The notes under the pieces: model-generated
The model's database searches: none
Told to the model about the DNA's origin: nothing
Seen by the model: only the letters and a program-made list of their open reading frames with translations
DNA from: a virus
Lineage: Duplodnaviria > Heunggongvirae > Uroviricota > Caudoviricetes
Length of the DNA stretch: 17,816 nucleotides
Virus record (IMG/VR): IMGVR_UViG_2939121850_000003
Strand: one strand, 5' to 3'
Program-made: the position numbers and the translations under genes
Part shown: piece after piece, positions 1-17,816 of the stretch
Position numbering within the stretch: the stretch's first letter is position 1
Layout of the letters: the number at the start of each line of letters is the position of its first letter

Positions 1-19
1 CTATTTGATAAATATTAAA

Positions 20-1315
20 TTAATTTTTCATTGCTTCGTTATGGGGCATGGTTGGGGCAAACTCGCTTAACTGTGTATTTAACAAAGCTACCTGTGCATT
101 ATTGTTTTCAGACATCCATTTTCCGTATACCTGAAATACCATTTGCGCATCTGCATGGCCCATCTGGTTTGCTATAAATGCCGGGTTAGCACCAGCTGTC
201 AGCGACCAGCAGGCATAAGTATGTCTCGACTGATATGATTTTCGATGGCGGAGTCCGGCACGTTTTATCGCTGCGTCCCACATCTGCCTTATTGAGTCAA
301 CGGTAAAATGGTCACCATAATTTTTTACTCTCGCTGACACTTCAGGTTGAAAAACAAAGGTGCATTTTTGTTTTTCTGTTCTGCCATACTCTCTGAGGTG
401 AACATCAATGATATGCTCTTTGCTCAGTCTCGTTAATGTCATCTGACTCCGGAGAGCGTCGATTGCTGGCTTAATAAGATGAATGACCCGATTGGTTCCC
501 GCCTGTGTTTTTGGTACCGTGAAACGGTCTTTTGCTAAATTTCTCCTGATCATCATTGTTCCATTTTTCAGATCTATGTCCTCCCATCCAAGTGCACACA
601 GCTCACCAGGGCGAACGCCAGTATAAACAGAAACACACCATAAATTTTTTGCTTGCTGATTTCTGCACGCATCGATAAGACGGATAAATTCTTCCCGCGA
701 AAGAGGATCCGGAATGGTTCTTGATTCCTTTAATGGCGAGATCCCCTTAAACGGATTATCTGCCAGGTAACCGTTATCAACACCAAACTGGAACACGGCG
801 TTAAGATTTGTCATGTAATTATTTACAGTTACAGCCGATCTCCCTGGTTGTGTAACAATATAGTTACTTTTGGGGATCTGGTATCCAGTCAGTAACTCTT
901 TACGAACCTCCAGTAATTTTTCTTTATTAATCGATGAGGCAAGATTTTTTTCACCGATTATGCTCAGGATATTTTTGATGACGGCACGGTATGTGTTGAG
1001 TGATGTTTTGGCGACTTCAGTTTCTTTCAGTGCCAGAAATTTTTCAGCCAGTTCTTTTATGGTTAAATCTTGTCGGGCCTCACCAAATTTTTCCAGATTG
1101 CGTGAGGAGGGAAACTGTTTTGCATAGTCGAAAACACCAGTTTTTATTGCGTAACAAACAGAGGAGCGTAGTTCACCTGCAACGCGCCTGTTTTTTGCTG
1201 TGTCAGGAACCCCCAGGTTTTCCCTGACTCTTACGCCTTTATAAACAAACCAGATACGTAATTTCCCTCCATGGTTTTCCACGCCTGTCGGATATTTCAT
1301 TTCAACTTCTCTCAT
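20..1315 (-). CDS. int: Tyrosine-type site-specific integrase (lambda-family phage integrase)
   Basis: 431-aa ORF. C-terminal region has the tyrosine recombinase pattern (SRHTYACWS ... GHADAQMVFQVYGKW: RHT box, GH, catalytic Y). Sits at the island end directly downstream of an excisionase-like gene on the same strand. The true start may be the second Met (MKYPTG, about 1300). Confidence 0.9.
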   Translation of the reverse strand: MREVEMKYPTGVENHGGKLRIWFVYKGVRVRENLGVPDTAKNRRVAGELRSSVCYAIKTGVFDYAKQFPSSRNLEKFGEARQDLTIKELAEKFLALKETEVAKTSLNTYRAVIKNILSIIGEKNLASSINKEKLLEVRKELLTGYQIPKSNYIVTQPGRSAVTVNNYMTNLNAVFQFGVDNGYLADNPFKGISPLKESRTIPDPLSREEFIRLIDACRNQQAKNLWCVSVYTGVRPGELCALGWEDIDLKNGTMMIRRNLAKDRFTVPKTQAGTNRVIHLIKPAIDALRSQMTLTRLSKEHIIDVHLREYGRTEKQKCTFVFQPEVSARVKNYGDHFTVDSIRQMWDAAIKRAGLRHRKSYQSRHTYACWSLTAGANPAFIANQMGHADAQMVFQVYGKWMSENNNAQVALLNTQLSEFAPTMPHNEAMKN

Positions 1316-1334
1316 TAGTTAGTGTGGCTTTTAG

Positions 1335-1586
1335 TCAAGTAAGATGACGTCTTGGTCTCGCTGATGCCTGGCGCTCAATCCAGCGATCAATTTCTTCCAG
1401 GTTGTAAAAGCATGGACTGTTATCCCATGGCATACCGTCATGAGCGACATGCTTATATTCCCTTCCTTCCATAAACGATTTTTCCCGGGCCTTTTTTAAC
1501 GTACCTTTTTTTATTCCTTTCAGCGCAATTAACTGCTCTTCGGATACCCATTTGCCGGGAGAGACAATCATGATTACTTCGCTCAT
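1335..1586 (-). CDS. xis: Excisionase-like small DNA-binding protein (Xis-like)
   Basis: 83-aa ORF immediately upstream of int on the same strand, 19-bp gap. The pattern KWVSEEQL...GTLKKAREKSFMEGREYKHVAHDGMPW resembles prophage excisionase-like proteins as I recall them. Position is classical for xis. Confidence 0.7.
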   Translation of the reverse strand: MSEVIMIVSPGKWVSEEQLIALKGIKKGTLKKAREKSFMEGREYKHVAHDGMPWDNSPCFYNLEEIDRWIERQASARPRRHLT

Positions 1587-1615
1587 CGATTTCTTTATCT
1601 CTTACATTAGACGAG

Positions 1616-1647
1616 CGCCGGTTGCAGAATACCAGTCACAACCGGCG
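1616..1647 (-). promoter_or_regulatory. Intercistronic stem-loop between exonuclease and xis (9-bp perfect stem CGCCGGTTG/CAACCGGCG, 14-nt loop)
   Basis: Perfect inverted repeat read directly in the 72-bp gap between the exo stop (1659) and the xis start (1586). No U-tract follows on the minus strand, so it is more likely an attenuator, processing or stability element than an intrinsic terminator. Confidence 0.4.
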
Positions 1648-1658
1648 ACAGTTGAACA

Positions 1659-4130
1659 TTAAGAATCAGCCTGACTCGGGATCAGTTTTTGCCAGATAAC
1701 TGAAACGTATTTTGCCTGGTAACGGGCGTCATCAAGTGCATTATGGCGCTCACCTTCGAATTGAATAGCCGTTCTGGCATCGAAGTCTATGACTTTCCCC
1801 AGCTCAACGATTGTGCGTACATCGCGATCGTTGTAGTAACGCCACGGGCAGGGGATCCCCTGCCGTTCGTATGAACGGCGCAAAATCGTGTTGTCGAAGT
1901 TGGCTCCATTCCCCCAAACCTGAACAAAAAATTCACCGGAGTTTTCGTCGATAAATTCCCGCAATTGTAACAGTGCATCATCTAACGGGATTTCATCGGT
2001 CATAATGGCAGATTGCGCTTCGCGTGATTGCTTAAGCCACCATTTAATGGTGTCCCGATCAATGACTCCGCCAGCAGTTTCCAGATCGATAGTCTTACTA
2101 AATTCCGGTCCCATATCTCCGGTTTGCGGATCGAAAAATATTGCACCTATTGAGGTGATCGGGGCATCAGGATTTTTTCCCATGGTTTCAAGGTCGATCA
2201 TTAGATGGTCACACGTCCTGCTGGTGGATGTGATTTCGTGATGACCGTTCACCTTAATTGGGTGATCTGCCGTCTCGCCAGTTTCATTATCGCTATTGTG
2301 ATGCTGATTGCCGCCAGTGTTCTCCTTGTGTGGATGTTCAGCGCCTTCCATTTCCTCCGGATCATCTTCCTGAACTTCAACCTGATACTCTTCATCGAAT
2401 GTTTCTTGGTATGTTGCGTCGCCCATCACCGCGCCACAATCAGGGCAGTTGCCGCCGCCGGTCTGACCGCAGGCGGTGCAGACTTTTTCCACTTCCTGTT
2501 GCGCTACTGGTTCAGGCTGTTTCGTTTCTGGCTCGTTTTGTAACGCATTTGGACTGTTTTGTTCCGCTTTTTGGTAGTTCCGTTCCGATTCATGCTGGTT
2601 CTGGTTCACAGAATCGCGGGTCTGGATCCCCTTAACCCATTTCGGATCATTCGGGTCACTAATCCCTTCAACAAATTCACCACGTGATGCAGCAAGCAAC
2701 TTATCAGCGTCAGGCTGGCTGATATTGGCTGCCTGCATAATTTTGTTTACTTCGTCAGCGGTAACTTTTATCGGCTCTGGTTGTTCTGAATCTTCAGCGG
2801 TATCTACATTTTGCGGTAAGCCCGTGTATGTGCCATTTTTTCGGGCAAAATATTCTTCTTTTGTGATTTCAGTGGCGCCAGCAGCCAGTGCCTTATCCAG
2901 ACCAGAAAGTTTGTTTGCGCGACCGTATTTTTCTCCGTCCTTATCTGCGAAGAGGAAATAGAACGGCCCCTCACGCTCTACAGATGGTTCAGCTTCCGGC
3001 GCGGTTTCATTTTTTGGGATATCAGATACCTCAGTTTCCACTGCATCAGTTTGTGTTTCTGATGACTGGAGAACATCAACAGTGCCCAGGTCTGTTTCTT
3101 CATTCTCAAACACGCCCTTTGTCGTCAGGTATTCGCAGATATATTTGTTCAGTGCTACGGGATCTTTGTGAATGTCGATCGGACGCTCACGGACAAGGCC
3201 AAAAATAGTTTGGCGGTCGTAGCGAAGGGCATCAGGCTGTTTGCGCATTGATGCCGAGATACGCTTCCAGTCTTCGCGGTCGTTGTCGATAACTTCTTTT
3301 TTTGCCCAGCGATGGATGCTGCCGTCAATGTTTCCGGCATCCACATCACCAGGCCAGAGAGCGTAGGCCAGTTCGTCATCCAGTGTTTTCCATGTCTGCT
3401 TGTATTCGCGATGAATGGCAGCAATGACCGGGCTGATTTTTCCTGTTGAATTTTCAGTGTACTGTTGATTGGCTCTGGCGCGTGCGAGATCAACAACAGA
3501 CGTGTATTTTCCGGTTTCCTTGCGTTCACCTTCGCGACGTTTTTTCCAGATGCGCATCTCTGCCTGAATTTCGGGCCATTTAGCACCAGGAATACATTTA
3601 TGCTTAACCCACCCAATGGCGTGCAACTTAAGCTCCGGATACATGGCGTTAACTTCTGGCATTTTCATCAACGCTTCAACGATATGTCCGTCGAATGTTG
3701 CCATGTCTTCCTGCAACAATTCCTGTGCGCTAATAACCATATCAACGGTGATGTTTTCACATGTGTCGAACTTAACCATGACAGCGTTCTGTACTTCAGG
3801 GGCCAGCTTGTCAAAAGTGACGTTCATCGGATCGGATTCAGTCTCAACCGGGACAAAAGAAGCAGACTCCTCATCCCAGCGGTTTTCCTGCATATATTCA
3901 GCATCCCATGAATCGAGGGCAGGGCGGGGTATGCCAGGTTTATCCTCGCAGACAATAAATTTATAAGCGCAGTCCTGAGCAGCCGGATAATGTTCCAGGA
4001 ATTGCCAGTGAAATTTTGCTCGAGCACGGCGTTCGTCGCCAGCTTCAATGGCTGTGGCTACAGCCACAGCGCCTTCTTCCCTTGTTGCCAGTTCGTCAGG
4101 AATAGCGGCGCAAATAAAGACTTTACTCAT
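1659..4130 (-). CDS. Prophage exonuclease, 823 aa, with C-terminal DEDDh (DnaQ-like) 3'-5' exonuclease domain
   Basis: C-terminal segment has Exo I (MIDLETMG), Exo II (VWGNGANFDNT) and Exo III (HNALDDARYQAKY) motifs. An acidic low-complexity linker and a C-x2-C-x7-C-x2-C zinc-ribbon-like motif (CTACGQTGGGNCPDC, coded about 2430-2500) precede it. Resembles the large proteins annotated as exodeoxyribonuclease VIII in lambdoid prophages. Start has upstream context consistent with a pL-type leftward operon. Confidence 0.8.
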   Translation of the reverse strand: MSKVFICAAIPDELATREEGAVAVATAIEAGDERRARAKFHWQFLEHYPAAQDCAYKFIVCEDKPGIPRPALDSWDAEYMQENRWDEESASFVPVETESDPMNVTFDKLAPEVQNAVMVKFDTCENITVDMVISAQELLQEDMATFDGHIVEALMKMPEVNAMYPELKLHAIGWVKHKCIPGAKWPEIQAEMRIWKKRREGERKETGKYTSVVDLARARANQQYTENSTGKISPVIAAIHREYKQTWKTLDDELAYALWPGDVDAGNIDGSIHRWAKKEVIDNDREDWKRISASMRKQPDALRYDRQTIFGLVRERPIDIHKDPVALNKYICEYLTTKGVFENEETDLGTVDVLQSSETQTDAVETEVSDIPKNETAPEAEPSVEREGPFYFLFADKDGEKYGRANKLSGLDKALAAGATEITKEEYFARKNGTYTGLPQNVDTAEDSEQPEPIKVTADEVNKIMQAANISQPDADKLLAASRGEFVEGISDPNDPKWVKGIQTRDSVNQNQHESERNYQKAEQNSPNALQNEPETKQPEPVAQQEVEKVCTACGQTGGGNCPDCGAVMGDATYQETFDEEYQVEVQEDDPEEMEGAEHPHKENTGGNQHHNSDNETGETADHPIKVNGHHEITSTSRTCDHLMIDLETMGKNPDAPITSIGAIFFDPQTGDMGPEFSKTIDLETAGGVIDRDTIKWWLKQSREAQSAIMTDEIPLDDALLQLREFIDENSGEFFVQVWGNGANFDNTILRRSYERQGIPCPWRYYNDRDVRTIVELGKVIDFDARTAIQFEGERHNALDDARYQAKYVSVIWQKLIPSQADS

Positions 4131-4223
4131 TTTGTTTTAACCTCATGACAGATTTAAGGATGAACAAATCCCTGCCATTGCTGGCATATAAGAATGAAAC
4201 CGGATATTTATTACGGAACTGTT

Positions 4224-4415
4224 TTAAAGACCTGCCGGGATTTCGATATTATCCTGGTTAATAACTTTATCGACCGGGTAACAGTTACCGGGAATTTTCT
4301 GTTCGGTTGCTGCAGTCATACACTCCTGCATTGTCCTGTGAACACTGACTGCAATATCAACTGGCACTCCGGAAACAAGAAAAACTGTCAGAACAAGCGC
4401 AAATGCTGAATTCAT
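4224..4415 (-). CDS. Small hypothetical protein (63 aa from internal Met), hydrophobic N-terminus suggesting secretion or membrane anchoring
   Basis: Start ATG at 4415 overlaps the stop of the upstream ORF in an ATGA arrangement (plus-strand tcat at 4412-4415), implying translational coupling. Sequence MNSAFALVLTVFLVSGVPVD looks like a signal or TM segment. The ORF track extends to 4469, but that start would overlap the upstream gene by 58 bp. Confidence 0.5.
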   Translation of the reverse strand: MNSAFALVLTVFLVSGVPVDIAVSVHRTMQECMTAATEQKIPGNCYPVDKVINQDNIEIPAGL

Positions 4416-4600
4416 TGTGCACATCCTTTTGGCATCAGACGTAAACGAGCCAGCATTGAAACAATGCATATTTTATTTAATAGCTCCCGTTCTTGTTTTC
4501 TCTTGTTAATGGCATCTTCAGTAAATACAGGGTTACTGATAGTGACACCAATTTCAAAACAACCTTCAGACGTATTAACGTTTGGTAATAACGTTTTCAT
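4412..4600 (-). CDS. Small hypothetical protein (62 aa), first gene of the leftward operon
   Basis: ATG at 4600 is preceded by GAGGA with a 7-nt spacer (tgttGAGGAcgcgataATG on the minus strand). Stop overlaps the next start (ATGA). No family recognised. Confidence 0.5.
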   Translation of the reverse strand: MKTLLPNVNTSEGCFEIGVTISNPVFTEDAINKRKQERELLNKICIVSMLARLRLMPKGCAQ

Positions 4601-4652
4601 TATCGCGTCCTCAACAATGAATTTTGTGATGCAGTGCCTGGTGCCTCCAGGT

Positions 4653-4679
4653 GACGTTAACCAGTTAACAATTAACGTC
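4653..4679. promoter_or_regulatory. Operator-like palindrome in divergent control region (GACGTTAA-N11-TTAACGTC with iterated GTTAAC half-sites)
   Basis: 8-bp perfect inverted arms at 4653-4660 and 4672-4679. GTTAAC occurs at 4656-4661 and 4664-4669. Lies between the leftward operon start (4600) and the rightward genes. Confidence 0.45.
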
Positions 4680-4704
4680 GGATATCCGGATTAGTGATTT
4701 CAGG

Positions 4705-4926
4705 TTGTATCGTGAGATCAGTGATGGAAAAAGTATTACGTACATGATCGCCGGGTTAAATAAAGAATATGGCGATGTGGTGGAATCCGGACTGCTTTTT
4801 GCAGATCCTGCCGTTGTAGATCGTGAAACTGACGAACTTATAGAAAAAGCAATTGCTTTCAAGCTTGCGTATCGACAGCAATACCAACAAAAAGCTGGAT
4901 GGAATTATGAGTCTTCTTTTTGCTGA
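4705..4926 (+). CDS. Possible small early protein (73 aa, TTG start; alternative ATG at 4744)
   Basis: ORF occupies the position of a cro/cII-type gene at the head of the rightward operon and overlaps the next gene start by 20 nt. There is no convincing Shine-Dalgarno and no recognisable motif. Confidence 0.25.
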   Translation: MYREISDGKSITYMIAGLNKEYGDVVESGLLFADPAVVDRETDELIEKAIAFKLAYRQQYQQKAGWNYESSFC

Positions 4927-5872
4927 ACGCCCACTGGTTATAAACACGCAGCTGGCAATGAAAATTGGCTTAAACGAAGCCATTGTTTTGCAACAACTGC
5001 ACTACTGGTTGAGAGATACCAACTCCGGCATGGAATGTGATGGTGTTCGCTGGATTTATAACACAACGGAACAATGGCTGGAACAGTTCCCATTCTGGTC
5101 AGAGTCAACGTTAAAGCGCGCGTTTGCAAGTCTGAAAACGCTGGGGCTTTTGCGTTGTGAAAAGCTCAATAAATCAAAGCGCGATATGACCAATTTCTAC
5201 ACGATCAACTACGGGAGCGAGCTTTTAGATGGTGGCAAATTGAGCGAATCCATCGGTTTAAAATGCGCCGCTCCATCAGGTCAAAATGACACGATGGAAG
5301 AGGTCAAAATGAAACGCTCCATTGGTTCAAAACGACTCAATGTCATCGGGTCAAAATGGCCTGATGATCTTACAGAGAATACAACAGAGATTACTACAGA
5401 GAATAAAAAGACTTCTCGTCCGGAAGCTTCGCAACCGGACCCGCAGACGGTTGAACAGGATTTTTTAACCCGACACCCTGACGCGGTTGTGTTCAGTGCG
5501 AAAAAACGCCAGTGGGGCAGCCAGGAAGATTTGGCGTGTGCGCAGTGGATCTGGGGGCGAATCGTGAGTCTTTACGAGCAGGCCGCCAGCGATGATGGCG
5601 AGATTTCGCGACCGAAAGAACCCAACTGGACCGCATGGGCCAACGACGTGCGCACAATGCGGATGCTGGATGGCAGAACTCACAGACAAATTTGTGAAAT
5701 GTTTGGTCGGGTGCAGCGGGATCCATTCTGGGTAAAAAATATCATGAGTCCGTCAAAGCTTCGCGAAAAATGGGATGAACTGGTTATCCGCCTGGGGCGT
5801 TCGTCTGTACAGCGTTGTGTGAATCATATTTCTGAGCCGGATACCGAAATTCCGCCGGGCTTCAGGGGGTAA
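4907..5872 (+). CDS. Replication-initiator-like protein (winged-helix N-terminal domain, phage O / replisome-organiser type)
   Basis: ATG at 4907 gives MSLLFAERPLVINTQLAMKIGLNEAIVLQQLHYWL..., which reads as a winged-helix replication-initiator N-domain. The ORF track start at 4853 is a TTG. The C-terminal region (NWTAWANDVRTMRMLDGRTHRQICEMFG) is basic and DNA-binding-like. Gene order int-xis-exo / control region / rep fits a lambdoid layout. Confidence 0.65.
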   Translation: MSLLFAERPLVINTQLAMKIGLNEAIVLQQLHYWLRDTNSGMECDGVRWIYNTTEQWLEQFPFWSESTLKRAFASLKTLGLLRCEKLNKSKRDMTNFYTINYGSELLDGGKLSESIGLKCAAPSGQNDTMEEVKMKRSIGSKRLNVIGSKWPDDLTENTTEITTENKKTSRPEASQPDPQTVEQDFLTRHPDAVVFSAKKRQWGSQEDLACAQWIWGRIVSLYEQAASDDGEISRPKEPNWTAWANDVRTMRMLDGRTHRQICEMFGRVQRDPFWVKNIMSPSKLREKWDELVIRLGRSSVQRCVNHISEPDTEIPPGFRG

Positions 5873-5912
5873 GTGTTAATTTCTGGTCATGAGGTAATTT
5901 TCAGGAGGGCTT

Positions 5913-6335
5913 GTGGCAAAAGTTTTTACACAAGAAGAGCGGGAAAAAATTAAAGGGCAGGTTGTTGAACTCGTACGCCGGAGTGGGCGTGAGACGTTAC
6001 GGCAACTGGAAGTCAAGACAGGTGCGACAAGATATCTGATGAGCGTTCTCGCAAGAGAGCTGGTTGCCAGCGGCGATGTATACAACTCTGGTTACGGGTT
6101 ATTCCCGTCTGAACAGGCGCGTAAGGACTGGCAAAATGCCCGTAAAAAGCTCTCAAGGGCAAAGCTGAAGGAACCATCTGCGGTTGATCCGGACCTTATC
6201 TGGTCATTACCTGACGGAGAAATACGTCGTTACGACAGGCGTCATAATATGATTTGTACTGAGTGTCGTAAAAGCGAAGTTATGCAGCGCATATTGTCGT
6301 TTTATCAGGGGGATGTCCGGTATTTATTGAAGTGA
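5913..6335 (+). CDS. Hypothetical protein (140 aa), possible DNA-binding protein
   Basis: GTG start at 5913 preceded by a strong Shine-Dalgarno (cAGGAGGg at 5902-5909). Lies 41 bp after the rep-like gene, so probably co-transcribed. N-terminal segment ETLRQLEVKTGATRYLMSVLAREL looks HTH-like. Confidence 0.65.
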   Translation: MAKVFTQEEREKIKGQVVELVRRSGRETLRQLEVKTGATRYLMSVLARELVASGDVYNSGYGLFPSEQARKDWQNARKKLSRAKLKEPSAVDPDLIWSLPDGEIRRYDRRHNMICTECRKSEVMQRILSFYQGDVRYLLK

Positions 6336-6403
6336 CGAGATTAAAGTGCATTAGTTCAGATGCAAATTGACATTTTGTGGCACAGGGTAGAGCTAGCGTG
6401 GTT

Positions 6404-6427
6404 GTCCGCTTTGTGCCAAGAGCGGAC
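6404..6427 (+). repeat. 24-bp palindromic junction element, copy A (GTCCGCTTTGTGCCAAGAGCGGAC)
   Basis: 7-bp perfect stem GTCCGCT/AGCGGAC with 10-nt loop, between convergent genes (5913-6335 plus, 6465-7409 minus). 22/24 identical to copy B at 7620-7643. Confidence 0.8.
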
Positions 6428-6464
6428 TTTGCAAAATGGGGGTTATTTCAATCAAAACGTAACG

Positions 6465-7409
6465 TCACAACCAGCCGACGCTCTCTCGCCATTTATAATT
6501 AGTAACTTTATCATTTTCGCTTATTTTTTTAGATATAGAGCGCGGCTCTCTTCCTAGATACTCAGATATTTCTATCGGGGACAAATCAAAATCAACAAGC
6601 ATGACTCTAAGTTTTTCCATTTCCTTTAAAGTCCAAGGCTTGCCATAATTTTCATAAAGAGATACCTTATGCTCCCTGATAGTTCGCTTTCTCTGAGTTT
6701 CACTTTCCCTCTGAAAAATCTCGCTTTTAAATTGTGAACGGAACTCTTTACAGAAGTTGTTATCAGTTTTTTTGTTATATAGATTGCTAAAAATAAGCTG
6801 GGATGCCGGGTCTAAATCAGGTGTGTTAATAATGAAAACTTTGACCTTTTCCATATAGGGATATTCAATTTTACCCAATATGCTTAATTGCTTTATATTA
6901 AAAAAACCTCTCAAATCAAAAGATTTAATGAGCTTTGATTGGATTACACTTTCAATCCTGCTTGCATTTAAATAACAGTACTTTGCCATTGGAAGGGCCC
7001 ATACTACCAGTTGAGGAATATATTTTTCTAATGCAATGCTCTGCCAATCAGTATCAAAGGTTTGGCTTTTTGCTAGCATGTTTTTCGGCAAATCAGAATA
7101 CATTGTGGTAGATGCCCATATCTTATAATCATTCGCCAAGGCTTGATAGTATTTTGTGTGGTTATGAATTTTATAAGCTGACATGAAGCGATAAACGTCT
7201 TCGTCGTGACCAGCGTCGTAAATTGTTCGATTTCCTCTAAGATAACCGTCGTAATGTTCGGTTATCCTTCTACCTACATTACAACTTACCCCAACGTAAA
7301 CCACACGACTGAAAAGTCCTTTATGGACAATAAGATAAACTCCGCTACAGCCAGATTTCCTGGCCTCTGATAGAGAACCTAAAAATCTCCATTCCATAAT
7401 TAAATCCAT
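6465..7409 (-). CDS. GIY-YIG nuclease-domain protein (314 aa) with C-terminal HTH-like region
   Basis: N-terminal GVYLIVHKG...VVYVGVSCNVGRRITEHY matches the GIY-(N10)-YIG-(x)N...R...H nuclease signature. C-terminal WTLKEMEKLRVMLVDFDLSPIEISEYLGREPRSISKKI looks like a DNA-binding helix-turn-helix. The gene is strongly AT-rich relative to the flanking prophage genes (by eye). Confidence 0.8.
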   Translation of the reverse strand: MDLIMEWRFLGSLSEARKSGCSGVYLIVHKGLFSRVVYVGVSCNVGRRITEHYDGYLRGNRTIYDAGHDEDVYRFMSAYKIHNHTKYYQALANDYKIWASTTMYSDLPKNMLAKSQTFDTDWQSIALEKYIPQLVVWALPMAKYCYLNASRIESVIQSKLIKSFDLRGFFNIKQLSILGKIEYPYMEKVKVFIINTPDLDPASQLIFSNLYNKKTDNNFCKEFRSQFKSEIFQRESETQRKRTIREHKVSLYENYGKPWTLKEMEKLRVMLVDFDLSPIEISEYLGREPRSISKKISENDKVTNYKWRESVGWL

Positions 7410-7577
7410 AATTATTGCTACTGTTTTTGTTTATCATTATTTTCGTGAAACTTCAACAATTTTATCCAAAAGCTAAGGGCAAAGACTTATATAATTATAC
7501 TTGTCATCGTTAGCGATTATATAGAGTAGTGGCGCTGACCTGCTCCCTGGTGATTCACACAGAATGCTGTTAGTAAT

Positions 7578-7643
7578 GTCCGTTCCTCGCTCTCAGCGGA
7601 CCTTCAGCTCAGTGATATCGTCCGCTCTGTGCAAAGAGCGGAC
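7578..7643 (+). repeat. Two tandem copies of the 24-bp junction element (B0 7578-7601 GTCCGTTCCTCGCTCTCAGCGGAC; B 7620-7643 GTCCGCTCTGTGCAAAGAGCGGAC)
   Basis: Read directly. B forms a 9-bp perfect stem with a 6-nt loop. B0 shares the GTCC...GGAC ends and the central CGCTC. Located between the GIY-YIG gene start and the 449-aa gene end. Confidence 0.8.
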
Positions 7644-7956
7644 GTTGGTATGCAAGAGCCCTCCAAAAGTTGATGGTTGGTTTGCAGGGGGGCTTAAAGA
7701 AACTGCACTTATCAAGTTGAAGTTCTGTATTCAGCGAAATCGTAGCACTCTGACGATAAGTAACTCCGGTACTCCGCTCTTCGATGAAGAACCAGAGTAA
7801 TCCCCCCGAAAAACCAGCGCATCAAAATTGGATCTTCAGCGGTAGCTTATCGGCTATCGGAAGTACAGGTGTGGATTCGTGGTGAATTGCTTTGATAATA
7901 AACGATTAATACGGAAAAACGCATTAATCATTTATTAGCTTTTAGTAAACCACAAT

Positions 7957-9306
7957 TTATTCCGTTTTACATATCATAGTAGTCGATTGGAGAATATAGT
8001 TTCTGGGAATGTACTCTTCAAAGTGTTCGTCCTTTTTAAATACATGAACTACATTTGGGAATAATTGATAGTCAACAGGGTGTATAGCGTTTGGATTATG
8101 GTACATGTACATGGCTGTACACCATGGTTCTTGATAGTTAGGGTCACTTACATCGGCTGAAAATGGATGTGGGGCTGCATCCTGATCAGTTTTAACACCA
8201 CTGACGTACACTTTGAATCCACTCGCCTCTACACCTGCAAGAATTCCCATCCGGTTAAACTTAGGTATGGTTGCTTGAGTAGTGAGTAAAACGGCAGAAA
8301 CATAATTATTTTGTTCTGAGCCAAAAAAGTTCGACTTGATACTTCTATTTTCATCTGTATGTCTTTCAATAGAAATGCCTGACTCAATATCAATCCCGTA
8401 CAAATAGCTATGCAAGGCTTCGCTTGAGAAGGCCATGGACATTCTTTTTGAATAATCCTGCATTGCTATGACAAATGGTTTGTTCTTTGTATGGTTGAGT
8501 TCCCAGTAATGAACTTTCTCTGGCTCAGGGCAATGCCGGACTTTTTTTAATAAACTTCTTGCAAACTTAAAAGGCATGACATTTAGAACATGTTTTCTTA
8601 ATTCATCCATCTGTTCATCGTTAATGACTTTTCTTTCAAGAGGGGCTTCTGCTTCAGCAATGCTTACAGCCTCTACAGCAATTTCCACTCCAAATTTAGA
8701 TAGCAGAAAATCTGGTTGATTGTATTCTCTATTCATTTCAAAGTCGAGTTCATAAAATACAGCGTTCAAATATAATTCAAATAACCTTGAATTAAATGCA
8801 TCACTTTGAAAATCCCTTATAAATATTCCATCAGGATCTTTGAACCAGTATGCAAGTTCCTCAAGAACAATATATGCAGGGAAATGAAGAGGGTCTTCGA
8901 GGAGCATTTTTATATAAACATTCCTTTTTTTCGCTGGGACCTTACTCAAGAATAATGAAAAAGGTTTGGTTGATTCATCGCCTTGCATGAATGTACCATT
9001 TTGGTGCTGCGCCAGCATCTTTGGTATGTCATCGTTCAAATTATTAAGCAAGACATCCATTGAATCAAATGAAGCCAAGACGTTTATTGCTCTGAATTTT
9101 TTATCTAAATCCCGACCTAAGACTATTGCGTTAAAATCTTTATCAATATTGCATATGATTATTGTGGATAACAATGTTATCCCATTCCCCTCATATTTAA
9201 ACCAGCGTATCTCCTCAGAAAATGTCTTAAGGTAAGGTGAGCGACCGTAAAAATAAATATCAAATTGTTCTTTGCTGATCTCACTGAAGTGTAATCCTGC
9301 GTTCAT
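7957..9306 (-). CDS. Hypothetical protein (449 aa), no recognisable family
   Basis: Long uninterrupted ORF in the AT-rich block. ATG at 9306 is preceded by AAGGAA about 8 nt upstream on the minus strand. No Walker A, methyltransferase or other signature found by eye. Confidence 0.75.
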   Translation of the reverse strand: MNAGLHFSEISKEQFDIYFYGRSPYLKTFSEEIRWFKYEGNGITLLSTIIICNIDKDFNAIVLGRDLDKKFRAINVLASFDSMDVLLNNLNDDIPKMLAQHQNGTFMQGDESTKPFSLFLSKVPAKKRNVYIKMLLEDPLHFPAYIVLEELAYWFKDPDGIFIRDFQSDAFNSRLFELYLNAVFYELDFEMNREYNQPDFLLSKFGVEIAVEAVSIAEAEAPLERKVINDEQMDELRKHVLNVMPFKFARSLLKKVRHCPEPEKVHYWELNHTKNKPFVIAMQDYSKRMSMAFSSEALHSYLYGIDIESGISIERHTDENRSIKSNFFGSEQNNYVSAVLLTTQATIPKFNRMGILAGVEASGFKVYVSGVKTDQDAAPHPFSADVSDPNYQEPWCTAMYMYHNPNAIHPVDYQLFPNVVHVFKKDEHFEEYIPRNYILQSTTMICKTE

Positions 9307-9428
9307 ACCAATTCCTTTTCAATGAATAATTGGCCTTTAGGAGTGATTCCCTTTGTCTTTAATTCAGTTCTAACTAGTTCTTTAATCCAATAGCCTAAGC
9401 TCATCATGCAGTTGGATCATAAGACAAC

Positions 9429-9457
9429 GCCCTATAGTGCTCGTGATACTATAGGGC
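9429..9457. repeat. Inverted repeat with 10-bp arms and 9-nt spacer (GCCCTATAGT / ACTATAGGGC)
   Basis: Perfect inverted repeat read directly in the divergent intergenic region upstream of the short recombinase gene. Confidence 0.6.
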
Positions 9458-9560
9458 ATCTGACCACACTGTTAACTGGAGTAACGACTATGGCAGGAAT
9501 ACAGCATAACCAAACTCACCCCAAACTTACATAGCGCTTTCTGGCCGTGAGCATAACAAG

Positions 9561-9584
9561 GTCCACTCCTCGCTCATAAGGGAC
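9561..9584 (+). repeat. 24-bp junction element, copy C (GTCCACTCCTCGCTCATAAGGGAC)
   Basis: 18/24 identity to copy B0, including the conserved GTCC 5' end, central TCCTCGCTC and GGAC 3' end. Lies between the 449-aa gene and the recombinase. Confidence 0.6.
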
Positions 9585-9590
9585 AACCAT

Positions 9591-9623
9591 ACTCAAATCT
9601 CCCACATTGCAGGAGATTTGAGT
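9591..9623 (+). promoter_or_regulatory. Perfect 12-bp hairpin sequestering the recombinase Shine-Dalgarno (ACTCAAATCTCC-N9-GGAGATTTGAGT)
   Basis: Right arm 9612-9623 contains GGAG and ends one nucleotide before the ATG at 9624. The architecture (12-bp inverted arms, 9-nt spacer) could alternatively be a protein-binding or recombination core-type site. Confidence 0.6.
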
Positions 9624-10226
9624 ATGAACACGTCACCGTGGAACAAAGACCGTATCATAGGCCAAAAAAGACCACTTCAGATATCTCATATCTGGGGTAT
9701 CCGAATCCGACTTGAACTGGAAGGTAAAACTCGCGATTTAGCTCTGTTCAACATGGCCCTGGATAGTAAGCTTCGAGGCTGTGATCTGGTCAAACTCAAA
9801 GTATCTGATGTTGCATATGGTGGCTCTGTTTCAAGCAGAGCAACGGTGTTGCAACAGAAAACCGGTAGCCCTGTTCAATTTGAGATAACCAAAGGGACAA
9901 GAGAAGCTGTTGCTGCATTGATACAGCTTAGCAATTTGCACAGTAAAGACTTCTTGTTTCGGTCTAGGGTCGGAACTAACCAGCACATTTCAACCCGGCA
10001 ATACAACCGAATCTTTCATGGGGGGGTAGAAAAGCTTGGTCTCGAAGATTCGCTTTACAGCACACATTCCATGAGAAGAACAAAACCTTACCTGATCTAC
10101 AAGAAAACCAAGAATCTCCGGGTGATCCAACTTCTGTTGGGTCATAAGAAACTGGAAAGCACAGTCCGTTATCTGGGCATTGAAGTCGATGATGCGTTAG
10201 AGATTTCTGAATCGATTGAAGTCTAA
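9624..10226 (+). CDS. Short tyrosine recombinase (about 200 aa, FimB/FimE-like catalytic-domain-only integrase)
   Basis: From ATG 9624 (MNTSPW...); the ORF track's 9618 is a TTG. Contains an R box (TRDLALFNMALDSKLRGCDLVKLKVSDV), HSMRRT (H-x-x-R) and LLGHKKLESTVRYLG (GH...Y). Size and motif spacing match the FimB/FimE family of small invertase-type tyrosine recombinases. Confidence 0.8.
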   Translation: MNTSPWNKDRIIGQKRPLQISHIWGIRIRLELEGKTRDLALFNMALDSKLRGCDLVKLKVSDVAYGGSVSSRATVLQQKTGSPVQFEITKGTREAVAALIQLSNLHSKDFLFRSRVGTNQHISTRQYNRIFHGGVEKLGLEDSLYSTHSMRRTKPYLIYKKTKNLRVIQLLLGHKKLESTVRYLGIEVDDALEISESIEV

Positions 10227-10230
10227 GGTT

Positions 10231-10268
10231 GTCAGGGCTGCAACAGCAGCCCTGTGCCATAAGCGGAA
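10231..10268 (+). repeat. Stem-loop (CAGGGCTG-caacag-CAGCCCTG) and possible expanded variant of the junction element (copy E)
   Basis: 8-bp perfect stem beginning 7 nt after the recombinase stop, with no U-tract. The segment begins GTCAGG and ends CATAAGCGGA, loosely resembling the GTCC...GGAC elements. Confidence 0.4.
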
Positions 10269-10585
10269 GTATTTAACAACTATCAGTGTTGTTCAACAGA
10301 TAAAGGGGCACTTGATTTTTTCTGTTCTCAGGAAATGATAAAAGCGCGTCGGTTCAAGCCTGCTTAACGGGAGTTTGTTAATCCTGTTGCCGTGACGTTT
10401 TGACACCATTATGATGGGGAGACACTTAATGTATGAAGGTTCCGCCACTTATACCTGTCCAACAACTGCCTCGGATGTTTCTTTGTATGAATAAGTGGTA
10501 ATGAGTAGTGAATCGCTAACAGTCACCCGAACAATCGGTGCCTGCAATTAATTCTATATTCTAAACGAGGGGGAGATTATTACAC

Positions 10586-11566
10586 ATGAAATTTAAGGAC
10601 AAGAACCTTAAGGCTCTCGCGGAATGTATCATAGGAGATAATAAGGCATTTCTGTATCGTTCAAGCAGTCACATCACTGAATTTTTCCAGGACTGCGGCA
10701 TGGATGTTACTCATGACGGATCCACTCGGTGGAAATGGACGGCCCAGAGGCTTGAAGAACTTCTTTATGAGCCACAGTCAAAGCCACATACTTTGCCGGA
10801 AAGGTTTGTTCATGTGCTCAGAACTTTAATGTTAAAAGAAGATGCAATGGATGACGATCCAGGAAGATTAAAGGCGCTTGAAGAACTGAACAAGCCTTTG
10901 ATGCGGGAAGGCTATGAGGCATTCTATGGTGACGATCGCCTTTTGTATATACGCCATACCGATACCAAAACGGTTTCAGTCAGTAATAACCCTCATCGGC
11001 CCTTAACGCCTCACGAAGTAGAATGCAGAAGGTTACTGACCGCGTTTCTTGATACCTGCTCAGAAGATGAGTTAATAGAAGATATTCTCCTTCCTTTATT
11101 CCGGCAACTTGGTTTTCACCGGATAACAGCAGTGGGACATAAAGATAAAGCGCTGGAATACGGGAAAGACATCTGGATGAAGTTCACACTGCCAACTCAG
11201 CATGTTCTTTATTTCGGCATTCAGGCAAAAAAAGGTAAGTTGGATGCGTCCGGTGCCAGCAAATCTACGAATTCAAACGTGGCAGAAATCTTCAACCAGG
11301 TACTGATGATGCTTGGCCATGAAATATTTGACCCAGAAACAAATAGAAAGGTGCTGGTAGATCATGCCTTTATCGTTGCTGGCGGAGAAATTACTAAACA
11401 GGCGAGGAACTGGCTGGGCGGGAAACTTGATGCCAGCAAAAGAAGCCAGATAATATTTATGGACCGGGAAGACATTCTTAATTTATATACTGTAAGTAAT
11501 GTACCTCTGCCAACAGGTGCTCTCATCTCTGATGATGCCGTTAAGAACGATGATATTCCTTTCTAA
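10586..11566 (+). CDS. Protein with C-terminal Mrr-like PD-(D/E)XK restriction-endonuclease-type motif and uncharacterised N-terminal domain (326 aa)
   Basis: ATG at 10586 preceded by gaGGGGGAGa. C-terminal segment ITAVGHKDKALEYGKDIWMKF...HVLYFGIQAKKGK shows the D...(I/V)QxK arrangement of Mrr-type nuclease cores. The N-terminal 170 aa or so have no motif I recognise. Confidence 0.75.
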   Translation: MKFKDKNLKALAECIIGDNKAFLYRSSSHITEFFQDCGMDVTHDGSTRWKWTAQRLEELLYEPQSKPHTLPERFVHVLRTLMLKEDAMDDDPGRLKALEELNKPLMREGYEAFYGDDRLLYIRHTDTKTVSVSNNPHRPLTPHEVECRRLLTAFLDTCSEDELIEDILLPLFRQLGFHRITAVGHKDKALEYGKDIWMKFTLPTQHVLYFGIQAKKGKLDASGASKSTNSNVAEIFNQVLMMLGHEIFDPETNRKVLVDHAFIVAGGEITKQARNWLGGKLDASKRSQIIFMDREDILNLYTVSNVPLPTGALISDDAVKNDDIPF

Positions 11567-11648
11567 TCAGAAGTACGTCTTTTTCTGAAAGAATACGTGA
11601 TAGGTAGCCACACCACACCTTTAGTGACCCCTTAATCTGGTAATATAA

Positions 11649-11682
11649 CAGCCCGTATGAATGTCCGCGGCATCGCGGGCTG
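11649..11682 (+). terminator. Possible terminator-like stem-loop downstream of the Mrr-like gene (CAGCCCG...CGGGCTG, inner CCGCGG palindrome)
   Basis: 7-bp outer stem followed by an A/T-rich stretch (aaatttattaaaaatac). The U-tract is imperfect. Confidence 0.3.
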
Positions 11683-11790
11683 AAATTTATTAAAAATACT
11701 TATTCATCAAGCTGGAGTAGTTTGCCGAGTAACTGTAAACGCCCAACTTAACCGGACCATTCACTTTTAGATTGCTACCAGCAAACCAAC

Positions 11791-11814
11791 TTCCGTTTCT
11801 CGCTCAAAGCGGAC
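11791..11814 (+). repeat. 24-bp junction element, copy D (TTCCGTTTCTCGCTCAAAGCGGAC)
   Basis: 20/24 identity to copy B0. Located between the Mrr-like gene and the small-ORF/hok region. Confidence 0.6.
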
Positions 11815-11993
11815 TAGAAGGTTAGCTTGCGTCGGACTTGGCGTATTTAAAGAAGTGCTGGTGGTAACTGGTTGTTGTGTTCCATTTCTACAAAACAAAA
11901 TCACAGAAACTATACCCAATAGTTATATTGAATCAATGATGAGACAGCCTCATATTTATCAGAACTGGTGTACGTCCAATACAGGAGGTTGTC

Positions 11994-12083
11994 GTGCTGG
12001 TTCTCAAATATGCGCTAGCTATTGCGGCTGTAATGGCAATTTATTGTCTTGCTATTGTTCTTACGGATCGCCTTTCTGATTGA
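11994..12083 (+). CDS. Candidate small hydrophobic membrane peptide (29 aa, MLVLKYALAIAAVMAIYCLAIVLTDRLSD)
   Basis: GTG start 5 nt downstream of a perfect AGGAGG (11983-11988). Single predicted TM helix with a charged C-terminus. Not in the ORF track because of its length. Location next to a hok locus. Confidence 0.4.
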   Translation: MLVLKYALAIAAVMAIYCLAIVLTDRLSD

Positions 12084-12237
12084 TTTTATATTGGCGAGGT
12101 GACGGGAGTTAAGTAGAATTGCTGCGGGTGCTTGAGGCTATCTGCCTCAGGCATGAACACCAAAGGCAGATAGAGAAAAGCCCCAGTTAACATTACGCGT
12201 CCTGCAAGACGTTTAACATTAATCTGAGGCTCAATCT

Positions 12238-12450
12238 ATGAACGGCAAATCTAGGTTAGCCTCTTACGTGCCGAAAGGCAAGGAGAAGCAGGCTATGAAG
12301 CAGCAAAAGGCGATGTTAATCGCCCTGATCGTCATCTGTTTAACCGTCATAATGACGGCACTGGTAACGAGGAAAGACCTCTGCGAGGTACGAATCCGAA
12401 CCGGCCAGACGGAGGTCGCTGTCTTCACAGCTTACGAACCTGAGGAGTAA
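12238..12450 (+). CDS. mok-like in-frame leader extension of the hok gene (70 aa reading frame)
   Basis: The ORF starts 19 codons upstream of the hok start in the same frame, as in chromosomal mok/hok loci. Whether it is translated independently is inferred. Confidence 0.45.
   Translation: MNGKSRLASYVPKGKEKQAMKQQKAMLIALIVICLTVIMTALVTRKDLCEVRIRTGQTEVAVFTAYEPEE
12295..12450 (+). CDS. hokD: Hok/Gef-family type I toxin (51 aa), hokD/relF-type
   Basis: MKQQKAMLIALIVICLTVIMTALVTRKDLCEVRIRTGQTEVAVFTAYEPEE matches my recollection of E. coli HokD (RelF) almost exactly and the Hok family signature (TRKDLCEV...E/TEVAAF). Internal ATG at 12295. Confidence 0.85.
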   Translation: MKQQKAMLIALIVICLTVIMTALVTRKDLCEVRIRTGQTEVAVFTAYEPEE

Positions 12451-12517
12451 GAGACCAGGCGGGGGAGAATCCCTCGCCACCTCTGATGTGTCAGGCATCC
12501 TCAACGCACCCGCACTT

Positions 12518-12549
12518 AACCCGCTTCGGCGGGTTTTTGTTTTTATTTT
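12518..12549 (+). terminator. Rho-independent terminator downstream of hok (AACCCGC-TTCG-GCGGGTT followed by TTTTTGTTTTTATTTT)
   Basis: 7-bp GC-rich stem, TTCG tetraloop and long T-tract read directly, 68 nt after the hok stop. Confidence 0.8.
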
Positions 12550-12665
12550 CAACGCGTTTGAAGTTCTGGACGGTGCCGGAATAGAATCAAAAATACTTAA
12601 GTAGCGCGCAGGGATAAGAGGGATGGTCCCTTAAAGGGGAGAGCTAATTATCCGGAAGGATTCTG

Positions 12666-12917
12666 ATGATGAACATCGAAGAACTGCGTAAAATTTTTTG
12701 TGAAGATGGCCTCTATGCTGTGTGCGTTGAAAATGGAAATCTTGTTAGTCATTACCGCATTATGTGTTTGCGAAAGAATGGGGCTGCGTTAATTAATTTT
12801 GTGGATGGTCGAGTGACAGACGGATTTATCTTGCGCGAAGGTGAGTTTGTCACTTCATTACAGGCACTGAAAGAGATTGGAATAAAAGCAGGCTTTTCAG
12901 CTTTTGCAGAAGAATAA
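12666..12917 (+). CDS. Hypothetical protein (83 aa)
   Basis: ATG preceded by GGAAGG with about 7-nt spacing. Its size and position just downstream of hokD match the rem gene of the K-12 Qin prophage, but I cannot confirm the sequence from memory. Confidence 0.55.
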   Translation: MMNIEELRKIFCEDGLYAVCVENGNLVSHYRIMCLRKNGAALINFVDGRVTDGFILREGEFVTSLQALKEIGIKAGFSAFAEE

Positions 12918-12983
12918 ACTCATCTACAATCTTGCGCGGGGCTGAACTCCCGCTGAGTAACACCGTGCCACCGGAGAAAACCG

Positions 12984-13262
12984 ATGGCACGCAACGTAAA
13001 ATATTACAATTCTGATAATTCGCCCGTTCTTGCCTGCACGCACGAGCGGTATTCTCACGCATTCAAGTCTGAATGGTTCCAGCACCCTCCATGCACTGAA
13101 GAGCAGGCTGAATGGATAATTCAGTGTTACCGCAGGCGCGGATACGAGGTTAAGAAAGCTCTTAGTCTCGACTACCGTCACTGGATAATCTCAGTCAGAT
13201 TGCCTTACTCCGAACGCCCACCGCGTCCGTCCCGTACATTCCAGCAACGCATCTGGAGGTAA
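12984..13262 (+). CDS. Hypothetical protein (92 aa), possibly a fragment
   Basis: ATG preceded by GGAGAAAA. The C-terminus is low-complexity and ends 1 nt before the tail-fibre ORF starts, suggesting a recombination or frameshift junction. Confidence 0.4.
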   Translation: MARNVKYYNSDNSPVLACTHERYSHAFKSEWFQHPPCTEEQAEWIIQCYRRRGYEVKKALSLDYRHWIISVRLPYSERPPRPSRTFQQRIWR

Positions 13263-13263
13263 C

Positions 13264-14619
13264 GTGCGGGTATTACTTCGACCTGTTCTGGTACCGGAAC
13301 TCGGGCTGGTGGTCGTTAAGCCGGGCCGTGAATCCATGCCGGTATTCCACAATACCCGGGTAACCGAAGCGCTCGACACGACATTAGGACTGCTTACAAA
13401 AACAGGACGAGACTGGAACACGCAGCATACTGATAACATTAATAAATTTATACCAATTGCAGGCAGTACAAACGGCCCGGCAGGCTCTATGGTTCTTGGC
13501 GGCATTCATGTTCAATTTAGTAAAAATTATGCTGTGCAGTTCGGAGGCCGCAATTCCGGTTTTTGGGGAAGAACAATTGAAAATGGAACGACACAGGAAT
13601 GGAAGAAATTACTAACAGTAGACGATCTCAATTCATCTACCGATCTTGCTGTCAGGTCATTAACCACATCTAACCCGGTAAAATCTGGCGGAGGGCGAAT
13701 TGATGTCCTTGGAAGCACGTCAGACTATAGCAAAATGGATTGCTTTGTACGTGGGTTTGATAGCACCGGTAATTCTCTCGTGTGGGCGTTGGGTTCATCA
13801 GTCGGCGTAAGTAAGATGCTATCGCTAAAAAATTTCTTTAGCGGAGCTGAGATACTGTTAAATGGTAATGACGGCGCGGTTCAACTCAAAACAGGTGCTG
13901 TTAACGGGGCTACAGCGCAGACGCTCACTATCAACAAGAATGAGGTTAACTCAACCGTTGATTTAACCCTTACAAAGCAATCAGGGACTGGTAATCGTTT
14001 TGTTTTACAGAACTCAGGTAATGCAGAACTACCGTTTTCTGTCAGGGTGTGGGGTTCCAGTACTCGACAAAACGTTTTTGAGGTTGGAACGTCTGCTGCG
14101 TATCTGTTTTATGCGCAAAAAACGTCAGCAGGCCAGTTGTTTGATGTAAATGGCGCTATTAATTGCACAACGCTGAATCAGTCATCAGACCGCGACCTTA
14201 AAGACGATATTCTCGTTATCAGCGACGCGACGAAAGCAATCCGTAAAATGAACGGATACACCTACACGCTCAAGGAAAACGGGATGCCTTATGCTGGCGT
14301 TATTGCACAGGAAGTAATGGAGGCGATACCAGAAGCTGTGGGATCGTTTACTCATTATGGTGAAGAGTTGCAAGGTCCGACCGTTGACGGCAACGAGCTA
14401 CGCGAAGAAACTCGCTATCTTAATGTTGACTACTCCGCCGTGACGGGTTTACTTGTTCAGGTCGCCCGTGAAACAGATGATCGCGTTACCGCGCTGGAAG
14501 AGGAAAACACAACGCTACGTCAAAATCTGGCAACAGCAGGCACCCGGATCAGCACTCTGGAAAATCAGGTAAGCGAACTGGTTGCACTTGTCCGGCAGTT
14601 AACAGGAAGCGAACATTGA
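13264..14619 (+). CDS. Phage tail fibre protein, C-terminal fragment with S74-type intramolecular chaperone domain
   Basis: C-terminal region has the SDxxxK Ser-Lys dyad context (SSDRDLKDDILVISDATKAIRKMNGYTYTL...) and a coiled-coil tail typical of self-cleaving tail-fibre or tailspike chaperone domains. Upstream Gly/Ser/Thr/Asn-rich beta-type repeats. The N-terminus (GTG start, odd MRVLLRPVLVPELG) lacks a tail-attachment domain, so the gene is probably truncated. Confidence 0.75.
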   Translation: MRVLLRPVLVPELGLVVVKPGRESMPVFHNTRVTEALDTTLGLLTKTGRDWNTQHTDNINKFIPIAGSTNGPAGSMVLGGIHVQFSKNYAVQFGGRNSGFWGRTIENGTTQEWKKLLTVDDLNSSTDLAVRSLTTSNPVKSGGGRIDVLGSTSDYSKMDCFVRGFDSTGNSLVWALGSSVGVSKMLSLKNFFSGAEILLNGNDGAVQLKTGAVNGATAQTLTINKNEVNSTVDLTLTKQSGTGNRFVLQNSGNAELPFSVRVWGSSTRQNVFEVGTSAAYLFYAQKTSAGQLFDVNGAINCTTLNQSSDRDLKDDILVISDATKAIRKMNGYTYTLKENGMPYAGVIAQEVMEAIPEAVGSFTHYGEELQGPTVDGNELREETRYLNVDYSAVTGLLVQVARETDDRVTALEEENTTLRQNLATAGTRISTLENQVSELVALVRQLTGSEH

Positions 14620-14799
14620 TATCCTTCAAGCCCTGAAGGAGGCTGTTCCTGGTACGTTCAGACTGTTGTTGAGCTGGAAATCGCAACGGAGGAAGAAACT
14701 TCGTTGCTGGAAGTCTGGAAGAAGTATCGGGTGTTGCTGAACCGTGTTAATACAACAACTGCACCGGATATTGAATGGCCAGTAGCACCTATAGGGTAA
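14620..14799 (+). pseudogene. tfa: Remnant of tail fibre assembly gene (tfa), C-terminal about 45 codons only
   Basis: Translation [42 protein letters not shown] matches the conserved C-terminus of lambda Tfa as I recall it (..[39 protein letters not shown]). It lies in the same frame as the tail-fibre ORF, separated only by the TGA at 14617-14619. Confidence 0.65.
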
Positions 14800-14873
14800 A
14801 TTCGTAATGATTACCTAAATACGTTATTCTTTTGTTCAAAAAGTGATTTTGCTATAGGTAGGGAGTATGTTCT

Positions 14874-14912
14874 TGGATTAAGAATAAAAATCGCCATGAA
14901 AGAGCTTCATGG
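14874..14912 (-). terminator. Intrinsic-terminator-like hairpin on the minus strand (stem CGCCATGAA/TTCATGGCG, loop AGAGC, then T-rich tract on minus strand)
   Basis: 9-bp perfect stem at 14890-14912. Plus-strand A-run 14874-14889 (aagaataaaaat) reads as ATTTTTATTCTT after the stem on the minus strand. Confidence 0.35.
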
Positions 14913-15378
14913 CGAGTACATAAACGTACAAAATATGATGAAAGTAGAGTGGCGTAAGCCACTATATTAAGATATGACAATAGCGAAGAAAAGTAAATAA
15001 CATTTTATGGGCGTTTAATTGTTAATTATAAAAACTAGAGTGCCCGATATTGTTTATCTTGCTTTAAAATAATGTACTCAAACCAAATTTTTGAGCTAAA
15101 AGCTCAAATAATATAAATGCAATGATAATGTTTAATAAGACAATTAGCTTGCTTTGTATTTTCATTTCGGAATACTGTTAAGTAACTTTGATGACACTAA
15201 CAATAGATCGGAATTTTCTTAGAGTCAATGGTCACTGTTTTTGCTTGCAAAGCAAATGTTTTTGGTGGTTATAAGTTTTCTTAATATAGTCACCTATGCA
15301 ACTTGTTCCGTGTGGAGATTAAAGGTTAAAATTTAATGCGAAGATGGAATTATAATATATTTTTTTATAATTAATTTA

Positions 15379-15486
15379 ACCTTAACATCGTTGCTGGCGG
15401 CATGGAAGAAATATCGGGTCTTGCTGATGTCGTGTTGGCACTTCCTTAGTGCGGTTATCGAATGGCCAGCTGTACCTGTGGGGTAA
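15379..15486 (+). pseudogene. Second degenerate tfa C-terminal remnant
   Basis: Translation ..[14 protein letters not shown]...IEWPAVPVG* with the internal segment scrambled, consistent with indels. Direct repeat of 14620-14799. Confidence 0.55.
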
Positions 15487-16143
15487 AAACTTTATATGGG
15501 TGCTATTTTTATAATAGCTGGTAAAAACTGGCCGAACTGAAATTCACTGTTGATAAAAAAGATGTGTTTGAGTGTATGTCATTGTTTTCTTAACGGAATC
15601 CACTAGAATGCAGCGAATTTAAGAAGGTGGGTTTTTATTGGAATATAAACTACAATAATGCTCAACTCGTTCGTAGAATTGTTTTTTCTTATTTTTTGGA
15701 ATGCTAACCATTATATGCATTATGGGGGCGATACTTCCTGATAATTTACATGATGCATACATTGAAGCAATAAATTCAATATCATTGTCATCAAAGTTAA
15801 AGCTTTCTCCGTCCATTTCAATTCCTTATGTGTTTGGCATAACTGATGCTGTATCCCATGAGAATTTATGCAAGTTGTTATGTTTGATTTGATATTGCAA
15901 TGATAATTGTAGCTAATTGTTTTCAATTGAGTGAAAGTTTATTTCGAGTGATTAAGTCGAAAAAAAAGATTTCTCACGGTTAGTAAGCGTATTAGGTTAG
16001 TATTCAGATATGAATGGTATTAATGACTAAATTTTCAATCATATATGGATTTTTATGCTGATGAAGATGTTTTATTTGGCGATTCGTCAAGCATCTTCAC
16101 TTAAGTAATCGTATATTTTAAGAGTGCAAAAGAGAAAGGGACA

Positions 16144-16240
16144 ACGTTGCTCGCACTCTGGATTAAATATAGGGTGTTGTTAAACTGCGTTGATACATAA
16201 TTGTACCGGATATTGAGTGGTCTGAAGTCCCAGTCATTAA
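16144..16240 (+). pseudogene. Third degenerate tfa C-terminal remnant
   Basis: Translation TLLALWIKYRVLLNCVDT* followed out of frame by VPDIEWSEVPV. Direct repeat of the two copies upstream. Confidence 0.5.
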
Positions 16241-16532
16241 GTAATCGTTTCGTGATATGCCGCAGAAACGTTGTATGCAATAACGTTCTGCGGTTGGCTG
16301 ATGCACTTTCGAGAGTGTATTGAATAATTTCAAGCCGTTATTGTTTTTACGCGTAACACCATGAAAAGACTGCTTATCTGTTGGGGTATTTTTTGGGGCA
16401 TATATGGGACAGAAATAGGCCACAGATAGATAGTAAGATCGAACTCAGGATGCTTTTGAAAAAATGTAACTATCTGAAAAAAACTAGAAAGCGCCAAGGA
16501 AACCACAGAATGAGAAAAAACATCTGTGAATT

Positions 16533-17816
16533 ATGGATTTCCAGTTATATTCGCTCGGCGCAGCGTTAGTGTTTCATGAAATATTTTTTCCTGAATCATC
16601 AACGGCAATGGCGTTAATTTTGGCAATGGGAACCTACGGTGCAGGTTATGTGGCGCGTATTGTCGGAGCATTTATTTTCGGCAAAATGGGCGACAGAATA
16701 GGGCGTAAAAAAGTGCTCTTTATTACCATCACCATGATGGGGATCTGTACTACCTTAATTGGTGTGTTACCGACCTATGCACAGATTGGTGTTTTTGCCC
16801 CCATCTTGCTGGTGACGCTGCGTATTATTCAGGGGTTGGGTGCAGGTGCGGAAATTTCCGGTGCCGGTACGATGCTGGCGGAATATGCACCAAAAGGTAA
16901 GCGCGGAATTATCTCCTCATTTGTAGCTATGGGAACTAACTGCGGAACCTTGAGCGCAACGGCAATCTGGGCCTTTATGTTCTTCATTCTCAGTAAAGAG
17001 GAACTGCTGGCGTGGGGATGGCGTATACCGTTCCTGGCGAGCGTTGTCGTGATGGTCTTTGCTATCTGGTTACGTATGAATCTGAAAGAAAGCCCGGTCT
17101 TTGAGAAGGTTAATGACAGCAACCAACCCACAGCAAAACCTGCACCTGCTGGTAGCATGTTCCAGAGCAAATCCTTCTGGCTGGCAACAGGGCTGCGTTT
17201 TGGTCAGGCGGGTAACTCCGGGTTAATTCAGACTTTCCTTGCAGGCTATTTAGTGCAGACGTTATTGTTTAACAAAGCAATTCCAACAGATGCATTGATG
17301 ATTAGTTCGATTCTCGGCTTTATGACCATTCCGTTCCTTGGTTGGTTATCCGATAAAATTGGTCGCCGGATCCCGTATATTATTATGAATACCTCCGCGA
17401 TTGTGCTGGCATGGCCAATGCTTTCTATCATTGTAGATAAAAGCTATGCCCCGAGCACCATTATGGTTGCACTGATTGTGATTCATAACTGTGCGGTGCT
17501 GGGATTATTTGCTCTGGAAAACATTACCATGGCAGAAATGTTCGGCTGTAAAAACCGCTTTACCCGGATGGCTATTTCTAAAGAAATTAGTGGTCTTATC
17601 GCTTCCGGTTTTGGTCCTATCCTGGCGGGTATTTTCTGCACCATGACGGAATCCTGGTATCCGATCGCCATTATGATCATGGCATATTCAGTAATTGGTT
17701 TAATCTCTGCGCTGAAAATGCCAGAGGTGAAAGACCGTGATTTAAGTGCGCTGGAAGACGCTGCGGAAGATCAACCGCGTGTTGTAAGAGCTGCGCAACC
17801 TTCCAGAAGTCTGTAA
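16533..17816 (+). CDS. ydfJ: MFS transporter, metabolite:H+ symporter (MHS) family, 5'-truncated (ydfJ-like)
   Basis: 427-aa ORF with MHS-family signatures (GDRIGRKKVLFITITMMG, WGWRIPFL, 12-TM-type hydrophobicity). It begins inside the conserved TM1 motif (expected ..EWYDFYLYG.., found MDFQLYSL), so the N-terminus is missing or frameshifted. The adjacent hokD and tail-fibre genes match the K-12 arrangement where Qin interrupts ydfJ. Symbol assigned from context and recalled length, not from a search. Confidence 0.75.
   Translation: MDFQLYSLGAALVFHEIFFPESSTAMALILAMGTYGAGYVARIVGAFIFGKMGDRIGRKKVLFITITMMGICTTLIGVLPTYAQIGVFAPILLVTLRIIQGLGAGAEISGAGTMLAEYAPKGKRGIISSFVAMGTNCGTLSATAIWAFMFFILSKEELLAWGWRIPFLASVVVMVFAIWLRMNLKESPVFEKVNDSNQPTAKPAPAGSMFQSKSFWLATGLRFGQAGNSGLIQTFLAGYLVQTLLFNKAIPTDALMISSILGFMTIPFLGWLSDKIGRRIPYIIMNTSAIVLAWPMLSIIVDKSYAPSTIMVALIVIHNCAVLGLFALENITMAEMFGCKNRFTRMAISKEISGLIASGFGPILAGIFCTMTESWYPIAIMIMAYSVIGLISALKMPEVKDRDLSALEDAAEDQPRVVRAAQPSRSL

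Follow-up and report, generated by a model that had tools for sequence, protein, structure and literature searches.

Between positions 6404 and 11814 of the window, the whole stretch of 17,816 nucleotides that we analysed, lies a block of accessory, for the most part anti-phage, genes belonging to a defective lambda-like E. coli prophage; a short element is found again and again between these genes, together with the gene of a small tyrosine recombinase. What does this element do there, and does the recombinase have anything to do with it? The resemblance of the layout to a cassette array, with an integron-like logic, had been proposed in an initial annotation made from the sequence alone. The comparisons reported here support this proposal in its broad sense: the block is probably a mobile gene cassette array, served by its own site-specific recombinase. 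Strictly speaking, however, the block is no integron, as neither the integrase models nor the attC motifs are matched.

The pattern GTCC-N16-GGAC occurs in four exact copies in the window (at 6404, 7578, 7620 and 9561), all on the + strand, against a mean of 0.08 in shuffled sequences, none of 200 shuffles reaching four. The copy at 11791 departs from the pattern by one base (TTCC...GGAC). With one mismatch allowed the window contains 6 occurrences for 3.2 expected, so that the loose pattern alone is not significant; the significance of the elements comes from the exact copies and from their common internal sequence. All these five copies had been pointed out at the outset and are real. A possible sixth, placed at 10231, is in fact a hairpin (10230–10254), and the true copy, which is degenerate, lies at 10245–10268 where it overlaps the 3' half of this hairpin. 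With this copy counted, a site is present at every gene junction of the block. As first noticed, the six copies are co-oriented, and all are intergenic, although the cargo genes lie on both strands; the absence of the element from the flanking prophage backbone is also confirmed, no further copy being found in the window outside 6404–11814.

The alignment of the copies reveals two types of site, and not the single element initially described. Both have the arms GTCCGCTyy and rrAGCGGAC in common and they are distinguished by their core, GTGCCA for the L type and TCGCTC for the R type. The consensus GTCCGCTyy-core-rrAGCGGAC was built from unique copies, 68 L and 80 R; it describes a site of 24 bp in total, made of two inverted arms of 7–9 bp around a 6-bp core. 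An R site is nearly an inverted L, with core mismatches at positions 2 and 5 (TGGCAC versus TCGCTC, four bases out of six being equal). The array thus reads L-cargo-R-18 bp-L-cargo-R-recombinase-L-cargo-R (Table 1): each cargo stands between an L and an R, and in one junction the recombinase gene takes the place of the spacer (R-int-L). Of the six sites, the two that border this gene fit the scheme less well, their inner arms (ATAAGGGAC and AGCAGCCCT) being poor.

Table 1. Features of the array, with positions in the window.
Feature	Position	Strand	Sequence or remark
L-type site "A"	6404..6427	+	GTCCGCTTT GTGCCA AGAGCGGAC; left limit of the array, with a left arm that is part of the prophage backbone
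Cassette 1 cargo, 314-aa protein	6465..7409	-	weak N-terminal GIY-YIG match
R-type site "B0"	7578..7601	+	GTCCGTTCC TCGCTC TCAGCGGAC; right end of cassette 1
R-L spacer, 18 bp	7602..7619	none	cttcagctcagtgatatc; R + spacer + L form the 66-bp inter-cassette junction
L-type site "B"	7620..7643	+	GTCCGCTCT GTGCAA AGAGCGGAC; left end of cassette 2
Cassette 2 cargo, PD-T7-1, 449 aa	7957..9306	-	PADLOC PDLC04073
R-type site "C"	9561..9584	+	GTCCACTCC TCGCTC ATAAGGGAC; left arm belongs to cassette 2, core and right arm to the recombinase module
Hairpin with 15-bp stem	9588..9626	+	pairs the Shine-Dalgarno (GGAG) and the ATG of the recombinase gene; -21.3 kcal/mol, z -5.6
Small tyrosine recombinase	9624..10226	+	200 aa from ATG 9624; 202 aa from TTG 9618; catalytic domain only
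Stem-loop directly 3' of the recombinase stop codon	10230..10254	+	-12.6 kcal/mol, z -3.8; no T-run
Degenerate L-type site	10245..10268	+	AGCAGCCCT GTGCCA TAAGCGGAA; where the recombinase module ends on the right and cassette 4 begins
Cassette 4 cargo, 326-aa protein	10586..11566	+	no family match (no Pfam, NCBIfam or PADLOC match)
R-type site "D"	11791..11814	+	TTCCGTTTC TCGCTC AAAGCGGAC; right limit of the array, with a right arm that is part of the prophage backbone

By its sequence the 200-aa ORF is a tyrosine recombinase: residues 37–186 match Pfam PF00589 (Phage_integrase) with 63.9 bits (cut-off 27.1, E 2.1e-17), and its RefSeq annotation is site-specific integrase. R53, K81, H150, R153, H176 and Y185 are invariant in 13 aligned family members of 61–88% identity, and in an alignment with XerD the H-x-x-R, LLGH and Y of both proteins coincide; with its catalytic residues intact, the enzyme looks active. 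It has no N-terminal core-binding domain, a usual part of "simple" tyrosine recombinases such as Xer and Cre—the domain match begins at residue 37 of only 200, and Xer models are matched only in their C-terminal halves. A structure model was too poor to inform (pLDDT 43). The size close to that of FimB/FimE had been rightly noted; membership of that family is rejected, the protein scoring 27.4 bits with the tyrosine DNA invertase model NF007371 (cut-off 222) and 19.2 with NF007370 (cut-off 221), so that only the size and the domain make-up are alike. The integron integrase models NF011946 and TIGR02249 give 17.5 bits (cut-off 435) and 17.2 bits (cut-off 265) respectively. The Shine-Dalgarno of the gene is fully paired in the minimum-energy folds of 49 of the 78 family loci, with stem sequences that differ. 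The stem-loop 3' of the gene may be a terminator; it is not listed by the terminator scan.

An association of the recombinase with the element elsewhere, expected if both belong to one system, is observed in many genera, with arrays, and the layout is met again in phages, plasmids and islands of many Proteobacteria. In the loci examined, the gene invariably has the right half of an R site on its upstream side and an L site on its downstream side. In Enterobacterales loci with an intact gene, the R site lies about 56 bp upstream and the L site about 20 bp downstream, all sites are oriented like the gene and the arrays reach 8 cassettes or more; GTGCCA with an rrAGCGGAC-like arm is found 18–22 bp 3' of the gene in all Enterobacterales loci examined. 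Islands and plasmids of Enterobacterales carry similar arrays. Related sites are found on both sides of the recombinase gene as far as Pseudomonas and Burkholderiales: in these relatives (about 60% identity) the flanks are GTCCGCTTy-core and core-GAAGCGGmC, and in many relatives more distant than the Enterobacterales ones CGGCCA and GAAGCGGMC stand downstream of the gene. Altogether, the surroundings of 80 recombinase loci (1.23 Mb) contain 72 sites, whereas shuffled sequence gives 5.

The cargo consists of complete genes, encoded on one strand or the other and preceded by upstream regions of their own. The 449-aa gene, first taken for an orphan, is on sequence grounds PD-T7-1, a known anti-phage defence gene (described in PMC9519451): its product matches the PADLOC model PDLC04073 with an E of 7.3e-157, residues 8–447 aligning with model positions 2–448 of 452. 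The presence of two or three nuclease-type genes, also claimed initially, has weak support. The 314-aa protein of cassette 1 matches GIY-YIG with an E of 0.017, below the Pfam cut-off, and one RefSeq record names this gene, in the same array, "GIY-YIG nuclease family protein"; the 326-aa protein of cassette 4 falls in no family, and its gene is found separately in E. coli, at 87% DNA identity, under the annotation "restriction endonuclease". The cargo found between L and R sites includes defence genes or systems (PD-T7-1, HEC-08, SIR2-HerA, ThsA-like, AbiH, retron Ec67, Lit peptidase, LmuA, AriA) and also GNAT, LysR and MFS genes. Such cargo is typical of mobile accessory pools.

A cassette array implies that gene content varies while the elements stay, and this is what the lambdoid locus between DUF977 and hokD displays, where the same bounding L/R pair encloses at least eight different cargoes. 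In eight alleles of this locus the backbone-side arms and the cores are constant, apart from single-base variants in two alleles: in the window and seven other alleles the left side reads ...gtggtt GTCCGCTTT GTGCCA and the right side TCGCTC AAAGCGGAC tagaaggttagc. The cargo-side arms vary with the cargo, each of the seven other alleles having its own right arm at L. The QueH and alpha/beta hydrolase alleles fit less well, their L site being decayed or absent. The cassettes in turn keep their own arms: PD-T7-1 has the same cargo-side arms in four backbones—the window, lambdoid mEp460/JE86, a P2-like phage and a Morganella phage—while its distal arms are those of each backbone, and cassette 1 keeps its cargo-side arms in three contexts (the window and two others) in which the backbone arms change. 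Both have, in this small sample of four backbones and three contexts, a single orientation relative to L and R.

The edges of the BLAST matches (7620, 9584, 7592 and 9562–9570) point to the sites themselves. One E. coli match to cassette 1 stops at 7592, the last base of the B0 core; the matches to cassette 2 in the P2-like phage and in strain JE86-ST02 begin at the 7620 site; the matches to the recombinase module in other genomes start at 9562–9570, and those to the recombinase unit alone stop at about 10267–10275. These comparisons of sequences place the breakpoints within the 6-bp cores. Moreover, the L site of mEp460/JE86 is composed of the left arm of A and the right arm of B, and its R site of the left arm of C and the right arm of D. 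The window array is equivalent to the mEp460/JE86 allele plus two insertions, as expected from one circle inserted at L and another at R.

Could the junction be mobile, rather than the cargo? R-int-L would then be a small IS-like element, the 66-bp R-spacer-L its MITE-like derivative, and the "cassettes" just the DNA lying between insertions. Several observations go in this direction. The Pseudomonas-type loci have exact inverted 24-bp copies of one site on either side of the gene, a structure that inversion or an IS-like unit explains as well as cassette exchange does; the best-conserved part is the outer arm and the core; and the recombinase module is found alone in about 900 E. coli genomes, with neighbours differing on both sides. 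However, where P2, lambdoid, Morganella and Klebsiella phages have a single cassette, it lies between one complete L and one complete R and the junction unit is absent, and the same cargo travels with its own cargo-side arms. Besides, no two cargo genes were observed with a junction between them in one place and with none in another, and no target-site duplications are evident. We consider this explanation unlikely, and retain the mobility of the cargo.

The elements might otherwise be conserved linkers, or insulator or terminator hairpins, between which cargo is swapped by homologous or short-homology recombination (RecA, Red/RecET), the recombinase being an unrelated passenger. The L sites are indeed good hairpins (z -3.8), and the conservation of DUF977 and hokD in the backbone means that homologous recombination could exchange cargo among lambdoid phages. 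Most site-bearing phages, in addition, have no recombinase: the isolated phages with L/R cassettes lack it, 50,697 phage records giving three distant matches. On the other hand the R copies fold no better than shuffles and no L or R copy scores as a terminator in the terminator scan, which also weakens the shared operator or terminator motifs that the initial annotation kept as an alternative. Unrelated backbones (lambdoid, P2-like, Morganella phage, islands) between which cargo is transferred have only the 24-bp site in common and the breakpoints fall in its core; two distinct cores, L and R, are kept across genera; and with respect to the recombinase gene the sites keep a fixed position and orientation, down to a protein identity of 60%. 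Swapping by homology between mere linkers appears to us quite improbable, compared with a site-specific process acting on cassettes.

Outside the window, the R-spacer-L junction is present in 703 of 5426 E. coli genomes, at 1–3 places in each, a distribution which is not that of a common chromosomal repeat. The spacer cttcagctcagtgatatc is identical in an island of strain Nissle 1917 and in viral contigs; across genera its length is kept at 15–18 bp, with one 1-bp exception, and its sequence is not conserved. Cassettes bounded by the elements are carried by P2-like phages, a Morganella phage, a Klebsiella phage, chromosomal islands and plasmids. The whole genome of phage P2 contains exactly two sites, one L and one R, around Z/fun at the G|FI locus: GTCCGCTCT GTGCCA AGAGCAGAC ... 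GTCCGCTCC TCGCTC AAAGCAGAC. Phage mEp460 has the hotspot L/R pair and one weak extra L-like site. An empty palindromic site was found neither for the P2 nor for the lambdoid backbone.

L/R cassettes are common in genomes and phages devoid of the small recombinase, and the junction and the recombinase are found in different numbers of E. coli genomes (703 and 914), their co-occurrence per genome having been compared in a few only. This could mean that another enzyme uses the sites—host XerC/XerD, as proposed for the pdif modules of Acinetobacter, or a phage integrase—the small recombinase having a different or local role. Yet the sites have no likeness to E. coli dif (judged by eye); they track the recombinase family across Gamma- and Betaproteobacteria, the sequences of both changing together; and a P2-like phage carries next to its cassette a remnant made of an R site and the first 20 nt of the recombinase gene. 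We therefore see little room for another enzyme. As for a DNA invertase comparable to FimB/FimE or to the shufflon Rci, which would switch the expression of neighbouring genes and yield cassette diversity as a by-product, it would agree with the size and domain make-up of the protein, with the mutual inversion of L and R and with the location of the gene itself between inverted sites, but this is hardly credible given the one orientation of PD-T7-1 and cassette 1 relative to L/R in all contexts seen, the two conserved core positions that differ between L and R in Enterobacterales and are expected to hinder LxR, the cargo of whole genes and the invertase-family scores far under the cut-offs.

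If the recombinase serves the array, it would pair like sites, an L with another L or an R with another R. Inside a single molecule, LxL or RxR would excise a circle, either cargo-R-spacer-L or int-L-cargo-R, which could enter any L or R site again; when two molecules are involved, LxL then RxR would exchange the segment in between, that is a natural recombinase-mediated cassette exchange. The LxR reaction, which would invert the cargo, would be blocked by the two core mismatches. We infer from the sequences that this recombinase might catalyse the exchanges, that they might proceed through circular intermediates and that LxR might be prevented; the analogy with Cre/lox further suggests a core of 6 bp and a block exerted by positions 2 and 5. 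As phages usually hold one cassette and no recombinase, we assume that the enzyme would act in trans, from host arrays, on the cassettes of phages.

Part of this has a precedent in P2. According to PMC8987985, Nilsson et al. 2004 reported inverted repeats around P2 fun and inferred a site-specific exchange with bacteria. The L/R sites bracket P2 Z/fun in the same manner, so that they are presumably the repeats of that study (Nilsson, Karlsson and Haggard-Ljungquist 2004, Mol Biol Evol 21:1). The citing texts consulted mention neither a recombinase, nor two types of site, nor arrays, nor a lambdoid hotspot, nor a spread beyond enterobacteria. In the literature, with Nilsson 2004 known to us via these citing papers, we came across no account of this recombinase, of its two kinds of site or of such arrays.

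Integrons share with this array the co-oriented short sites at every cassette junction, the dedicated tyrosine recombinase located at the array, a highly variable cargo including anti-phage systems and, possibly, a circular cassette with one composite site (R-spacer-L here, about 60–66 bp). The recombinase of the array, however, has 200 aa and no core-binding domain, whereas IntI has about 320 aa, and the gene is located within the array instead of at an extremity; its sites, of two 24-bp types, show sequence conservation and lack the motifs RYYYAAC/GTTRRRY of attC, an imperfect palindrome kept in structure; two different sites bracket each cassette, and the junctions hold R-spacer-L instead of one site; the cargo lies on both strands with its own upstream regions. 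Since the R sites do not fold, a double-stranded substrate is more likely.

The pdif sites are 28-bp dif-like sites, used by host XerC/XerD. The pdif modules of Acinetobacter are also accessory modules between short, oppositely oriented sites, which recur in different replicons and in rows. The sites of the present array differ from them by their length of 24 bp and their arms GTCCGCT/AGCGGAC, unlike dif (compared by eye), neighbours are separated by a two-site junction instead of one shared site, and the array brings along a small recombinase of its own. Cassette exchange with loxP/lox2272 is a laboratory design. There too the arms are identical and the cores differ at two symmetric positions, so that like recombines only with like and the intervening segment can be exchanged, not excised or inverted; the parallel with L and R is drawn from sequence only. 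FimB/FimE and Rci/sfx resemble the present system by an enzyme of about 200 aa without N-terminal core-binding domain and by short sites, some of which have here, like sfx, one good and one poor arm; they differ in that no inverted cargo was seen here and that the segments correspond to entire genes instead of promoters or ends of genes.

The array of this prophage looks like an integron-like gene-swapping system, hardly described so far, through which defence and other accessory genes would travel among lambdoid and P2-like phages, plasmids and chromosomal islands.

The pattern GTCC-N16-GGAC occurs four times exactly in the window, always on the plus strand, where shuffling predicts 0.08 copies and none of 200 shuffles reaches four. 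A further copy, at site D, carries one mismatch; when one mismatch is allowed in the end pattern, six occurrences are found for 3.2 expected, which is not significant. The case for the sites rests on the exact copies and on their common interior. The initial annotation had placed these elements at the gene junctions of the cargo block, in one orientation and away from the prophage backbone, and this description stands: each of the six copies lies between genes and points the same way, and the window has none outside 6404-11814. Its possible copy "E" at 10231 is instead a stem-loop 3' of the recombinase gene, overlapped by a degenerate true copy.

The array and neighbouring features of the window
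Feature	Position	Strand	Description
Site A	6404	+	L, exact copy
Cassette 1	6465-7409	-	314 aa, weak GIY-YIG match (E 0.017, below cut-off)
Site B0	7578	+	R, exact copy
Site B	7620	+	L, exact copy
Regulator fragment (cassette 2)	7815-7895		AlpA/helix-turn-helix regulator gene fragment (RefSeq), between L site and 3' end of PD-T7-1
Cassette 2	7957-9306	-	449 aa, PD-T7-1 (PADLOC E 7e-157)
Site C	9561	+	R, exact copy
Recombinase module	about 9570-10268		R core to L core
Leader stem	9588-9626		perfect 15-bp stem, -21.3 kcal/mol, z -5.6
Tyrosine recombinase	9624-10226	+	200 aa, PF00589 E 2e-17
Site 10245	10245-10268	+	L, degenerate copy
Cassette 4	10586-11566	+	326 aa, no family match
Site D	11791	+	R, one mismatch
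sok antitoxin RNA	12126-12300		full length (Rfam RF01794, 111.7 bits)

The copies fall into two types with common arms and a different middle; their consensus, drawn from 68 unique copies of L and 80 of R at related loci, is GTCCGCTyy GTGCCA rrAGCGGAC (L) and GTCCGCTyy TCGCTC anAGCGGAC (R). As the arms are mutually inverted, the direction of a site is given by its 6-bp middle only. Read on the opposite strand the L core is TGGCAC, which agrees with the R core at four of six positions (2 and 5 differ), so that L amounts to an R turned round, with a core that has diverged. Along the window the order is backbone-L-cassette 1-R-18 bp-L-cassette 2-R-recombinase-L-cassette 4-R-backbone. A common chromosomal repeat was considered and discarded, the R-spacer-L junction being present in 703 of 5426 E. 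coli genomes at one to three places each; so was a single attC-like hairpin, since the predicted fold of this 66-bp junction is two separate small hairpins. An unoccupied site, i.e. backbone flanks joined by a single palindrome, was found in no viral contig for P2 or lambdoid flanks.

The block 6300-11900 is 100% identical to chromosomes of many E. coli strains, e.g. WCHEC035148 and 042, and lies in a defective lambdoid prophage adjoining rspB. To its left stand the integrase and excisionase, an 823-aa exonuclease, ydfD and dicB, the replication protein and a DUF977 protein; to its right hokD/sok, rem, DUF968, rusA, the antiterminator, tRNAs and broken tail genes. The prophage of the window looks defective: between dicB and the replication gene (4200-5900) the annotation has one pseudogene and no repressor/cro pair, and the late region (13264-17816) passes from three tRNA genes to truncated holin, tail-tip and S74-peptidase tail fibre fragments. 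The sok RNA, with hokD directly right of the array, is the sole match of the RNA family search, in which L and R match no known family; the hok/sok module is the constant right-hand backbone of the hotspot.

The gene regarded as an orphan in the initial annotation is PD-T7-1, an anti-phage gene found by experiment (PMC9519451). The regulator fragment beside it moves with cassette 2 into a P2-like phage and strain JE86. Elsewhere, a DNA match to cassette 4 at 87% identity bears the annotation restriction endonuclease. Among 92 ORFs scanned in arrays and single cassettes, defence cargo comprises SIR2-HerA, ThsA-like, PD-T7-1/5, HEC-08, LmuA, AriA, AbiH, Lit peptidase and a retron; GNAT acetyltransferases, LysR regulators, MFS transporters, reductases and an iron-uptake operon form the other accessory cargo.

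The recombinase consists of the catalytic domain only, with R53, K81, H150, R153, H176 and Y185 invariant across its family, and it scores far under the cut-offs of Xer, integron-integrase and FimB/FimE-type models; its AlphaFold model, from a shallow alignment, is poor (pLDDT 43). The leader stem takes up both the Shine-Dalgarno sequence and the start codon (ATG) of the gene. Among 78 related loci from many genera, minimum-energy folds pair the whole Shine-Dalgarno in 49, through stems of differing sequence. Together these folds suggest translational repression of the recombinase, with very little of the enzyme made under normal conditions.

The recombinase had also been proposed to belong with the element, and elsewhere its module is indeed flanked by sites in arrays of many genera. 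It is present in 914 of the 5426 E. coli genomes, mostly without cassette 4 and with other neighbours. An island of Nissle 1917 reads L-HEC-08 gene-R-int-L-gene-R-gene-R-18 bp-L-TonB receptor/ABC operon-R, its 18-bp spacer being that of the window. In one-genome-per-species data, 80 recombinase loci (58-98% protein identity, Gamma- and Betaproteobacteria) are surrounded by 72 sites, versus 5 in shuffled sequence. In Buttiauxella, Pectobacterium, Phytobacter, Klebsiella, Erwinia and Rahnella, both on chromosomes and on plasmids, the recombinase is enclosed by arrays that run to eight cassettes or more and follow the pattern L-cargo-R-(15-18 bp)-L, with every site oriented like the recombinase gene. 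One Buttiauxella MAG array (L009) has two recombinase genes (10007-10609 and 13862-14464), an R site preceding each.

In Pseudomonas, Burkholderiales and others, whose proteins show about 60% identity, the gene still has GTCCGCTTy and TGGCCG/GGGTCG upstream of it and CGGCCA/CGACCC and GAAGCGGmC downstream, the two sites being exact inverted copies. In the Pseudomonas-type loci (L045, L048, L084 and others) a nearly perfect pair of 24-bp inverted repeats, GTCCGCTTC TGGCCG GTTAGCGAC with its complement, brackets the gene some 70-125 bp before it and 20-50 bp after it, the downstream copy lying within a terminator-like hairpin; such a layout would allow inversion of the recombinase gene itself. 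For these inverted repeats it is attractive to see the junction as an IS-like or MITE-like element, which it may be; on the other hand this leaves unexplained the single L...R cassettes and the cargo that moves with its own arms. Another enzyme, e.g. XerCD, may use the L/R sites. However, the sites track the small recombinase family and, compared by eye, they are unlike dif.

The recombinase gene occurs in 347 plasmids but hardly ever in isolated phage genomes (3 distant matches among 50,697 records): the cassettes reside in phages, the enzyme in hosts. At the Z/fun locus of the P2-like Yersinia phage vB_YpM_22 (L089, 2340-2430), the R site of the cassette is continued by the recombinase leader and only 20 nt of the gene, its 5' end, before P2 backbone sets in. 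We read this sequence as a deletion remnant, which shows that P2-like phages once carried the recombinase. A role in plasmid dimer resolution was rejected: among small "plasmids" the gene is on a single one (8.4 kb), a lambda-dv-like stretch of lambdoid prophage with the same hotspot, and the recombinase there is a pseudogene. The whole record of E. coli plasmid pZ1323HEC0067-2 (L110, 8461 bp) is a lambda-dv-like circle with cI/cro, replication genes, hokD and rem, whose hotspot contains a DUF5677 gene, a recombinase pseudogene and an AAA ATPase with HNH; it is a prophage fragment that was excised and replicates, or else an artefact of assembly.

The interval between DUF977 and hokD is a hypervariable spot of E. 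coli lambdoid prophages, where we compared eleven alleles. That gene content varies between constant sites, as the initial annotation supposed, is borne out by eight of them. On the left all share '...gtggtt GTCCGCTTT GTGCCA' and on the right 'TCGCTC AAAGCGGAC tagaaggttagc', with single-base variants in two of the eight, while the cargo-side arms and the cargo differ in each: the window's array; PD-T7-1 alone (phage mEp460, strain JE86); a regulator and GNAT acetyltransferase (phage Evi); a 444-aa gene (phage Tritos); AbiH and a partner gene; a RelA/SpoT-domain protein; retron Ec67; and a TetR-amidohydrolase-Ham1-SIR2 operon. The other three (QueH; QueH and a Kiwa-like gene; an alpha/beta hydrolase) have a decayed L site at most. 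The Z/fun moron of phage P2 is likewise an L-cargo-R unit, and the whole P2 genome contains no further site. Phage mEp460_ev081 (L112) has a third, weaker L-like site, GTCAGCTCT GAGCCA GTGGCGGAC (41042-41065), in the late region between two small genes and without a partner R; it may have arisen by chance or be left over from another cassette position. A further backbone, in IMG/VR contigs L092, L094, L095 and L096 and in locus L107, has the L-side flank '...cactgtctctcg' and the R-side flank 'attcactacagt' around two-cassette arrays, whose second cassette has a size of 1.4 kb or 3.0 kb depending on the contig; it is probably an additional hotspot, possibly in P4-like satellites.

The exchange points can be located by following single cassettes. 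That of PD-T7-1 keeps its cargo-side arms (AGAGCGGAC gttggtatgc ... gagcataacaag GTCCACTCC) in four backbones—the window, the lambdoid hotspot as single cassette, the G/FI locus of a P2-like Yersinia phage, and a Morganella phage where it lies between the tail fibre gene and umuDC—and in each the outer arms and flanks are the backbone's own. Cassette 1 displays the same arm pattern in three contexts: the window, beside a P4-like integrase, and in a chromosomal defence island by a NACHT gene. BLAST matches end or start at 7620, 9584, 7592 (the last base of the R core) and 9562-9570. By these arm patterns and match ends, sequence identity switches after the last base of one arm and by the first bases of the other, hence inside the 6-bp core, and this is the hallmark of a simple tyrosine-recombinase site. 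Moreover the L site of the single-cassette allele of mEp460/JE86 joins the left arm of A to the right arm of B, and its R site the left arm of C to the right arm of D; the window array is thus that allele with two added units, cassette 1-R-spacer-L at L and recombinase-L-cassette 4-R at R.

The sites may instead be boundary sequences for homologous recombination, or terminators; against this, exchanges between unrelated backbones have only 24 bp in common, no copy appears in the terminator scan, and the R copies fold no better than shuffles, which also disposes of an operator reading. Nor does the recombinase look like an invertase, as no inverted cassette is seen in any context of PD-T7-1 or cassette 1, the L and R cores differ, and the protein falls outside the invertase family.

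At the level of sequence comparison we thus find two site types, breakpoints in the cores, arrays, and constant linkage to a recombinase with intact catalytic residues; both comparative tests, content variation and recombinase-site association, are positive and support the cassette-array reading. In the mechanism we consider most likely, the recombinase would bind the arms and exchange strands across the core, like pairing with like. Intramolecular LxL or RxR crossover would excise a circle with the cargo and a complete junction, able to insert at any L or R site; LxL plus RxR between two molecules would replace the segment in between. LxR would invert the cargo and should be hindered by the two core mismatches, a situation paralleled by the laboratory use of loxP with lox2272. 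The predicted circle junctions are ...cagcaaaccaac TTCCGTTTC TCGCTC ATAAGGGAC aaccatactc... for RxR and ...ctcagtgatatc GTCCGCTCT GTGCMA AGAGCGGAC tttgcaaaatgg... for LxL, and the predicted scars are the mEp460/JE86 sites. We give about even chances to the full proposal, namely a second platform for cassette capture, separate from integrons and spread widely through Gamma- and Betaproteobacteria, in which a tyrosine recombinase lacking the core-binding domain would use two heterospecific 24-bp sites to insert, excise and exchange cassettes and so move defence genes between temperate phages, plasmids and chromosomal islands.

Its logic is like that of integrons, whose defining features—the IntI integrase, attC sites, and an integrase at one array end—are however absent here. 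Acinetobacter pdif modules are similarly bracketed by oppositely oriented sites, but the sites here are others and a dedicated enzyme travels with them. Inverted repeats flanking P2 fun, and a site-specific exchange with bacteria inferred there, are attributed to Nilsson et al. 2004 (PMC8987985); by this attribution, part of the system had been foreseen for P2 in 2004. In the work on defence hotspots of P2 and E. coli (Rousset 2022, Vassallo 2022) the sites are not mentioned, nor is a recombinase at these loci. Text searches of the literature found the longer site strings in no paper and no description of the L/R system, Nilsson 2004 being represented by the text that cites it.

The defence hotspots of P2-like and lambdoid prophages are well documented, the turnover of their contents unexplained. 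If true, the platform would be the molecular mechanism behind several of them (P2 Z/fun, lambdoid DUF977/hok). If the recombinase acts on L and R, the enzyme behind the exchange at P2 fun that is credited to the 2004 work would be identified, and the pair could make a compact natural two-site exchange system, possibly a genome-engineering tool. Two 24-bp motifs and a 200-aa recombinase would then be a searchable signature in many Proteobacteria, finding new cassettes and hence new candidate defence genes; and there would be a concrete mechanism by which defence genes move among phages, plasmids and chromosomes.

What the first reader, a model, noticed from the sequence alone, without database searches (positions are those of the whole stretch)
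6465..7409. AT-rich GIY-YIG nuclease gene with C-terminal HTH, flanked by near-identical palindromes
The protein has a clear GIY-YIG catalytic signature plus an HTH-like C-terminus. That architecture recalls free-standing homing endonucleases (I-TevI or Seg type) and also nuclease effectors of antiphage systems. The gene is compositionally foreign and is bracketed by copies A and B of the palindromic element (22/24 identical). No methyltransferase partner is visible, so it is not a classical R-M pair.
Basis: partly seen in the sequence, partly recalled or inferred. Interest (0 to 1): 0.7.

Follow-up and report, generated by a model that had tools for sequence, protein, structure and literature searches.

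The report
Nuclease gene cassette between recombination sites
The gene is a real but uncharacterised DNA-cutting enzyme that travels as a single-gene cassette, and the palindromes beside it are the junction sites of what looks like an undescribed, integron-like system that swaps mostly anti-phage genes in and out of prophages and genomic islands.

Summary
ORF 6465-7409 (-) is AT-rich (36% GC) and has two domains. The N-terminal domain is a GIY-YIG nuclease with every catalytic residue invariant in the family. The C-terminal domain is a Myb/SANT/GcrA-like three-helix DNA binder. The flanking palindromes are real and 22/24 identical.

The palindromes are not specific to this gene. They belong to two site types, T1 (central GTGCCA) and T2 (central TCGCTC), which share the arms GTCCGC/GCGGAC. 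These sites bound every gene between DUF977 and hokD: [T1 GIY-YIG T2]-18 nt-[T1 PD-T7-1 T2*]-small tyrosine recombinase-[T1* orf326 T2].

The same 1.2-kb cassette sits at 98-99% identity in unrelated E. coli islands. In Vibrio parahaemolyticus the gene is a classical integron cassette. Breakpoints map inside the 8-bp centre of the sites.

In 15 recombinase loci, 65 of 73 sites share the recombinase's orientation. Thirteen of 30 cargo ORFs are known defence proteins.

The homing-endonuclease reading is not supported. An anti-phage nuclease is the most likely function but is untested. I found no description of the site system in the searchable literature.

The parts
6404..6427 (.). T1 site (GTCCGCTTT GTGCCA AGAGCGGAC); left junction of the GIY-YIG cassette. 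The left arm belongs to the prophage backbone after DUF977; the right arm belongs to the cassette.
6465..7409 (-). GIY-YIG nuclease gene with a C-terminal Myb/SANT/GcrA-like DNA-binding domain (314 aa; probable start at 7397). Catalytic set: Y25, Y38, R48, H52, E153, N171.
7410..7577 (-). AT-rich upstream (promoter/5') region that travels with the cassette.
   Evidence: identical in all E. coli copies of the cassette
7578..7601 (.). T2 site (GTCCGTTCC TCGCTC TCAGCGGAC); right junction of the GIY-YIG cassette.
7602..7619 (.). 18-nt linker CTTCAGCTCAGTGATATC of the recurrent T2-linker-T1 composite junction.
   Evidence: T2->T1 start-to-start spacing 39-42 in 16 further junctions
7620..7643 (.). 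T1 site; left junction of the PD-T7-1 cassette.
7957..9306 (-). PD-T7-1 defence gene, an independent neighbouring cassette (T1 7620 to T2* 9561 = 1941 bp).
   Evidence: E 7e-157; stand-alone 1941-bp T1..T2 cassettes elsewhere
9561..9584 (.). T2* site (GTCCACTCCTCGCTCATAAGGGAC) 62 nt upstream of the recombinase start.
9624..10226 (+). Small (200 aa) catalytic-domain-only tyrosine recombinase. It lies in the T2->T1 interval that elsewhere holds the 18-nt linker.
10245..10268 (.). T1* site (AGCAGCCCTGTGCCATAAGCGGAA) after the recombinase terminator-like hairpin.
10586..11566 (+). orf326, unassigned cargo in the T1*..T2 slot.
   Evidence: no family hit
11791..11814 (.). T2 site (TTCCGTTTCTCGCTCAAAGCGGAC); right end of the array. 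The prophage backbone (hokD/sok) follows.

Best explanation
Shown. ORF 6465-7409 encodes a two-domain protein. An N-terminal GIY-YIG nuclease module of about 210 aa carries a large insertion between the Arg/His helix and the Glu helix. It is fused to a C-terminal Myb/SANT-like DNA-binding domain.

The gene is a self-contained single-gene cassette with its own AT-rich upstream region. The cassette runs from the right half of a T1 site to the left half of a T2 site.

The prophage segment between DUF977 and hokD is an array of such units: [T1 GIY-YIG T2]-linker-[T1 PD-T7-1 T2*]-recombinase-[T1* orf326 T2].

Inferred mechanism of movement. T1 and T2 are double-stranded core sites of the classical tyrosine-recombinase kind: 7-9 bp inverted arms GTCCGC../..GCGGAC around an invariant asymmetric centre. 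The small recombinase, supplied in cis or in trans, would exchange strands within the centre of two T1 sites or two T2 sites. That would excise a cassette as a circle carrying a T2-linker-T1 junction, and would insert it at any other T1 or T2 site. Such sites include the T1..T2 slot that many Rac/Qin-type lambdoid prophages carry after DUF977.

Inferred function of the gene. It most likely works as a stand-alone anti-phage or anti-MGE nuclease. The Myb-like domain would position the GIY-YIG active site on target DNA. How self DNA is spared is unknown. Candidates are dependence on a DNA modification, a phage trigger, or tight repression.
For: Protein:
- Catalytic residues are invariant.
- PF01541 is hit by 25 of 28 members and at the curated cut-off by two relatives.
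- The model is confident.

Cassette:
- The segment 6402-7638 recurs at 98-99% identity in four unrelated contexts: next to NACHT/HEPN, in Ag43/GTPase islands with type I RM and DarT, next to the small recombinase plus a REase, and at 92% in a tRNA-Gly island.
- It is a solo insert in Serratia with T2 and T1 still flanking it.
- It is a bona fide integron cassette between attC repeats in V. parahaemolyticus.

Breakpoints:
- Loci that share the left flank are identical through T1 positions 1-16.
- Loci that share the cassette are identical from T1 position 9 onward.
- Cassettes are identical through T2 position 15 and then diverge.
- In 116 T1 sites from viral contigs (34 left-flank and 57 right-flank clusters), position 8 tracks the left flank (p<0.0005). 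Positions 16-17 track the right flank (p<0.0005) and not the left (p=0.87).

Grammar:
- In 15 recombinase loci, 65 of 73 sites share the recombinase's orientation (p=3e-12).
- T2->T1 spacing is 39-42, or 682-684 when the interval holds the recombinase gene. T1->T2 spacing is 0.6-5.4 kb.
- The centres of the sites are their most conserved positions.
- The arms do not co-vary, as expected for independent half-sites.
- A T1-like core sits at a fixed offset after the recombinase stop codon in 22 of 79 loci, down to 60% protein identity. About 0.85 would be expected by chance.

Defence context:
- PD-T7-1 lies next door.
- 13 of 30 cargo ORFs in such arrays give strong PADLOC hits: mREase IV, JukA, Lit, SIR2+HerA, NsnABC, dGTPase, ThsA-like and a helicase.
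- The neighbours elsewhere are AbiH, a BrxR plus MksE-like system, and RES/HEPN.
Against: - There is no experimental evidence for nuclease activity, phage defence or recombination.
- The window protein itself is below the Pfam cut-off, and Foldseek against PDB is not significant.
- It matches no PADLOC v2 defence family beyond weak hits to the N-terminal motif.
- Only 3 of 120 viral-contig T1 loci carry the recombinase within the fetched stretch. The recombinase would therefore often have to act in trans, and the link between sites and recombinase rests on association only.
- Cargo is not exclusively defensive. Examples are an asparaginase in Kosakonia and a BCCT transporter in L008.
- In Kosakonia no clear T sites flank the gene.
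- The informative positions only bracket the crossover to positions 9-16 of T1.
Confidence: 0.6

Rival explanations
1. Free-standing homing endonuclease (I-TevI/Seg type). The nuclease cuts alleles that lack it, possibly at the palindromes, and spreads by repair from a copy that carries it. The palindromes would be its target or a by-product of homing.
For: The architecture is the same in outline: an N-terminal GIY-YIG domain with a C-terminal HTH-type DNA binder. The gene occurs as a lone insert between housekeeping genes in Kosakonia and Serratia. There are weak TIGR01453 and viral 'intron-associated endonuclease' matches.
Against: - There is no homologue in 50,697 phage genomes, and no significant match to a viral structure.
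- The same T1 and T2 sites bound many cassettes that encode no nuclease, and bound the recombinase gene itself.
- In Vibrio the gene is moved by an integron.
- pTM 0.83 suggests a compact protein and not a tethered two-domain enzyme.
Confidence: 0.07
2. The palindromes are not recombinase sites. They are short conserved boundary or terminator sequences. Cassettes are shuffled by homologous recombination (RecA, or phage Red/RecET) across these 24-66 bp identities. The small recombinase is an unrelated passenger.
For: - Most phage T1..T2 slots lack the recombinase in cis (3 of 120).
- T1 lies 38 nt downstream of the GIY-YIG stop codon. In 11 of 14 single-ORF cassettes it lies at the 3' end of the cargo gene.
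- The composite folds into two stable hairpins (z -3.9).
- Lambdoid phages encode Red/RecET-type recombinases, which work on short homologies (general knowledge; an exonuclease gene lies at 1659-4130).
Against: - The left and right arms segregate with their own flanks, and the switch falls inside the 8-bp centre.
- The centre is the most conserved part of each site.
- There is no T-run after the hairpins.
- The arms do not co-vary, so pairing is not what is selected.
- Site orientation follows the recombinase and not the cargo.
- The recombinase gene occupies exactly the linker position, and keeps a T1-like core behind it across Gamma- and Betaproteobacteria.
Confidence: 0.2
3. Solitary restriction enzyme of the GIY-YIG class, related in kind to R.Eco29kI/Hpy188I. 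It would be tolerated without a methylase because it cuts only modified DNA (type IV-like), for example hmC- or glucosyl-hmC-containing T-even DNA. This is a specific version of the defence reading.
For: - No methyltransferase lies nearby.
- A type IV methyl-directed REase occupies an equivalent cassette in L020.
Against: There is no sequence similarity to any REase model in PADLOC or NCBIfam. No known modification-reading domain is present; the C-terminal domain is Myb-like. The idea is entirely untested.
Confidence: 0.15

Closest known systems
Integrons (IntI, attI/attC, gene cassettes), including sedentary chromosomal integrons that store defence cassettes
   Same: Both have arrays of mostly single-gene units separated by short imperfect palindromes. 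Both have a tyrosine recombinase beside the array. In both, the same gene occurs in many arrays, and cargo is rich in phage defence. This very gene family is an attC-bounded cassette in V. parahaemolyticus.
   Different: - The recombinase is a 200-aa catalytic-domain-only protein. Integron-integrase models score far below their cut-offs (17 bits against 265-435).
- The sites are 24 bp with GTCCGC/GCGGAC arms. They have no RYYYAAC/GTTRRRY boxes.
- There are two site types that alternate.
- The arms do not co-vary, so a folded single strand is not indicated.
- Cassettes lie on both sides of the recombinase and carry their own upstream regions.
- Cargo orientation is biased but mixed.
pdif modules of Acinetobacter plasmids (modules bounded by XerC/XerD sites in alternating orientation)
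   Same: Discrete modules are bounded by short sites of the arm-spacer-arm type, in a strictly alternating pattern. T2's centre resembles the reverse complement of T1's centre at 5 of 8 positions. The same module occurs in different replicons.
   Different: The sites have no similarity to dif/pdif. A dedicated small recombinase is encoded inside the array, whereas pdif modules rely on host XerCD. Hosts here are Enterobacterales and other Proteobacteria, prophages and chromosomal islands. The comparison with pdif rests on my own knowledge of that literature; nothing was computed on pdif sequences.
I-TevI / Seg-type GIY-YIG homing endonucleases
   Different: About 100 residues are inserted within the nuclease domain. 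The DNA binder is Myb/SANT-like, where I-TevI has a Zn finger, a minor-groove helix and an HTH. The gene is absent from sequenced phages. It is below TIGR01453's cut-off (14.5 against 56 bits). It is moved by site-specific recombination platforms.
PD-T7-1 and other single-gene defence systems of Vassallo et al. 2022 (PMC9519451)
   Same: It has the same kind of genomic address: its own cassette in the same array, AT-rich, a single gene, and found both in prophages and in defence islands.
   Different: There is no sequence relationship, and no experimental test of this gene. The GIY-YIG component mentioned in that paper belongs to another system, whose PADLOC models do not match this protein.

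Membership tests
GIY-YIG nuclease superfamily (Pfam PF01541) | Profile match at the curated threshold | tested here: inconclusive
   The window protein scores 15.8 bits against a cut-off of 22.6. 25 of 28 family members match at E<=0.01, best 7e-6. Two distant relatives score 23.0 bits and pass.
GIY-YIG nuclease superfamily (Pfam PF01541) | Catalytic residues conserved: Tyr of GIY, Tyr of YIG, Arg, His/Tyr, Glu, Asn | tested here: met
   Y25, Y38, R48, H52, E153 and N171 are invariant in 28 sequences down to 38% identity.
GIY-YIG nuclease superfamily (Pfam PF01541) | alpha/beta fold with a three-stranded sheet that carries the GIY and YIG strands | tested here: met
GIY-YIG nuclease superfamily (Pfam PF01541) | Metal-dependent DNA cleavage | not testable with these tools
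   Needs purified protein.
Free-standing / intron-encoded GIY-YIG homing endonucleases (I-TevI, Seg, TIGR01453) | Family profile match | tested here: not met
   TIGR01453 scores 14.5 bits against a cut-off of 56.05, on the N-terminal motif only.
Free-standing / intron-encoded GIY-YIG homing endonucleases (I-TevI, Seg, TIGR01453) | Resides in phage, intron or intergenic phage contexts and shows allele-specific presence there | tested here: not met
   No tblastn hit in 50,697 phage genomes. Contexts are islands, prophage cargo slots, an integron and 4 plasmids.
   The Pfam scan at E<=0.1 returned only PF01541.
Known anti-phage defence families (PADLOC-DB v2.0.0) | Match to a defence protein model | tested here: not met
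   Only PDC-S14 and UzuA at E 0.0075-0.015, on the ~40-residue GIY-YIG motif. The same holds for relatives. Newer DefenseFinder models were not available.
Known anti-phage defence families (PADLOC-DB v2.0.0) | Protection against phage when expressed | not testable with these tools
   Needs plaque assays.
Classical type II R-M pair | Cognate methyltransferase adjacent | tested here: not met
   No MTase in the RefSeq annotation of the identical region or among the neighbours scanned.
Integron | IntI-type integrase (the extra domain in the catalytic fold; TIGR02249/NF011946) | tested here: not met
   17 bits against cut-offs of 265-435. The protein is 200 aa and lacks a core-binding domain.
Integron | attC sites with R''/L''-L'/R' boxes that fold as a single strand | tested here: not met
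   T1 and T2 have a different sequence. Each is palindromic on its own, and the arms do not co-vary. By contrast the Vibrio copy of the gene does lie between attC repeats.
Integron | Arrays of cassettes whose ends lie inside the recombination sites | tested here: met
Tyrosine-recombinase core site (lox/FRT/dif type) | Two inverted arms around a 6-8 bp asymmetric centre, with exchange inside the centre | tested here: met
   Arms of 7-9 bp around invariant centres GTGCCA and TCGCTC. Flank-arm linkage places the switch between positions 8 and 16. The strand exchange itself was not observed.
Tyrosine-recombinase core site (lox/FRT/dif type) | Binding and cleavage by the associated recombinase | not testable with these tools
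   Association only.

The most novel reading that the evidence does not exclude
T1/T2 sites together with the 200-aa tyrosine recombinase form a previously undescribed cassette platform. It is widespread: more than 8,000 protein clusters across Gamma- and Betaproteobacteria, and 918 of 5,426 complete E. coli genomes. It resembles an integron that uses double-stranded core sites. It inserts, excises and swaps single-gene or few-gene modules, mostly anti-phage ones, in chromosomal 'integrase-only' defence islands, in plasmids, and in a dedicated slot of lambdoid prophages. The GIY-YIG/Myb gene would be one of its uncharacterised defence cassettes. This would give a mechanism for defence islands whose mobilisation Hochhauser et al. 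2023 called unclear.
Probability: 0.45. Interest if true: 0.85.

Novelty: new variant of a known kind. Interest (0 to 1): 0.72.

Why it matters
How defence genes move between 'integrase-only' islands and prophage cargo slots is an acknowledged open question. PMC10121019 states that the mode of mobilisation of such E. coli islands is unclear.

A defined pair of 24-bp sites plus a tiny, highly conserved recombinase makes that question directly testable, with excision and integration assays.

It also gives a simple sequence rule for harvesting candidate defence genes: take whatever lies between a T1 and the next T2. Seventeen of the 30 cargo ORFs sampled have no known defence assignment. So do this GIY-YIG/Myb nuclease and orf326.

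A minimal recombinase with two heterospecific sites might also be useful as a cassette-exchange tool.

Tried and rejected
- A profile search of the family against PDB sequences gave only spurious antibody hits at E>0.1.
- Rfam has no family for the palindromes.
- Full-text searches found nothing relevant. I searched for the site sequences, the protein accessions, and phrases such as 'defence cassettes' and 'integron-like' plus 'anti-phage'.
- The E. coli T1/T2 consensus does not recover sites around the 60-65%-identical recombinases of Pseudomonas and Burkholderiales. There the core is CGGCCA..GCGGAC and the gene is flanked by inverted copies. I did not work out their array grammar.
- I considered that the palindromes are hairpins (terminators or attC-like). 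I rejected this as the main constraint, because the arms do not co-vary and no T-run follows.
- I considered that the GIY-YIG nuclease targets the palindromes. I rejected it because the same sites bound unrelated cassettes.
- I considered a two-gene system with PD-T7-1. I rejected it because each gene occurs without the other.
- The 2024 study of chromosomal-integron defence cassettes does not mention a GIY-YIG system.

Full report
**Setting.** The window is a Qin/Rac-type lambdoid prophage remnant. It is integrated next to rspB in many E. coli strains and ends at ydfJ. From left to right it carries integrase, excisionase, a large exonuclease, dicB/ydfD, a replication-organiser gene and DUF977. 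A variable stretch follows, then hokD/sok, rem and tail-fibre fragments. The finding lies at the start of the variable stretch.

**Observation.** ORF 6465-7409 (-) encodes 314 aa. It is 36.2% GC, against 48% for the replication genes. The palindromes at 6404-6427 and 7620-7643 exist, are 22/24 identical, and are not expected by chance.

Pfam GIY-YIG matches the protein only below threshold (15.8 against 22.6 bits). PADLOC and NCBIfam give only weak matches to the motif.

**The protein.** A search of 5.8 billion proteins found 72 clusters. Nearly all are 309-317 aa. They come from Enterobacterales, Aeromonas, Vibrio/Photobacterium, Pseudoalteromonas, Thalassotalea and Undibacterium.

- In a 28-sequence alignment reaching down to 38% identity, Y25 (GVY), Y38 (YVG), R48, H52, E153 and N171 are invariant.
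- 25 of 28 members hit PF01541. Two more distant relatives pass the curated cut-off.
- The AlphaFold model is confident (pLDDT 91.9, pTM 0.83).
- An exhaustive profile search of 1.84 billion representatives found only 140 proteins at E<=1e-3. Many are 200-250-aa proteins that cover profile positions 1 to about 210 only. The nuclease module with its insertion therefore also exists without the Myb domain.

The protein is thus a GIY-YIG nuclease of a small, uncharacterised family.

**Not a phage homing endonuclease.** There is no homologue in 50,697 phage genomes. There is no significant match to a viral structure. Only four plasmids carry it.

**The gene is a mobile cassette.**

- The segment from T1 to T2 (window 6402-7638) occurs at 98-99% identity in unrelated E. 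coli places. These are beside a NACHT/HEPN pair near ykgJ-ecp, and in Ag43/GTPase islands beside type I RM and DarT or beside a small integrase and a REase. It occurs at 92% identity in a tRNA-Gly island.
- In Serratia it is a lone insert still flanked by T2 and T1.
- In Brenneria a T1 follows the stop codon.
- In Thalassotalea it lies beside a BrxR plus MksE-like system. In Aeromonas it lies beside AbiH. In Undibacterium it lies beside RES/HEPN genes.
- In V. parahaemolyticus it is an ordinary integron cassette between attC repeats.
- No neighbour is constant, so it acts alone.

**The palindromes.** A scan with two 24-nt consensus sequences, for which 0.04 hits are expected per window, finds six sites in the window. 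All have the same orientation: T1 6404, T2 7578, T1 7620, T2* 9561, T1* 10245 and T2 11791.

T1 is GTCCGCTCT-GTGCCA-AGAGCGGAC. T2 is GTCCGCTCC-TCGCTC-AGAGCGGAC.

Every gene of the variable stretch therefore has its own slot. The PD-T7-1 slot (7620 to 9561, 1941 bp) has exactly the length of stand-alone PD-T7-1 cassettes elsewhere.

The small tyrosine recombinase (200 aa, catalytic domain only; R...HxxR...H...Y motifs are readable in the sequence) sits between T2* and T1*. That is the position where other junctions have an 18-nt linker.

**Generality.** The recombinase occurs in 918 of 5,426 complete E. coli genomes. It belongs to a family of more than 8,000 clusters. Identity is 77-95% across Gammaproteobacteria and 60-65% in Pseudomonas and Burkholderiales.

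In 15 Enterobacterales-type loci:

- 65 of 73 sites share the recombinase's orientation (p=3e-12).
- T2->T1 spacing is 39-42, or 682-684 around the recombinase gene.
- T1->T2 spacing is 0.6-5.4 kb, holding one to a few ORFs.
- The site centres are the most conserved positions.

A T1-like core follows the recombinase stop codon at a fixed offset in 22 of 79 loci, against about 0.85 expected.

Thirteen of 30 sampled cargo ORFs are known defence proteins.

At least 120 viral contigs carry an exact T1, and 85 of those 120 have a T2 within 9 kb downstream. Only 3 carry the recombinase.

**Where the breakpoints are.**

- Loci that share the DUF977 flank are identical through T1 positions 1-16 and then diverge.
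- Loci that share the GIY-YIG cassette are identical from T1 position 9 and differ at positions 6-8.
- At the other end, the cassettes are identical through T2 position 15.
- Among 116 viral T1 sites, with 34 left-flank and 57 right-flank clusters, the variable left-arm base tracks the left flank. The variable right-arm bases track the right flank and not the left.
- The arms do not co-vary.

This is the signature of exchange within the centre of a double-stranded core site.

Strain A20 shows a nearly empty slot: DUF977-T1-225 bp-T2-hokD.

**Interpretation.** The nature of the protein, its cassette status and the junction mapping are shown. Three things are inferred: that the small recombinase does the exchange, that the exchange is conservative site-specific recombination, and that the gene defends against phage.

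The main rival for mobility is homologous recombination at short boundary sequences. The main rival for function is a selfish homing nuclease. Both are disfavoured by the evidence listed above, but neither is excluded.

**Literature.** I found no paper holding the site sequences or the accessions. Hochhauser et al. 2023 state that 'integrase-only' defence islands of E. coli have no known mode of mobilisation. The library does not cover subscription journals, so prior description cannot be ruled out.

**Verdict.** The gene is a new member of a known enzyme superfamily. Its flanks reveal what appears to be a new variant of cassette-exchange platform.

Noticed in passing
window 10586-11566 (+): A 326-aa ORF occupies the T1*..T2 cassette slot downstream of the recombinase. 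It has no hit in Pfam, NCBIfam, PADLOC or PHROGs. It is an unassigned cargo gene in a defence-rich array.
   Followed up: partly
window 9585-9629: The recombinase 5' leader forms a hairpin (ACTCAAATCTCC...GGAGATTTGAGTATG) that buries the Shine-Dalgarno sequence and start codon. The same arrangement, with a different sequence, is present in Pseudomonas homologues (CTTGTCCTCC...GGAGGACTTGCCATG). This suggests conserved translational control.
   Followed up: partly
window 9431-9457: A perfect 9-bp inverted repeat, CCCTATAGT-N9-ACTATAGGG, lies in the divergent region between PD-T7-1 and the recombinase. It may be an operator.
   Followed up: no
window 14559-16202: There are three matches to Rfam IS009 (RF02111; the best is 94.5 bits, below the gathering score of 117). 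They lie inside an ORF-poor stretch of 29-35% GC between the tail-fibre fragment and ydfJ.
   Followed up: no
window 12126-12300: There is a full-length sok antisense RNA (Rfam E 4e-25) of the hokD/sok locus, directly right of the last T2 site.
   Followed up: no
window 7815-7895: RefSeq annotates a C-terminal remnant of an AlpA/HTH regulator between T1 (7620) and the 3' end of PD-T7-1. It travels with the PD-T7-1 cassette, and is also seen in the P4-like island L012.
   Followed up: partly
L014 1364-3035 (Kosakonia cowanii); L008 4069-7765 (E. coli): T-bounded slots can hold non-defence cargo: an asparaginase gene in L014, and a BCCT transporter plus a DUF2254 gene in L008.
   Followed up: no
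L041-L099 (Pseudomonas, Burkholderiales, Methylomonas and others): Distant homologues of the small recombinase are flanked by inverted copies of GTCGCTAACCGGCCAGAAGCGGAC-like sites. This differs from the direct T2*/T1* pair seen in Enterobacterales, so the site grammar differs there.
   Followed up: partly
proteins P0209-P0256: Proteins of about 200-250 aa match only the first ~210 profile positions of the family. They are the nuclease module without the Myb domain. One 515-aa relative (P0215) fuses that module to DUF5677.
   Followed up: partly

Follow-up and report, generated by a model that had tools for sequence, protein, structure and literature searches.

PD-T7-1 is one of 21 systems obtained in a functional selection of Escherichia coli isolates (Vassallo et al. 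2022, Nat Microbiol, PMC9519451). The validated representative stems from strain ECOR46 and consists of a single coding sequence for 449 amino acids, which was cloned together with its native promoter; this system protects against T7 and restricts T-even phages more strongly, with adsorption being unaffected (PMC9519451). The domain hint given in that study is restricted to weak HHpred matches, Hjc reaching 80% probability for residues 171 to 219 and other PD-(D/E)xK families lower probabilities (PMC9519451). PD-T7-5, described by Vassallo et al. (2022) as well, is also a single protein with a weak PD-(D/E)xK prediction. PD-T7-1 from strain NILS69 (allele unstated) conferred protection against a Teseptimavirus in K-12, with small T7 plaques (PMC12409345). 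DS-16 has been reported as paired with PD-T7-1 in phages, and a literature search for the nature of DS-16 returned nothing usable. When the literature was searched by name, PD-T7-1 appeared in no title or abstract of the papers retrieved, and neither a mechanism nor biochemistry of the family was found to be reported.

The DNA analyzed here, termed the window, is a stretch of 17,816 nucleotides from IMG/VR virus record IMGVR_UViG_2939121850_000003. Its first 13.4 kb are 100% identical to E. coli 042, and the locus belongs to a Qin-like lambdoid prophage adjoining rspAB. Positions 7957 to 9306 hold, on the minus strand, an open reading frame (ORF) of 449 codons plus stop, which starts with ATG and is preceded, 5 nt ahead, by the ribosome-binding site AAGGAA (9312 to 9317, minus strand, read from the sequence). 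The chance of 449 stop-free codons at the ORF's own composition is approximately 3e-15, and its GC content is 0.366, compared with 0.433 for the whole window. An earlier sequence-only reading had described a long intact gene with good translation signals, located in an AT-rich block between junction elements, and all of this was borne out; the junction elements are 24-nt imperfect palindromes at positions 7578, 7620, and 9561. The RefSeq name of the gene is hypothetical protein.

The same reading had regarded the product as an orphan with no recognizable domain. The latter holds for Pfam, which gave no match for the 449-aa protein or any of 33 aligned homologues, for NCBIfam, which gave none for the protein, and for PDB sequences, among which the family profile found no match. 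It does not hold for PADLOC, since residues 8 to 447 match positions 2 to 448 of the 452-position PD-T7-1 profile (PDLC04073; E = 7.3e-157, 520.7 bits). The PD-T7-5 profile (PDLC04110) was also matched, by residues 117 to 427 (E = 3e-40, 136.2 bits), and in PHROGs the protein is assigned to phrog_8571 (E = 5e-120), a family of unknown function. Judged by these matches, the gene is of an already known kind, i.e., of a validated family that the standard PADLOC library recognizes end to end. The designation as an orphan had to be abandoned entirely: the exact protein occurs on at least 1,000 contigs, a word-indexed protein search found 203 relatives across Proteobacteria, and a profile built from 33 homologues retrieved 2,753 of 1.84 billion cluster representatives at E ≤ 1e-3, 642 of them at E ≤ 1e-30.

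Identity of the window allele with the validated ECOR46 gene, for which the common length of 449 residues might speak, was considered and rejected. An exact match of both published ECOR46 cloning primers, at a distance of 1,699 bp, was found only in E. coli SCU-316 (locus L006), whereas in the window the forward primer shows two mismatches (9424 to 9441) and the reverse primer site is absent; the primers also fail in four other loci with the window-type allele (L002 to L005). In the following, the ECOR46-type allele is represented by locus L006 and protein P0058 as stand-ins for the ECOR46 contig itself; the L006 gene between the primers is 99 to 100% identical to P0058, and the L006 assembly contains two frameshifts. 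The window protein and P0058 are collinear and share 59.3% identity over 445 of 449 residues, and with P0058 the PD-T7-1 profile yields 506.9 bits, a little less than with the window protein. The primer misfit together with this degree of identity makes the window gene a full-length, collinear relative that is 41% diverged rather than the same allele. Apart from length, collinearity, and the end-to-end profile match, the window gene shares with PD-T7-1 of ECOR46 a convergent alpA neighbor, a mobile-element context, and the lack of a methyltransferase or other conserved partner. It differs, besides the sequence divergence, in the deletion of an intact 64-aa upstream ORF along with its promoter region, and in its surroundings, as the ECOR46 gene resides in an integrase-alpA-primase satellite and the window gene in a hairpin-bounded cassette of a Qin-like lambdoid prophage. 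PD-T7-5 is homologous in the core and the C-terminal domain, but its profile comprises 346 positions and is devoid of the N-terminal module of about 110 residues; the window protein scores much lower on it than on the PD-T7-1 profile (136.2 versus 520.7 bits).

Because the PD-T7-1 profile is matched over its full length and 59% identity is shared with the validated type, the gene belongs to a known family. Of the earlier proposal of an uncharacterised defence or anti-defence factor, defence thus remains, the word uncharacterised no longer applies, and nothing indicates anti-defence. Homology lends good support to a defence role, phage protection being known from relatives. Overall, we consider it likely that the 449-aa ORF encodes a functional PD-T7-1 family member carried on a mobile 1.96-kb cassette, with its own promoter and without a partner gene.

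Among 5,426 complete E. coli genomes, 200 contain the window allele (192 at ≥99% and 8 at 95 to 99% nucleotide identity), and a copy of about 67% identity is present in two further E. coli genomes, of which the one examined (SCU-316) is of the ECOR46 type. Window-type proteins at 98 to 99.6% identity are encoded by Escherichia phage mEp460_ev081, Yersinia phage vB_YpM_46, and Morganella phage IME1369_01. Comparison with the most diverged close alleles, which stem from other contexts, gave dN/dS values of 0.11 to 0.16 and no stops; by this measure the window allele is under purifying selection. In a few genomes, the PD-T7-1 gene is interrupted by an IS1 insertion or a frameshift. Homology to a housekeeping or structural phage protein, and restriction to a single strain along with pseudogenisation, which the sequence-only reading had named as arguments against its view, were both looked for, and what was found is wide conservation of an intact gene without any such homology.

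The segment common to all other contexts extends from 7620 to 9584 (1.96 kb) and is conserved at 98.4 to 99.6% identity. Its 3′-side end is formed by a 24-nt palindromic element of type A (GTCCGCTCTGTGCAAAGAGCGGAC, 7620 to 7643) and its 5′-side end by one of type B (GTCCACTCCTCGCTCATAAGGGAC, 9561 to 9584). Homology starts at base 7620 for L003, L008, and L009 and at base 7624 for L002, and it stops at 9576 to 9585; for the P2-like phage, it runs from the very first base of A to a point within B. The cassette alone lies between a DUF977 gene and hok in three other lambdoid prophages (L003 to L005) and in phage mEp460_ev081; the P2-like Yersinia phage likewise carries it alone, with the tail-fibre side on one flank and the sheath gene FI on the other. 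In strain DLI.5a, the PD-T7-1 gene adjoins a type II restriction-modification pair; around distant homologues, the neighbor genes show no relation to one another and share no methyltransferase or other conserved partner. That the gene works singly is further supported by its being the only intact ORF of the cassette and by its solitary occurrence in L003 to L005, L008, and L009.

Inside the conserved cassette, a consensus scan placed the best sigma-70-like promoter match (TTAACA-16 nt-TATAGT, 10/12) at 9448 to 9475 on the minus strand. A perfect 9-bp inverted repeat, CCCTATAGT-N9-ACTATAGGG (9431 to 9457), overlaps the −10 hexamer, and the validated locus L006 features an inverted repeat at the matching place with other arms (ACGCCCTG/CAGGGCGT). 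On the plus strand, convergent with the defence gene, positions 7815 to 7895 represent the last 26 codons of an alpA pseudogene, as annotated by RefSeq in the identical sequence of E. coli 042. According to tblastn, the fragment is 87.5% identical to AlpA of L006, and a full-length alpA occupies the same position in L006 and L135. The fragment is left over from a satellite or island with integrase and alpA: beside the homologue, L006 and Serratia have a full alpA and an integrase within such an element, so that the window-type cassette looks like a trimmed derivative of this arrangement.

AlphaFold was used to model the protein on an alignment of 33 sequences, and the resulting model is a confident one (mean pLDDT 89.8, pTM 0.89). 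Alignment and model delimit an N-terminal module of approximately residues 1 to 110 (8977 to 9306, minus strand), composed of a four-stranded sheet and two helices, with F15, R22, W35, D55, D57, R65, D66, F71, R72, Q108, and D110 invariant in the 33 sequences. This module is located at the C terminus in protein P0198, where residues 365 to 456 match window residues 10 to 103, and in similar proteins, and it is absent from relatives of about 350 residues and from the PD-T7-5 profile match (residues 117 to 427); placement at the N terminus, at the C terminus, or not at all is as expected of a regulatory or recognition module. A restriction-endonuclease-like core follows at approximately residues 165 to 356 (8239 to 8814, minus strand), whose invariant positions are E177 (helix 1), P198-D199 (where strand 2 begins), E212-A213 (strand 3), K255 (where helix 2 ends), and D284. 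In the model, the core comprises a helix (171 to 186), three strands (190 to 192, 200 to 204, and 207 to 216), a second helix (230 to 257), and a further strand (278 to 284), and this predicted order of elements is that of restriction-endonuclease-like nucleases. The remaining residues, approximately 357 to 449 (7960 to 8238, minus strand), form a beta-rich C-terminal domain in both alignment and model; it is common to the PD-T7-5 profile, and its invariants are G370, E393, W395, H403-N404-P405, P410, and F416. When the model was compared with the PDB by Foldseek, no match reached E ≤ 1e-3, and the top matches (Rad50 and others) were dismissed as noise with TM values of about 0.1.

Three readings compete with that of a self-sufficient defence gene with a nuclease core. 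The sequence-only reading had left open whether the protein acts together with the downstream GIY-YIG gene or independently. That gene (6465 to 7409, 314 aa) does lie on the same strand at a distance of 547 bp, as had been stated, and its GIY-YIG match is only sub-threshold (E = 0.017). A two-gene defence system formed by the 449-aa and 314-aa proteins would account for the common strand, the short distance, the nuclease-like character of both, and the retention of the entire 5.2-kb block in 180 genomes. The gap, however, contains a B element (7578 to 7601), the A element at 7620 to 7643, and the alpA fragment on the opposite strand, and each gene is found without the other. Specifically, the GIY-YIG gene was counted in 288 genomes, the full block is missing in 20 of the 200 genomes with the PD-T7-1 gene, and no GIY-YIG gene lies beside PD-T7-1 in L003 to L005, mEp460_ev081, or the P2-like Yersinia phage; conversely, the GIY-YIG gene abuts the short integrase in STEC17-190 (L007), with no PD-T7-1 gene in between. 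For the 180 joint blocks, identity is 100% in every case listed, which is consistent with clonal descent. By their arrangement, the two genes are neighboring cassettes rather than an operon, and a joint system is very improbable; of the two options offered, independence is the one that stands. The self-sufficient gene is also questioned by a small ORF upstream of it, for which 64 intact codons are present beside the validated allele (L006) and the Serratia homologue (L135), compared with only the last 24 codons in the window (9333 to 9404, minus strand; 70.8% identity by tblastn to residues 41 to 64 of the L006 ORF). Its product resembles ribbon-helix-helix and HicB-like proteins, with weak sub-threshold matches of the intact form to HicB and Arc in Pfam, and RefSeq labels the intact form a HicB-family antitoxin. 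If the gene were the toxin-like part of an abortive module that has lost this regulator, it would be a silenced relic or an unregulated toxin without any working defence. An intact adjacent antitoxin gene, as required for a toxin-antitoxin pair, is not present in the window, and the validated clone also held the intact 64-aa ORF, so that its single gene was not strictly isolated there. Against this view, the same truncation is seen in L002, L003, L008, and L009, and the truncated arrangement is the conserved form in 200 genomes and three viable phages; with dN/dS at 0.11 to 0.16 and no stops, this is unlike a relic or an uncontrolled toxin. Moreover, the likeness to a DNA-binding ribbon-helix-helix protein suggests a transcriptional regulator rather than a neutralizing antitoxin, and distant homologues do without the small ORF. 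Loss of an antitoxin is hence improbable, if somewhat less so than a joint system, and a working single-gene defence remains the preferred reading.

For that single gene, the nature of the core is a further point of debate. The catalytic signature of PD-(D/E)xK nucleases, E...(P)D...(D/E)-x-K, is represented by invariant E177, P198-D199, and E212, but its lysine is absent, position 214 being V, T, or A in all 33 aligned sequences. Since this applies to every homologue, the protein was not filed as a canonical member of the superfamily. Compared with Hjc resolvase, XisH-like 2okf, CdiA-CT toxins, Shedu SduA, HamA, and NucC, the window protein lacks the lysine two residues past the strand-3 glutamate, shows no sequence-level match, and possesses two extra conserved domains. 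It could accordingly be imagined that the core of this family member is catalytically dead or no phosphodiesterase at all, and that the protein instead binds or sequesters a phage component or uses an unrecognized active site in its N- or C-terminal domain. This would agree with the missing lysine, with the many invariant polar residues of the N-terminal module (D55-x-D57, R65-D66, F71-R72, and Q108-G-D110), with the similarly numerous invariants of the C-terminal domain (E393, W395, and H403-N404-P405), and with the fact that no domain strongly matches any solved structure. On the other hand, E177, D199, and E212 are conserved without exception in sequences of as little as 33% identity, as would suit a metal-binding site, and K255, invariant in the aligned homologues, or R174, conserved in at least 90% of them, could fill the role of the lysine. 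In the PD-(D/E)xK superfamily, this lysine is known to be replaced or shifted to a neighboring element. Taken together, we regard a dead or non-nucleolytic core as rather unlikely, though clearly less so than the two readings discussed above, and give about even chances to a central domain that would act as a PD-(D/E)xK-type nuclease by means of E177, D199, and E212.

The working model for the PD-T7-1-family protein can be outlined as follows. The gene would be expressed from the promoter of the cassette without a partner gene, and after infection the nuclease might cut phage nucleic acid or, in an abortive response, cellular nucleic acid, with K255 or R174 possibly replacing the missing strand-3 lysine. 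Recognition of the target or trigger may fall to the N-terminal module, which is movable, and to the beta domain at the C terminus, which is conserved. As neither a methyltransferase nor a conserved neighbor exists, the protein itself would have to tell self from non-self, or else its activation would have to depend on infection. What the present data show is membership in the family, an intact gene under purifying selection, independence from the GIY-YIG neighbor, and the mobility, as a single-gene unit, of the cassette (7620 to 9584), which travels among temperate phages, satellites, and chromosomal islands.

The elements at the cassette ends recur beyond this gene. Types A (GTCCGCT-nTGTGCCAAn-AGCGGAC) and B (GTCCGCT-nTGAGCGAAn-AGCGGAC) share the stem and differ in the loop, and in the window the order is A at 6404, the GIY-YIG gene, B at 7578, A at 7620, PD-T7-1, B at 9561, a short integrase with a 326-aa gene, and B at 11791. 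A search with a degenerate pattern matched more than 120 viral contigs, 80 of which were analyzed. In these 80 contigs, 53 of 80 adjacent element pairs had the arrangement A+...B− or its reverse complement at distances of 1.0 to 6.2 kb, and abutting cassettes showed B followed by A about 18 nt apart. The 51 cassettes fell into 26 cargo clusters, with cargo genes in either orientation. At least 8 of the 26 cargos match known or candidate defence families; besides PD-T7-1, these include PDC-S39, Hp1/Hp2, a Thoeris ThsB TIR protein, HEC-08, a SIR2 protein, an HNH effector, and PDC-S33, and the remaining cargos gave no match or are metabolic-looking. In 28 lambdoid loci, the conserved backbone ends one base before A and restarts within 1 to 2 bases after B. 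Lambdoid phages, P2-like phages, and chromosomal islands all harbor the same PD-T7-1 cassette, and homology breaks off at or within the palindromic elements.

Neither of two familiar explanations fits these elements. Intrinsic terminators were rejected as no T-run follows the palindromes on either strand. Integron gene cassettes are characterized by an attC of 57 to 141 bp with R″/L″/L′/R′ boxes and by an IntI-type integrase with an extra domain. Here, the cassette ends are two different 24-nt palindromes instead of one attC, the adjacent recombinase has only 200 to 202 residues and scores far below integron-integrase cut-offs, and the orientation of the cargo genes varies, so this assignment was rejected as well. 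The palindromes belong to no Rfam family at the gathering threshold, and literature searches found neither a description of their sequences in any relevant paper nor a palindrome-delimited defence segment in the papers covered. With the hotspots and morons of temperate phages and satellites (P2 Z/fun, old/tin, and P4), the locus has in common a self-contained gene with a promoter-like site between conserved phage modules and many alternative defence cargos for the same slot. It differs in that two conserved 24-nt palindromes mark the limits of its variable segment with single-base precision and accompany the cargo into backbones that are unrelated. A 2026 study of the P2 and P4 hotspots explicitly left open the mechanism by which defence genes are exchanged between unrelated elements. 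Strand-specific A/B pairs could represent a dedicated mechanism for the exchange of defence cassettes between unrelated mobile elements, a tentative suggestion that the element pattern prompts and to which we assign a low probability. The exchange would perhaps occur by site-specific recombination, perhaps involving the co-located 200-aa tyrosine recombinase, or alternatively by short-homology recombination through phage recombinases; the palindrome pattern would also be accounted for if conserved hairpins simply served as short homologies for recombination.

The PD-T7-1 gene of the window belongs, as an unremarkable member, to a defence family already known, and the hairpin-bounded cassette system is the more interesting lead, to be taken as a lead and not as a result. 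A RefSeq hypothetical protein can now be named as a PD-T7-1-family defence gene that is prophage-borne in approximately 4% of complete E. coli genomes, those with the 100%-identical block being mostly human isolates. Its carriage matters when the susceptibility of strains to phages is to be predicted, for instance in therapies that rely on T7-like or T-even phages. For experiments on the family, the core devoid of the canonical lysine, the movable N-terminal module, and the dispensable upstream ribbon-helix-helix ORF offer handles, the last in view of the window-type cassette being conserved in viable phages without it. The boundaries of the cassette, finally, bear on how defence genes hop among the hotspots of unrelated phages, satellites, and islands.

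Five copies of a 24-nt palindromic element lie in the window, at 6404-6427, 7578-7601, 7620-7643, 9561-9584, and 11791-11814. The same element is present in loci L002, L003, L007 to L010, and L011 to L090; it consists of the stem GTCCGCT/AGCGGAC and a loop of either type A or type B. In the window as well as in these loci, each cassette is bracketed by such elements, and homology of the backbone or of the cassettes breaks at or within them. Eighty viral contigs were fetched among more than 120 that matched a degenerate element pattern. In this set, 53 of 80 adjacent element pairs showed the order A+...B- or its reverse complement, and the 51 element-bounded cassettes comprised 26 different cargos, including several genes with a known or candidate role in defence. 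A known repeat family was sought for the element, and none matched.

One A...B cassette of its own is occupied by the gene next to PD-T7-1 (6465-7409, minus strand), which encodes a 314-aa protein whose GIY-YIG match remains below threshold (E 0.017) and for which the PADLOC profiles gave no convincing match. By eye, its C-terminal stretch has a helix-turn-helix-like appearance. The gene occurs in 288 complete E. coli genomes, and members of its cluster are found in Salmonella and Erwinia; it could encode a free-standing homing-type endonuclease or serve in defence without having been recognised as such.

On the plus strand, a short tyrosine recombinase of 200 to 202 aa, comprising the catalytic domain only, is encoded at 9618/9624-10226, and a perfect 15-bp inverted repeat (9588-9602 and 9612-9626) spans both the start codon and the GGAG motif. 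About 900 E. coli genomes carry homologues with 90 to 95% nucleotide identity; the genes that flank these vary and are nuclease-like or defence-like, e.g., a restriction endonuclease in STEC17-190 (L007) or, in locus L010, a reverse transcriptase, a dynamin-like protein, and HEC-08. In the window, the recombinase gene is followed on its 3' side by a 326-aa ORF (10586-11566, plus strand), whose slot holds the annotated restriction endonuclease in L007. Searches of this ORF against Pfam, NCBIfam, PHROGs, PADLOC, and PDB sequences gave zero matches; it may represent an unrecognised defence gene. A D...QAK stretch within it recalls, by eye, Mrr-type nucleases.

The surrounding prophage has decayed to a remnant. 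Compared with E. coli 042, approximately 6 kb (L001 15964-21997) is missing at 13361/13362, a segment that in 042 holds DUF968, rusA, the Q antiterminator, and three tRNAs as well as holin and tail remnants. The breakpoint lies inside a 451-aa S74-peptidase tail-fibre-like ORF (13264-14619). The sole Rfam match within the window is sok (12126-12300, plus strand, 111.7 bits), the antitoxin RNA of the hok/sok module, which adjoins hokD according to the E. coli 042 annotation.

Upstream of PD-T7-1, a small RHH/HicB-like ORF is intact both 5' of the validated allele (L006 7759-7953) and 5' of the Serratia homologue (L135 5800-5979), and the clone of Vassallo et al. (2022) included it in intact form. 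All window-type cassettes have this ORF cut down to 24 codons (9333-9404, minus strand, in the window). In a few genomes (NZ_CM177078.1, NZ_LT594504.1, and NZ_CP087570.1), IS1 interrupts the window PD-T7-1 allele itself or the annotation divides it into two ORFs, a sign of occasional inactivation; in SCU-316, the ECOR46-type allele carries two frameshifts.

Among family members outside the window (P0198, P0219, and similar proteins; P0217 and P0277), the N-terminal module of PD-T7-1, approximately 100 aa long, is located at the C terminus in some relatives and missing in others, a shift that is a domain permutation inside one family. In Pseudomonas fluorescens HK44 (L133), the gene for a 51% identical homologue overlaps by 4 nt with the end of an RVT_1 reverse-transcriptase gene, the pair (4748-6004 and 6001-7410) being flanked by two resolvase genes; this arrangement may constitute a reverse transcriptase-associated variant of the PD-T7-1 system.

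Follow-up and report, generated by a model that had tools for sequence, protein, structure and literature searches.

The open reading frame at 9624-10226 probably encodes the site-specific recombinase of a gene-cassette array, an exchange platform that is integron-like but not an integron, and judging from sequence comparisons we put the probability of this reading at roughly two in three. In the stretch of DNA analyzed (17,816 nt, hereafter the window) three cargo cassettes and the recombinase gene are bracketed by 24-bp sites of two types, L and R (Table 1). Every module of the array is bounded by such sites, which an earlier note on this DNA, concerned with three inverted repeats near the gene, overlooked. 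Several cassettes of the array family are anti-phage genes, and the question addressed is how such genes move between the hotspots of unrelated mobile elements. L and R sites together with the recombinase would constitute a concrete and directly testable mechanism for this movement, and may explain how anti-phage genes are swapped among phages, plasmids, and genomic islands.

Table 1. Features of the cassette array (6404-11814), whose six 24-bp sites start at 6404, 7578, 7620, 9561, 10245, and 11791.
Feature	Position	Strand	Description
L site	6404..6427	+	GTCCGCTTT GTGCCA AGAGCGGAC; left edge of the array, adjoining the prophage DUF977 gene
Cargo cassette A	6428..7577	-	314-aa ORF 6465-7409
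Connector R-18-L	7578..7643	+	R site 7578-7601, linker of 18 nt, L site 7620-7643
Cargo cassette B	7644..9560	-	PD-T7-1 anti-phage gene 7957-9306
R site adjoining the recombinase	9561..9584	+	GTCCACTCC TCGCTC ATAAGGGAC
5' hairpin	9588..9626	+	15-bp stem pairing the Shine-Dalgarno GGAG and the ATG
Tyrosine recombinase	9624..10226	+	200 aa, catalytic domain only
3' hairpin	10233..10254	+	CAGGGCTGC aaca GCAGCCCTG; directly 3' of the stop codon
L' site	10245..10268	+	AGCAGCCCT GTGCCA TAAGCGGAA
Cargo cassette C	10269..11790	+	326-aa ORF 10586-11566
R site	11791..11814	+	TTCCGTTTC TCGCTC AAAGCGGAC; right edge of the array, adjoining the prophage hok/sok region

Within the window the PD-T7-1 gene of cassette B was identified by PADLOC (E = 7e-157). 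The ORF of cassette A gave no family match in this window's copy, and a related record is annotated as a GIY-YIG nuclease family protein; the ORF of cassette C had no match in Pfam, NCBIfam, or PADLOC. Across the family the cargo is a mix of defense systems, GNAT acetyltransferases, NUDIX proteins, and many genes of no known function, and the cargo of chromosomal integrons is similarly mixed. Prophages of this type also encode recombination exonucleases (ORF 1659-4130).

Each site consists of two 9-bp inverted arms around a 6-bp center, the L type reading GTCCGCTCT-GTGCCA-AGAGCGGAC and the R type GTCCGCTCC-TCGCTC-AnAGCGGAC, so that in Enterobacterales the two centers differ. The pattern GTCCG-N6-GC-N6-CGGAC has five matches in the window where 0.23 are expected, all of them on the plus strand and within 6404-11814. 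A scan of eight loci for the outer 5 + 5 bases gave approximately 20 clear sites, each with one or other center motif or a one-base variant of it; in larger site sets the constancy of the two centers is partly built in by the detection rule. In Pseudomonas, Halomonadaceae (Vreelandella), Lysobacteraceae, and others the sites are diverged, with the center CGGCCA in Pseudomonas and others, and still flank the recombinase gene. Two simple sites make up the R-linker-L connector, an imperfect palindrome of about 66 bp, and the R-18-L junction is present in 636 of 5426 complete E. coli genomes. Permutation tests on the L/R sites and the R-linker-L connectors revealed no significant arm-arm covariation beyond the shared consensus, and the idea that connectors act as folded, attC-like single strands was dropped for this reason. 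Conservation of the arms without covariation instead suggests sequence-specific, double-stranded protein-binding sites, and the two 24-bp types are likely to be recombination sites. An apparent GGAA/TTCC covariation between the ends of cassette C failed when other cassettes were checked by eye. Rfam contains no family for the hairpins or for the L/R sites. A full-text literature search for the site sequences and for a system of this kind returned nothing relevant, and, going by its title, one paper may have reported the repeats earlier (Nilsson et al., 2004, Mol Biol Evol 21:1).

The sites coincide with the points at which homology between genomes begins and ends. In about 650 E. coli genomes the sequence in common with the window is limited to about 700 bp (approximately 9562-10270, 90-94% identity), in otherwise unrelated contexts. 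At the edges of cassette A, of cassette B, and of the recombinase module, the switch in identity falls on the 6-bp center in seven of ten contexts; the rows of the other three were mis-registered in the display, and homology begins at the same place there. Nearly identical cassettes occupy different arrays. Cassette A is shared with a CP4-like island of strain RM10410 (99.2% identity over 6402-7592) between different flanks, cassette B stands alone in strain JE86-ST05 (99.6% identity over 7620-9584), and a cassette encoding a 269-aa protein is common to a prophage hotspot and an island array (99.7% identity over 1024 nt), with homology beginning at the L center. Where arm positions vary, they invariably move together with the flank they adjoin, the right arm going with the downstream cassette. 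In the window the left half of the L site at 6404 travels with the prophage backbone while its right half varies with the cassette, as seen in the cross-context comparison; the R site at 9561 belongs to the conserved recombinase module from its center rightwards, and the left arm and center of the L' site belong to that module and its right arm to cassette C.

Six alternative contents were seen in the prophage hotspot between DUF977 and hokD, and in each case L forms the left end and R the right. Strains differ in cassette content, not in orientation, and cassettes A and B as well as those encoding 269-aa and 367-aa proteins keep a constant orientation relative to L/R across two or more contexts. 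The exact array occurs in 180 E. coli genomes, and the matches listed for these are single, co-linear, and 100% identical, i.e., among them there is no sign of ongoing activity at this array. The earlier note had suggested that the enzyme could drive either inversion or cassette exchange. A search for inverted variants found none among those listed matches, whereas exchange fits the comparative evidence, namely breakpoints at the site centers and the 269-aa cassette common to two contexts.

The same architecture was found in lambdoid prophages, CP4-like islands, plasmids, the fun(Z) locus of phage P2, and other Proteobacteria. Multi-cassette arrays, nearly all oriented like the recombinase gene, are present in Erwinia, Buttiauxella, and Phytobacter and on plasmids of Pectobacterium and Klebsiella. 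Many arrays have sites without a recombinase gene, e.g., phage P2 fun(Z) and strain JE86-ST05, and a full-length homologue of the recombinase is encoded by only three phage records. The recombinase module has a median of one copy per genome and a maximum of three, with a divergence of 6-10% between copies from different contexts. In some cases only one R site joins two cassettes, or two R sites (R...R) do so with no detectable L, which a simple model of the system does not predict.

The recombinase ORF is intact and carries the full RKHRHY catalytic set; its start is taken as ATG 9624 following the RefSeq annotation, while the ORF listing extends to an upstream TTG at 9618. The protein matches the Pfam Phage_integrase family (PF00589) over residues 35-184 with 63.9 bits (cut-off 27.1, E = 2e-17). 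Residues R51, K79, H148, R151, H174, and Y183 show no substitution among 41 diverse homologues, and the last four align with H244, R247, H270, and Y279 of XerD. The catalytic tyrosine is thus present, in agreement with the earlier description of the gene as a short tyrosine recombinase. With a dN/dS of 0.03-0.20 the gene is under purifying selection, and its active site is intact. The further suggestion of a FimB/FimE-like enzyme did not hold up, as the protein scores 27.5 and 19.2 bits with the invertase models NF007371 and NF007370 (cut-offs 222 and 221). Scores were similarly far below threshold for IntI (17.2 bits with TIGR02249 and 17.6 with NF011946, models that cover the additional domain specific to IntI, against 265 and 435) and for the Xer equivalog models, of which XerA_Arch was best (54.6 against 220), followed by XerC (44.7 against 335) and XerD (27.6 against 330). 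The recombinase is thus outside the FimB/FimE, Xer, and IntI families. As a 200-aa protein without an N-terminal core-binding domain it may depend on host factors or bind DNA in some other manner.

The inverted repeat in front of the gene had been described as a perfect 12-bp repeat at 9591-9623. The repeat is real and its right arm does contain GGAG (9612-9615), but the 12 bp are a subset of perfect 15-bp arms (9588-9602 and 9612-9626, CATACTCAAATCTCC and GGAGATTTGAGTATG, with a 9-nt loop), the right one of which also includes the ATG (9624-9626). Folding of the 5' UTR, proposed in the earlier note, gave a stable structure for 9560-9660 (-33.3 kcal/mol, z = -4.9), and 0 of 200 shuffles were equally stable. 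In 51% of 59 leaders of the family, compared with 4.3% of 486 control genes (p = 2e-33), the Shine-Dalgarno sequence forms a perfect stem of 5 bp or more with a partner 4-14 nt upstream. This contiguous-stem test was used in place of a comparison of constrained-folding energies with control genes, which was uninformative, an outcome attributed to GC content and uncertain control start codons. The hairpin recurs family-wide with differing, compensating stems, which vary by lineage (ATCTCC/GGAGAT, GTTCTCC/GGAGAAC, GTCCTCC/GGAGGAC, and AATTCCTT/AAGGAATT). The loop measures 4-14 nt and the stem 4-15 bp, and the 3' arm is always the Shine-Dalgarno region, which fits an mRNA structure and not a fixed core site. 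We therefore read the 5' hairpin as a translational control element rather than a recombination site, consistent with the tight translational control proposed earlier.

Other tests of the hairpin were less informative. An asymmetry test of G·T versus A·C for selection at the RNA level was neutral (20 versus 18), and MAFFT with RNAalifold on 39 leaders predicted no pairs, the hairpins being out of register. Matches to a covariance model of the hairpin lie essentially only directly upstream of recombinase genes, second copies, or remnants; the model found nothing outside Enterobacterales and Alteromonadales, gave matches on both strands, and was left out of the pair counts. The 5' arm opens with the -10-like hexamer CATACT (9588-9593), and a CA[TA]nnT hexamer ending 24-36 nt before the ATG is present in 43 of 64 leaders, compared with 3-9 of 64 when intervals of the same length are placed elsewhere. 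No sigma-70-like promoter upstream of the gene passed a consensus promoter scan, and no -35 element is evident.

A repeat search and an independent scan both gave exactly three perfect hairpin-type inverted repeats in 9300-10600, as had been noted, and their number is beyond chance: in all three the arms reach 9 bp or more, whereas 300 dinucleotide-preserving shuffles had a mean of 0.07 such repeats and a maximum of 2. The repeat at 9429-9438/9448-9457 has the 10-bp perfect arms and 9-nt loop first attributed to it. It sits in the PD-T7-1 cassette B and overlaps the predicted minus-strand promoter of the PD-T7-1 gene, TTAACA-16-TATAGT (9475-9448). The repeat after the stop codon (10233-10241/10246-10254) is also real, but its perfect arms are 9 bp and its loop 4 nt rather than the 8 bp and 6 nt first given; this hairpin has no T-run, and its 3' arm partly coincides with the left arm of the L' site. 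The possibility that these hairpins are core sites of the recombinase is not borne out: the arm sequence of the 5' hairpin recurs neither in the window nor in seven related loci, its stems and loops differ between lineages, and 9429-9457 is located in the PD-T7-1 cassette.

On the favored reading the array alternates two kinds of module, cargo and connector. A cargo module extends from the center of an L site to that of the next R site, and a connector from the center of an R site to that of the next L site, the connector being either a 42-bp piece (two half-sites and the 18-nt linker) or the recombinase gene itself. Recombination by the enzyme would join like sites only (L × L and R × R, not L × R). 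Any two DNA molecules bearing sites could then lose, gain, or trade whole cassettes, connectors, or series of these, with their orientation kept. The whole scheme would amount to a natural form of recombinase-mediated cassette exchange (RMCE) with heterospecific sites. Since the recombinase gene is missing from many arrays that do have sites, the enzyme presumably acts in trans. The conservation of the 5' hairpin suggests that in the mRNA it masks the start codon along with the Shine-Dalgarno sequence, so that little enzyme would be made. The conserved -10-like hexamer at the start of the 5' arm suggests that the gene's own transcript may begin within the arm and so escape the hairpin, and it is tempting to speculate, as the most speculative step of all, that read-through transcripts from a neighboring cassette are silenced in the manner of IS10 fold-back inhibition. 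We see an even chance that the system is a second gene-cassette platform, independent of integrons, that swaps cassettes between phages (the fun(Z) hotspot of P2), lambdoid prophages, islands, and plasmids across the Proteobacteria; a recombinase consisting of the catalytic domain only and two heterospecific 24-bp sites would then perform the exchange.

Cassettes might also be exchanged by homologous, phage (Red/RecET type), or other host recombination over short repeats, with the recombinase as a passenger, a multimer-resolution enzyme, or a remnant. The arrays that lack the gene, the exonucleases encoded by prophages, and the roughly 66 bp of sequence shared through the R-18-L junction would suit such a route. 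However, variable arm positions stay with their own flank and crossovers are thus limited to the center of about 6 bp, which is too short for homologous recombination. Sites bound the recombinase module in every context and in diverged form still flank the gene in distant clades, and strong purifying selection has kept the active site intact, so that this explanation appears unlikely. We give still less credence to an invertase for phase variation, similar to FimB/FimE or to a shufflon enzyme, which would flip a promoter or whole cassettes between inverted sites to switch neighboring defense genes on and off. The recombinase is about as large as FimB and FimE (about 200 aa), the L site is similar to a reverse-complemented R, and inversion would be possible in Pseudomonas-type loci, where copies of a single site type with an identical center flank the gene in inverted orientation. 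On the other hand, in Enterobacterales the L center and the reverse-complemented R center differ at two of six positions, scores with the FimB/E-type models are far too low, every cassette found in at least two contexts keeps its orientation relative to L/R, strain differences concern content and not orientation, and the listed matches of the 180 genomes include no inverted variant.

It is highly improbable that the hairpins themselves are the recombination or binding sites, with the 15-9-15 repeat as a lox-like core at which the enzyme would bind to regulate itself. The arm sequence has two matches in the window, both being its own arms, and none in seven related loci. The break in homology between contexts is not in the hairpin spacer but in the R site, some 20 nt further upstream, and both the variable dimensions of the hairpin, with its fixed Shine-Dalgarno arm, and the confinement of the covariance-model matches also argue against such a role, even though perfect arms around an asymmetric 9-nt spacer resemble the geometry of loxP or FRT and no preference for RNA over DNA emerged from the G·T versus A·C test. 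Least probable of all is that the 693-bp module is an autonomous IS200-like insertion sequence transposing by itself. A compact module with sharp ends in many contexts would fit this, and IS200 has a comparable layout, with a single small gene in about 700 bp, one hairpin at the ribosome-binding site (RBS), and another at the far end. But one to three copies per genome, differing by 6-10% between contexts, are unlike a recently transposing insertion sequence; the module is always inside L/R arrays, its ends are half-sites common to cargo cassettes, and the only Pfam match of the protein is to the Phage_integrase fold and not to an HUH transposase.

The array proposed here resembles integrons in that a tyrosine recombinase gene lies beside an array of mostly single- or few-gene cassettes with repeated recombination sites, and the R-linker-L connector resembles the R''-L''...L'-R' layout of attC. 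It differs in the small size and IntI-model scores of the enzyme, in arrays that extend to both sides of the gene, which itself lies within a connector, in cassette genes of either orientation, and in two site types with different centers. Breakpoints are at the central 6 bp of the 24-bp sites and not, as for attC, at the G|TT of the outer R' core with cassettes starting TTRRRY. An Alteromonas "integron" paper turned out to concern a true IntI integron unrelated to the present system. In engineered RMCE (Cre/lox, Flp/FRT) the sites share arms and differ in their 6-8 bp spacers, and a like-with-like double crossover keeps orientation. Here, too, a cassette lies between two sites with common arms and different centers, but the system is natural, has multiple slots, and extends across phages, plasmids, and islands, its L/R heterospecificity is putative, and the enzyme is half the size of Cre and lacks the N-terminal domain.

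In shufflons (Rci, sfx, IncI plasmids) the inversion of segments changes the 3' end of one gene. Short sites with one conserved and one context-dependent arm, neighbors of which are inverted, next to a tyrosine recombinase gene are common to both systems, but the segments here are complete, unrelated genes that are replaced between strains, and none was seen inverted. FimB and FimE are likewise tyrosine recombinases some 200 aa long in which the N-terminal DNA-binding domain is reduced or absent, but the similarity is weak; there is no single invertible promoter segment here, and sites and context differ. In IS10/IS50 fold-back inhibition and in IS200 tnpA a hairpin sequesters the RBS of a mobile-element gene. 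Here, too, the element's gene for its recombination enzyme has its start codon and Shine-Dalgarno sequence paired in a stem-loop, although the enzyme is a tyrosine recombinase and not a DDE or HUH transposase, and by analogy with IS10 the -10-like hexamer of the 5' arm would spare the native transcript but leave read-through transcripts silenced.

If confirmed, the system would provide an additional cassette platform beside integrons, site-delimited cassettes could be mined for new defense genes (the 326-aa and 314-aa ORFs are examples), and a very small recombinase with natural heterospecific sites might become a tool for genome engineering. It could also be the missing "mobilization function" behind the fast swapping of anti-phage systems at hotspots. 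In published hotspot studies the Z/fun locus of P2-like phages and similar loci are defined by conserved flanking phage genes. L/R sites are absent from the reference P4 genome and from the P2 tin/old region, which, if the proposed mechanism is correct, could explain the lack of exchange between P2 and P4. The fun(Z) gene of phage P2, in contrast, lies between one L and one R site, a P2-like prophage has the recombinase in this same hotspot, and P2-like Yersinia phages retain a 74-nt remnant of the recombinase module.

A search for repeats across 6300-12700 revealed a family of imperfect palindromes in two forms, both 24 bp long and built of 9-bp inverted arms that flank a 6-bp centre. The L form is GTCCGCTCT-GTGCCA-AGAGCGGAC, and the R form is GTCCGCTCC-TCGCTC-AnAGCGGAC. 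This family was missed by the earlier note, which had offered three perfect inverted repeats around the recombinase gene as core sites or translational control hairpins. The arms with the central GC pattern match five times in the window against 0.23 expected, always on the + strand and within 6404-11814. Across eight loci, a scan blind to the centre gave about 20 clear sites, all of which have one of the two centre motifs or a one-base variant of it; the larger site sets demanded a near-consensus centre at detection. Read from left to right, the window thus runs backbone, L, cassette A, R-18 nt-L, cassette B (PD-T7-1), R, recombinase, L', cassette C, R, backbone. In permutation tests the two arms did not covary beyond the consensus, so the sites resemble protein-bound duplex sites rather than folded strands.

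Features of the window, with positions on the strand given
Feature	Position	Strand	Remarks
L site	6404		
R site	7578		
L site	7620		
Inverted repeat in cassette B	9429-9438 / 9448-9457		10-bp arms, 9-nt loop
R site	9561		
Start-codon inverted repeat	9588-9602 / 9612-9626		15-bp perfect arms, 9-nt loop; GGAG and ATG within right arm
3' inverted repeat	10233-10241 / 10246-10254		9-bp arms, 4-nt loop
L' site	10245		left arm degenerate
R site	11791		
sok antitoxin RNA	12126-12300	+	Rfam RF01794, 111.7 bits
hokD toxin gene	about 12295-12450		immediately right of array
Deletion relative to UK_Dog_Liverpool	about 13361-13362		6,034 bp, positions 14064-20097 of that strain's locus (L001)

The whole locus is carried by 180 E. 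coli genomes. About 650 other E. coli genomes have only some 700 bp in common with it (window about 9562 to 10270, 90-94% identity), i.e., the recombinase gene and both flanking hairpins, and this module is found in unrelated contexts: CP4-like islands by GTPase/Ag43 genes, a dynamin/patatin island, the ypjA island and, in a P2-like prophage, the tail-fibre/sheath hotspot. When seven contexts are aligned, its ends are sharp. A CP4-like island of strain RM10410 also has cassette A (99.2% identical), and in strain JE86-ST05 the same prophage hotspot holds cassette B by itself. In site-aligned comparisons identity switches at the 6-bp centre for cassettes A and B and for seven of the ten contexts in which the module was seen, and variable arm positions stay with their own flank; the other three contexts were mis-registered in this display, and homology there begins at the same place. 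One 269-aa cassette (WP_000161640.1) is shared by the ETEC4075 prophage hotspot and an island array adjoining the recombinase in LZYWN_4: the two copies are 99.7% identical along 1024 nt, and their homology begins at the L centre. The DUF977-hokD hotspot differed in content in each of six strains, with L always left and R always right. Of 5426 complete E. coli genomes, 636 have the R-18-L junction and 932 have the module.

All support for cassette exchange is comparative and draws on about 95 sampled loci. They best support a cassette platform: the enzyme would recombine like sites, and cassettes would be exchanged between molecules with their orientation kept. Such fixed-orientation swaps would be possible because the L and R centres differ. 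Inside an array, recombination of L with L or of R with R would remove or add a cassette and a connector as one unit. The comparisons show the anatomy of the sites, the breakpoints, the shared cassettes and the conservation, including that of the hairpins; from these it is inferred that this recombinase performs the recombination, that L and R are heterospecific and that the enzyme acts in trans. The system would work like engineered heterospecific cassette exchange and like an integron, yet membership tests place it outside the integrons. The outermost AAC/GTT-like triplets of the cassette ends recall integron core sites, whereas the breakpoints here map elsewhere. Identities as a Fim invertase, a Xer recombinase or an IS200-type element were rejected on membership tests as well. 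In many loci the cassette inverted repeat runs 3-6 nt past the 24-bp site (right end ...AGCAAT|GTCCGC, left end GCGGAC|ATTGCT...). Some adjacent cassettes have just one R site between them (e.g., 9709 and 10723 in the compared locus L002) or are bounded by R...R with no detectable L, and these junctions are unexplained by a simple L...R-linker-L...R model. Full-text literature searches found no description of the cassette system; the claim of novelty holds only as far as Nilsson et al. (2004), which by its title may have noted P2 repeats, leaves these undescribed.

The recombinase ORF (9624-10226) encodes 200 aa, and the Phage_integrase catalytic domain is its only Pfam match. R51, K79, H148, R151, H174 and Y183 are invariant in 41 diverse homologues, as is an N-terminal PWNK..G..P motif, and dN/dS against other copies is 0.03-0.20; by these measures the gene is intact and under selection. 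The short tyrosine recombinase of the earlier note is thus upheld, catalytic tyrosine included. Its likeness to FimB/FimE is not: the protein scores far under the curated cut-offs of FimB/FimE-type invertase, Xer and integron-integrase models. XerD is the nearest solved relative by sequence; its catalytic residues line up with the protein's HxxR, H and Y motifs.

The three inverted repeats themselves are real, with three seen in 1.3 kb against 0.07 expected from shuffles. The one at the start codon, described as a 12-bp hairpin over the ribosome-binding site, is indeed perfect and holds GGAG in its right arm, but the arms are longer and take in the ATG. Folding of the 5' region, which the note had suggested, gave -33.3 kcal/mol for 9560-9660 as RNA (z = -4.9). 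Of 59 non-redundant leaders, 51% have the SD paired in a perfect stem of 5 bp or more with sequence 4-14 nt upstream of it, compared with 4.3% of 486 control genes drawn from the same loci (p = 2e-33), and stem sequences vary between lineages with compensating changes. This repeat had been offered as either a translational control hairpin or a recombinase core site. As the SD pairing is conserved, no second copy of the arm was found nearby and no homology break was seen inside the loop across the seven aligned contexts, we read it as an mRNA structure limiting translation, and the core-site reading is left unsupported. A CA[TA]nnT hexamer (CATACT in the window) ends 24-36 nt upstream of the ATG in 43 of 64 leaders, compared with 3-9 of 64 in other windows. 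Should the hexamer be a -10 box, the recombinase gene's own transcript would begin within the 5' arm and silencing would affect read-through transcripts alone, which is the proposed likeness to IS10; since no -35 element is evident upstream of the gene, we only infer a promoter within the arm. The 3' hairpin is conserved in position and differs in sequence: 49% of homologues, compared with 6% of controls, have a stem of 8 bp or more (p = 3e-16). An L-type half-site follows it directly in most lineages examined, including Enterobacterales and Pseudomonas, and the hairpin may serve as mRNA end, insulator or part of the site. The repeat at 9429-9457, also proposed as a core site, belongs instead to cassette B, with which it moves, and lies over the predicted minus-strand promoter for PD-T7-1.

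The cargo, scanned over 94 cassette ORFs, consists of general accessory genes enriched in defence, a mix much like that of chromosomal integrons. Defence genes include DRT1a, SIR2+HerA (two loci), PD-T7-1, PD-T7-5, mad8, a Lit-like peptidase U49 and AbiEii-like ATPases; GNAT acetyltransferases, NUDIX, LysR regulators, MFS and ArsB transporters and an iron-uptake operon are also carried. The 326-aa ORF of cassette C (10586-11566, +) has no match in Pfam, NCBIfam or PADLOC; its site-bounded cassette next to PD-T7-1 makes it a candidate for a new gene of defence or accessory function. In cassette A, the 314-aa ORF (6465-7409, -) has no family match; a related E. coli record labels it a GIY-YIG nuclease family protein.

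In a collection with one genome per species, relatives at least 60% identical were found in at least 547 matched loci spanning Enterobacterales, Alteromonadales, Pseudomonas, Burkholderiales and methylotrophs, and relatives also occur on 347 plasmids, alpha-proteobacterial ones among them. Multi-cassette arrays on both sides of the gene, nearly all sharing its orientation, are present in Erwinia, Buttiauxella, Phytobacter and Leclercia and on plasmids of Pectobacterium and Klebsiella. Some arrays hold a second module copy, as in Buttiauxella (L011 13794-14458, a second 200-aa ORF preceded by R site and hairpin), and the Edaphovirga array has a second copy of the hairpin alone (L021 3923-3955). 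Pseudomonas and others have diverged sites (centre CGGCCA), which nonetheless flank the gene as inverted copies. The enzyme is rare in phage genomes (3 records), and P2-like Yersinia phages retain a 74-nt module remnant. No L/R sites were found at P2 tin/old or in the P4 reference genome. In P2 itself (L092 15335-17455), fun(Z), the classical lysogenic-conversion gene that blocks T5, lies between L (15335-15358) and R (17432-17455). Directly outside these sites the P2 backbone, too, is inverted: AATCTGAA ... TGTCAGAT.

A degraded lambdoid (Qin/Rac-like) prophage adjoining rspB in E. coli makes up the window, with the recombinase gene between the prophage DUF977 gene and hok/sok; sok and hokD form the conserved right flank of the hotspot. 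The divergent neighbour of the recombinase (7957-9306) is the anti-phage gene PD-T7-1 (PADLOC, E = 7e-157). Compared with UK_Dog_Liverpool there is one mismatch in 13.4 kb and a 6-kb deletion, which removed DUF968, rusA, an antiterminator, three tRNAs and holin and tail remnants, and because of which the 451-aa ORF at 13264-14619 (S74 peptidase tail-fibre domain) is a fusion. The 823-aa 'exonuclease' (1659-4130, -) carries a Rv2179c-like 3'-5' exoribonuclease domain at its C terminus (E = 3e-66); its middle, by eye, presumably resembles RecE of the Rac prophage, and if so the protein is a domain-swapped RecE-like protein.

Follow-up and report, generated by a model that had tools for sequence, protein, structure and literature searches.

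Within the PD-(D/E)XK superfamily, the nucleases closest to the protein described here are Escherichia coli Mrr (EcoKMrr) and the modification-dependent type IV/IIM enzymes MspJI and AspBHI. Effector domains of the Mrr/REase type are also found in Avs4, Cap4, HamA of Hachiman, and Shedu SduA. A further PD-(D/E)XK enzyme, the mismatch endonuclease NucS/EndoMS, has a C-terminal peptide that binds a hub, either PCNA or the β clamp. [quoted passage not shown] The hexapeptide DDDIPF has been described as the SSB-Ct (PMC5872125).

The gene under study is located in a Qin-type prophage, which makes up the window, i.e., the whole stretch of 17,816 nt that was analysed. As stated in the first-pass annotation, it is a complete ORF on the plus strand with an ATG start, encoding 326 amino acids followed by a stop codon (10586..11566). 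A Shine-Dalgarno-like GAGGGGGAG about 9 nt 5' of the ATG, at approximately 10568-10576, constitutes a good ribosome-binding site. The upstream non-coding stretch (10464..10585, plus strand) travels with the gene and is presumed to contain the promoter and this ribosome-binding site; conservation at the DNA level begins at 10464 in the case of a Klebsiella locus (L009) and at 10246 in the case of a Yersinia plasmid-like contig (L011/L012). The ORF is identical in 187 complete E. coli genomes, and its product corresponds to RefSeq entry WP_023147794.1, which is annotated as 'hypothetical protein'. At E<=1e-3, 3,877 homologues of the protein are known, and in a one-genome-per-species collection, 573 matched stretches encode a relative. 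The gene is under purifying selection, with dN/dS values of 0.09-0.22 against enterobacterial copies, while dS is saturated against all other copies. Because of the large number of homologues and this selection, the ORF must be regarded as more than a chance reading frame. Strong conservation of this kind is unusual among arms-race genes; canonical Mrr homologues are equally conserved across phyla, which tempers the notion that extreme conservation is an oddity unique to this family.

The C-terminal part of the protein (aa 158-305; 11057..11500, plus strand) forms an Mrr/FokI-like PD-(D/E)XK nuclease domain. An earlier AF2 model based on 39 close homologues was too poor (pLDDT 66) and was rebuilt from 90 diverse sequences, resulting in a pLDDT of 87. 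The rebuilt model has the αβββαβ core fold of PD-(D/E)XK enzymes and is closest to nucleases of the Mrr/FokI type, with the modification-dependent AspBHI and MspJI as nearest structures. Conservation was assessed in 90 relatives with identities to the target down to about 40%. Column identity in the nuclease core exceeds 0.9, and the first core helix starts with the acidic pair E160-D161 (11063..11068, plus strand), which is invariant in the 90 sequences as well as in a distant set of 15 sequences; E165 is located on the same helix. The motifs KDIWMKF (aa 194-200) and GIQAKKGK (aa 211-218), from which the first-pass annotation had recognized a D...QxK core, are both present, and conservation bears this core out. 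D195 at the start of strand β2 (11168..11170, plus strand), the putative metal-binding aspartate, is conserved in at least 90% of the 90 relatives, and the (D/E/Q)xK motif Q213-A-K215 on strand β3 (11222..11230, plus strand) has an invariant glutamine and a lysine conserved in at least 90%. In the 15 distant sequences, the aspartate and the lysine of this putative catalytic motif do not vary.

Sequence searches place the protein only at the edge of the known Mrr proteins. The target itself has no match in Pfam, NCBIfam, PADLOC, or PHROGs (Pfam and PADLOC at E<=0.1). The HMMER comparison with Mrr_cat (PF04471), which had been proposed as a check of the Mrr assignment, was accordingly negative for the target; Mrr_cat is nevertheless the sole Pfam family that recurs among the relatives, with hits in 19 of 90 (E 3e-4 to 0.1) that all remain below threshold. 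The sequence P0140 reaches 18.4 bits over profile positions 4-112 of 115, compared to a gathering threshold of 21 bits. A local hhalign comparison at a low MAC threshold of the family profile with a 121-sequence Mrr profile gave a weak but collinear alignment of 123 columns (E 0.0072, probability 5%). In this weak alignment, D195 falls on D203 and Q213-A-K215 on Q219-A-K221 of Mrr, an E-helix...LG(F/Y) block is shared, and 'GGEITKQAR' and 'FMDRED(I)L' of the target fall on 'SGFTSQAR' and 'LVDGERL' of E. coli Mrr, respectively. The pairwise alignment of the target with E. coli Mrr was non-significant (z-score 0.9), and comparisons of the profile with the single Mrr sequence and global hhalign runs were non-significant or meaningless. 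Sequence searches of the PDB returned nothing with the single protein or with a 39-sequence profile, and PDB matches of a profile of the C-terminal domain were spurious. By its sequence, the protein is thus an outlier. Motif and modelled fold place the family among PD-(D/E)XK enzymes of the Mrr/FokI branch, and its members are putative nucleases.

The nuclease domain is preceded by an N-terminal domain that comprises aa 1 to about 130 (10586..10975, plus strand) and consists of five helices and a β-hairpin, modelled with pLDDT values of 87-98. It is followed by an inter-domain linker and helix (aa 131-157; 10976..11056, plus strand), with lower pLDDT at 131-140 and the helix at H142-157. The first-pass annotation had described an unrecognized N-terminal domain of roughly 170 aa; the domain is indeed unrecognized, while its extent is reduced in the model to about 130 aa plus the linker helix. 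It is highly conserved, for example at F22, Y24-R25-S26-S27, F33-F34, and H43-D-G-S-T-R48..W51. No Pfam family recurs in this region among the 90 family members, and no fold match could be attributed to residues 1-130 of the AF2 model. A match of the 90-sequence profile to FtsZ in the PDB (E ~0.1) was treated as chance. The domain would serve as a targeting, sensing, or oligomerization module.

The two-domain layout, reader followed by nuclease, would be compatible with a classical type IV modification-dependent enzyme, in which the N-terminal domain reads a modified base, the Mrr-like domain cuts, and the C-terminal tip of the protein is accessory. AspBHI and MspJI as nearest structures point in the same direction, as do the resemblance of the D-x17-QAK arrangement to the D...QxK of Mrr and the solitary position of the gene, since the window encodes no methyltransferase and no partner gene is conserved. 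A type IV-like restriction function had also been suggested from the first inspection of the sequence, as had an abortive-infection effector, which is conjectural here. However, neither sequence nor fold of the N-terminal domain resembles any known reader of modified DNA, including SRA, Mrr_N (PF14338), and winged-helix domains (Pfam search of 90 relatives and fold search), which speaks against the type IV suggestion. Moreover, a type IV enzyme leaves unexplained why the tip is conserved, matched to the host, and present only together with this N-terminal domain. A type IV function is thus regarded as rather unlikely.

The most informative feature of the protein, which was overlooked in the first-pass annotation, is this C-terminal tip. 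The nuclease domain is followed by a variable linker of about 14 residues modelled with low confidence (aa 306-319; 11501..11542, plus strand; pLDDT 57-69), the length of which differs among homologues. Within this segment, aa 306-309 (VPLP) are conserved (column identity 0.57-1.00), and column identity then amounts to 0.13-0.35 at aa 310 and 313-320 and to 0.60 and 0.78 at aa 311-312. The protein ends with ...SDDAVKNDDIPF, of which the last seven residues, KNDDIPF-COOH (aa 320-326; 11543..11563, plus strand), resemble, as judged from the sequence, the tip of the SSB C-terminus. Throughout the family, the C-terminus consists of an acidic stretch followed by (I/V/L/P)PF-COOH, which reads NDDIPF in the target. 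Among the relatives, F326 is invariant and P325 is conserved in at least 90%, and the tip is kept down to about 40% identity to the target. The strict pattern [DE]x0-1[IVLM]P[FWY] is found at the C-terminal end of 206 out of 252 full-length relatives, and most of the remaining 46 still end in an acidic-x-PF variant. Among 3,707 ORFs encoded in 93 loci, such ends are limited to members of the family, apart from one true SSB and one unknown ORF. The likeness is confined to the tip: neither the target nor any of the 90 relatives matches the OB-fold family SSB (PF00436) of Pfam, while the true SSB encoded in one of the loci (L071) scores E 2.9e-29 in the same search. In the literature, no paper describing an SSB-Ct tail on a nuclease that is not an SSB, and none mentioning these accessions, was found.

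The tip is absent from relatives in which the nuclease domain is combined with another N-terminal domain. This co-occurrence could indicate that the tip does not mimic SSB at all and is instead a ligand, within or between molecules, of the protein's own N-terminal domain, by which the protein inhibits itself or assembles head to tail, or else a signal for stability, with a coincidental or partial likeness to SSB. The invariant arginine, tryptophan, and histidine residues of the N-terminal domain could conceivably form a pocket for a carboxylate and a phenylalanine. Yet the AF2 model gives no confident docking of the tail anywhere, including on the N-terminal domain (tail pLDDT ~57), and the tip copies lineage-specific SSB variants, namely LDDEIPF in alpha-proteobacteria and DEPPF in Mycobacteriales. 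Since copying of SSB variants would not be expected of a ligand that is purely internal, this explanation is disfavoured and considered very improbable.

The correspondence between tip and host is apparent in several lineages. The SSB tail is LDDEIPF in alpha-proteobacteria and FDDDIPF in E. coli (PMC13490951); likewise, the tip is LDDEIPF in alpha-proteobacterial copies of the family and FDDDIPF-like in gamma- and beta-proteobacterial copies. A leucine at position -7 is found in 13 of 28 alpha-proteobacterial copies compared to 0 of 49 copies elsewhere, and a glutamate at position -4 in 17 of 28 compared to 6 of 30 gamma- and beta-proteobacterial copies, with sequences that are non-independent in both counts. 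The SSB-Ct of Mycobacterium smegmatis is GADDEPPF (PMC3575820), and the copies on Mycobacterium and Rhodococcus plasmids end with DEPPF; a Corynebacterium copy ends with NNELPF. The residues of the tip have changed many times along the tree of the core. From these comparisons, in which most host SSB tails are inferred from the lineage rather than read directly from the genome, the tip appears to follow the SSB variant of its host.

In the window, the gene adjoins the defence system PD-T7-1 (match at 7957..9306; E 9e-157; PADLOC-DB v2.0.0). It had been placed directly downstream of a short recombinase, and a tyrosine recombinase of 202 aa is indeed encoded upstream (9618..10226); however, the gene starts 360 nt downstream of it and the linkage is absent from all other genomes examined. 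The closeness to the recombinase is incidental. A FimB-like invertible promoter between the two genes was also considered and rejected, as only weak inverted repeats at chance level are present. That the gene stands alone, as had been noted at first reading, holds beyond the window, since no conserved neighbour, partner gene, or operon exists within +/-4 kb in 92 loci. The gene belongs, here and elsewhere, to islands of defence genes and mobile elements. Its immediate neighbours elsewhere include type I HsdR, integrases, DRT6, PD-T4-3, PDC-S15, and CBASS effectors, and further neighbours are DISARM-like genes, AbiEii, HipA, and VapBC. None of 50,697 phage genomes carries a family member, and IMG/VR holds 18 contigs with one. 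Since the family is nearly absent from phage collections, a general role in superinfection exclusion by prophages is unsupported.

This rarity in phages, together with carriage by 47 plasmids, 25 of which are conjugative, would also suit a factor that serves the mobile element itself. In that case, the tip would be a decoy that diverts or recruits host SSB clients (exonucleases, helicases, and restart proteins, for instance) while a plasmid or island is established, recombined, or maintained, and the nuclease would process DNA of the element or of the host. In pCgly1, the family gene is located directly 3' of the MobF relaxase gene, other copies directly follow island integrases, and in L071 the SSB gene is about 2.5 kb away; very strong purifying selection would fit contact with conserved host machinery. 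On the other hand, the copy on an E. coli IncF plasmid is found among toxin-antitoxin genes and the gene of an AAA ATPase, outside the ssb/psiB leading region, and many copies are chromosomal and surrounded by defence genes. In addition, with one tail per subunit, the protein would be a poor competitor of the abundant tetrameric SSB. A role in the service of the element is therefore held to be quite unlikely.

In the explanation that accounts best for these observations, and that is given an even chance of being correct, the protein is a single-gene mobile nuclease of the Mrr/FokI type that is wired into the SSB network and probably functions in defence or exclusion. It would operate with three parts: the conserved N-terminal domain, the catalytic domain with E160/D161, D195, and Q213-A-K215, and the disordered linker with the host-matched SSB tip. 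The tip may dock into pockets that normally receive the SSB tail on genome-maintenance proteins of the host or of an invader, with ExoI, RecQ, PriA, the χ subunit, RecO, and phage or plasmid recombinases as candidate owners of such pockets; alternatively, it may dock on the SSB OB-fold itself. Cutting would thereby be localized to, or released at, SSB-marked intermediates of replication or recombination or incoming single-stranded DNA, and the nuclease, encoded by this one gene, would suffice for defence against, or exclusion of, phages or plasmids. If the tip engages SSB clients, the SSB hub peptide would have been borrowed, in nature, by an enzyme that is not an SSB, and the protein would offer a simple model of how a nuclease that stands alone, with no methyltransferase, spares its host and locates DNA that is foreign or replicating.

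A more far-reaching version of this explanation, which is possible but doubtful, is that the protein represents the founding example of mobile nucleases with a host-matched SSB-tip decoy. The decoy would bait proteins that have to dock on SSB, be they host clients or replication and recombination proteins of an invader (for example RecT/Red-beta-type recombinases, helicases, and primases). The nuclease would be localized or unleashed when such a client binds, or when it competes with an autoinhibitory contact of the tail with the N-terminal domain. If true, immunity would have a new way of sensing and targeting, by imitating a hub peptide, and hosts and mobile elements would be shown to contend over the SSB interaction network. 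If the tail is irrelevant, what is left would be an ordinary finding, yet another Mrr-like nuclease of divergent sequence located in a defence island. The family is in any case widespread, with copies on proteobacterial and actinobacterial plasmids, wholly unannotated, and missing from current defence databases. Its host-matched tails could serve as reporters of SSB-tail specificity, with a bearing on the portability of recombineering and on inhibitors of SSB interactions.

The identity of the protein to MspJI and AspBHI amounts to 11-15%; its N-terminal domain is not SRA-like, and these enzymes lack the SSB-type C-terminal tail. From Mrr it differs by the absence of the Mrr_N winged helix and by remaining below the Pfam threshold, with relatives reaching E 3e-4 at best, whereas the family adds the invariant residues H185, K188, E191, D249, and D259-H260 as well as the SSB-like tail. 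Avs4, Cap4, HamA, and SduA share the Mrr/REase type of effector domain, but the protein has no STAND, SAVED, or helicase partner, and its gene is found alone and without a PADLOC match. With NucS/EndoMS it has in common a PD-(D/E)XK nuclease with a C-terminal peptide, while the N-terminal domains are unrelated. Unlike NucS, it bears a replica of the peptide of the hub itself and should therefore bind the clients of the hub rather than the hub. With SSB, the family shares a disordered linker, an acidic stretch, and (I/L/V/P)-P-F as last residues, including the lineage variants; in contrast to SSB, it has no OB fold, and the peptide sits on a nuclease. The tip of the target, KNDDIPF, is also less acidic than the SSB-Ct of E. 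coli and lacks the phenylalanine at position -7. A phage counterpart is the SSB-like trigger of DRT10, Bas52_0087, which has the C-terminus FDDDIPF, by which it is assumed to bind clients of the host SSB, SbcB among them (bioRxiv 10.64898/2026.04.29.721553). Thus, look-alikes of the SSB tip matter in the conflict between phage and host; Bas52_0087, however, is a true OB-fold SSB-like protein of a phage, whereas the protein described here is a nuclease encoded on plasmids, islands, and a prophage remnant.

The target, a 326-aa protein encoded by an ATG-initiated ORF at 10586..11566 on the + strand, exactly the coordinates of the first-pass annotation, has no match at E<=0.1 in Pfam, PADLOC, NCBIfam or PHROGs and none among PDB sequences. 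A sequence reading places a ribosome-binding site (GAGGGGGAG) about 9 nt 5' of the start. The protein had been called an Mrr-like nuclease, and both motif strings on which this was based are present (KDIWMKF, aa 194-200; GIQAKKGK, aa 211-218). With 39 close homologues as input, AF2 gave a poor model (pLDDT 66); a second model, built from 90 sequences with 38-78% identity, reached pLDDT 87. Structural matches of the AF2 model are AspBHI (9.9), FokI (9.7), AF1548 (9.1), LlaBIII (8.6), N.BspD6I (8.3), MspJI (8.0), Avs4 (7.6), NucS (7.5), HamA (7.1) and Cap4 (7.0). Foldseek also matched AspBHI (E 3.5e-4, probability 1.0), and the matches in BFVD are Mrr-domain and RPB5 proteins.

Mrr_cat (PF04471) is the sole recurring Pfam family, found in 19 of 90 members, never reaching the threshold and at best with E 3e-4; one member covers profile positions 4-112 of 115 with 18.4 bits (cut-off 21). 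The profile check proposed for the target thus gave recurrent sub-threshold matches in its relatives but none for the target itself. Among the putative catalytic residues, E160, D161 and Q213 are invariant and D195 and K215 are at least 90% conserved in 90 sequences; the reference residues of E. coli Mrr are E172, D203 and Q219-A-K221. Pairwise alignment with this enzyme is not significant (z 0.9), and profile-profile comparison has weak statistics (E 0.007, probability 5%). The extended profile alignment, to which the same weak statistics apply, is collinear over 123 columns and pairs D195 with D203 and Q213-A-K215 with Q219-A-K221, as well as FIVAGGEITKQARNWL with VFITTSGFTSQARDFA and IIFMDREDILNL with MVLVDGERLVHL. 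Taken together, the structural matches, the sub-threshold Mrr_cat matches, the conserved residues and the collinear alignment uphold the Mrr-like fold, and by its sequence the family is an outlier beyond the reach of Pfam. A classical type IV enzyme is a rival reading of the target. Just before the putative catalytic Asp lies the loop GHKDKALEYG (aa 184-193; window 11135-11164), which is near-invariant in the family and the sole stretch that AF2 fails to model (pLDDT <50); it may bind DNA, metal or a partner and become ordered only in the complex.

The N-terminal domain consists of five helices and a β-hairpin in the AF2 model (pLDDT 87-98) and is strongly conserved across the family. It is unrecognised, as had been noted before, but comprises residues 1 to about 130 rather than about 170 aa. 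No Pfam family recurs in it among 90 members, and no structural match, including those of Foldseek and BFVD, is attributable to it. The sole hint of any kind comes from family-profile matches of aa 37-125 (window ~10694-10960) to residues ~126-238 of FtsZ at E ~0.1, which is below significance and was obtained with several FtsZ structures that are not independent of one another; these matches are probably due to chance. Five distant relatives (P0235, P0240, P0257, P0258, P0268) have only the nuclease module in common with the target (35-41% identity over the domain) and carry different N-terminal domains, one of which is SLFN_AlbA_2 (Schlafen/AlbA_2, E 3e-14). The nuclease is therefore a module joined to exchangeable N-terminal domains, an arrangement that many defence proteins share, and judged by these sequences it is part of a wider, uncharacterised group of nucleases with two domains.

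Following a conserved LPLP motif, the protein continues into a linker that is variable in sequence and length (column identity 0.13-0.35, pLDDT 57-69) and ends in a conserved tip, in which F326 is invariant and P325 at least 90% conserved. The C-terminus [DE]x0-1[IVLM]P[FWY] is found in 206 of 252 full-length relatives, with DIPF (130), EIPF (25), DVPF (21) and DLPF (11) as endings, and most of the others end with acidic-x-PF; the tip is retained even in members just 39-46% identical to the target. [quoted passage not shown] In 93 loci with a total of 3,707 ORFs of >=70 aa, the pattern is carried only by family members, one true SSB and one 168-aa ORF. The SSB gene (L071:13455-13889, + strand; Pfam SSB E 2.9e-29; ...DDSDIPF) lies in a Phyllobacterium locus about 2.5 kb downstream of a family member ending with ...PTDDIPF, which suggests a plasmid or ICE setting where both tails coexist. 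The 168-aa ORF (L044:4905-5411, - strand; ...PPDDEMPF), which has no Pfam match, comes from a Blastocatellia contig that also carries, about 5 kb away, a family member with a frameshift; SSB-tail mimics may thus occur on other non-SSB proteins of such islands. The tip is absent from the five relatives with other N-terminal domains, suggesting that tip and N-terminal domain are functionally coupled. A rival explanation is that the tail serves as an internal ligand only.

On the sequences compared, the tip follows the SSB variant of the host, for which literature values for representative taxa were used rather than tails read genome by genome. Gamma- and beta-proteobacterial tips have F at position -7, counted from the C-terminus, in 16 of 30 cases and D at -4 in 22 of 30. 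Alpha-proteobacterial tips have L at -7 in 13 of 28 cases versus 0 of 49 elsewhere (Fisher p 2e-7) and E at -4 in 17 of 28 versus 6 of 30 in gamma/beta (p 0.003), the sequences in both comparisons not being independent. Several alpha-proteobacterial copies end exactly with LDDEIPF, which is the SSB tail of R. sphaeroides and of 5,795 of 18,841 alpha-proteobacterial assemblies (PMC13490951). Mycobacteriales plasmid copies end with ...SNDEPPF (Rhodococcus) and ...TTDEPPF (Mycobacterium lentiflavum), the SSB tail of M. smegmatis being GADDEPPF (PMC3575820); a Corynebacterium copy ends with NNELPF. On a neighbour-joining tree of the core protein, E at -4 changes 38 times and L at -7 25 times, so that the host pattern does not reflect one inherited substitution.

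The family comprises 3,877 homologues at E<=1e-3. The best 120 of these are 70-99% identical across phyla and nearly all 324-329 aa long, apart from a few that were called shorter, at 288 or 319 aa. Scanning a single genome per species yielded 573 stretches encoding a relative, in alpha-, beta-, gamma- and delta-proteobacteria, cyanobacteria, Acidobacteriota, Planctomycetota, Verrucomicrobiota, Bacteroidales, Synergistota and others. Purifying selection acts strongly on the family, dN/dS being 0.09-0.22 between the target and enterobacterial copies; towards all non-enterobacterial copies, synonymous sites are saturated while dN is still 0.2-0.3. The best 120 relatives of canonical Mrr, used as a control, are 71-100% identical, and the conservation is thus notable, not unique.

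No neighbouring gene is conserved within +/-4 kb of the family gene in 92 loci, the largest cluster being type I HsdR in 5 of 92. Genes directly flanking the family gene in 54 diverse loci include HsdR, integrases, resolvases, DRT6, PD-T4-3, PDC-S15, CBASS effectors and RT-Toprim, and individual loci contain DISARM-like genes, HipA, VapBC, KAP NTPase, AAA_15/23 ATPases, AbiEii and RHS toxins. In Edwardsiella, the family gene is the first cargo gene behind an island integrase. It is carried by 47 plasmids, among them IncF, Rhodococcus, Mycobacterium and Corynebacterium plasmids, and 25 of the 47 are conjugative; it is present in 0 of 50,697 sequenced phage genomes and on only 18 IMG/VR contigs. 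This distribution also bears on the rival reading of a factor benefiting the mobile element. The same trio of vapBC, family gene and a convergent gene for a 523-aa AAA_15/AAA_23 ATPase occurs on a Klebsiella chromosome (L009:7202-10747) and an E. coli IncF plasmid (L097:7218-10759). The ATPase is missing from the window and other taxa and is thus no obligate partner; perhaps it is a defence gene that travels with the family gene.

The window itself is a Qin-type cryptic lambdoid prophage of E. coli inserted between rspB and ydfJ. Genes for integrase and excisionase, a RecE-like exonuclease, and dicB and ydfD are followed by a replication O-like gene, a DUF977 gene, a gene for a 314-aa hypothetical protein and the PD-T7-1 gene, and then by a 202-aa tyrosine recombinase, the target, hok/sok, rem and a tail-fibre remnant. 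At >=99% identity, the target gene is present in 187 of 5,426 complete E. coli genomes, where it is annotated as 'hypothetical protein'. The 449-aa product of 7957..9306 (- strand), labelled likewise in RefSeq, is by sequence clearly homologous to PD-T7-1, a single-gene defence system (PADLOC E 8.9e-157), with further matches to PD-T7-5 (E 3e-40) and PHROG 8571. Its gene is the second one upstream of the target, which makes this stretch of the prophage a small defence island. The 314-aa protein (6465..7409, - strand), encoded between the replication genes and PD-T7-1, shows a weak N-terminal GIY-YIG signal alone (Pfam E 0.017; group I intron endonuclease E 0.025) and could be a further nuclease or defence protein. 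Just 3' of the target lies the hok/sok type I toxin-antitoxin module (12126..12450, + strand), with sok at 12126-12300 (Rfam 111.7 bits) and a Hok/Gef ORF at 12238..12450 (Pfam E 4e-23). The tail-fibre remnant (13264..14619, + strand) has an S74 peptidase/chaperone domain (PHROG 6578, E 6e-188); the N-terminal 33 residues give matches to unrelated PHROGs (HNH endonuclease phrog_96, phrog_11007), and it looks like a fusion born of a deletion in a decayed prophage. Strain UK_Dog_Liverpool (L001) keeps DUF968, rusA, antiterminator and tRNA genes, the window being shorter at the tail-fibre remnant.

The first-pass annotation had placed the target directly downstream of a short recombinase, which is correct as to position but does not extend to a functional tie. 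This tyrosine recombinase (9618..10226, + strand, TTG start; Phage_integrase E 2e-17) consists of the catalytic domain alone, with weak matches to FimB-type invertase models. DNA conserved with other enterobacterial copies comprises the target gene and 120-340 nt upstream and begins right after the terminator hairpin of the recombinase, which is accordingly an accidental neighbour; no linkage of the two was found in the other genomes examined. A perfect 15-nt inverted repeat (9588-9602/9612-9626) overlaps the recombinase start codon. A search for an invertible promoter or segment near both genes gave nothing convincing.

These comparisons establish the target as a solitary, mobile, strongly constrained, putative Mrr-type nuclease with an unrecognised N-terminal domain and a host-matched look-alike of the SSB tip, sited in islands of defence genes and mobile elements. 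The protein would cut DNA, and its tip would dock on the pockets of SSB clients, the proteins that bind the SSB tail, or on the SSB OB-fold. Docking could direct or gate cleavage at SSB-marked intermediates, resulting in defence or exclusion. An SSB-tip network is already implicated in phage defence, since a phage SSB-like protein with FDDDIPF and host SbcB control DRT10 (2026 preprint, bioRxiv 10.64898/2026.04.29.721553). In an incomplete library, no literature was found on a non-SSB nuclease with an SSB-Ct tail or citing these accessions. What appears new in the target is the combination of an unrecognised N-terminal domain and a hub-peptide mimic on an Mrr-like solitary putative nuclease below the Mrr_cat threshold of Pfam. 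An instructive analogue is NucS/EndoMS, a PD-(D/E)XK nuclease that binds the sliding clamp through a C-terminal peptide. The peptide of the target, in contrast, is the hub's own tail, and by this analogy its predicted partners would be the clients of the hub.

Follow-up and report, generated by a model that had tools for sequence, protein, structure and literature searches.

The stretch of DNA analysed here (the window, 17,816 nucleotides) belongs to an E. coli chromosome and represents a lambda-like prophage that has decayed to a deleted and rearranged remnant. The following features of the prophage, by position in the window, surround the segment of interest.

20-1315, minus strand: integrase
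1659-4130, minus strand: large ORF with a 3'-5' exoribonuclease-like (Rv2179c-like) domain
5913-6335: DUF977 gene
7957-9306, minus strand: PD-T7-1 anti-phage defence protein, 449 aa, full-length match (PADLOC, E=7e-157)
9618-10226: internal integrase fragment, 202 aa
13264-14619: ORF of 451 aa with a Peptidase_S74 tail-fibre chaperone domain, directly after the rem-side genes

The gene order is DUF977, a cargo block (PD-T7-1 and the integrase fragment), a small ORF, mok/hok/sok, and rem; beyond rem lie a tail-fibre remnant and then a host MFS transporter gene. The two ORFs that neighbor PD-T7-1 (6465-7409, minus strand, and 10586-11566, plus strand) have no family match. The segment that carries the small ORF and the hok locus contains the following features, all on the plus strand.

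11928-11956, plus strand: putative sigma-70 promoter, recognized by its conservation only (-35 TTGAAT at 11928-11933, 17-nt spacer, -10 CATATT at 11951-11956)
11968-11976, plus strand: leader motif GTGTACGTC (consensus GTRYACGYC), between the -10 and the Shine-Dalgarno sequence in all promoter-bearing types
11983-11988, plus strand: Shine-Dalgarno sequence AGGAGG, 5 nt 5' of the start codon, with GGAG invariant in all upstream types
11994-12083, plus strand: small ORF, 29 codons, GTG/TGA, encoding MLVLKYALAIAAVMAIYCLAIVLTDRLSD, a predicted single-pass membrane microprotein; open in all variants and under coding constraint
12066-12119, plus strand: hok promoter region from the promoter scan, with an A/T-rich stretch, -35 TTGGCG (12091-12096), 17 nt, and -10 TAGAAT (12114-12119)
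12126-12300, plus strand: hok mRNA leader and sok antisense region (Rfam RF01794 sok, 111.7 bits, E=4.5e-26, full-length model)
12238-12450, plus strand: mok, from the ORF list
12295-12450, plus strand: hok, hokD-type, 51 aa, overlapping mok (RefSeq hokD, WP_012578894.1, at the equivalent position of an identical locus)
12518-12545, plus strand: intrinsic terminator of the hok transcript, a 7-bp stem with 5 GC pairs and a T-run

An earlier note on this DNA had described an unannotated 29-codon frame next to a known type I toxin locus, opened by AGGAGG and, 5 nt later, GTG, and encoding a peptide with one transmembrane segment and a charged tail. Coordinates and translation match that description exactly. 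The AGGAGG (11983-11988) is followed by the spacer ttgtc and the GTG (11994-11996), the frame closes at a TGA (12081-12083), and its translation is MLVLKYALAIAAVMAIYCLAIVLTDRLSD. The 29-aa peptide has a GRAVY of 1.60 and ends in DRLSD, and its best 19-residue window (residues 6-24) has a mean hydropathy of 2.38, so that one transmembrane helix fits. The neighboring toxin locus is likewise as described, an intact mok/hok/sok identified by the Rfam sok match and the RefSeq hokD. All four copies of AGGAGG in the 17.8-kb window are on the plus strand, and one of the three besides that at the small ORF lies in front of the DUF977 gene. The combination of AGGAGG, a spacer of 4-9 nt, a start codon and a frame at least 25 codons long is found at three sites in the window, compared with 0.44 +/- 0.68 in shuffled sequence. 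The signal at the small ORF exceeds chance.

We think it very probable that the 29-codon frame is a genuine gene, so far unannotated, whose product is a tiny membrane protein of lambda-like prophages. We gathered homologous loci in three ways, using a degenerate pattern for the core of the ORF, an exact pattern for the hok promoter and leader that is blind to the ORF, and a pattern for a sister branch. The family has two branches, one with proteins of 29 or 30 aa, (M)LVLKCALAIAAVMAIYCLAVVLMDRLSD, and one with proteins of 34 aa, MSDDISLAMEGALAVIAVVGVYCLVVFLMDRLGN. The frame is open, with its stop in register, in all of the more than 40 distinct family sequences (28 of the 29-aa branch and 14 of the 34-aa branch). 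Identity between the branches is 41-45%, and the alignment has eight invariant columns, including L, AL, V, YC, L and R, and a shared stop register. The family consensus is LxxK/E-x-ALA-x-x-AV-x-x-(I/V)YCL-x-V-x-L-x-(D/E)R-L-x-x. Although about 30-40% of nucleotides differ between the branches, length, stop register, Shine-Dalgarno sequence and start are kept.

Changes among alleles have the pattern expected of a coding sequence. In counts made within branches, with the codons fixed by the search patterns left out, changes at codon positions 1, 2 and 3 number 11, 8 and 25 (binomial p=0.0012), and synonymous and non-synonymous changes number 22 and 22, where neutrality would give about 26% synonymous (p=0.0006). 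The frame of the ORF has an omega of about 0.3, the other forward frames have 1.0-1.4, and the stop-free frame on the opposite strand has 1.03. A variant in E. coli TA447 (WP_249534103.1) has an in-frame insertion of 3 nt together with many synonymous differences. Between the branches, pairwise Nei-Gojobori estimates do not tell frame 0 from frame +1 (pS/pN of 0.58/0.30 vs 0.52/0.31), which is unsurprising for a helix made of Val, Ile, Leu and Ala. Because this pairwise test does not discriminate, we relied on the within-branch position counts instead. The earlier note had held that a frame that is not conserved in relatives would speak against a gene; relatives keep both the frame and a synonymous-biased pattern of change. 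Phage HannyBb has a CDS annotated on the opposite strand, which we rejected as the gene at this site; its omega is about 1 and there is no corresponding open ORF in the window.

The small ORF is a further member of a small, uncharacterized family of prophage membrane microproteins that has already been glimpsed. Hucker et al. (2017, PMC5597208) reported XECs145 as a novel translated ORF of E. coli O157:H7 Sakai and predicted its product to be in the inner membrane. The sequence of XECs145 ends in the 34-aa protein known as RefSeq WP_001278450.1 and UniRef A0A0K4X2R1, a "hypothetical protein" in RefSeq and uncharacterized in UniRef. In LB, XECs145 had a transcriptome RPKM of 79, a translatome (RIBOseq) RPKM of 346, a ribosomal coverage value (RCV) of 4.35 and a coverage of 0.99, for an ORF call that is extended at its 5' end and overlaps the end of another small ORF, from prophage copies to which reads multi-map, and with footprints that could partly come from spontaneously induced cells (PMC5597208). 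In BHI the RCV was 1.14, and under cold and osmotic stress there were hardly any footprints (PMC5597208). The ribosome profiling covers the 34-aa member of the family, and the case for the 29-aa member is made from sequence signals and coding constraint. Ribosome occupancy, which the earlier note had proposed as a check, is seen for the homologue in LB.

XECs145 and the ORF in the window are homologous and have the same C-terminal register, and both lie directly upstream of a hokD-type promoter in a lambdoid prophage. The ORF in the window has the motif ALA..AV..(I/V)YCL.V.L.(D/E)R and the stop register of the XECs145 (WP_001278450.1) family, and it has the location typical of XECs145 and its relatives, on the nin side and directly 5' of a hokD-type hok/sok promoter. 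The same position is found in O157, in TA447 and in phages Tritos and HannyBb. XECs145 differs from the ORF in the window in having five extra N-terminal residues (MSDDI) and an ATG start, in lacking a promoter of its own and following DUF551 and a 27-aa ORF in the early-right operon, and in being separated from hok by a 22-bp palindrome. It is also annotated and has ribosome-profiling data, whereas the 29-aa form has neither.

Two features of these loci are worth recording. The palindrome in the O157-type loci, CGATATGGGAATTCCCATATCG, is perfect and is flanked by the stop of the 34-aa ORF on one side and the hok promoter on the other (L180 2031-2010, minus strand). There is no T-run after it, so it is not a standard terminator, and it could be a protein-binding site. 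Many loci also contain a second, apparently unrelated family of 27-aa hydrophobic ORFs, MTWPEAFTTVGIAMAVALVVYSICRWG, with the form MIWPEAFAITGVAIAIDFLVYVICRWG in L180 (2263-2180, minus strand). The 27-aa ORF has an AGGAGG Shine-Dalgarno sequence, overlaps the stop of DUF551, and is found either directly 5' of the hok promoter or 5' of the 34-aa ORF. It is unannotated in the O157 record inspected.

The 29-aa form is common and has been overlooked. The segment with the promoter and the ORF, at least 80% covered, is present in 1846 of 5426 complete E. coli genomes, mostly in one copy each, and the small ORF is also in phages Tritos, Evi, mEp460_ev081 and HannyBb. E. coli 042 is 100% identical to the window across 11850-12250, and UK_Dog_Liverpool likewise carries this exact locus. 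In every RefSeq row inspected the 29-aa form has no annotation, as the earlier note had said of this DNA, and it has no name or accession in a collection of 15 billion proteins. When proteins were searched with the ORF extended upstream in frame, the only matches were near-identical artefacts of gene callers and the exact 29-mer, and a literature search with the peptide string found nothing in main texts. The ORF is not mentioned in the paper on hokW-sokW (PMC8621323), nor in a paper on a finder of small membrane proteins. K-12 does not have the ORF, and its relBE is fused to a leaderless hokD; small-protein catalogues made in K-12 have therefore missed it. Only 26 close relatives, all from this family, came out of an exhaustive profile search across 1.84 billion representative proteins. 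In a species-level genome scan, a degenerate AVMAIYCL pattern matched 42 loci, mostly by chance in unrelated genes. The real matches were in E. ruysiae, Shigella flexneri and three short contigs in unrelated metagenome bins, and these contigs are probably contaminants. The family is narrow and belongs to lambdoid phages of Escherichia and Shigella.

The small ORF appears to have its own expression signals. Its putative promoter matches the sigma-70 consensus at 8 of 12 positions and was missed by our promoter scan, which has a threshold of 9 of 12. Transcription from it would start near 11962. The DNA upstream of the 29-aa ORF falls into five groups (A-E, six aligned representatives), and, aligned without gaps, these sequences are 34-60% identical to the window across the 90 nt 5' of the ORF and 89-91% identical within it. 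Within this diverged DNA there are invariant islands: the TTG of the -35, the 17-nt spacing with CATATT, the GGAG, and the start GTGCTGG. Such islands in a diverged flank look like the signature of a selected promoter and ribosome-binding site. The Shine-Dalgarno sequence and start codon are retained in every branch. The 34-aa branch and the TA447 variant are without the promoter of the 29-aa type and lie downstream of genes on the same strand. The Shine-Dalgarno sequence of these promoterless forms is AAGGAGGG or TGGAGA, and in the 34-aa branch AAGGAGGG is 5 nt before the ATG.

Some other elements of the upstream region deserve mention. The leader motif GTGTACGTC is missing from the branches that have no promoter of their own, and we could assign neither a structure nor a binding factor to it. 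The -35 region is palindromic (ATTGAATCAAT, window 11925-11937), and the same -35 serves, in the divergent direction, a minus-strand promoter-like site, TTGATT-16-TATAGT (11936->11909), with no assignable leftward product. Three candidate regulatory structures were rejected. A leader hairpin that hides the start codon has neither covariation nor family-wide conservation. A possible terminator or attenuator hairpin inside the gene (12018-12037) is weak, with 3 GC pairs, and is absent from both the 34-aa branch and TA447. An inverted repeat that could sequester the Shine-Dalgarno sequence (11777-11794 vs 11984-12001) has its left arm outside the conserved module, where unrelated sequence replaces it in other loci. 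Nor did we find the alternative terminator and antiterminator hairpins of a leader peptide or attenuator.

The small ORF and hok are close neighbors, yet they can be separated. The ORF ends 8 nt 5' of the hok -35 and 43 nt 5' of the hok mRNA 5' end (~12126). Thus, it is upstream of the hok promoter and outside the hok transcript, and we rejected the idea that it is a mok-like overlapping leader frame; the true mok lies further downstream. The scan found no convincing terminator between the stop of the small ORF and hok, and the hok terminator is the first one 3' of the small ORF. As ascertained from the ORF side, a hok leader is downstream in ~91% of 29-aa loci and in >95% of 34-aa loci. In ~9% of the loci of the 29-aa branch, hok has been lost and an unrelated module follows position 12098. 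In many hok loci, all that is left of the ORF is its last ~8-12 codons, preceded by mosaic junctions that differ between loci (L169, L196, L199 and L243; 12061-12090). Since there are ORF loci without hok and hok loci without most of the ORF, neither needs the other. One and the same Hok protein is common to both branches, to loci whose only small ORF is the 27-aa one, and to loci without an ORF. Co-variation of Hok with the ORF was tested across loci and not found, and a Hok that is the same in all these contexts gives no signal of co-evolution for an interaction. The adjacency of the ORF and hok may reflect a shared function or merely a conserved lambdoid gene order. In L169, the remnant of the ORF is a 6-codon mini-frame, MDHLSD, behind a chance AAGGAG.

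The partial loci raise the question of whether the DNA is there for hok and not for the peptide. The A/T-rich stretch 5' of the hok -35 overlaps the last ~6 codons of the ORF and is probably an UP element, and the retention of the 3' stretch suggests that the hok promoter needs it. On this basis the frame could be non-functional, preserved for the hok promoter or simply part of young mosaic sequence, with any translation incidental. The region that overlaps the end of the ORF is indeed the part that survives truncation, sequences of the 29-aa branch are 89-100% identical, and T-rich DNA readily yields hydrophobic frames. Against this reading stand the third-position and synonymous excess, the in-frame indel, the preservation of length, stop register, Shine-Dalgarno sequence and start between branches so different in nucleotide sequence, the promoter and Shine-Dalgarno islands in otherwise diverged flanks, the ribosome footprints on the homologue, and the omega near 1 of the stop-free frame on the other strand. 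We regard a non-functional frame as very improbable.

The earlier note had also suggested that the peptide might be a second type I toxin. If so, an antisense or divergent small RNA would silence it, and the peptide, once released from silencing, would damage the membrane and thereby kill or arrest the cell. The resemblance is real. The peptide has the size, the single hydrophobic helix and the short polar tail of known type I toxins (Hok/Gef, Ldr, Ibs, TisB, ShoB, ZorO and DinQ), which are often on mobile elements, as the ORF is, and the ORF adjoins a Hok locus. It differs from these toxins in belonging to no described toxin family (no match in Pfam, NCBIfam or PHROGs at E<=10 or in PADLOC at E<=0.01) and in having neither a detectable antitoxin RNA nor a leader that sequesters the Shine-Dalgarno sequence.

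Candidates for an antitoxin RNA could be named and did not hold up. The Rfam search gave no RNA other than sok, which belongs to hok. The promoter scan detected a minus-strand site, TTAACT-18-TAAAAT (12112->12083), that would yield an RNA antisense to the 3' end of the ORF, but in most variants its -10 becomes TGAAAT or TGTAAT; the key A at position 2 is lost and the site is therefore unconserved. The palindromic -35 could drive a divergent RNA from the site described above, but the duplex of such an RNA with the mRNA (-40.7 kcal/mol) is weaker than that of shuffled sequences (-49.3 kcal/mol). The search for an antisense partner, which the earlier note had proposed, led to no cognate RNA in these analyses.

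The same is true of a structured leader that would hide the Shine-Dalgarno sequence in growing cells. RNAalifold pairs the leader motif GTGTACGTC with codons 5-7, which encloses the Shine-Dalgarno sequence, but there is essentially no covariation (1 of 21 pairs), the Tyr6 codon of the window itself disrupts one of the predicted pairs, and the fold of the leader and ORF is ordinary (z=0.17). Type I toxin genes are unlike the small ORF in a further respect, in that the latter has a strong, open ribosome-binding site and a homologue that, with its RCV of 4.35, was among the better-translated novel ORFs in growing EHEC. The gene is also single-copy in most genomes. From these comparisons we see no support for filing the ORF as a type I toxin, and we consider this reading unlikely, though not to the degree of a frame without function.

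We suspect, with somewhat better than even confidence, that the small ORF encodes a single-pass inner-membrane microprotein that is expressed in lysogens of lambda-like (Qin/hokD-type) prophages and that binds another membrane protein through helix-helix contacts, and that it is not an RNA-silenced toxin. The 29-residue protein would insert in the inner membrane as one transmembrane helix. In the window, the ORF would be served by its own weak sigma-70 promoter, a leader of ~30 nt and a perfect Shine-Dalgarno sequence, with no terminator before that of hok. Given this arrangement, the microprotein would probably be made constitutively in the lysogen and its transcript would probably read on into hok. 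The conserved features of the family are a face of small residues (Ala/Gly at i, i+3 and i+6), a Tyr-Cys pair and a short charged tail, and from these we infer helix-helix binding to another membrane protein. The microprotein could then act as an accessory factor of the moron type and not as an autonomous RNA-silenced toxin. A role as a membrane modulator, the other possibility raised for the peptide, is plausible.

What the microprotein might bind is a matter for speculation. Given its fixed place directly 5' of the hok promoter, the first candidate target is Hok or the membrane step on which Hok acts, a suggestion that we offer tentatively and with more doubt than belief. A stronger version is that the microprotein is a protein partner of hok/sok, binding Hok or acting on the same membrane step so as to blunt leaky Hok in the lysogen or tune Hok-assisted lysis and phage release. 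Both branches and the TA447 variant are directly 5' of a hokD-type promoter despite differing genes further upstream, linkage to hok is very frequent (91% to >95%), and no terminator separates the two genes. In addition, an I-x-C-L motif is common to the ORF and the transmembrane segment of Hok, and HokW helps the release of Sp5 after induction (PMC8621323). Yet Hok is nearly invariant and is the same whether it is next to either branch, the 27-aa ORF only or no ORF, many hok loci have a mere remnant of the ORF and some ORF loci have no hok, and the conserved gene order of mosaic lambdoid genomes could alone explain the adjacency. Furthermore, the toxin and antitoxin behavior in the hokW paper did not need the ORF (PMC8621323). 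We think a dedicated partnership with hok/sok unlikely, if still worth entertaining.

A broader speculation is that hokD-type modules are three-part cassettes, in which a microprotein made in the lysogen, either from this family or from the unrelated 27-aa family (MTWPEAF...YSICRWG) in the same slot, binds Hok or takes part in the same membrane step and serves at the protein level as an immunity factor or timer, on top of the Sok RNA. This is a long shot. If true, it would add a new layer of control to a textbook type I system.

The lysogen-expressed membrane microprotein that we favor has parallels among known small proteins. MgrB, AcrZ, MgtS and CydX are small inner-membrane regulators of E. 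coli, single-pass proteins of 30-50 residues that bind a larger membrane protein and have no RNA antitoxin. They are chromosomal core genes with known partners, whereas the small ORF is prophage-borne and confined to phages of Escherichia and Shigella. Prophage morons, of which bor and lom of lambda are examples, offer a second comparison. Like them, the small ORF is an accessory gene with its own (putative) promoter, here in a variable cargo slot together with PD-T7-1. It is far shorter than bor and lom, however, lacks its own terminator, and is not known to benefit the lysogen.

This gene is present in about one third of complete E. coli genomes, without an annotation in any RefSeq row inspected, and the gap is worth closing whether or not the microprotein modulates Hok. 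The accessory repertoire of lambdoid prophages gains a widespread membrane microprotein that is probably expressed in the lysogen. If the microprotein modulates Hok or membrane integrity, it bears on how prophage toxin modules stay harmless or serve lysis or exclusion. If it has no such effect, it is one further uncharacterized microprotein.

The left edge of the conserved module (window 11792-11813) is a hairpin, GTCCGCTTT-loop-AAAGCGGAC in most loci and degenerate in the window. It occupies the same position in L017, L004, L041 and others, and has no T-run on either strand. Dozens of unrelated cargo sequences join precisely at this hairpin, and thus it looks like a recombination or module boundary.

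Follow-up and report, generated by a model that had tools for sequence, protein, structure and literature searches.

The window, by which we mean the whole stretch of 17,816 nt that was analysed, is 100% identical to a sequence of E. coli KBN10P04869 located between rspB and ydfJ, and was compared with 18 other loci. It holds a defective Qin-like prophage of E. coli, inserted in ydfJ. Its right end is Qin-specific: positions 16352–16541 are 86% identical to K-12 Qin beside ydfJ, the K-12 prophage limit maps to ∼16541, and the truncated ydfJ occupies 16533–17816. A single internal deletion has fused ydfU, after codon 33, in frame with an inner part of the side tail fibre gene, and other parts of the prophage are heavily deleted as well.

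The left side of the deletion consists of the first 33 codons of ydfU (DUF968/HNH-like; 13264–13362, plus strand). In MEI003 the ydfU start corresponds to 13264 and homology stops at 13362, and residues 1–33 of the fusion ORF match phrog_96 and phrog_11007. The remainder (13362–14619, plus strand) corresponds to the 3′ part of a side tail fibre gene of lambdoid type, its final ∼418 codons, and ends, as described in the first-pass annotation, at the TGA at 14617–14619. Residues 27–438 match positions 799–1210 of the 1210 in phrog_6578. The fibre N-terminus is missing from the fusion ORF; full-length versions of 1090 aa are found in MS85-1 and PCP06235. The C-terminus carries a Peptidase_S74 domain (PF13884, aa 308–359, E = 6.5e-13) with a predicted Ser-Asp cleavage motif (SSDR), NQSSDRDLKDDI, aligned to LNVSSDRRIKKDI of PDB 6f45_A. 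In Peptidase_S74 fibres, folding is assisted by a chaperone that forms part of the protein itself and is afterwards cleaved off. The fibre tip belongs to this self-chaperoning type, for which Tfa is not needed. The G+C content of the fibre ORF is 44–53% vs. 29–36% in the spacers described below.

The Junction Downstream of the Fibre Gene

Past the TGA the frame stays open for another 59 codons, up to a TAA at 14797–14799. These codons had been read as the end of Tfa directly following the fibre stop, which holds for the last 47 (14657–14799) and fails for the first 12 (14620–14656). The latter 37 bp are a linker on the plus strand that is native to the S74 module and is not tfa. Within it lie GAAGGAGG and a weak 7-bp hairpin (fold z = −1.3); the linker is common to mEp460, PhiR70_1, MS85-1 and PCP06235. 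The tfa homology starts precisely at 14657 against every intact tfa compared.

The junction between the S74 module and the tfa remnant is identical, TGA included, in the viable phages mEp460 and PhiR70_1, and also in MS85-1 and PCP06235. Because the two viable phages share both the junction and the stop, a sequencing error, which the first-pass annotation had named as a possible cause of the in-frame continuity, is excluded. Every carrier goes back to a single ancestral junction. The open frame is therefore one chance event with odds of 1 in 3, and we infer that the in-frame placement of the remnant behind the TGA is a coincidence.

Tfa Remnants, Spacers and the Hairpin Block

Tfa is modular, with a variable N-domain that binds the fibre and a conserved C-domain that trimerises (PMC9608196). 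A repeat search of the window identified a family of three direct copies spaced by 687 and 756 bp, in agreement with the direct orientation and ∼700-bp spacing noted earlier. All three are true tfa 3′ ends, as had been proposed, judged by profile for copy A and by DNA for copies B and C, whose match to tfa is confined to the DNA level. Identity to A is 84% for B and 73% for C, and both are unannotated in the genome annotation.

Remnant A (14657–14799, plus strand) is the conserved Tfa C-terminal domain block; its 47 codons, counting the stop, form an uninterrupted frame. It matches positions 87–130 of 131 in Caudo_TAP (PF02413, E = 7e-18) and residues 134–174 of the 175 in phage Mu Tfa (PDB 5yvq_B), and it is 84–89% identical to K-12 tfaQ, K-12 tfaD and lambda tfa. 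It has no start codon or N-terminal domain, and PGAP labels it a partial tfa pseudogene. Remnant B (15384–15486, plus strand) is ∼104 bp long, and compensating +1 and −1 indels garble eight of its codons. In PCP06235, where the +1 insertion alone is seen, and in GF47, PGAP calls it a partial tfa with a frameshift. Remnant C (16126–16244, plus strand) is of the lambda/tfaR/tfaD end type and has a 1-nt deletion leading to a TAA at 16198–16200. Over C and the native DNA behind it, identity to lambda 22457–22608 is 83.6%; to PapM-32-1 tfaR it is 79%. Copies B and C had thus been recognised correctly, with limits (15379–15486 and 16144–16240) that are refined here. Against a complete Tfa gene of ∼190 codons, with a start and an N-terminal fibre-binding domain, 47, ∼34 and ∼39 codons are left in A, B and C, and the remnants themselves are in all likelihood non-functional. 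Decay had been described as increasing from A to C. The indels and the stop bear this out, while the distance of C from A overstates the decay of C, because the tfa end in C belongs to another allelic type.

The Rfam family RF02111 (IS009) scores 94.5, 40.8 and 32 bits, all under its gathering threshold of 117. Its full-score matches fall within the intact tfaD and tfaQ coding sequences, and the family therefore corresponds to part of tfa. The left edges of at least five independent remnants lie 100–175 bp from the tfa stop: A at −143, B at −104, C at ∼−117, the E10 remnant at ∼−130 and tfaX at ∼−150 to −175.

The DNA preceding the copies had been described as AT-rich and ORF-free; the spacers are AT-rich (29–36% G+C) and each holds an ORF. 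Spacer A (14800–15380; G+C ∼30%) is a cargo cassette that elsewhere adjoins intact tfa. It is 92–96% identical to the DNA behind intact tfa in 23CRST047, 23AR0806 and the phages ev099 and mEp332, and likewise to the DNA behind the tfa remnant of the S74 fibre in PhiR70_1. The homology ends at 15345–15380. Of 5426 complete E. coli genomes, 822 carry spacer A. On its minus strand lies orf33 (15064–15165), an unannotated 33-codon gene for a hydrophobic peptide (MKIQSKLIVLLNIIIAFILFELLAQKFGLSTLF). In three allele groups the gene has kept its full frame with no indel, although DNA identity drops as low as 81%, and pN/pS is 0.06–0.14 (e.g., 12 synonymous vs. 7 non-synonymous differences); it is a predicted membrane-peptide gene under purifying selection. 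Downstream of it, on the same strand, is an intrinsic terminator (14891–14915; fold z = −5.9) with an 11-bp stem followed by TTTTTATTCT. A promoter-like site is seen at 15228–15200 (minus strand), in a scan that as a whole was not above chance (5 sites vs. 8.2 expected).

Spacer B (15487–16125) holds an annotated ORF of 65 aa (15619–15816, minus strand) with a pN/pS of 0.66, a value from 8 differences only. The spacer occurs solely together with copies B and C, in 577–581 genomes. It had no match among 50,697 phage records, and the ORF had no relative among 185,579 species genomes. No intact-tfa context of spacer B was found in the E. coli genomes, the phage records or the species genomes, and the origin proposed for unit B is modelled on that of unit A, which it may resemble. 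Neither orf33 nor the 65-aa ORF matched Pfam, PHROGs or PADLOC. A tblastn comparison of orf33 with phages was empty even though phages contain identical DNA, probably an effect of the low-complexity filter.

The repeat search found no homology between spacers A and B. Tandem duplication of the array is therefore ruled out, as the spacers share no homology. No homology was seen at the join between spacer A and copy B in the window. Three further candidates were discarded. A 17-nt similarity that hinted at a fourth tfa end hidden behind spacer A (locus L003, 4766–4781, vs. window 16121–16137) scored 27 against a shuffle maximum of 32 and is due to chance. Phage ev099 as a carrier of spacer A plus copy B was an artefact in which its own tfa end had matched B, and its locus reads tfa, spacer A, AraC. 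The locus of strain DC71, taken for two separate pieces, has simply the same arrangement as the window.

Copy C is followed by a hairpin block (16260–16351, plus strand) with a stem-loop at 16260–16293, for which the fold z is −3.6 and compensatory changes are seen. The block lies behind tfa or cargo in lambda, mEp460, K-12 Qin and DLP12, MS85-1, PapM-32-1, GF47, 23AR0806, PCP06235 and E10. It was rejected as a canonical intrinsic terminator on both strands, the T-run being missing after the stem. Across the 18 loci, recombination breakpoints fall inside the tfa C-domain block and at the hairpin, and the alignment places breakpoints within the 143-bp block in MS85-1, mEp460, PhiR70_1 and PEC199. 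Recombinants of lambda and Rac with the right crossover in tfa have also been recovered (De Paepe et al., 2014, PMC3945230). The breakpoints in these four loci and this precedent uphold the first-pass suggestion that the conserved tfa 3′ end is a recombination joint. Judged from these sequence comparisons, a cargo slot is bounded by the tfa C-domain block at its left end and by the hairpin at its right. The contents of the slot elsewhere include pinQ-ydfK-ynfT, sitABCD, an AraC regulator and lambda ea47; in one case a Bcr/CflA transporter is followed by sitDCBA, in another spacer A is followed by sitDCBA. In both K-12 and E10, ybcY lies between tfaD and tfaX.

Origin of the Stack

The same array of A, spacer A, B, spacer B, C and hairpin is found in the PCP06235 prophage at argW/intS, with the identical lesion in C and 97–99% identity to the window over B to C. 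Because the whole stack is also present in the argW prophage, it was inherited as a unit and not built in the prophage of the window. The first-pass annotation regarded the stack as a scar of repeated tail-fibre module exchange. In the window, we found no stf or tfa N-terminal sequence and no att, int or other phage gene fragments between the copies. What separates the copies is cargo without stf or tfa N-terminal parts, and the stack therefore records cargo additions and not successive exchanges of fibres; the sole fibre-module replacement is that at junction A. Homologous exchange at this anchor does not by itself create extra copies; that takes, in addition, a join without homology or insertion by a single crossover.

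Most probably, then, the window includes the cargo slot behind the fibre gene of a Qin-like lambdoid prophage, with fossil copies of the DNA for the Tfa C-domain. The comparison shows that one ancestral event put the S74 tip into a lambdoid stf-tfa locus and removed tfa to 143 bp from its end, leaving remnant A. This is followed by spacer A, the native neighbour of intact tfa in ev099-type phages, which is truncated where remnant B adjoins it. Behind remnant B comes what is probably its own downstream DNA, joined to remnant C, and C keeps its native hairpin downstream, as in lambda. Going by position and degree of decay alone, the oldest tfa end would be the one nearest the hairpin, and newer units of tfa plus cargo would have been added leftward. 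For each extra copy, one join without homology would have been required, or else a circle with a tfa-end patch that was inserted by a single crossover. Later, the tfa C-domain block and the hairpin block may have been used as homology arms in recombination by RecA or of the Red/RecET type, which would have moved fibre tips and cargo from prophage to prophage.

Three other readings were found to be far less probable. The 59 open codons beyond the stop, the role of the Tfa C-domain as a trimerisation module and the conservation of the junction in viable phages could mean that the arrangement is functional, with read-through or recoding of the TGA at 14617 adding the C-terminal helical domain of Tfa to the S74 fibre chaperone. 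However, with one ancestral junction in all carriers the open frame is a single 1-in-3 event, and S74 domains are cleaved off mature fibres. The base after the stop is U, a context in which E. coli terminates translation efficiently. A recoding context at this TGA had been put forward for checking, and no SECIS or other recoding RNA in Rfam matched at E ≤ 1; the linker hairpin is weak. The linker of PhiR70_1 has 0 synonymous and 2 non-synonymous changes, the ratio of synonymous to non-synonymous changes in remnant A is 3:2 in mEp460 and 4:4 in PhiR70_1, and in MS85-1 and mEp460 the last part of the remnant has been exchanged for other tfa end types. Thus, programmed read-through or selenocysteine insertion finds neither a recoding signal nor purifying selection on the downstream frame, and we give it very little credence indeed. 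Even less credible is that the copies are relics of a multiple-inversion fibre switch of the Pin/Gin/Cin/Min type, offering alternative fibre and chaperone ends. The first-pass annotation noted that no DNA invertase gene is present, which is true of the annotated window, where no serine recombinase gene is found, but pinQ holds the same slot in K-12 and MS85-1. Against such a switch, every copy is direct, alternative stf segments are absent, and matches to the crossover core are at chance (15 vs. 11.4 expected) with none within the copies, so that this reading fails. It is very unlikely, too, that lambdoid phages integrated successively at the ydfJ site and that large deletions spared each tfa end and a little downstream DNA. 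This would fit the direct orientation of the copies, the position of the oldest-looking copy nearest attR and the heavy deletion of the rest of the prophage. It is contradicted by the same stack and lesions at argW/intS in PCP06235, by the presence of part of the stack beside sitABCD in GF47, and by the lack of att, int or other phage gene fragments between the copies.

The clustering of left edges is not expected from random illegitimate joins, and the cargo-slot reading that we prefer leaves it unaccounted for. It would be explained, along with the position of lambda ea47 between two hairpin copies, if circular cargo cassettes carried a tfa-end or hairpin patch as a portable homology arm, so that a single crossover inserts the cassette and duplicates the patch on either side. 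The remnants would then be a by-product of regular cassette traffic in lambdoid phages and not of rare illegitimate joins, with the orf33 unit among the cargo. This proposal, made by analogy with the PeSL mini-circles of T4-type phages (PMC2839356), draws on several independent cases of cargo between direct repeats of a conserved boundary element. The block that K-12 tfaD-ybcY-tfaX has in common with E10 ends inside tfa ends on both sides, the window and GF47 share A, spacer A and B with different DNA behind B, and lambda has ea47 between its two hairpin copies. In addition, the remnants tend to start close to where the conserved block begins. On the other hand, no homology is present at the join of spacer A and B in the window, spacer A lies between a tfa end and the hairpin in 23AR0806 without a duplicated tfa end, and one illegitimate join with ordinary double crossovers yields the same architecture. 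We regard the portable patch as the less likely alternative, with a low but not negligible probability.

The stack is a clean, datable record of cargo build-up behind lambdoid tail-fibre genes, and in pathogenic E. coli the same slot carries genes such as sitABCD, which the related loci examined here also show. A dead gene end of 143 bp still serves as a crossover point by which a self-chaperoning fibre tip can move between phages. Two small features stand out, namely the conserved gene for a putative membrane peptide of 33 codons and the conserved hairpin at the right edge of the slot.

Comparison With Known Systems

Taken together, the stacked tfa remnants at the right end of the prophage are ordinary recombination scars in a known hot spot of phage gene exchange. 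Close layouts are found in K-12. In DLP12, tfaD-ybcY-tfaX likewise consists of tfa, cargo on the minus strand (the ybcY methyltransferase) and another tfa 3′ end, truncated and in the direct orientation, here upstream of further cargo (appY, ompT). Its block of cargo plus remnant recurs in E10 in a different context. Unlike the window, DLP12 has two copies instead of three and different cargo, and the first copy in the window, behind its S74-type fibre, is itself a remnant. Two comparisons had been proposed in the first-pass annotation, with Qin and lambda: the tfa end of lambda matches copy C plus the hairpin, and K-12 Qin (stfQ-tfaQ-pinQ-ydfK-ynfT) shares the ydfJ insertion site, the right-end DNA (16260–16560, 86%) and the tfa end type of copy A (84%). 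In Qin, however, tfaQ is intact, the slot holds pinQ-ydfK-ynfT in place of spacer A, B, spacer B and C, and there is no remnant C. The phages mEp460, Ayreon and PhiR70_1 have the S74 fibre C-terminus, the TGA, the 37-bp linker and the tfa remnant at 91–96% identity, and PhiR70_1 also has spacer A; in contrast to the window, they are viable, with full-length fibres and without copies B and C. Downstream lies dinI-int in mEp460 and an AraC regulator in PhiR70_1.

Spacer A may also resemble the morons of lambdoid phages, a concept of Juhala and Hendrix. It is AT-rich, lies between conserved phage sequences and, on the opposite strand, has a promoter-like site, a small ORF under selection and a predicted terminator. 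We know of no description of classical morons as flanked by gene-end remnants. In the case of the mobile regulatory PeSL cassettes of T4-type phages, non-essential genes that vary are bordered by short conserved repeats, with a stem-loop among their elements, at which recombination shuffles the modules (Arbiol et al., 2010, PMC2839356). The repeats there belong to promoter-terminator cassettes, whereas here one of the repeats is the end of a coding sequence, and we use PeSL as a working analogy and claim no membership. The stack is a further case of familiar prophage mosaicism and not a new system.

Host site and composition of the fibre ORF

The chromosome of E. coli KBN10P04869 is 100% identical to window 13000–16540. 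There, rspB and a truncated ydfJ flank the window, which is a short defective lambdoid prophage with the gene order integrase, excisionase, exonuclease, ydfD, dicB, replication genes, hokD, rem, a “tail fiber domain-containing protein,” a partial pseudogene of the tail fibre assembly gene tfa, a 65-aa hypothetical gene and ′ydfJ. The insertion site is that of the K-12 cryptic prophage Qin, and over the final 300 bp ahead of ydfJ the identity to K-12 Qin is 86%. The defective prophage also encodes (7957–9306, minus strand) a 449-aa protein matching the anti-phage defence protein PD-T7-1 (PADLOC PDLC04073, E = 7e-157); the neighbouring ORFs of 314 aa and 326 aa had no family match.

The fibre ORF (13264–14619) stops at TGA 14617–14619, as first annotated, and the frame then stays open to TAA 14797–14799. 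Its start coincides with the ydfU start of MEI003, and this homology is lost at 13362. Beyond that point, the ORF aligns with the final third of a tail fibre family of 1210 positions (phrog_6578 positions 799–1210). The first 33 codons (13264–13362, plus strand) are thus ydfU and the last ∼418 codons (13362–14619, plus strand) fibre, joined in frame, so a single large deletion took out all DNA between ydfU codon 33 and an internal point of the side tail fibre gene. The fusion is found in 203 complete genomes, and PGAP calls it an intact protein. Peptidase_S74 (S74) domains are intramolecular chaperones that are cut off once the trimer has folded, and a fibre with such a built-in chaperone needs no Tfa. 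The C-terminus of the ORF is a domain of this kind (PF13884, E = 6.5e-13), and it shares the SSDR motif with the S16 fibre chaperone whose structure has been solved (6f45).

Three remnants of the tfa 3′ end

Tfa codons had been placed directly after the TGA. The first 12 codons, a 37-bp linker at 14620–14656, are not tfa, but the next 47 match Pfam Caudo_TAP positions 87–130 of 131 (E = 7e-18) and the C-terminus of phage Mu Tfa (5yvq_B residues 134–174). A repeat search returned a single direct family of three copies, A, B and C, with spacings of 687 and 756 bp. The two further copies first described are therefore real and in direct orientation, but their limits move from 15379–15486 and 16144–16240 to 15384–15486 and 16126–16244. 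Copy A (14657–14799, plus strand) has an intact frame. Copy B (plus strand; 84% identity to A) carries two indels, +1 and −1, which scramble eight codons, and copy C (plus strand; 73% identity to A) a 1-nt deletion leading to TAA 16198–16200, so the progressive decay noted earlier holds; a MAFFT alignment agreed with the repeat search. All three consist of DNA for the conserved Tfa C-terminal domain and nothing more. According to PMC9608196, which reports North et al. (2019), Tfa is modular: its variable N-terminal domain attaches to the fibre, and its conserved, helical C-terminal domain trimerises.

The copies fall into two end types: A and B resemble K-12 tfaQ, and C resembles lambda tfa, tfaR and tfaD. 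C retains the DNA native downstream of its end type, C and this DNA together having 83.6% identity to lambda 22457–22608 and 79% to PapM-32-1 tfaR plus the DNA after it. The −1 indel of copy B (window 15438–15470; 6580–6612 in comparison locus L015) mends the frame broken by the +1 insertion, which occurs without it in PCP06235 and GF47. The mended frame, open for 31 codons to EWPAVPVG, is probably due to chance. All three tfa ends matched Rfam IS009 (RF02111) below threshold (14559–14759, 15372–15447 and 16011–16202). As the only matches above threshold lie within the coding sequences of intact tfaD and tfaQ (L008 4857–5055; L007 9345–9543), this family essentially represents the 3′ third of tfa genes.

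The junction at copy A does not stem from a sequencing error. The identical S74 C-terminus, TGA, linker and tfa remnant occur in the MS85-1 and PCP06235 prophages, which have full-length 1090-aa fibres, and the junction is also present in the viable phages mEp460 and PhiR70_1. Ayreon matches across this region up to 14780. In every intact tfa compared (K-12 tfaQ and tfaD, lambda tfa, PapM-32-1 tfaR, PEC199 tfaQ and 23CRST047 tfa) homology starts exactly at 14657. Given the common junction and this edge, one ancestral event replaced the distal fibre and tfa except for its last 143 bp, and by these alignments the junction is old. As all carriers descend from one event, the in-frame position of A represents a single 1-in-3 outcome.

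Nor does anything in the sequence suggest recoding at the TGA, a context raised in the first-pass annotation. A search for SECIS or other recoding RNAs gave none at E ≤ 1, and the TGA is followed only by a weak 7-bp hairpin (fold z = −1.3). The changes in the PhiR70_1 linker are two non-synonymous and no synonymous, and synonymous to non-synonymous counts in remnant A are 3:2 and 4:4. In MS85-1 and mEp460, tfa ends of other types have taken the place of the last part of remnant A.

Exchange points, cargo slot and spacers

In a multi-locus alignment, breakpoints fall inside the 143-bp tfa block. MS85-1 equals the window to ∼14755 and then K-12 tfaQ, on into pinQ. mEp460 has another end type from 14779, PhiR70_1 has an internal patch of another allele, and PEC199 resembles K-12 on its left side and the window on its right. 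E10 shares the tfa-end/ybcY/tfa-end block of K-12 DLP12 at 97% identity; both limits of the block fall within tfa ends, and the DNA outside it differs between the two. De Paepe et al. (2014; PMC3945230) obtained lambda recombinants with Qin and Rac via stf-tfa homology; the right crossover was in tfa in one third of Rac events, and most events were Red-beta-dependent if the sequences were diverged. These observations support the earlier proposal that the conserved tfa 3′ end serves as a recombination anchor.

Immediately after C lies a 12-bp stem-loop (16260–16293) followed by a conserved 60-bp stretch, together forming a hairpin block (16260–16351). The block is found downstream of tfa or its cargo in lambda, mEp460, K-12 Qin, K-12 DLP12, MS85-1, PapM-32-1, GF47, 23AR0806, PCP06235 and E10. 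None of 200 shuffled versions folds as well (z = −3.6), and the stem shows compensatory changes: at one pair, seven sequences have C-G and three have A-U, and 23AR0806 carries CCGTGGC/GCCACGG instead of CCGCAG/CTGCGG. It has no T-run and is thus not a canonical terminator. The DNA left of the stem varies among loci: between tfa end and hairpin there is nothing in PapM-32-1, pinQ-ydfK-ynfT in K-12 Qin and MS85-1, spacer A (the DNA between A and B) alone in 23AR0806, A, spacer A and B with a Bcr/CflA transporter in GF47, and the full stack in the window and PCP06235. In lambda, two hairpin copies (22573–22606 and 24162–24195; L018 3574–3607 and 5163–5196) flank ea47. As judged from these alignments, many lambdoid phages have behind tfa a cargo slot whose right edge is marked by the hairpin block, and both tfa end and hairpin act as exchange points. 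The GF47 efflux transporter (L016 3884–5086) and sitDCBA, the sitABCD iron/manganese transporter (L005, L016 and L017), both sit in this slot in related prophages, showing that fitness and virulence cargo uses the position. No serine invertase is annotated in the window, as stated before.

The copies had been described as preceded by AT-rich, ORF-free DNA. The spacers are indeed AT-rich (29–36% G+C vs. 44–53% in the fibre ORF), but both hold ORFs. Spacer A (14800–15380), present in 822 of 5426 complete genomes, is 92–96% identical to DNA directly after intact tfa in 23CRST047, 23AR0806 and phages ev099 and mEp332; in PhiR70_1 it follows the tfa′ remnant of an S74 fibre. It continues to an AraC-type regulator in 23CRST047, ev099, mEp332 and PhiR70_1, and to the hairpin block and sitDCBA in 23AR0806. 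In the window this homology ends at ∼15380, four bases short of copy B. Within spacer A lies a hydrophobic ORF of 33 codons (15064–15165, minus strand; MKIQSKLIVLLNIIIAFILFELLAQKFGLSTLF), annotated in no record and without a family match in Pfam or PHROGs. It is intact and without indels in three allele groups, with a pN/pS of 0.06–0.14 and DNA identity as low as 81%, its flanks being only 73–80% identical. A promoter-like site (15228–15200, minus strand) lies upstream and a strong intrinsic terminator (14915–14891, minus strand; z = −5.9) downstream. The ORF is probably a new small gene. It is also found downstream of tfa in ev099 and mEp332 and is carried by PhiR70_1.

Spacer B (15487–16125) occurs in 577–581 genomes, only in company of B and C, and had no match among phage records. 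Its annotated 65-aa ORF had no relative in 185,579 species genomes; its pN/pS of 0.66 comes from eight differences only.

Origin of the stack

The PCP06235 prophage, located beside intS and tRNA-Arg, contains J, lom and a full-length S74 fibre followed by A, a second allele of spacer A, B, spacer B, C and the hairpin block. It is 97–99% identical to the window over 15300–16300 and only 73–80% across spacer A. The lesion in C is identical in both, so the array predates the divergence of the ydfJ and intS/tRNA-Arg loci and was not assembled in this prophage; the −1 deletion in B is a later change of the window. The array travels within phage genomes, and its presence beside intS excludes an origin by prophage ends piling up locally at ydfJ.

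The alignments show the stack as nested native contexts, and from position and decay we infer that C is oldest and that units were added leftward. Homologous exchange replaces without duplicating, so each extra copy needs a non-homologous join or the insertion of a circle by single crossover; such a circle would carry a tfa-end patch. Between the copies, no fragment of stf, of the tfa N-domain, of att or of an integrase was found. The left edges of at least five independent remnants lie 100–175 bp from the tfa stop (A −143, B −104, C ∼−117, E10 ∼−130 and tfaX ∼−150 to −175), a clustering that random joins do not explain. Lambda ea47 between two hairpin copies is the same pattern on the other edge element. 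Both points would agree with a model that treats conserved edge elements as portable homology arms, like the PeSL cassettes and mini-circles known in T4-type phages (PMC2839356). We regard portable arms as a conceivable but rather unlikely origin.

It is well known that cargo lies behind fibre genes and that stf-tfa has mosaic joints, and K-12 already has an annotated series of truncated tfa copies (tfaD and tfaX). To these the window adds a three-copy example with two unannotated remnants, a probable new small gene, and a defunct gene end at which crossovers can still exchange a fibre tip that chaperones itself.
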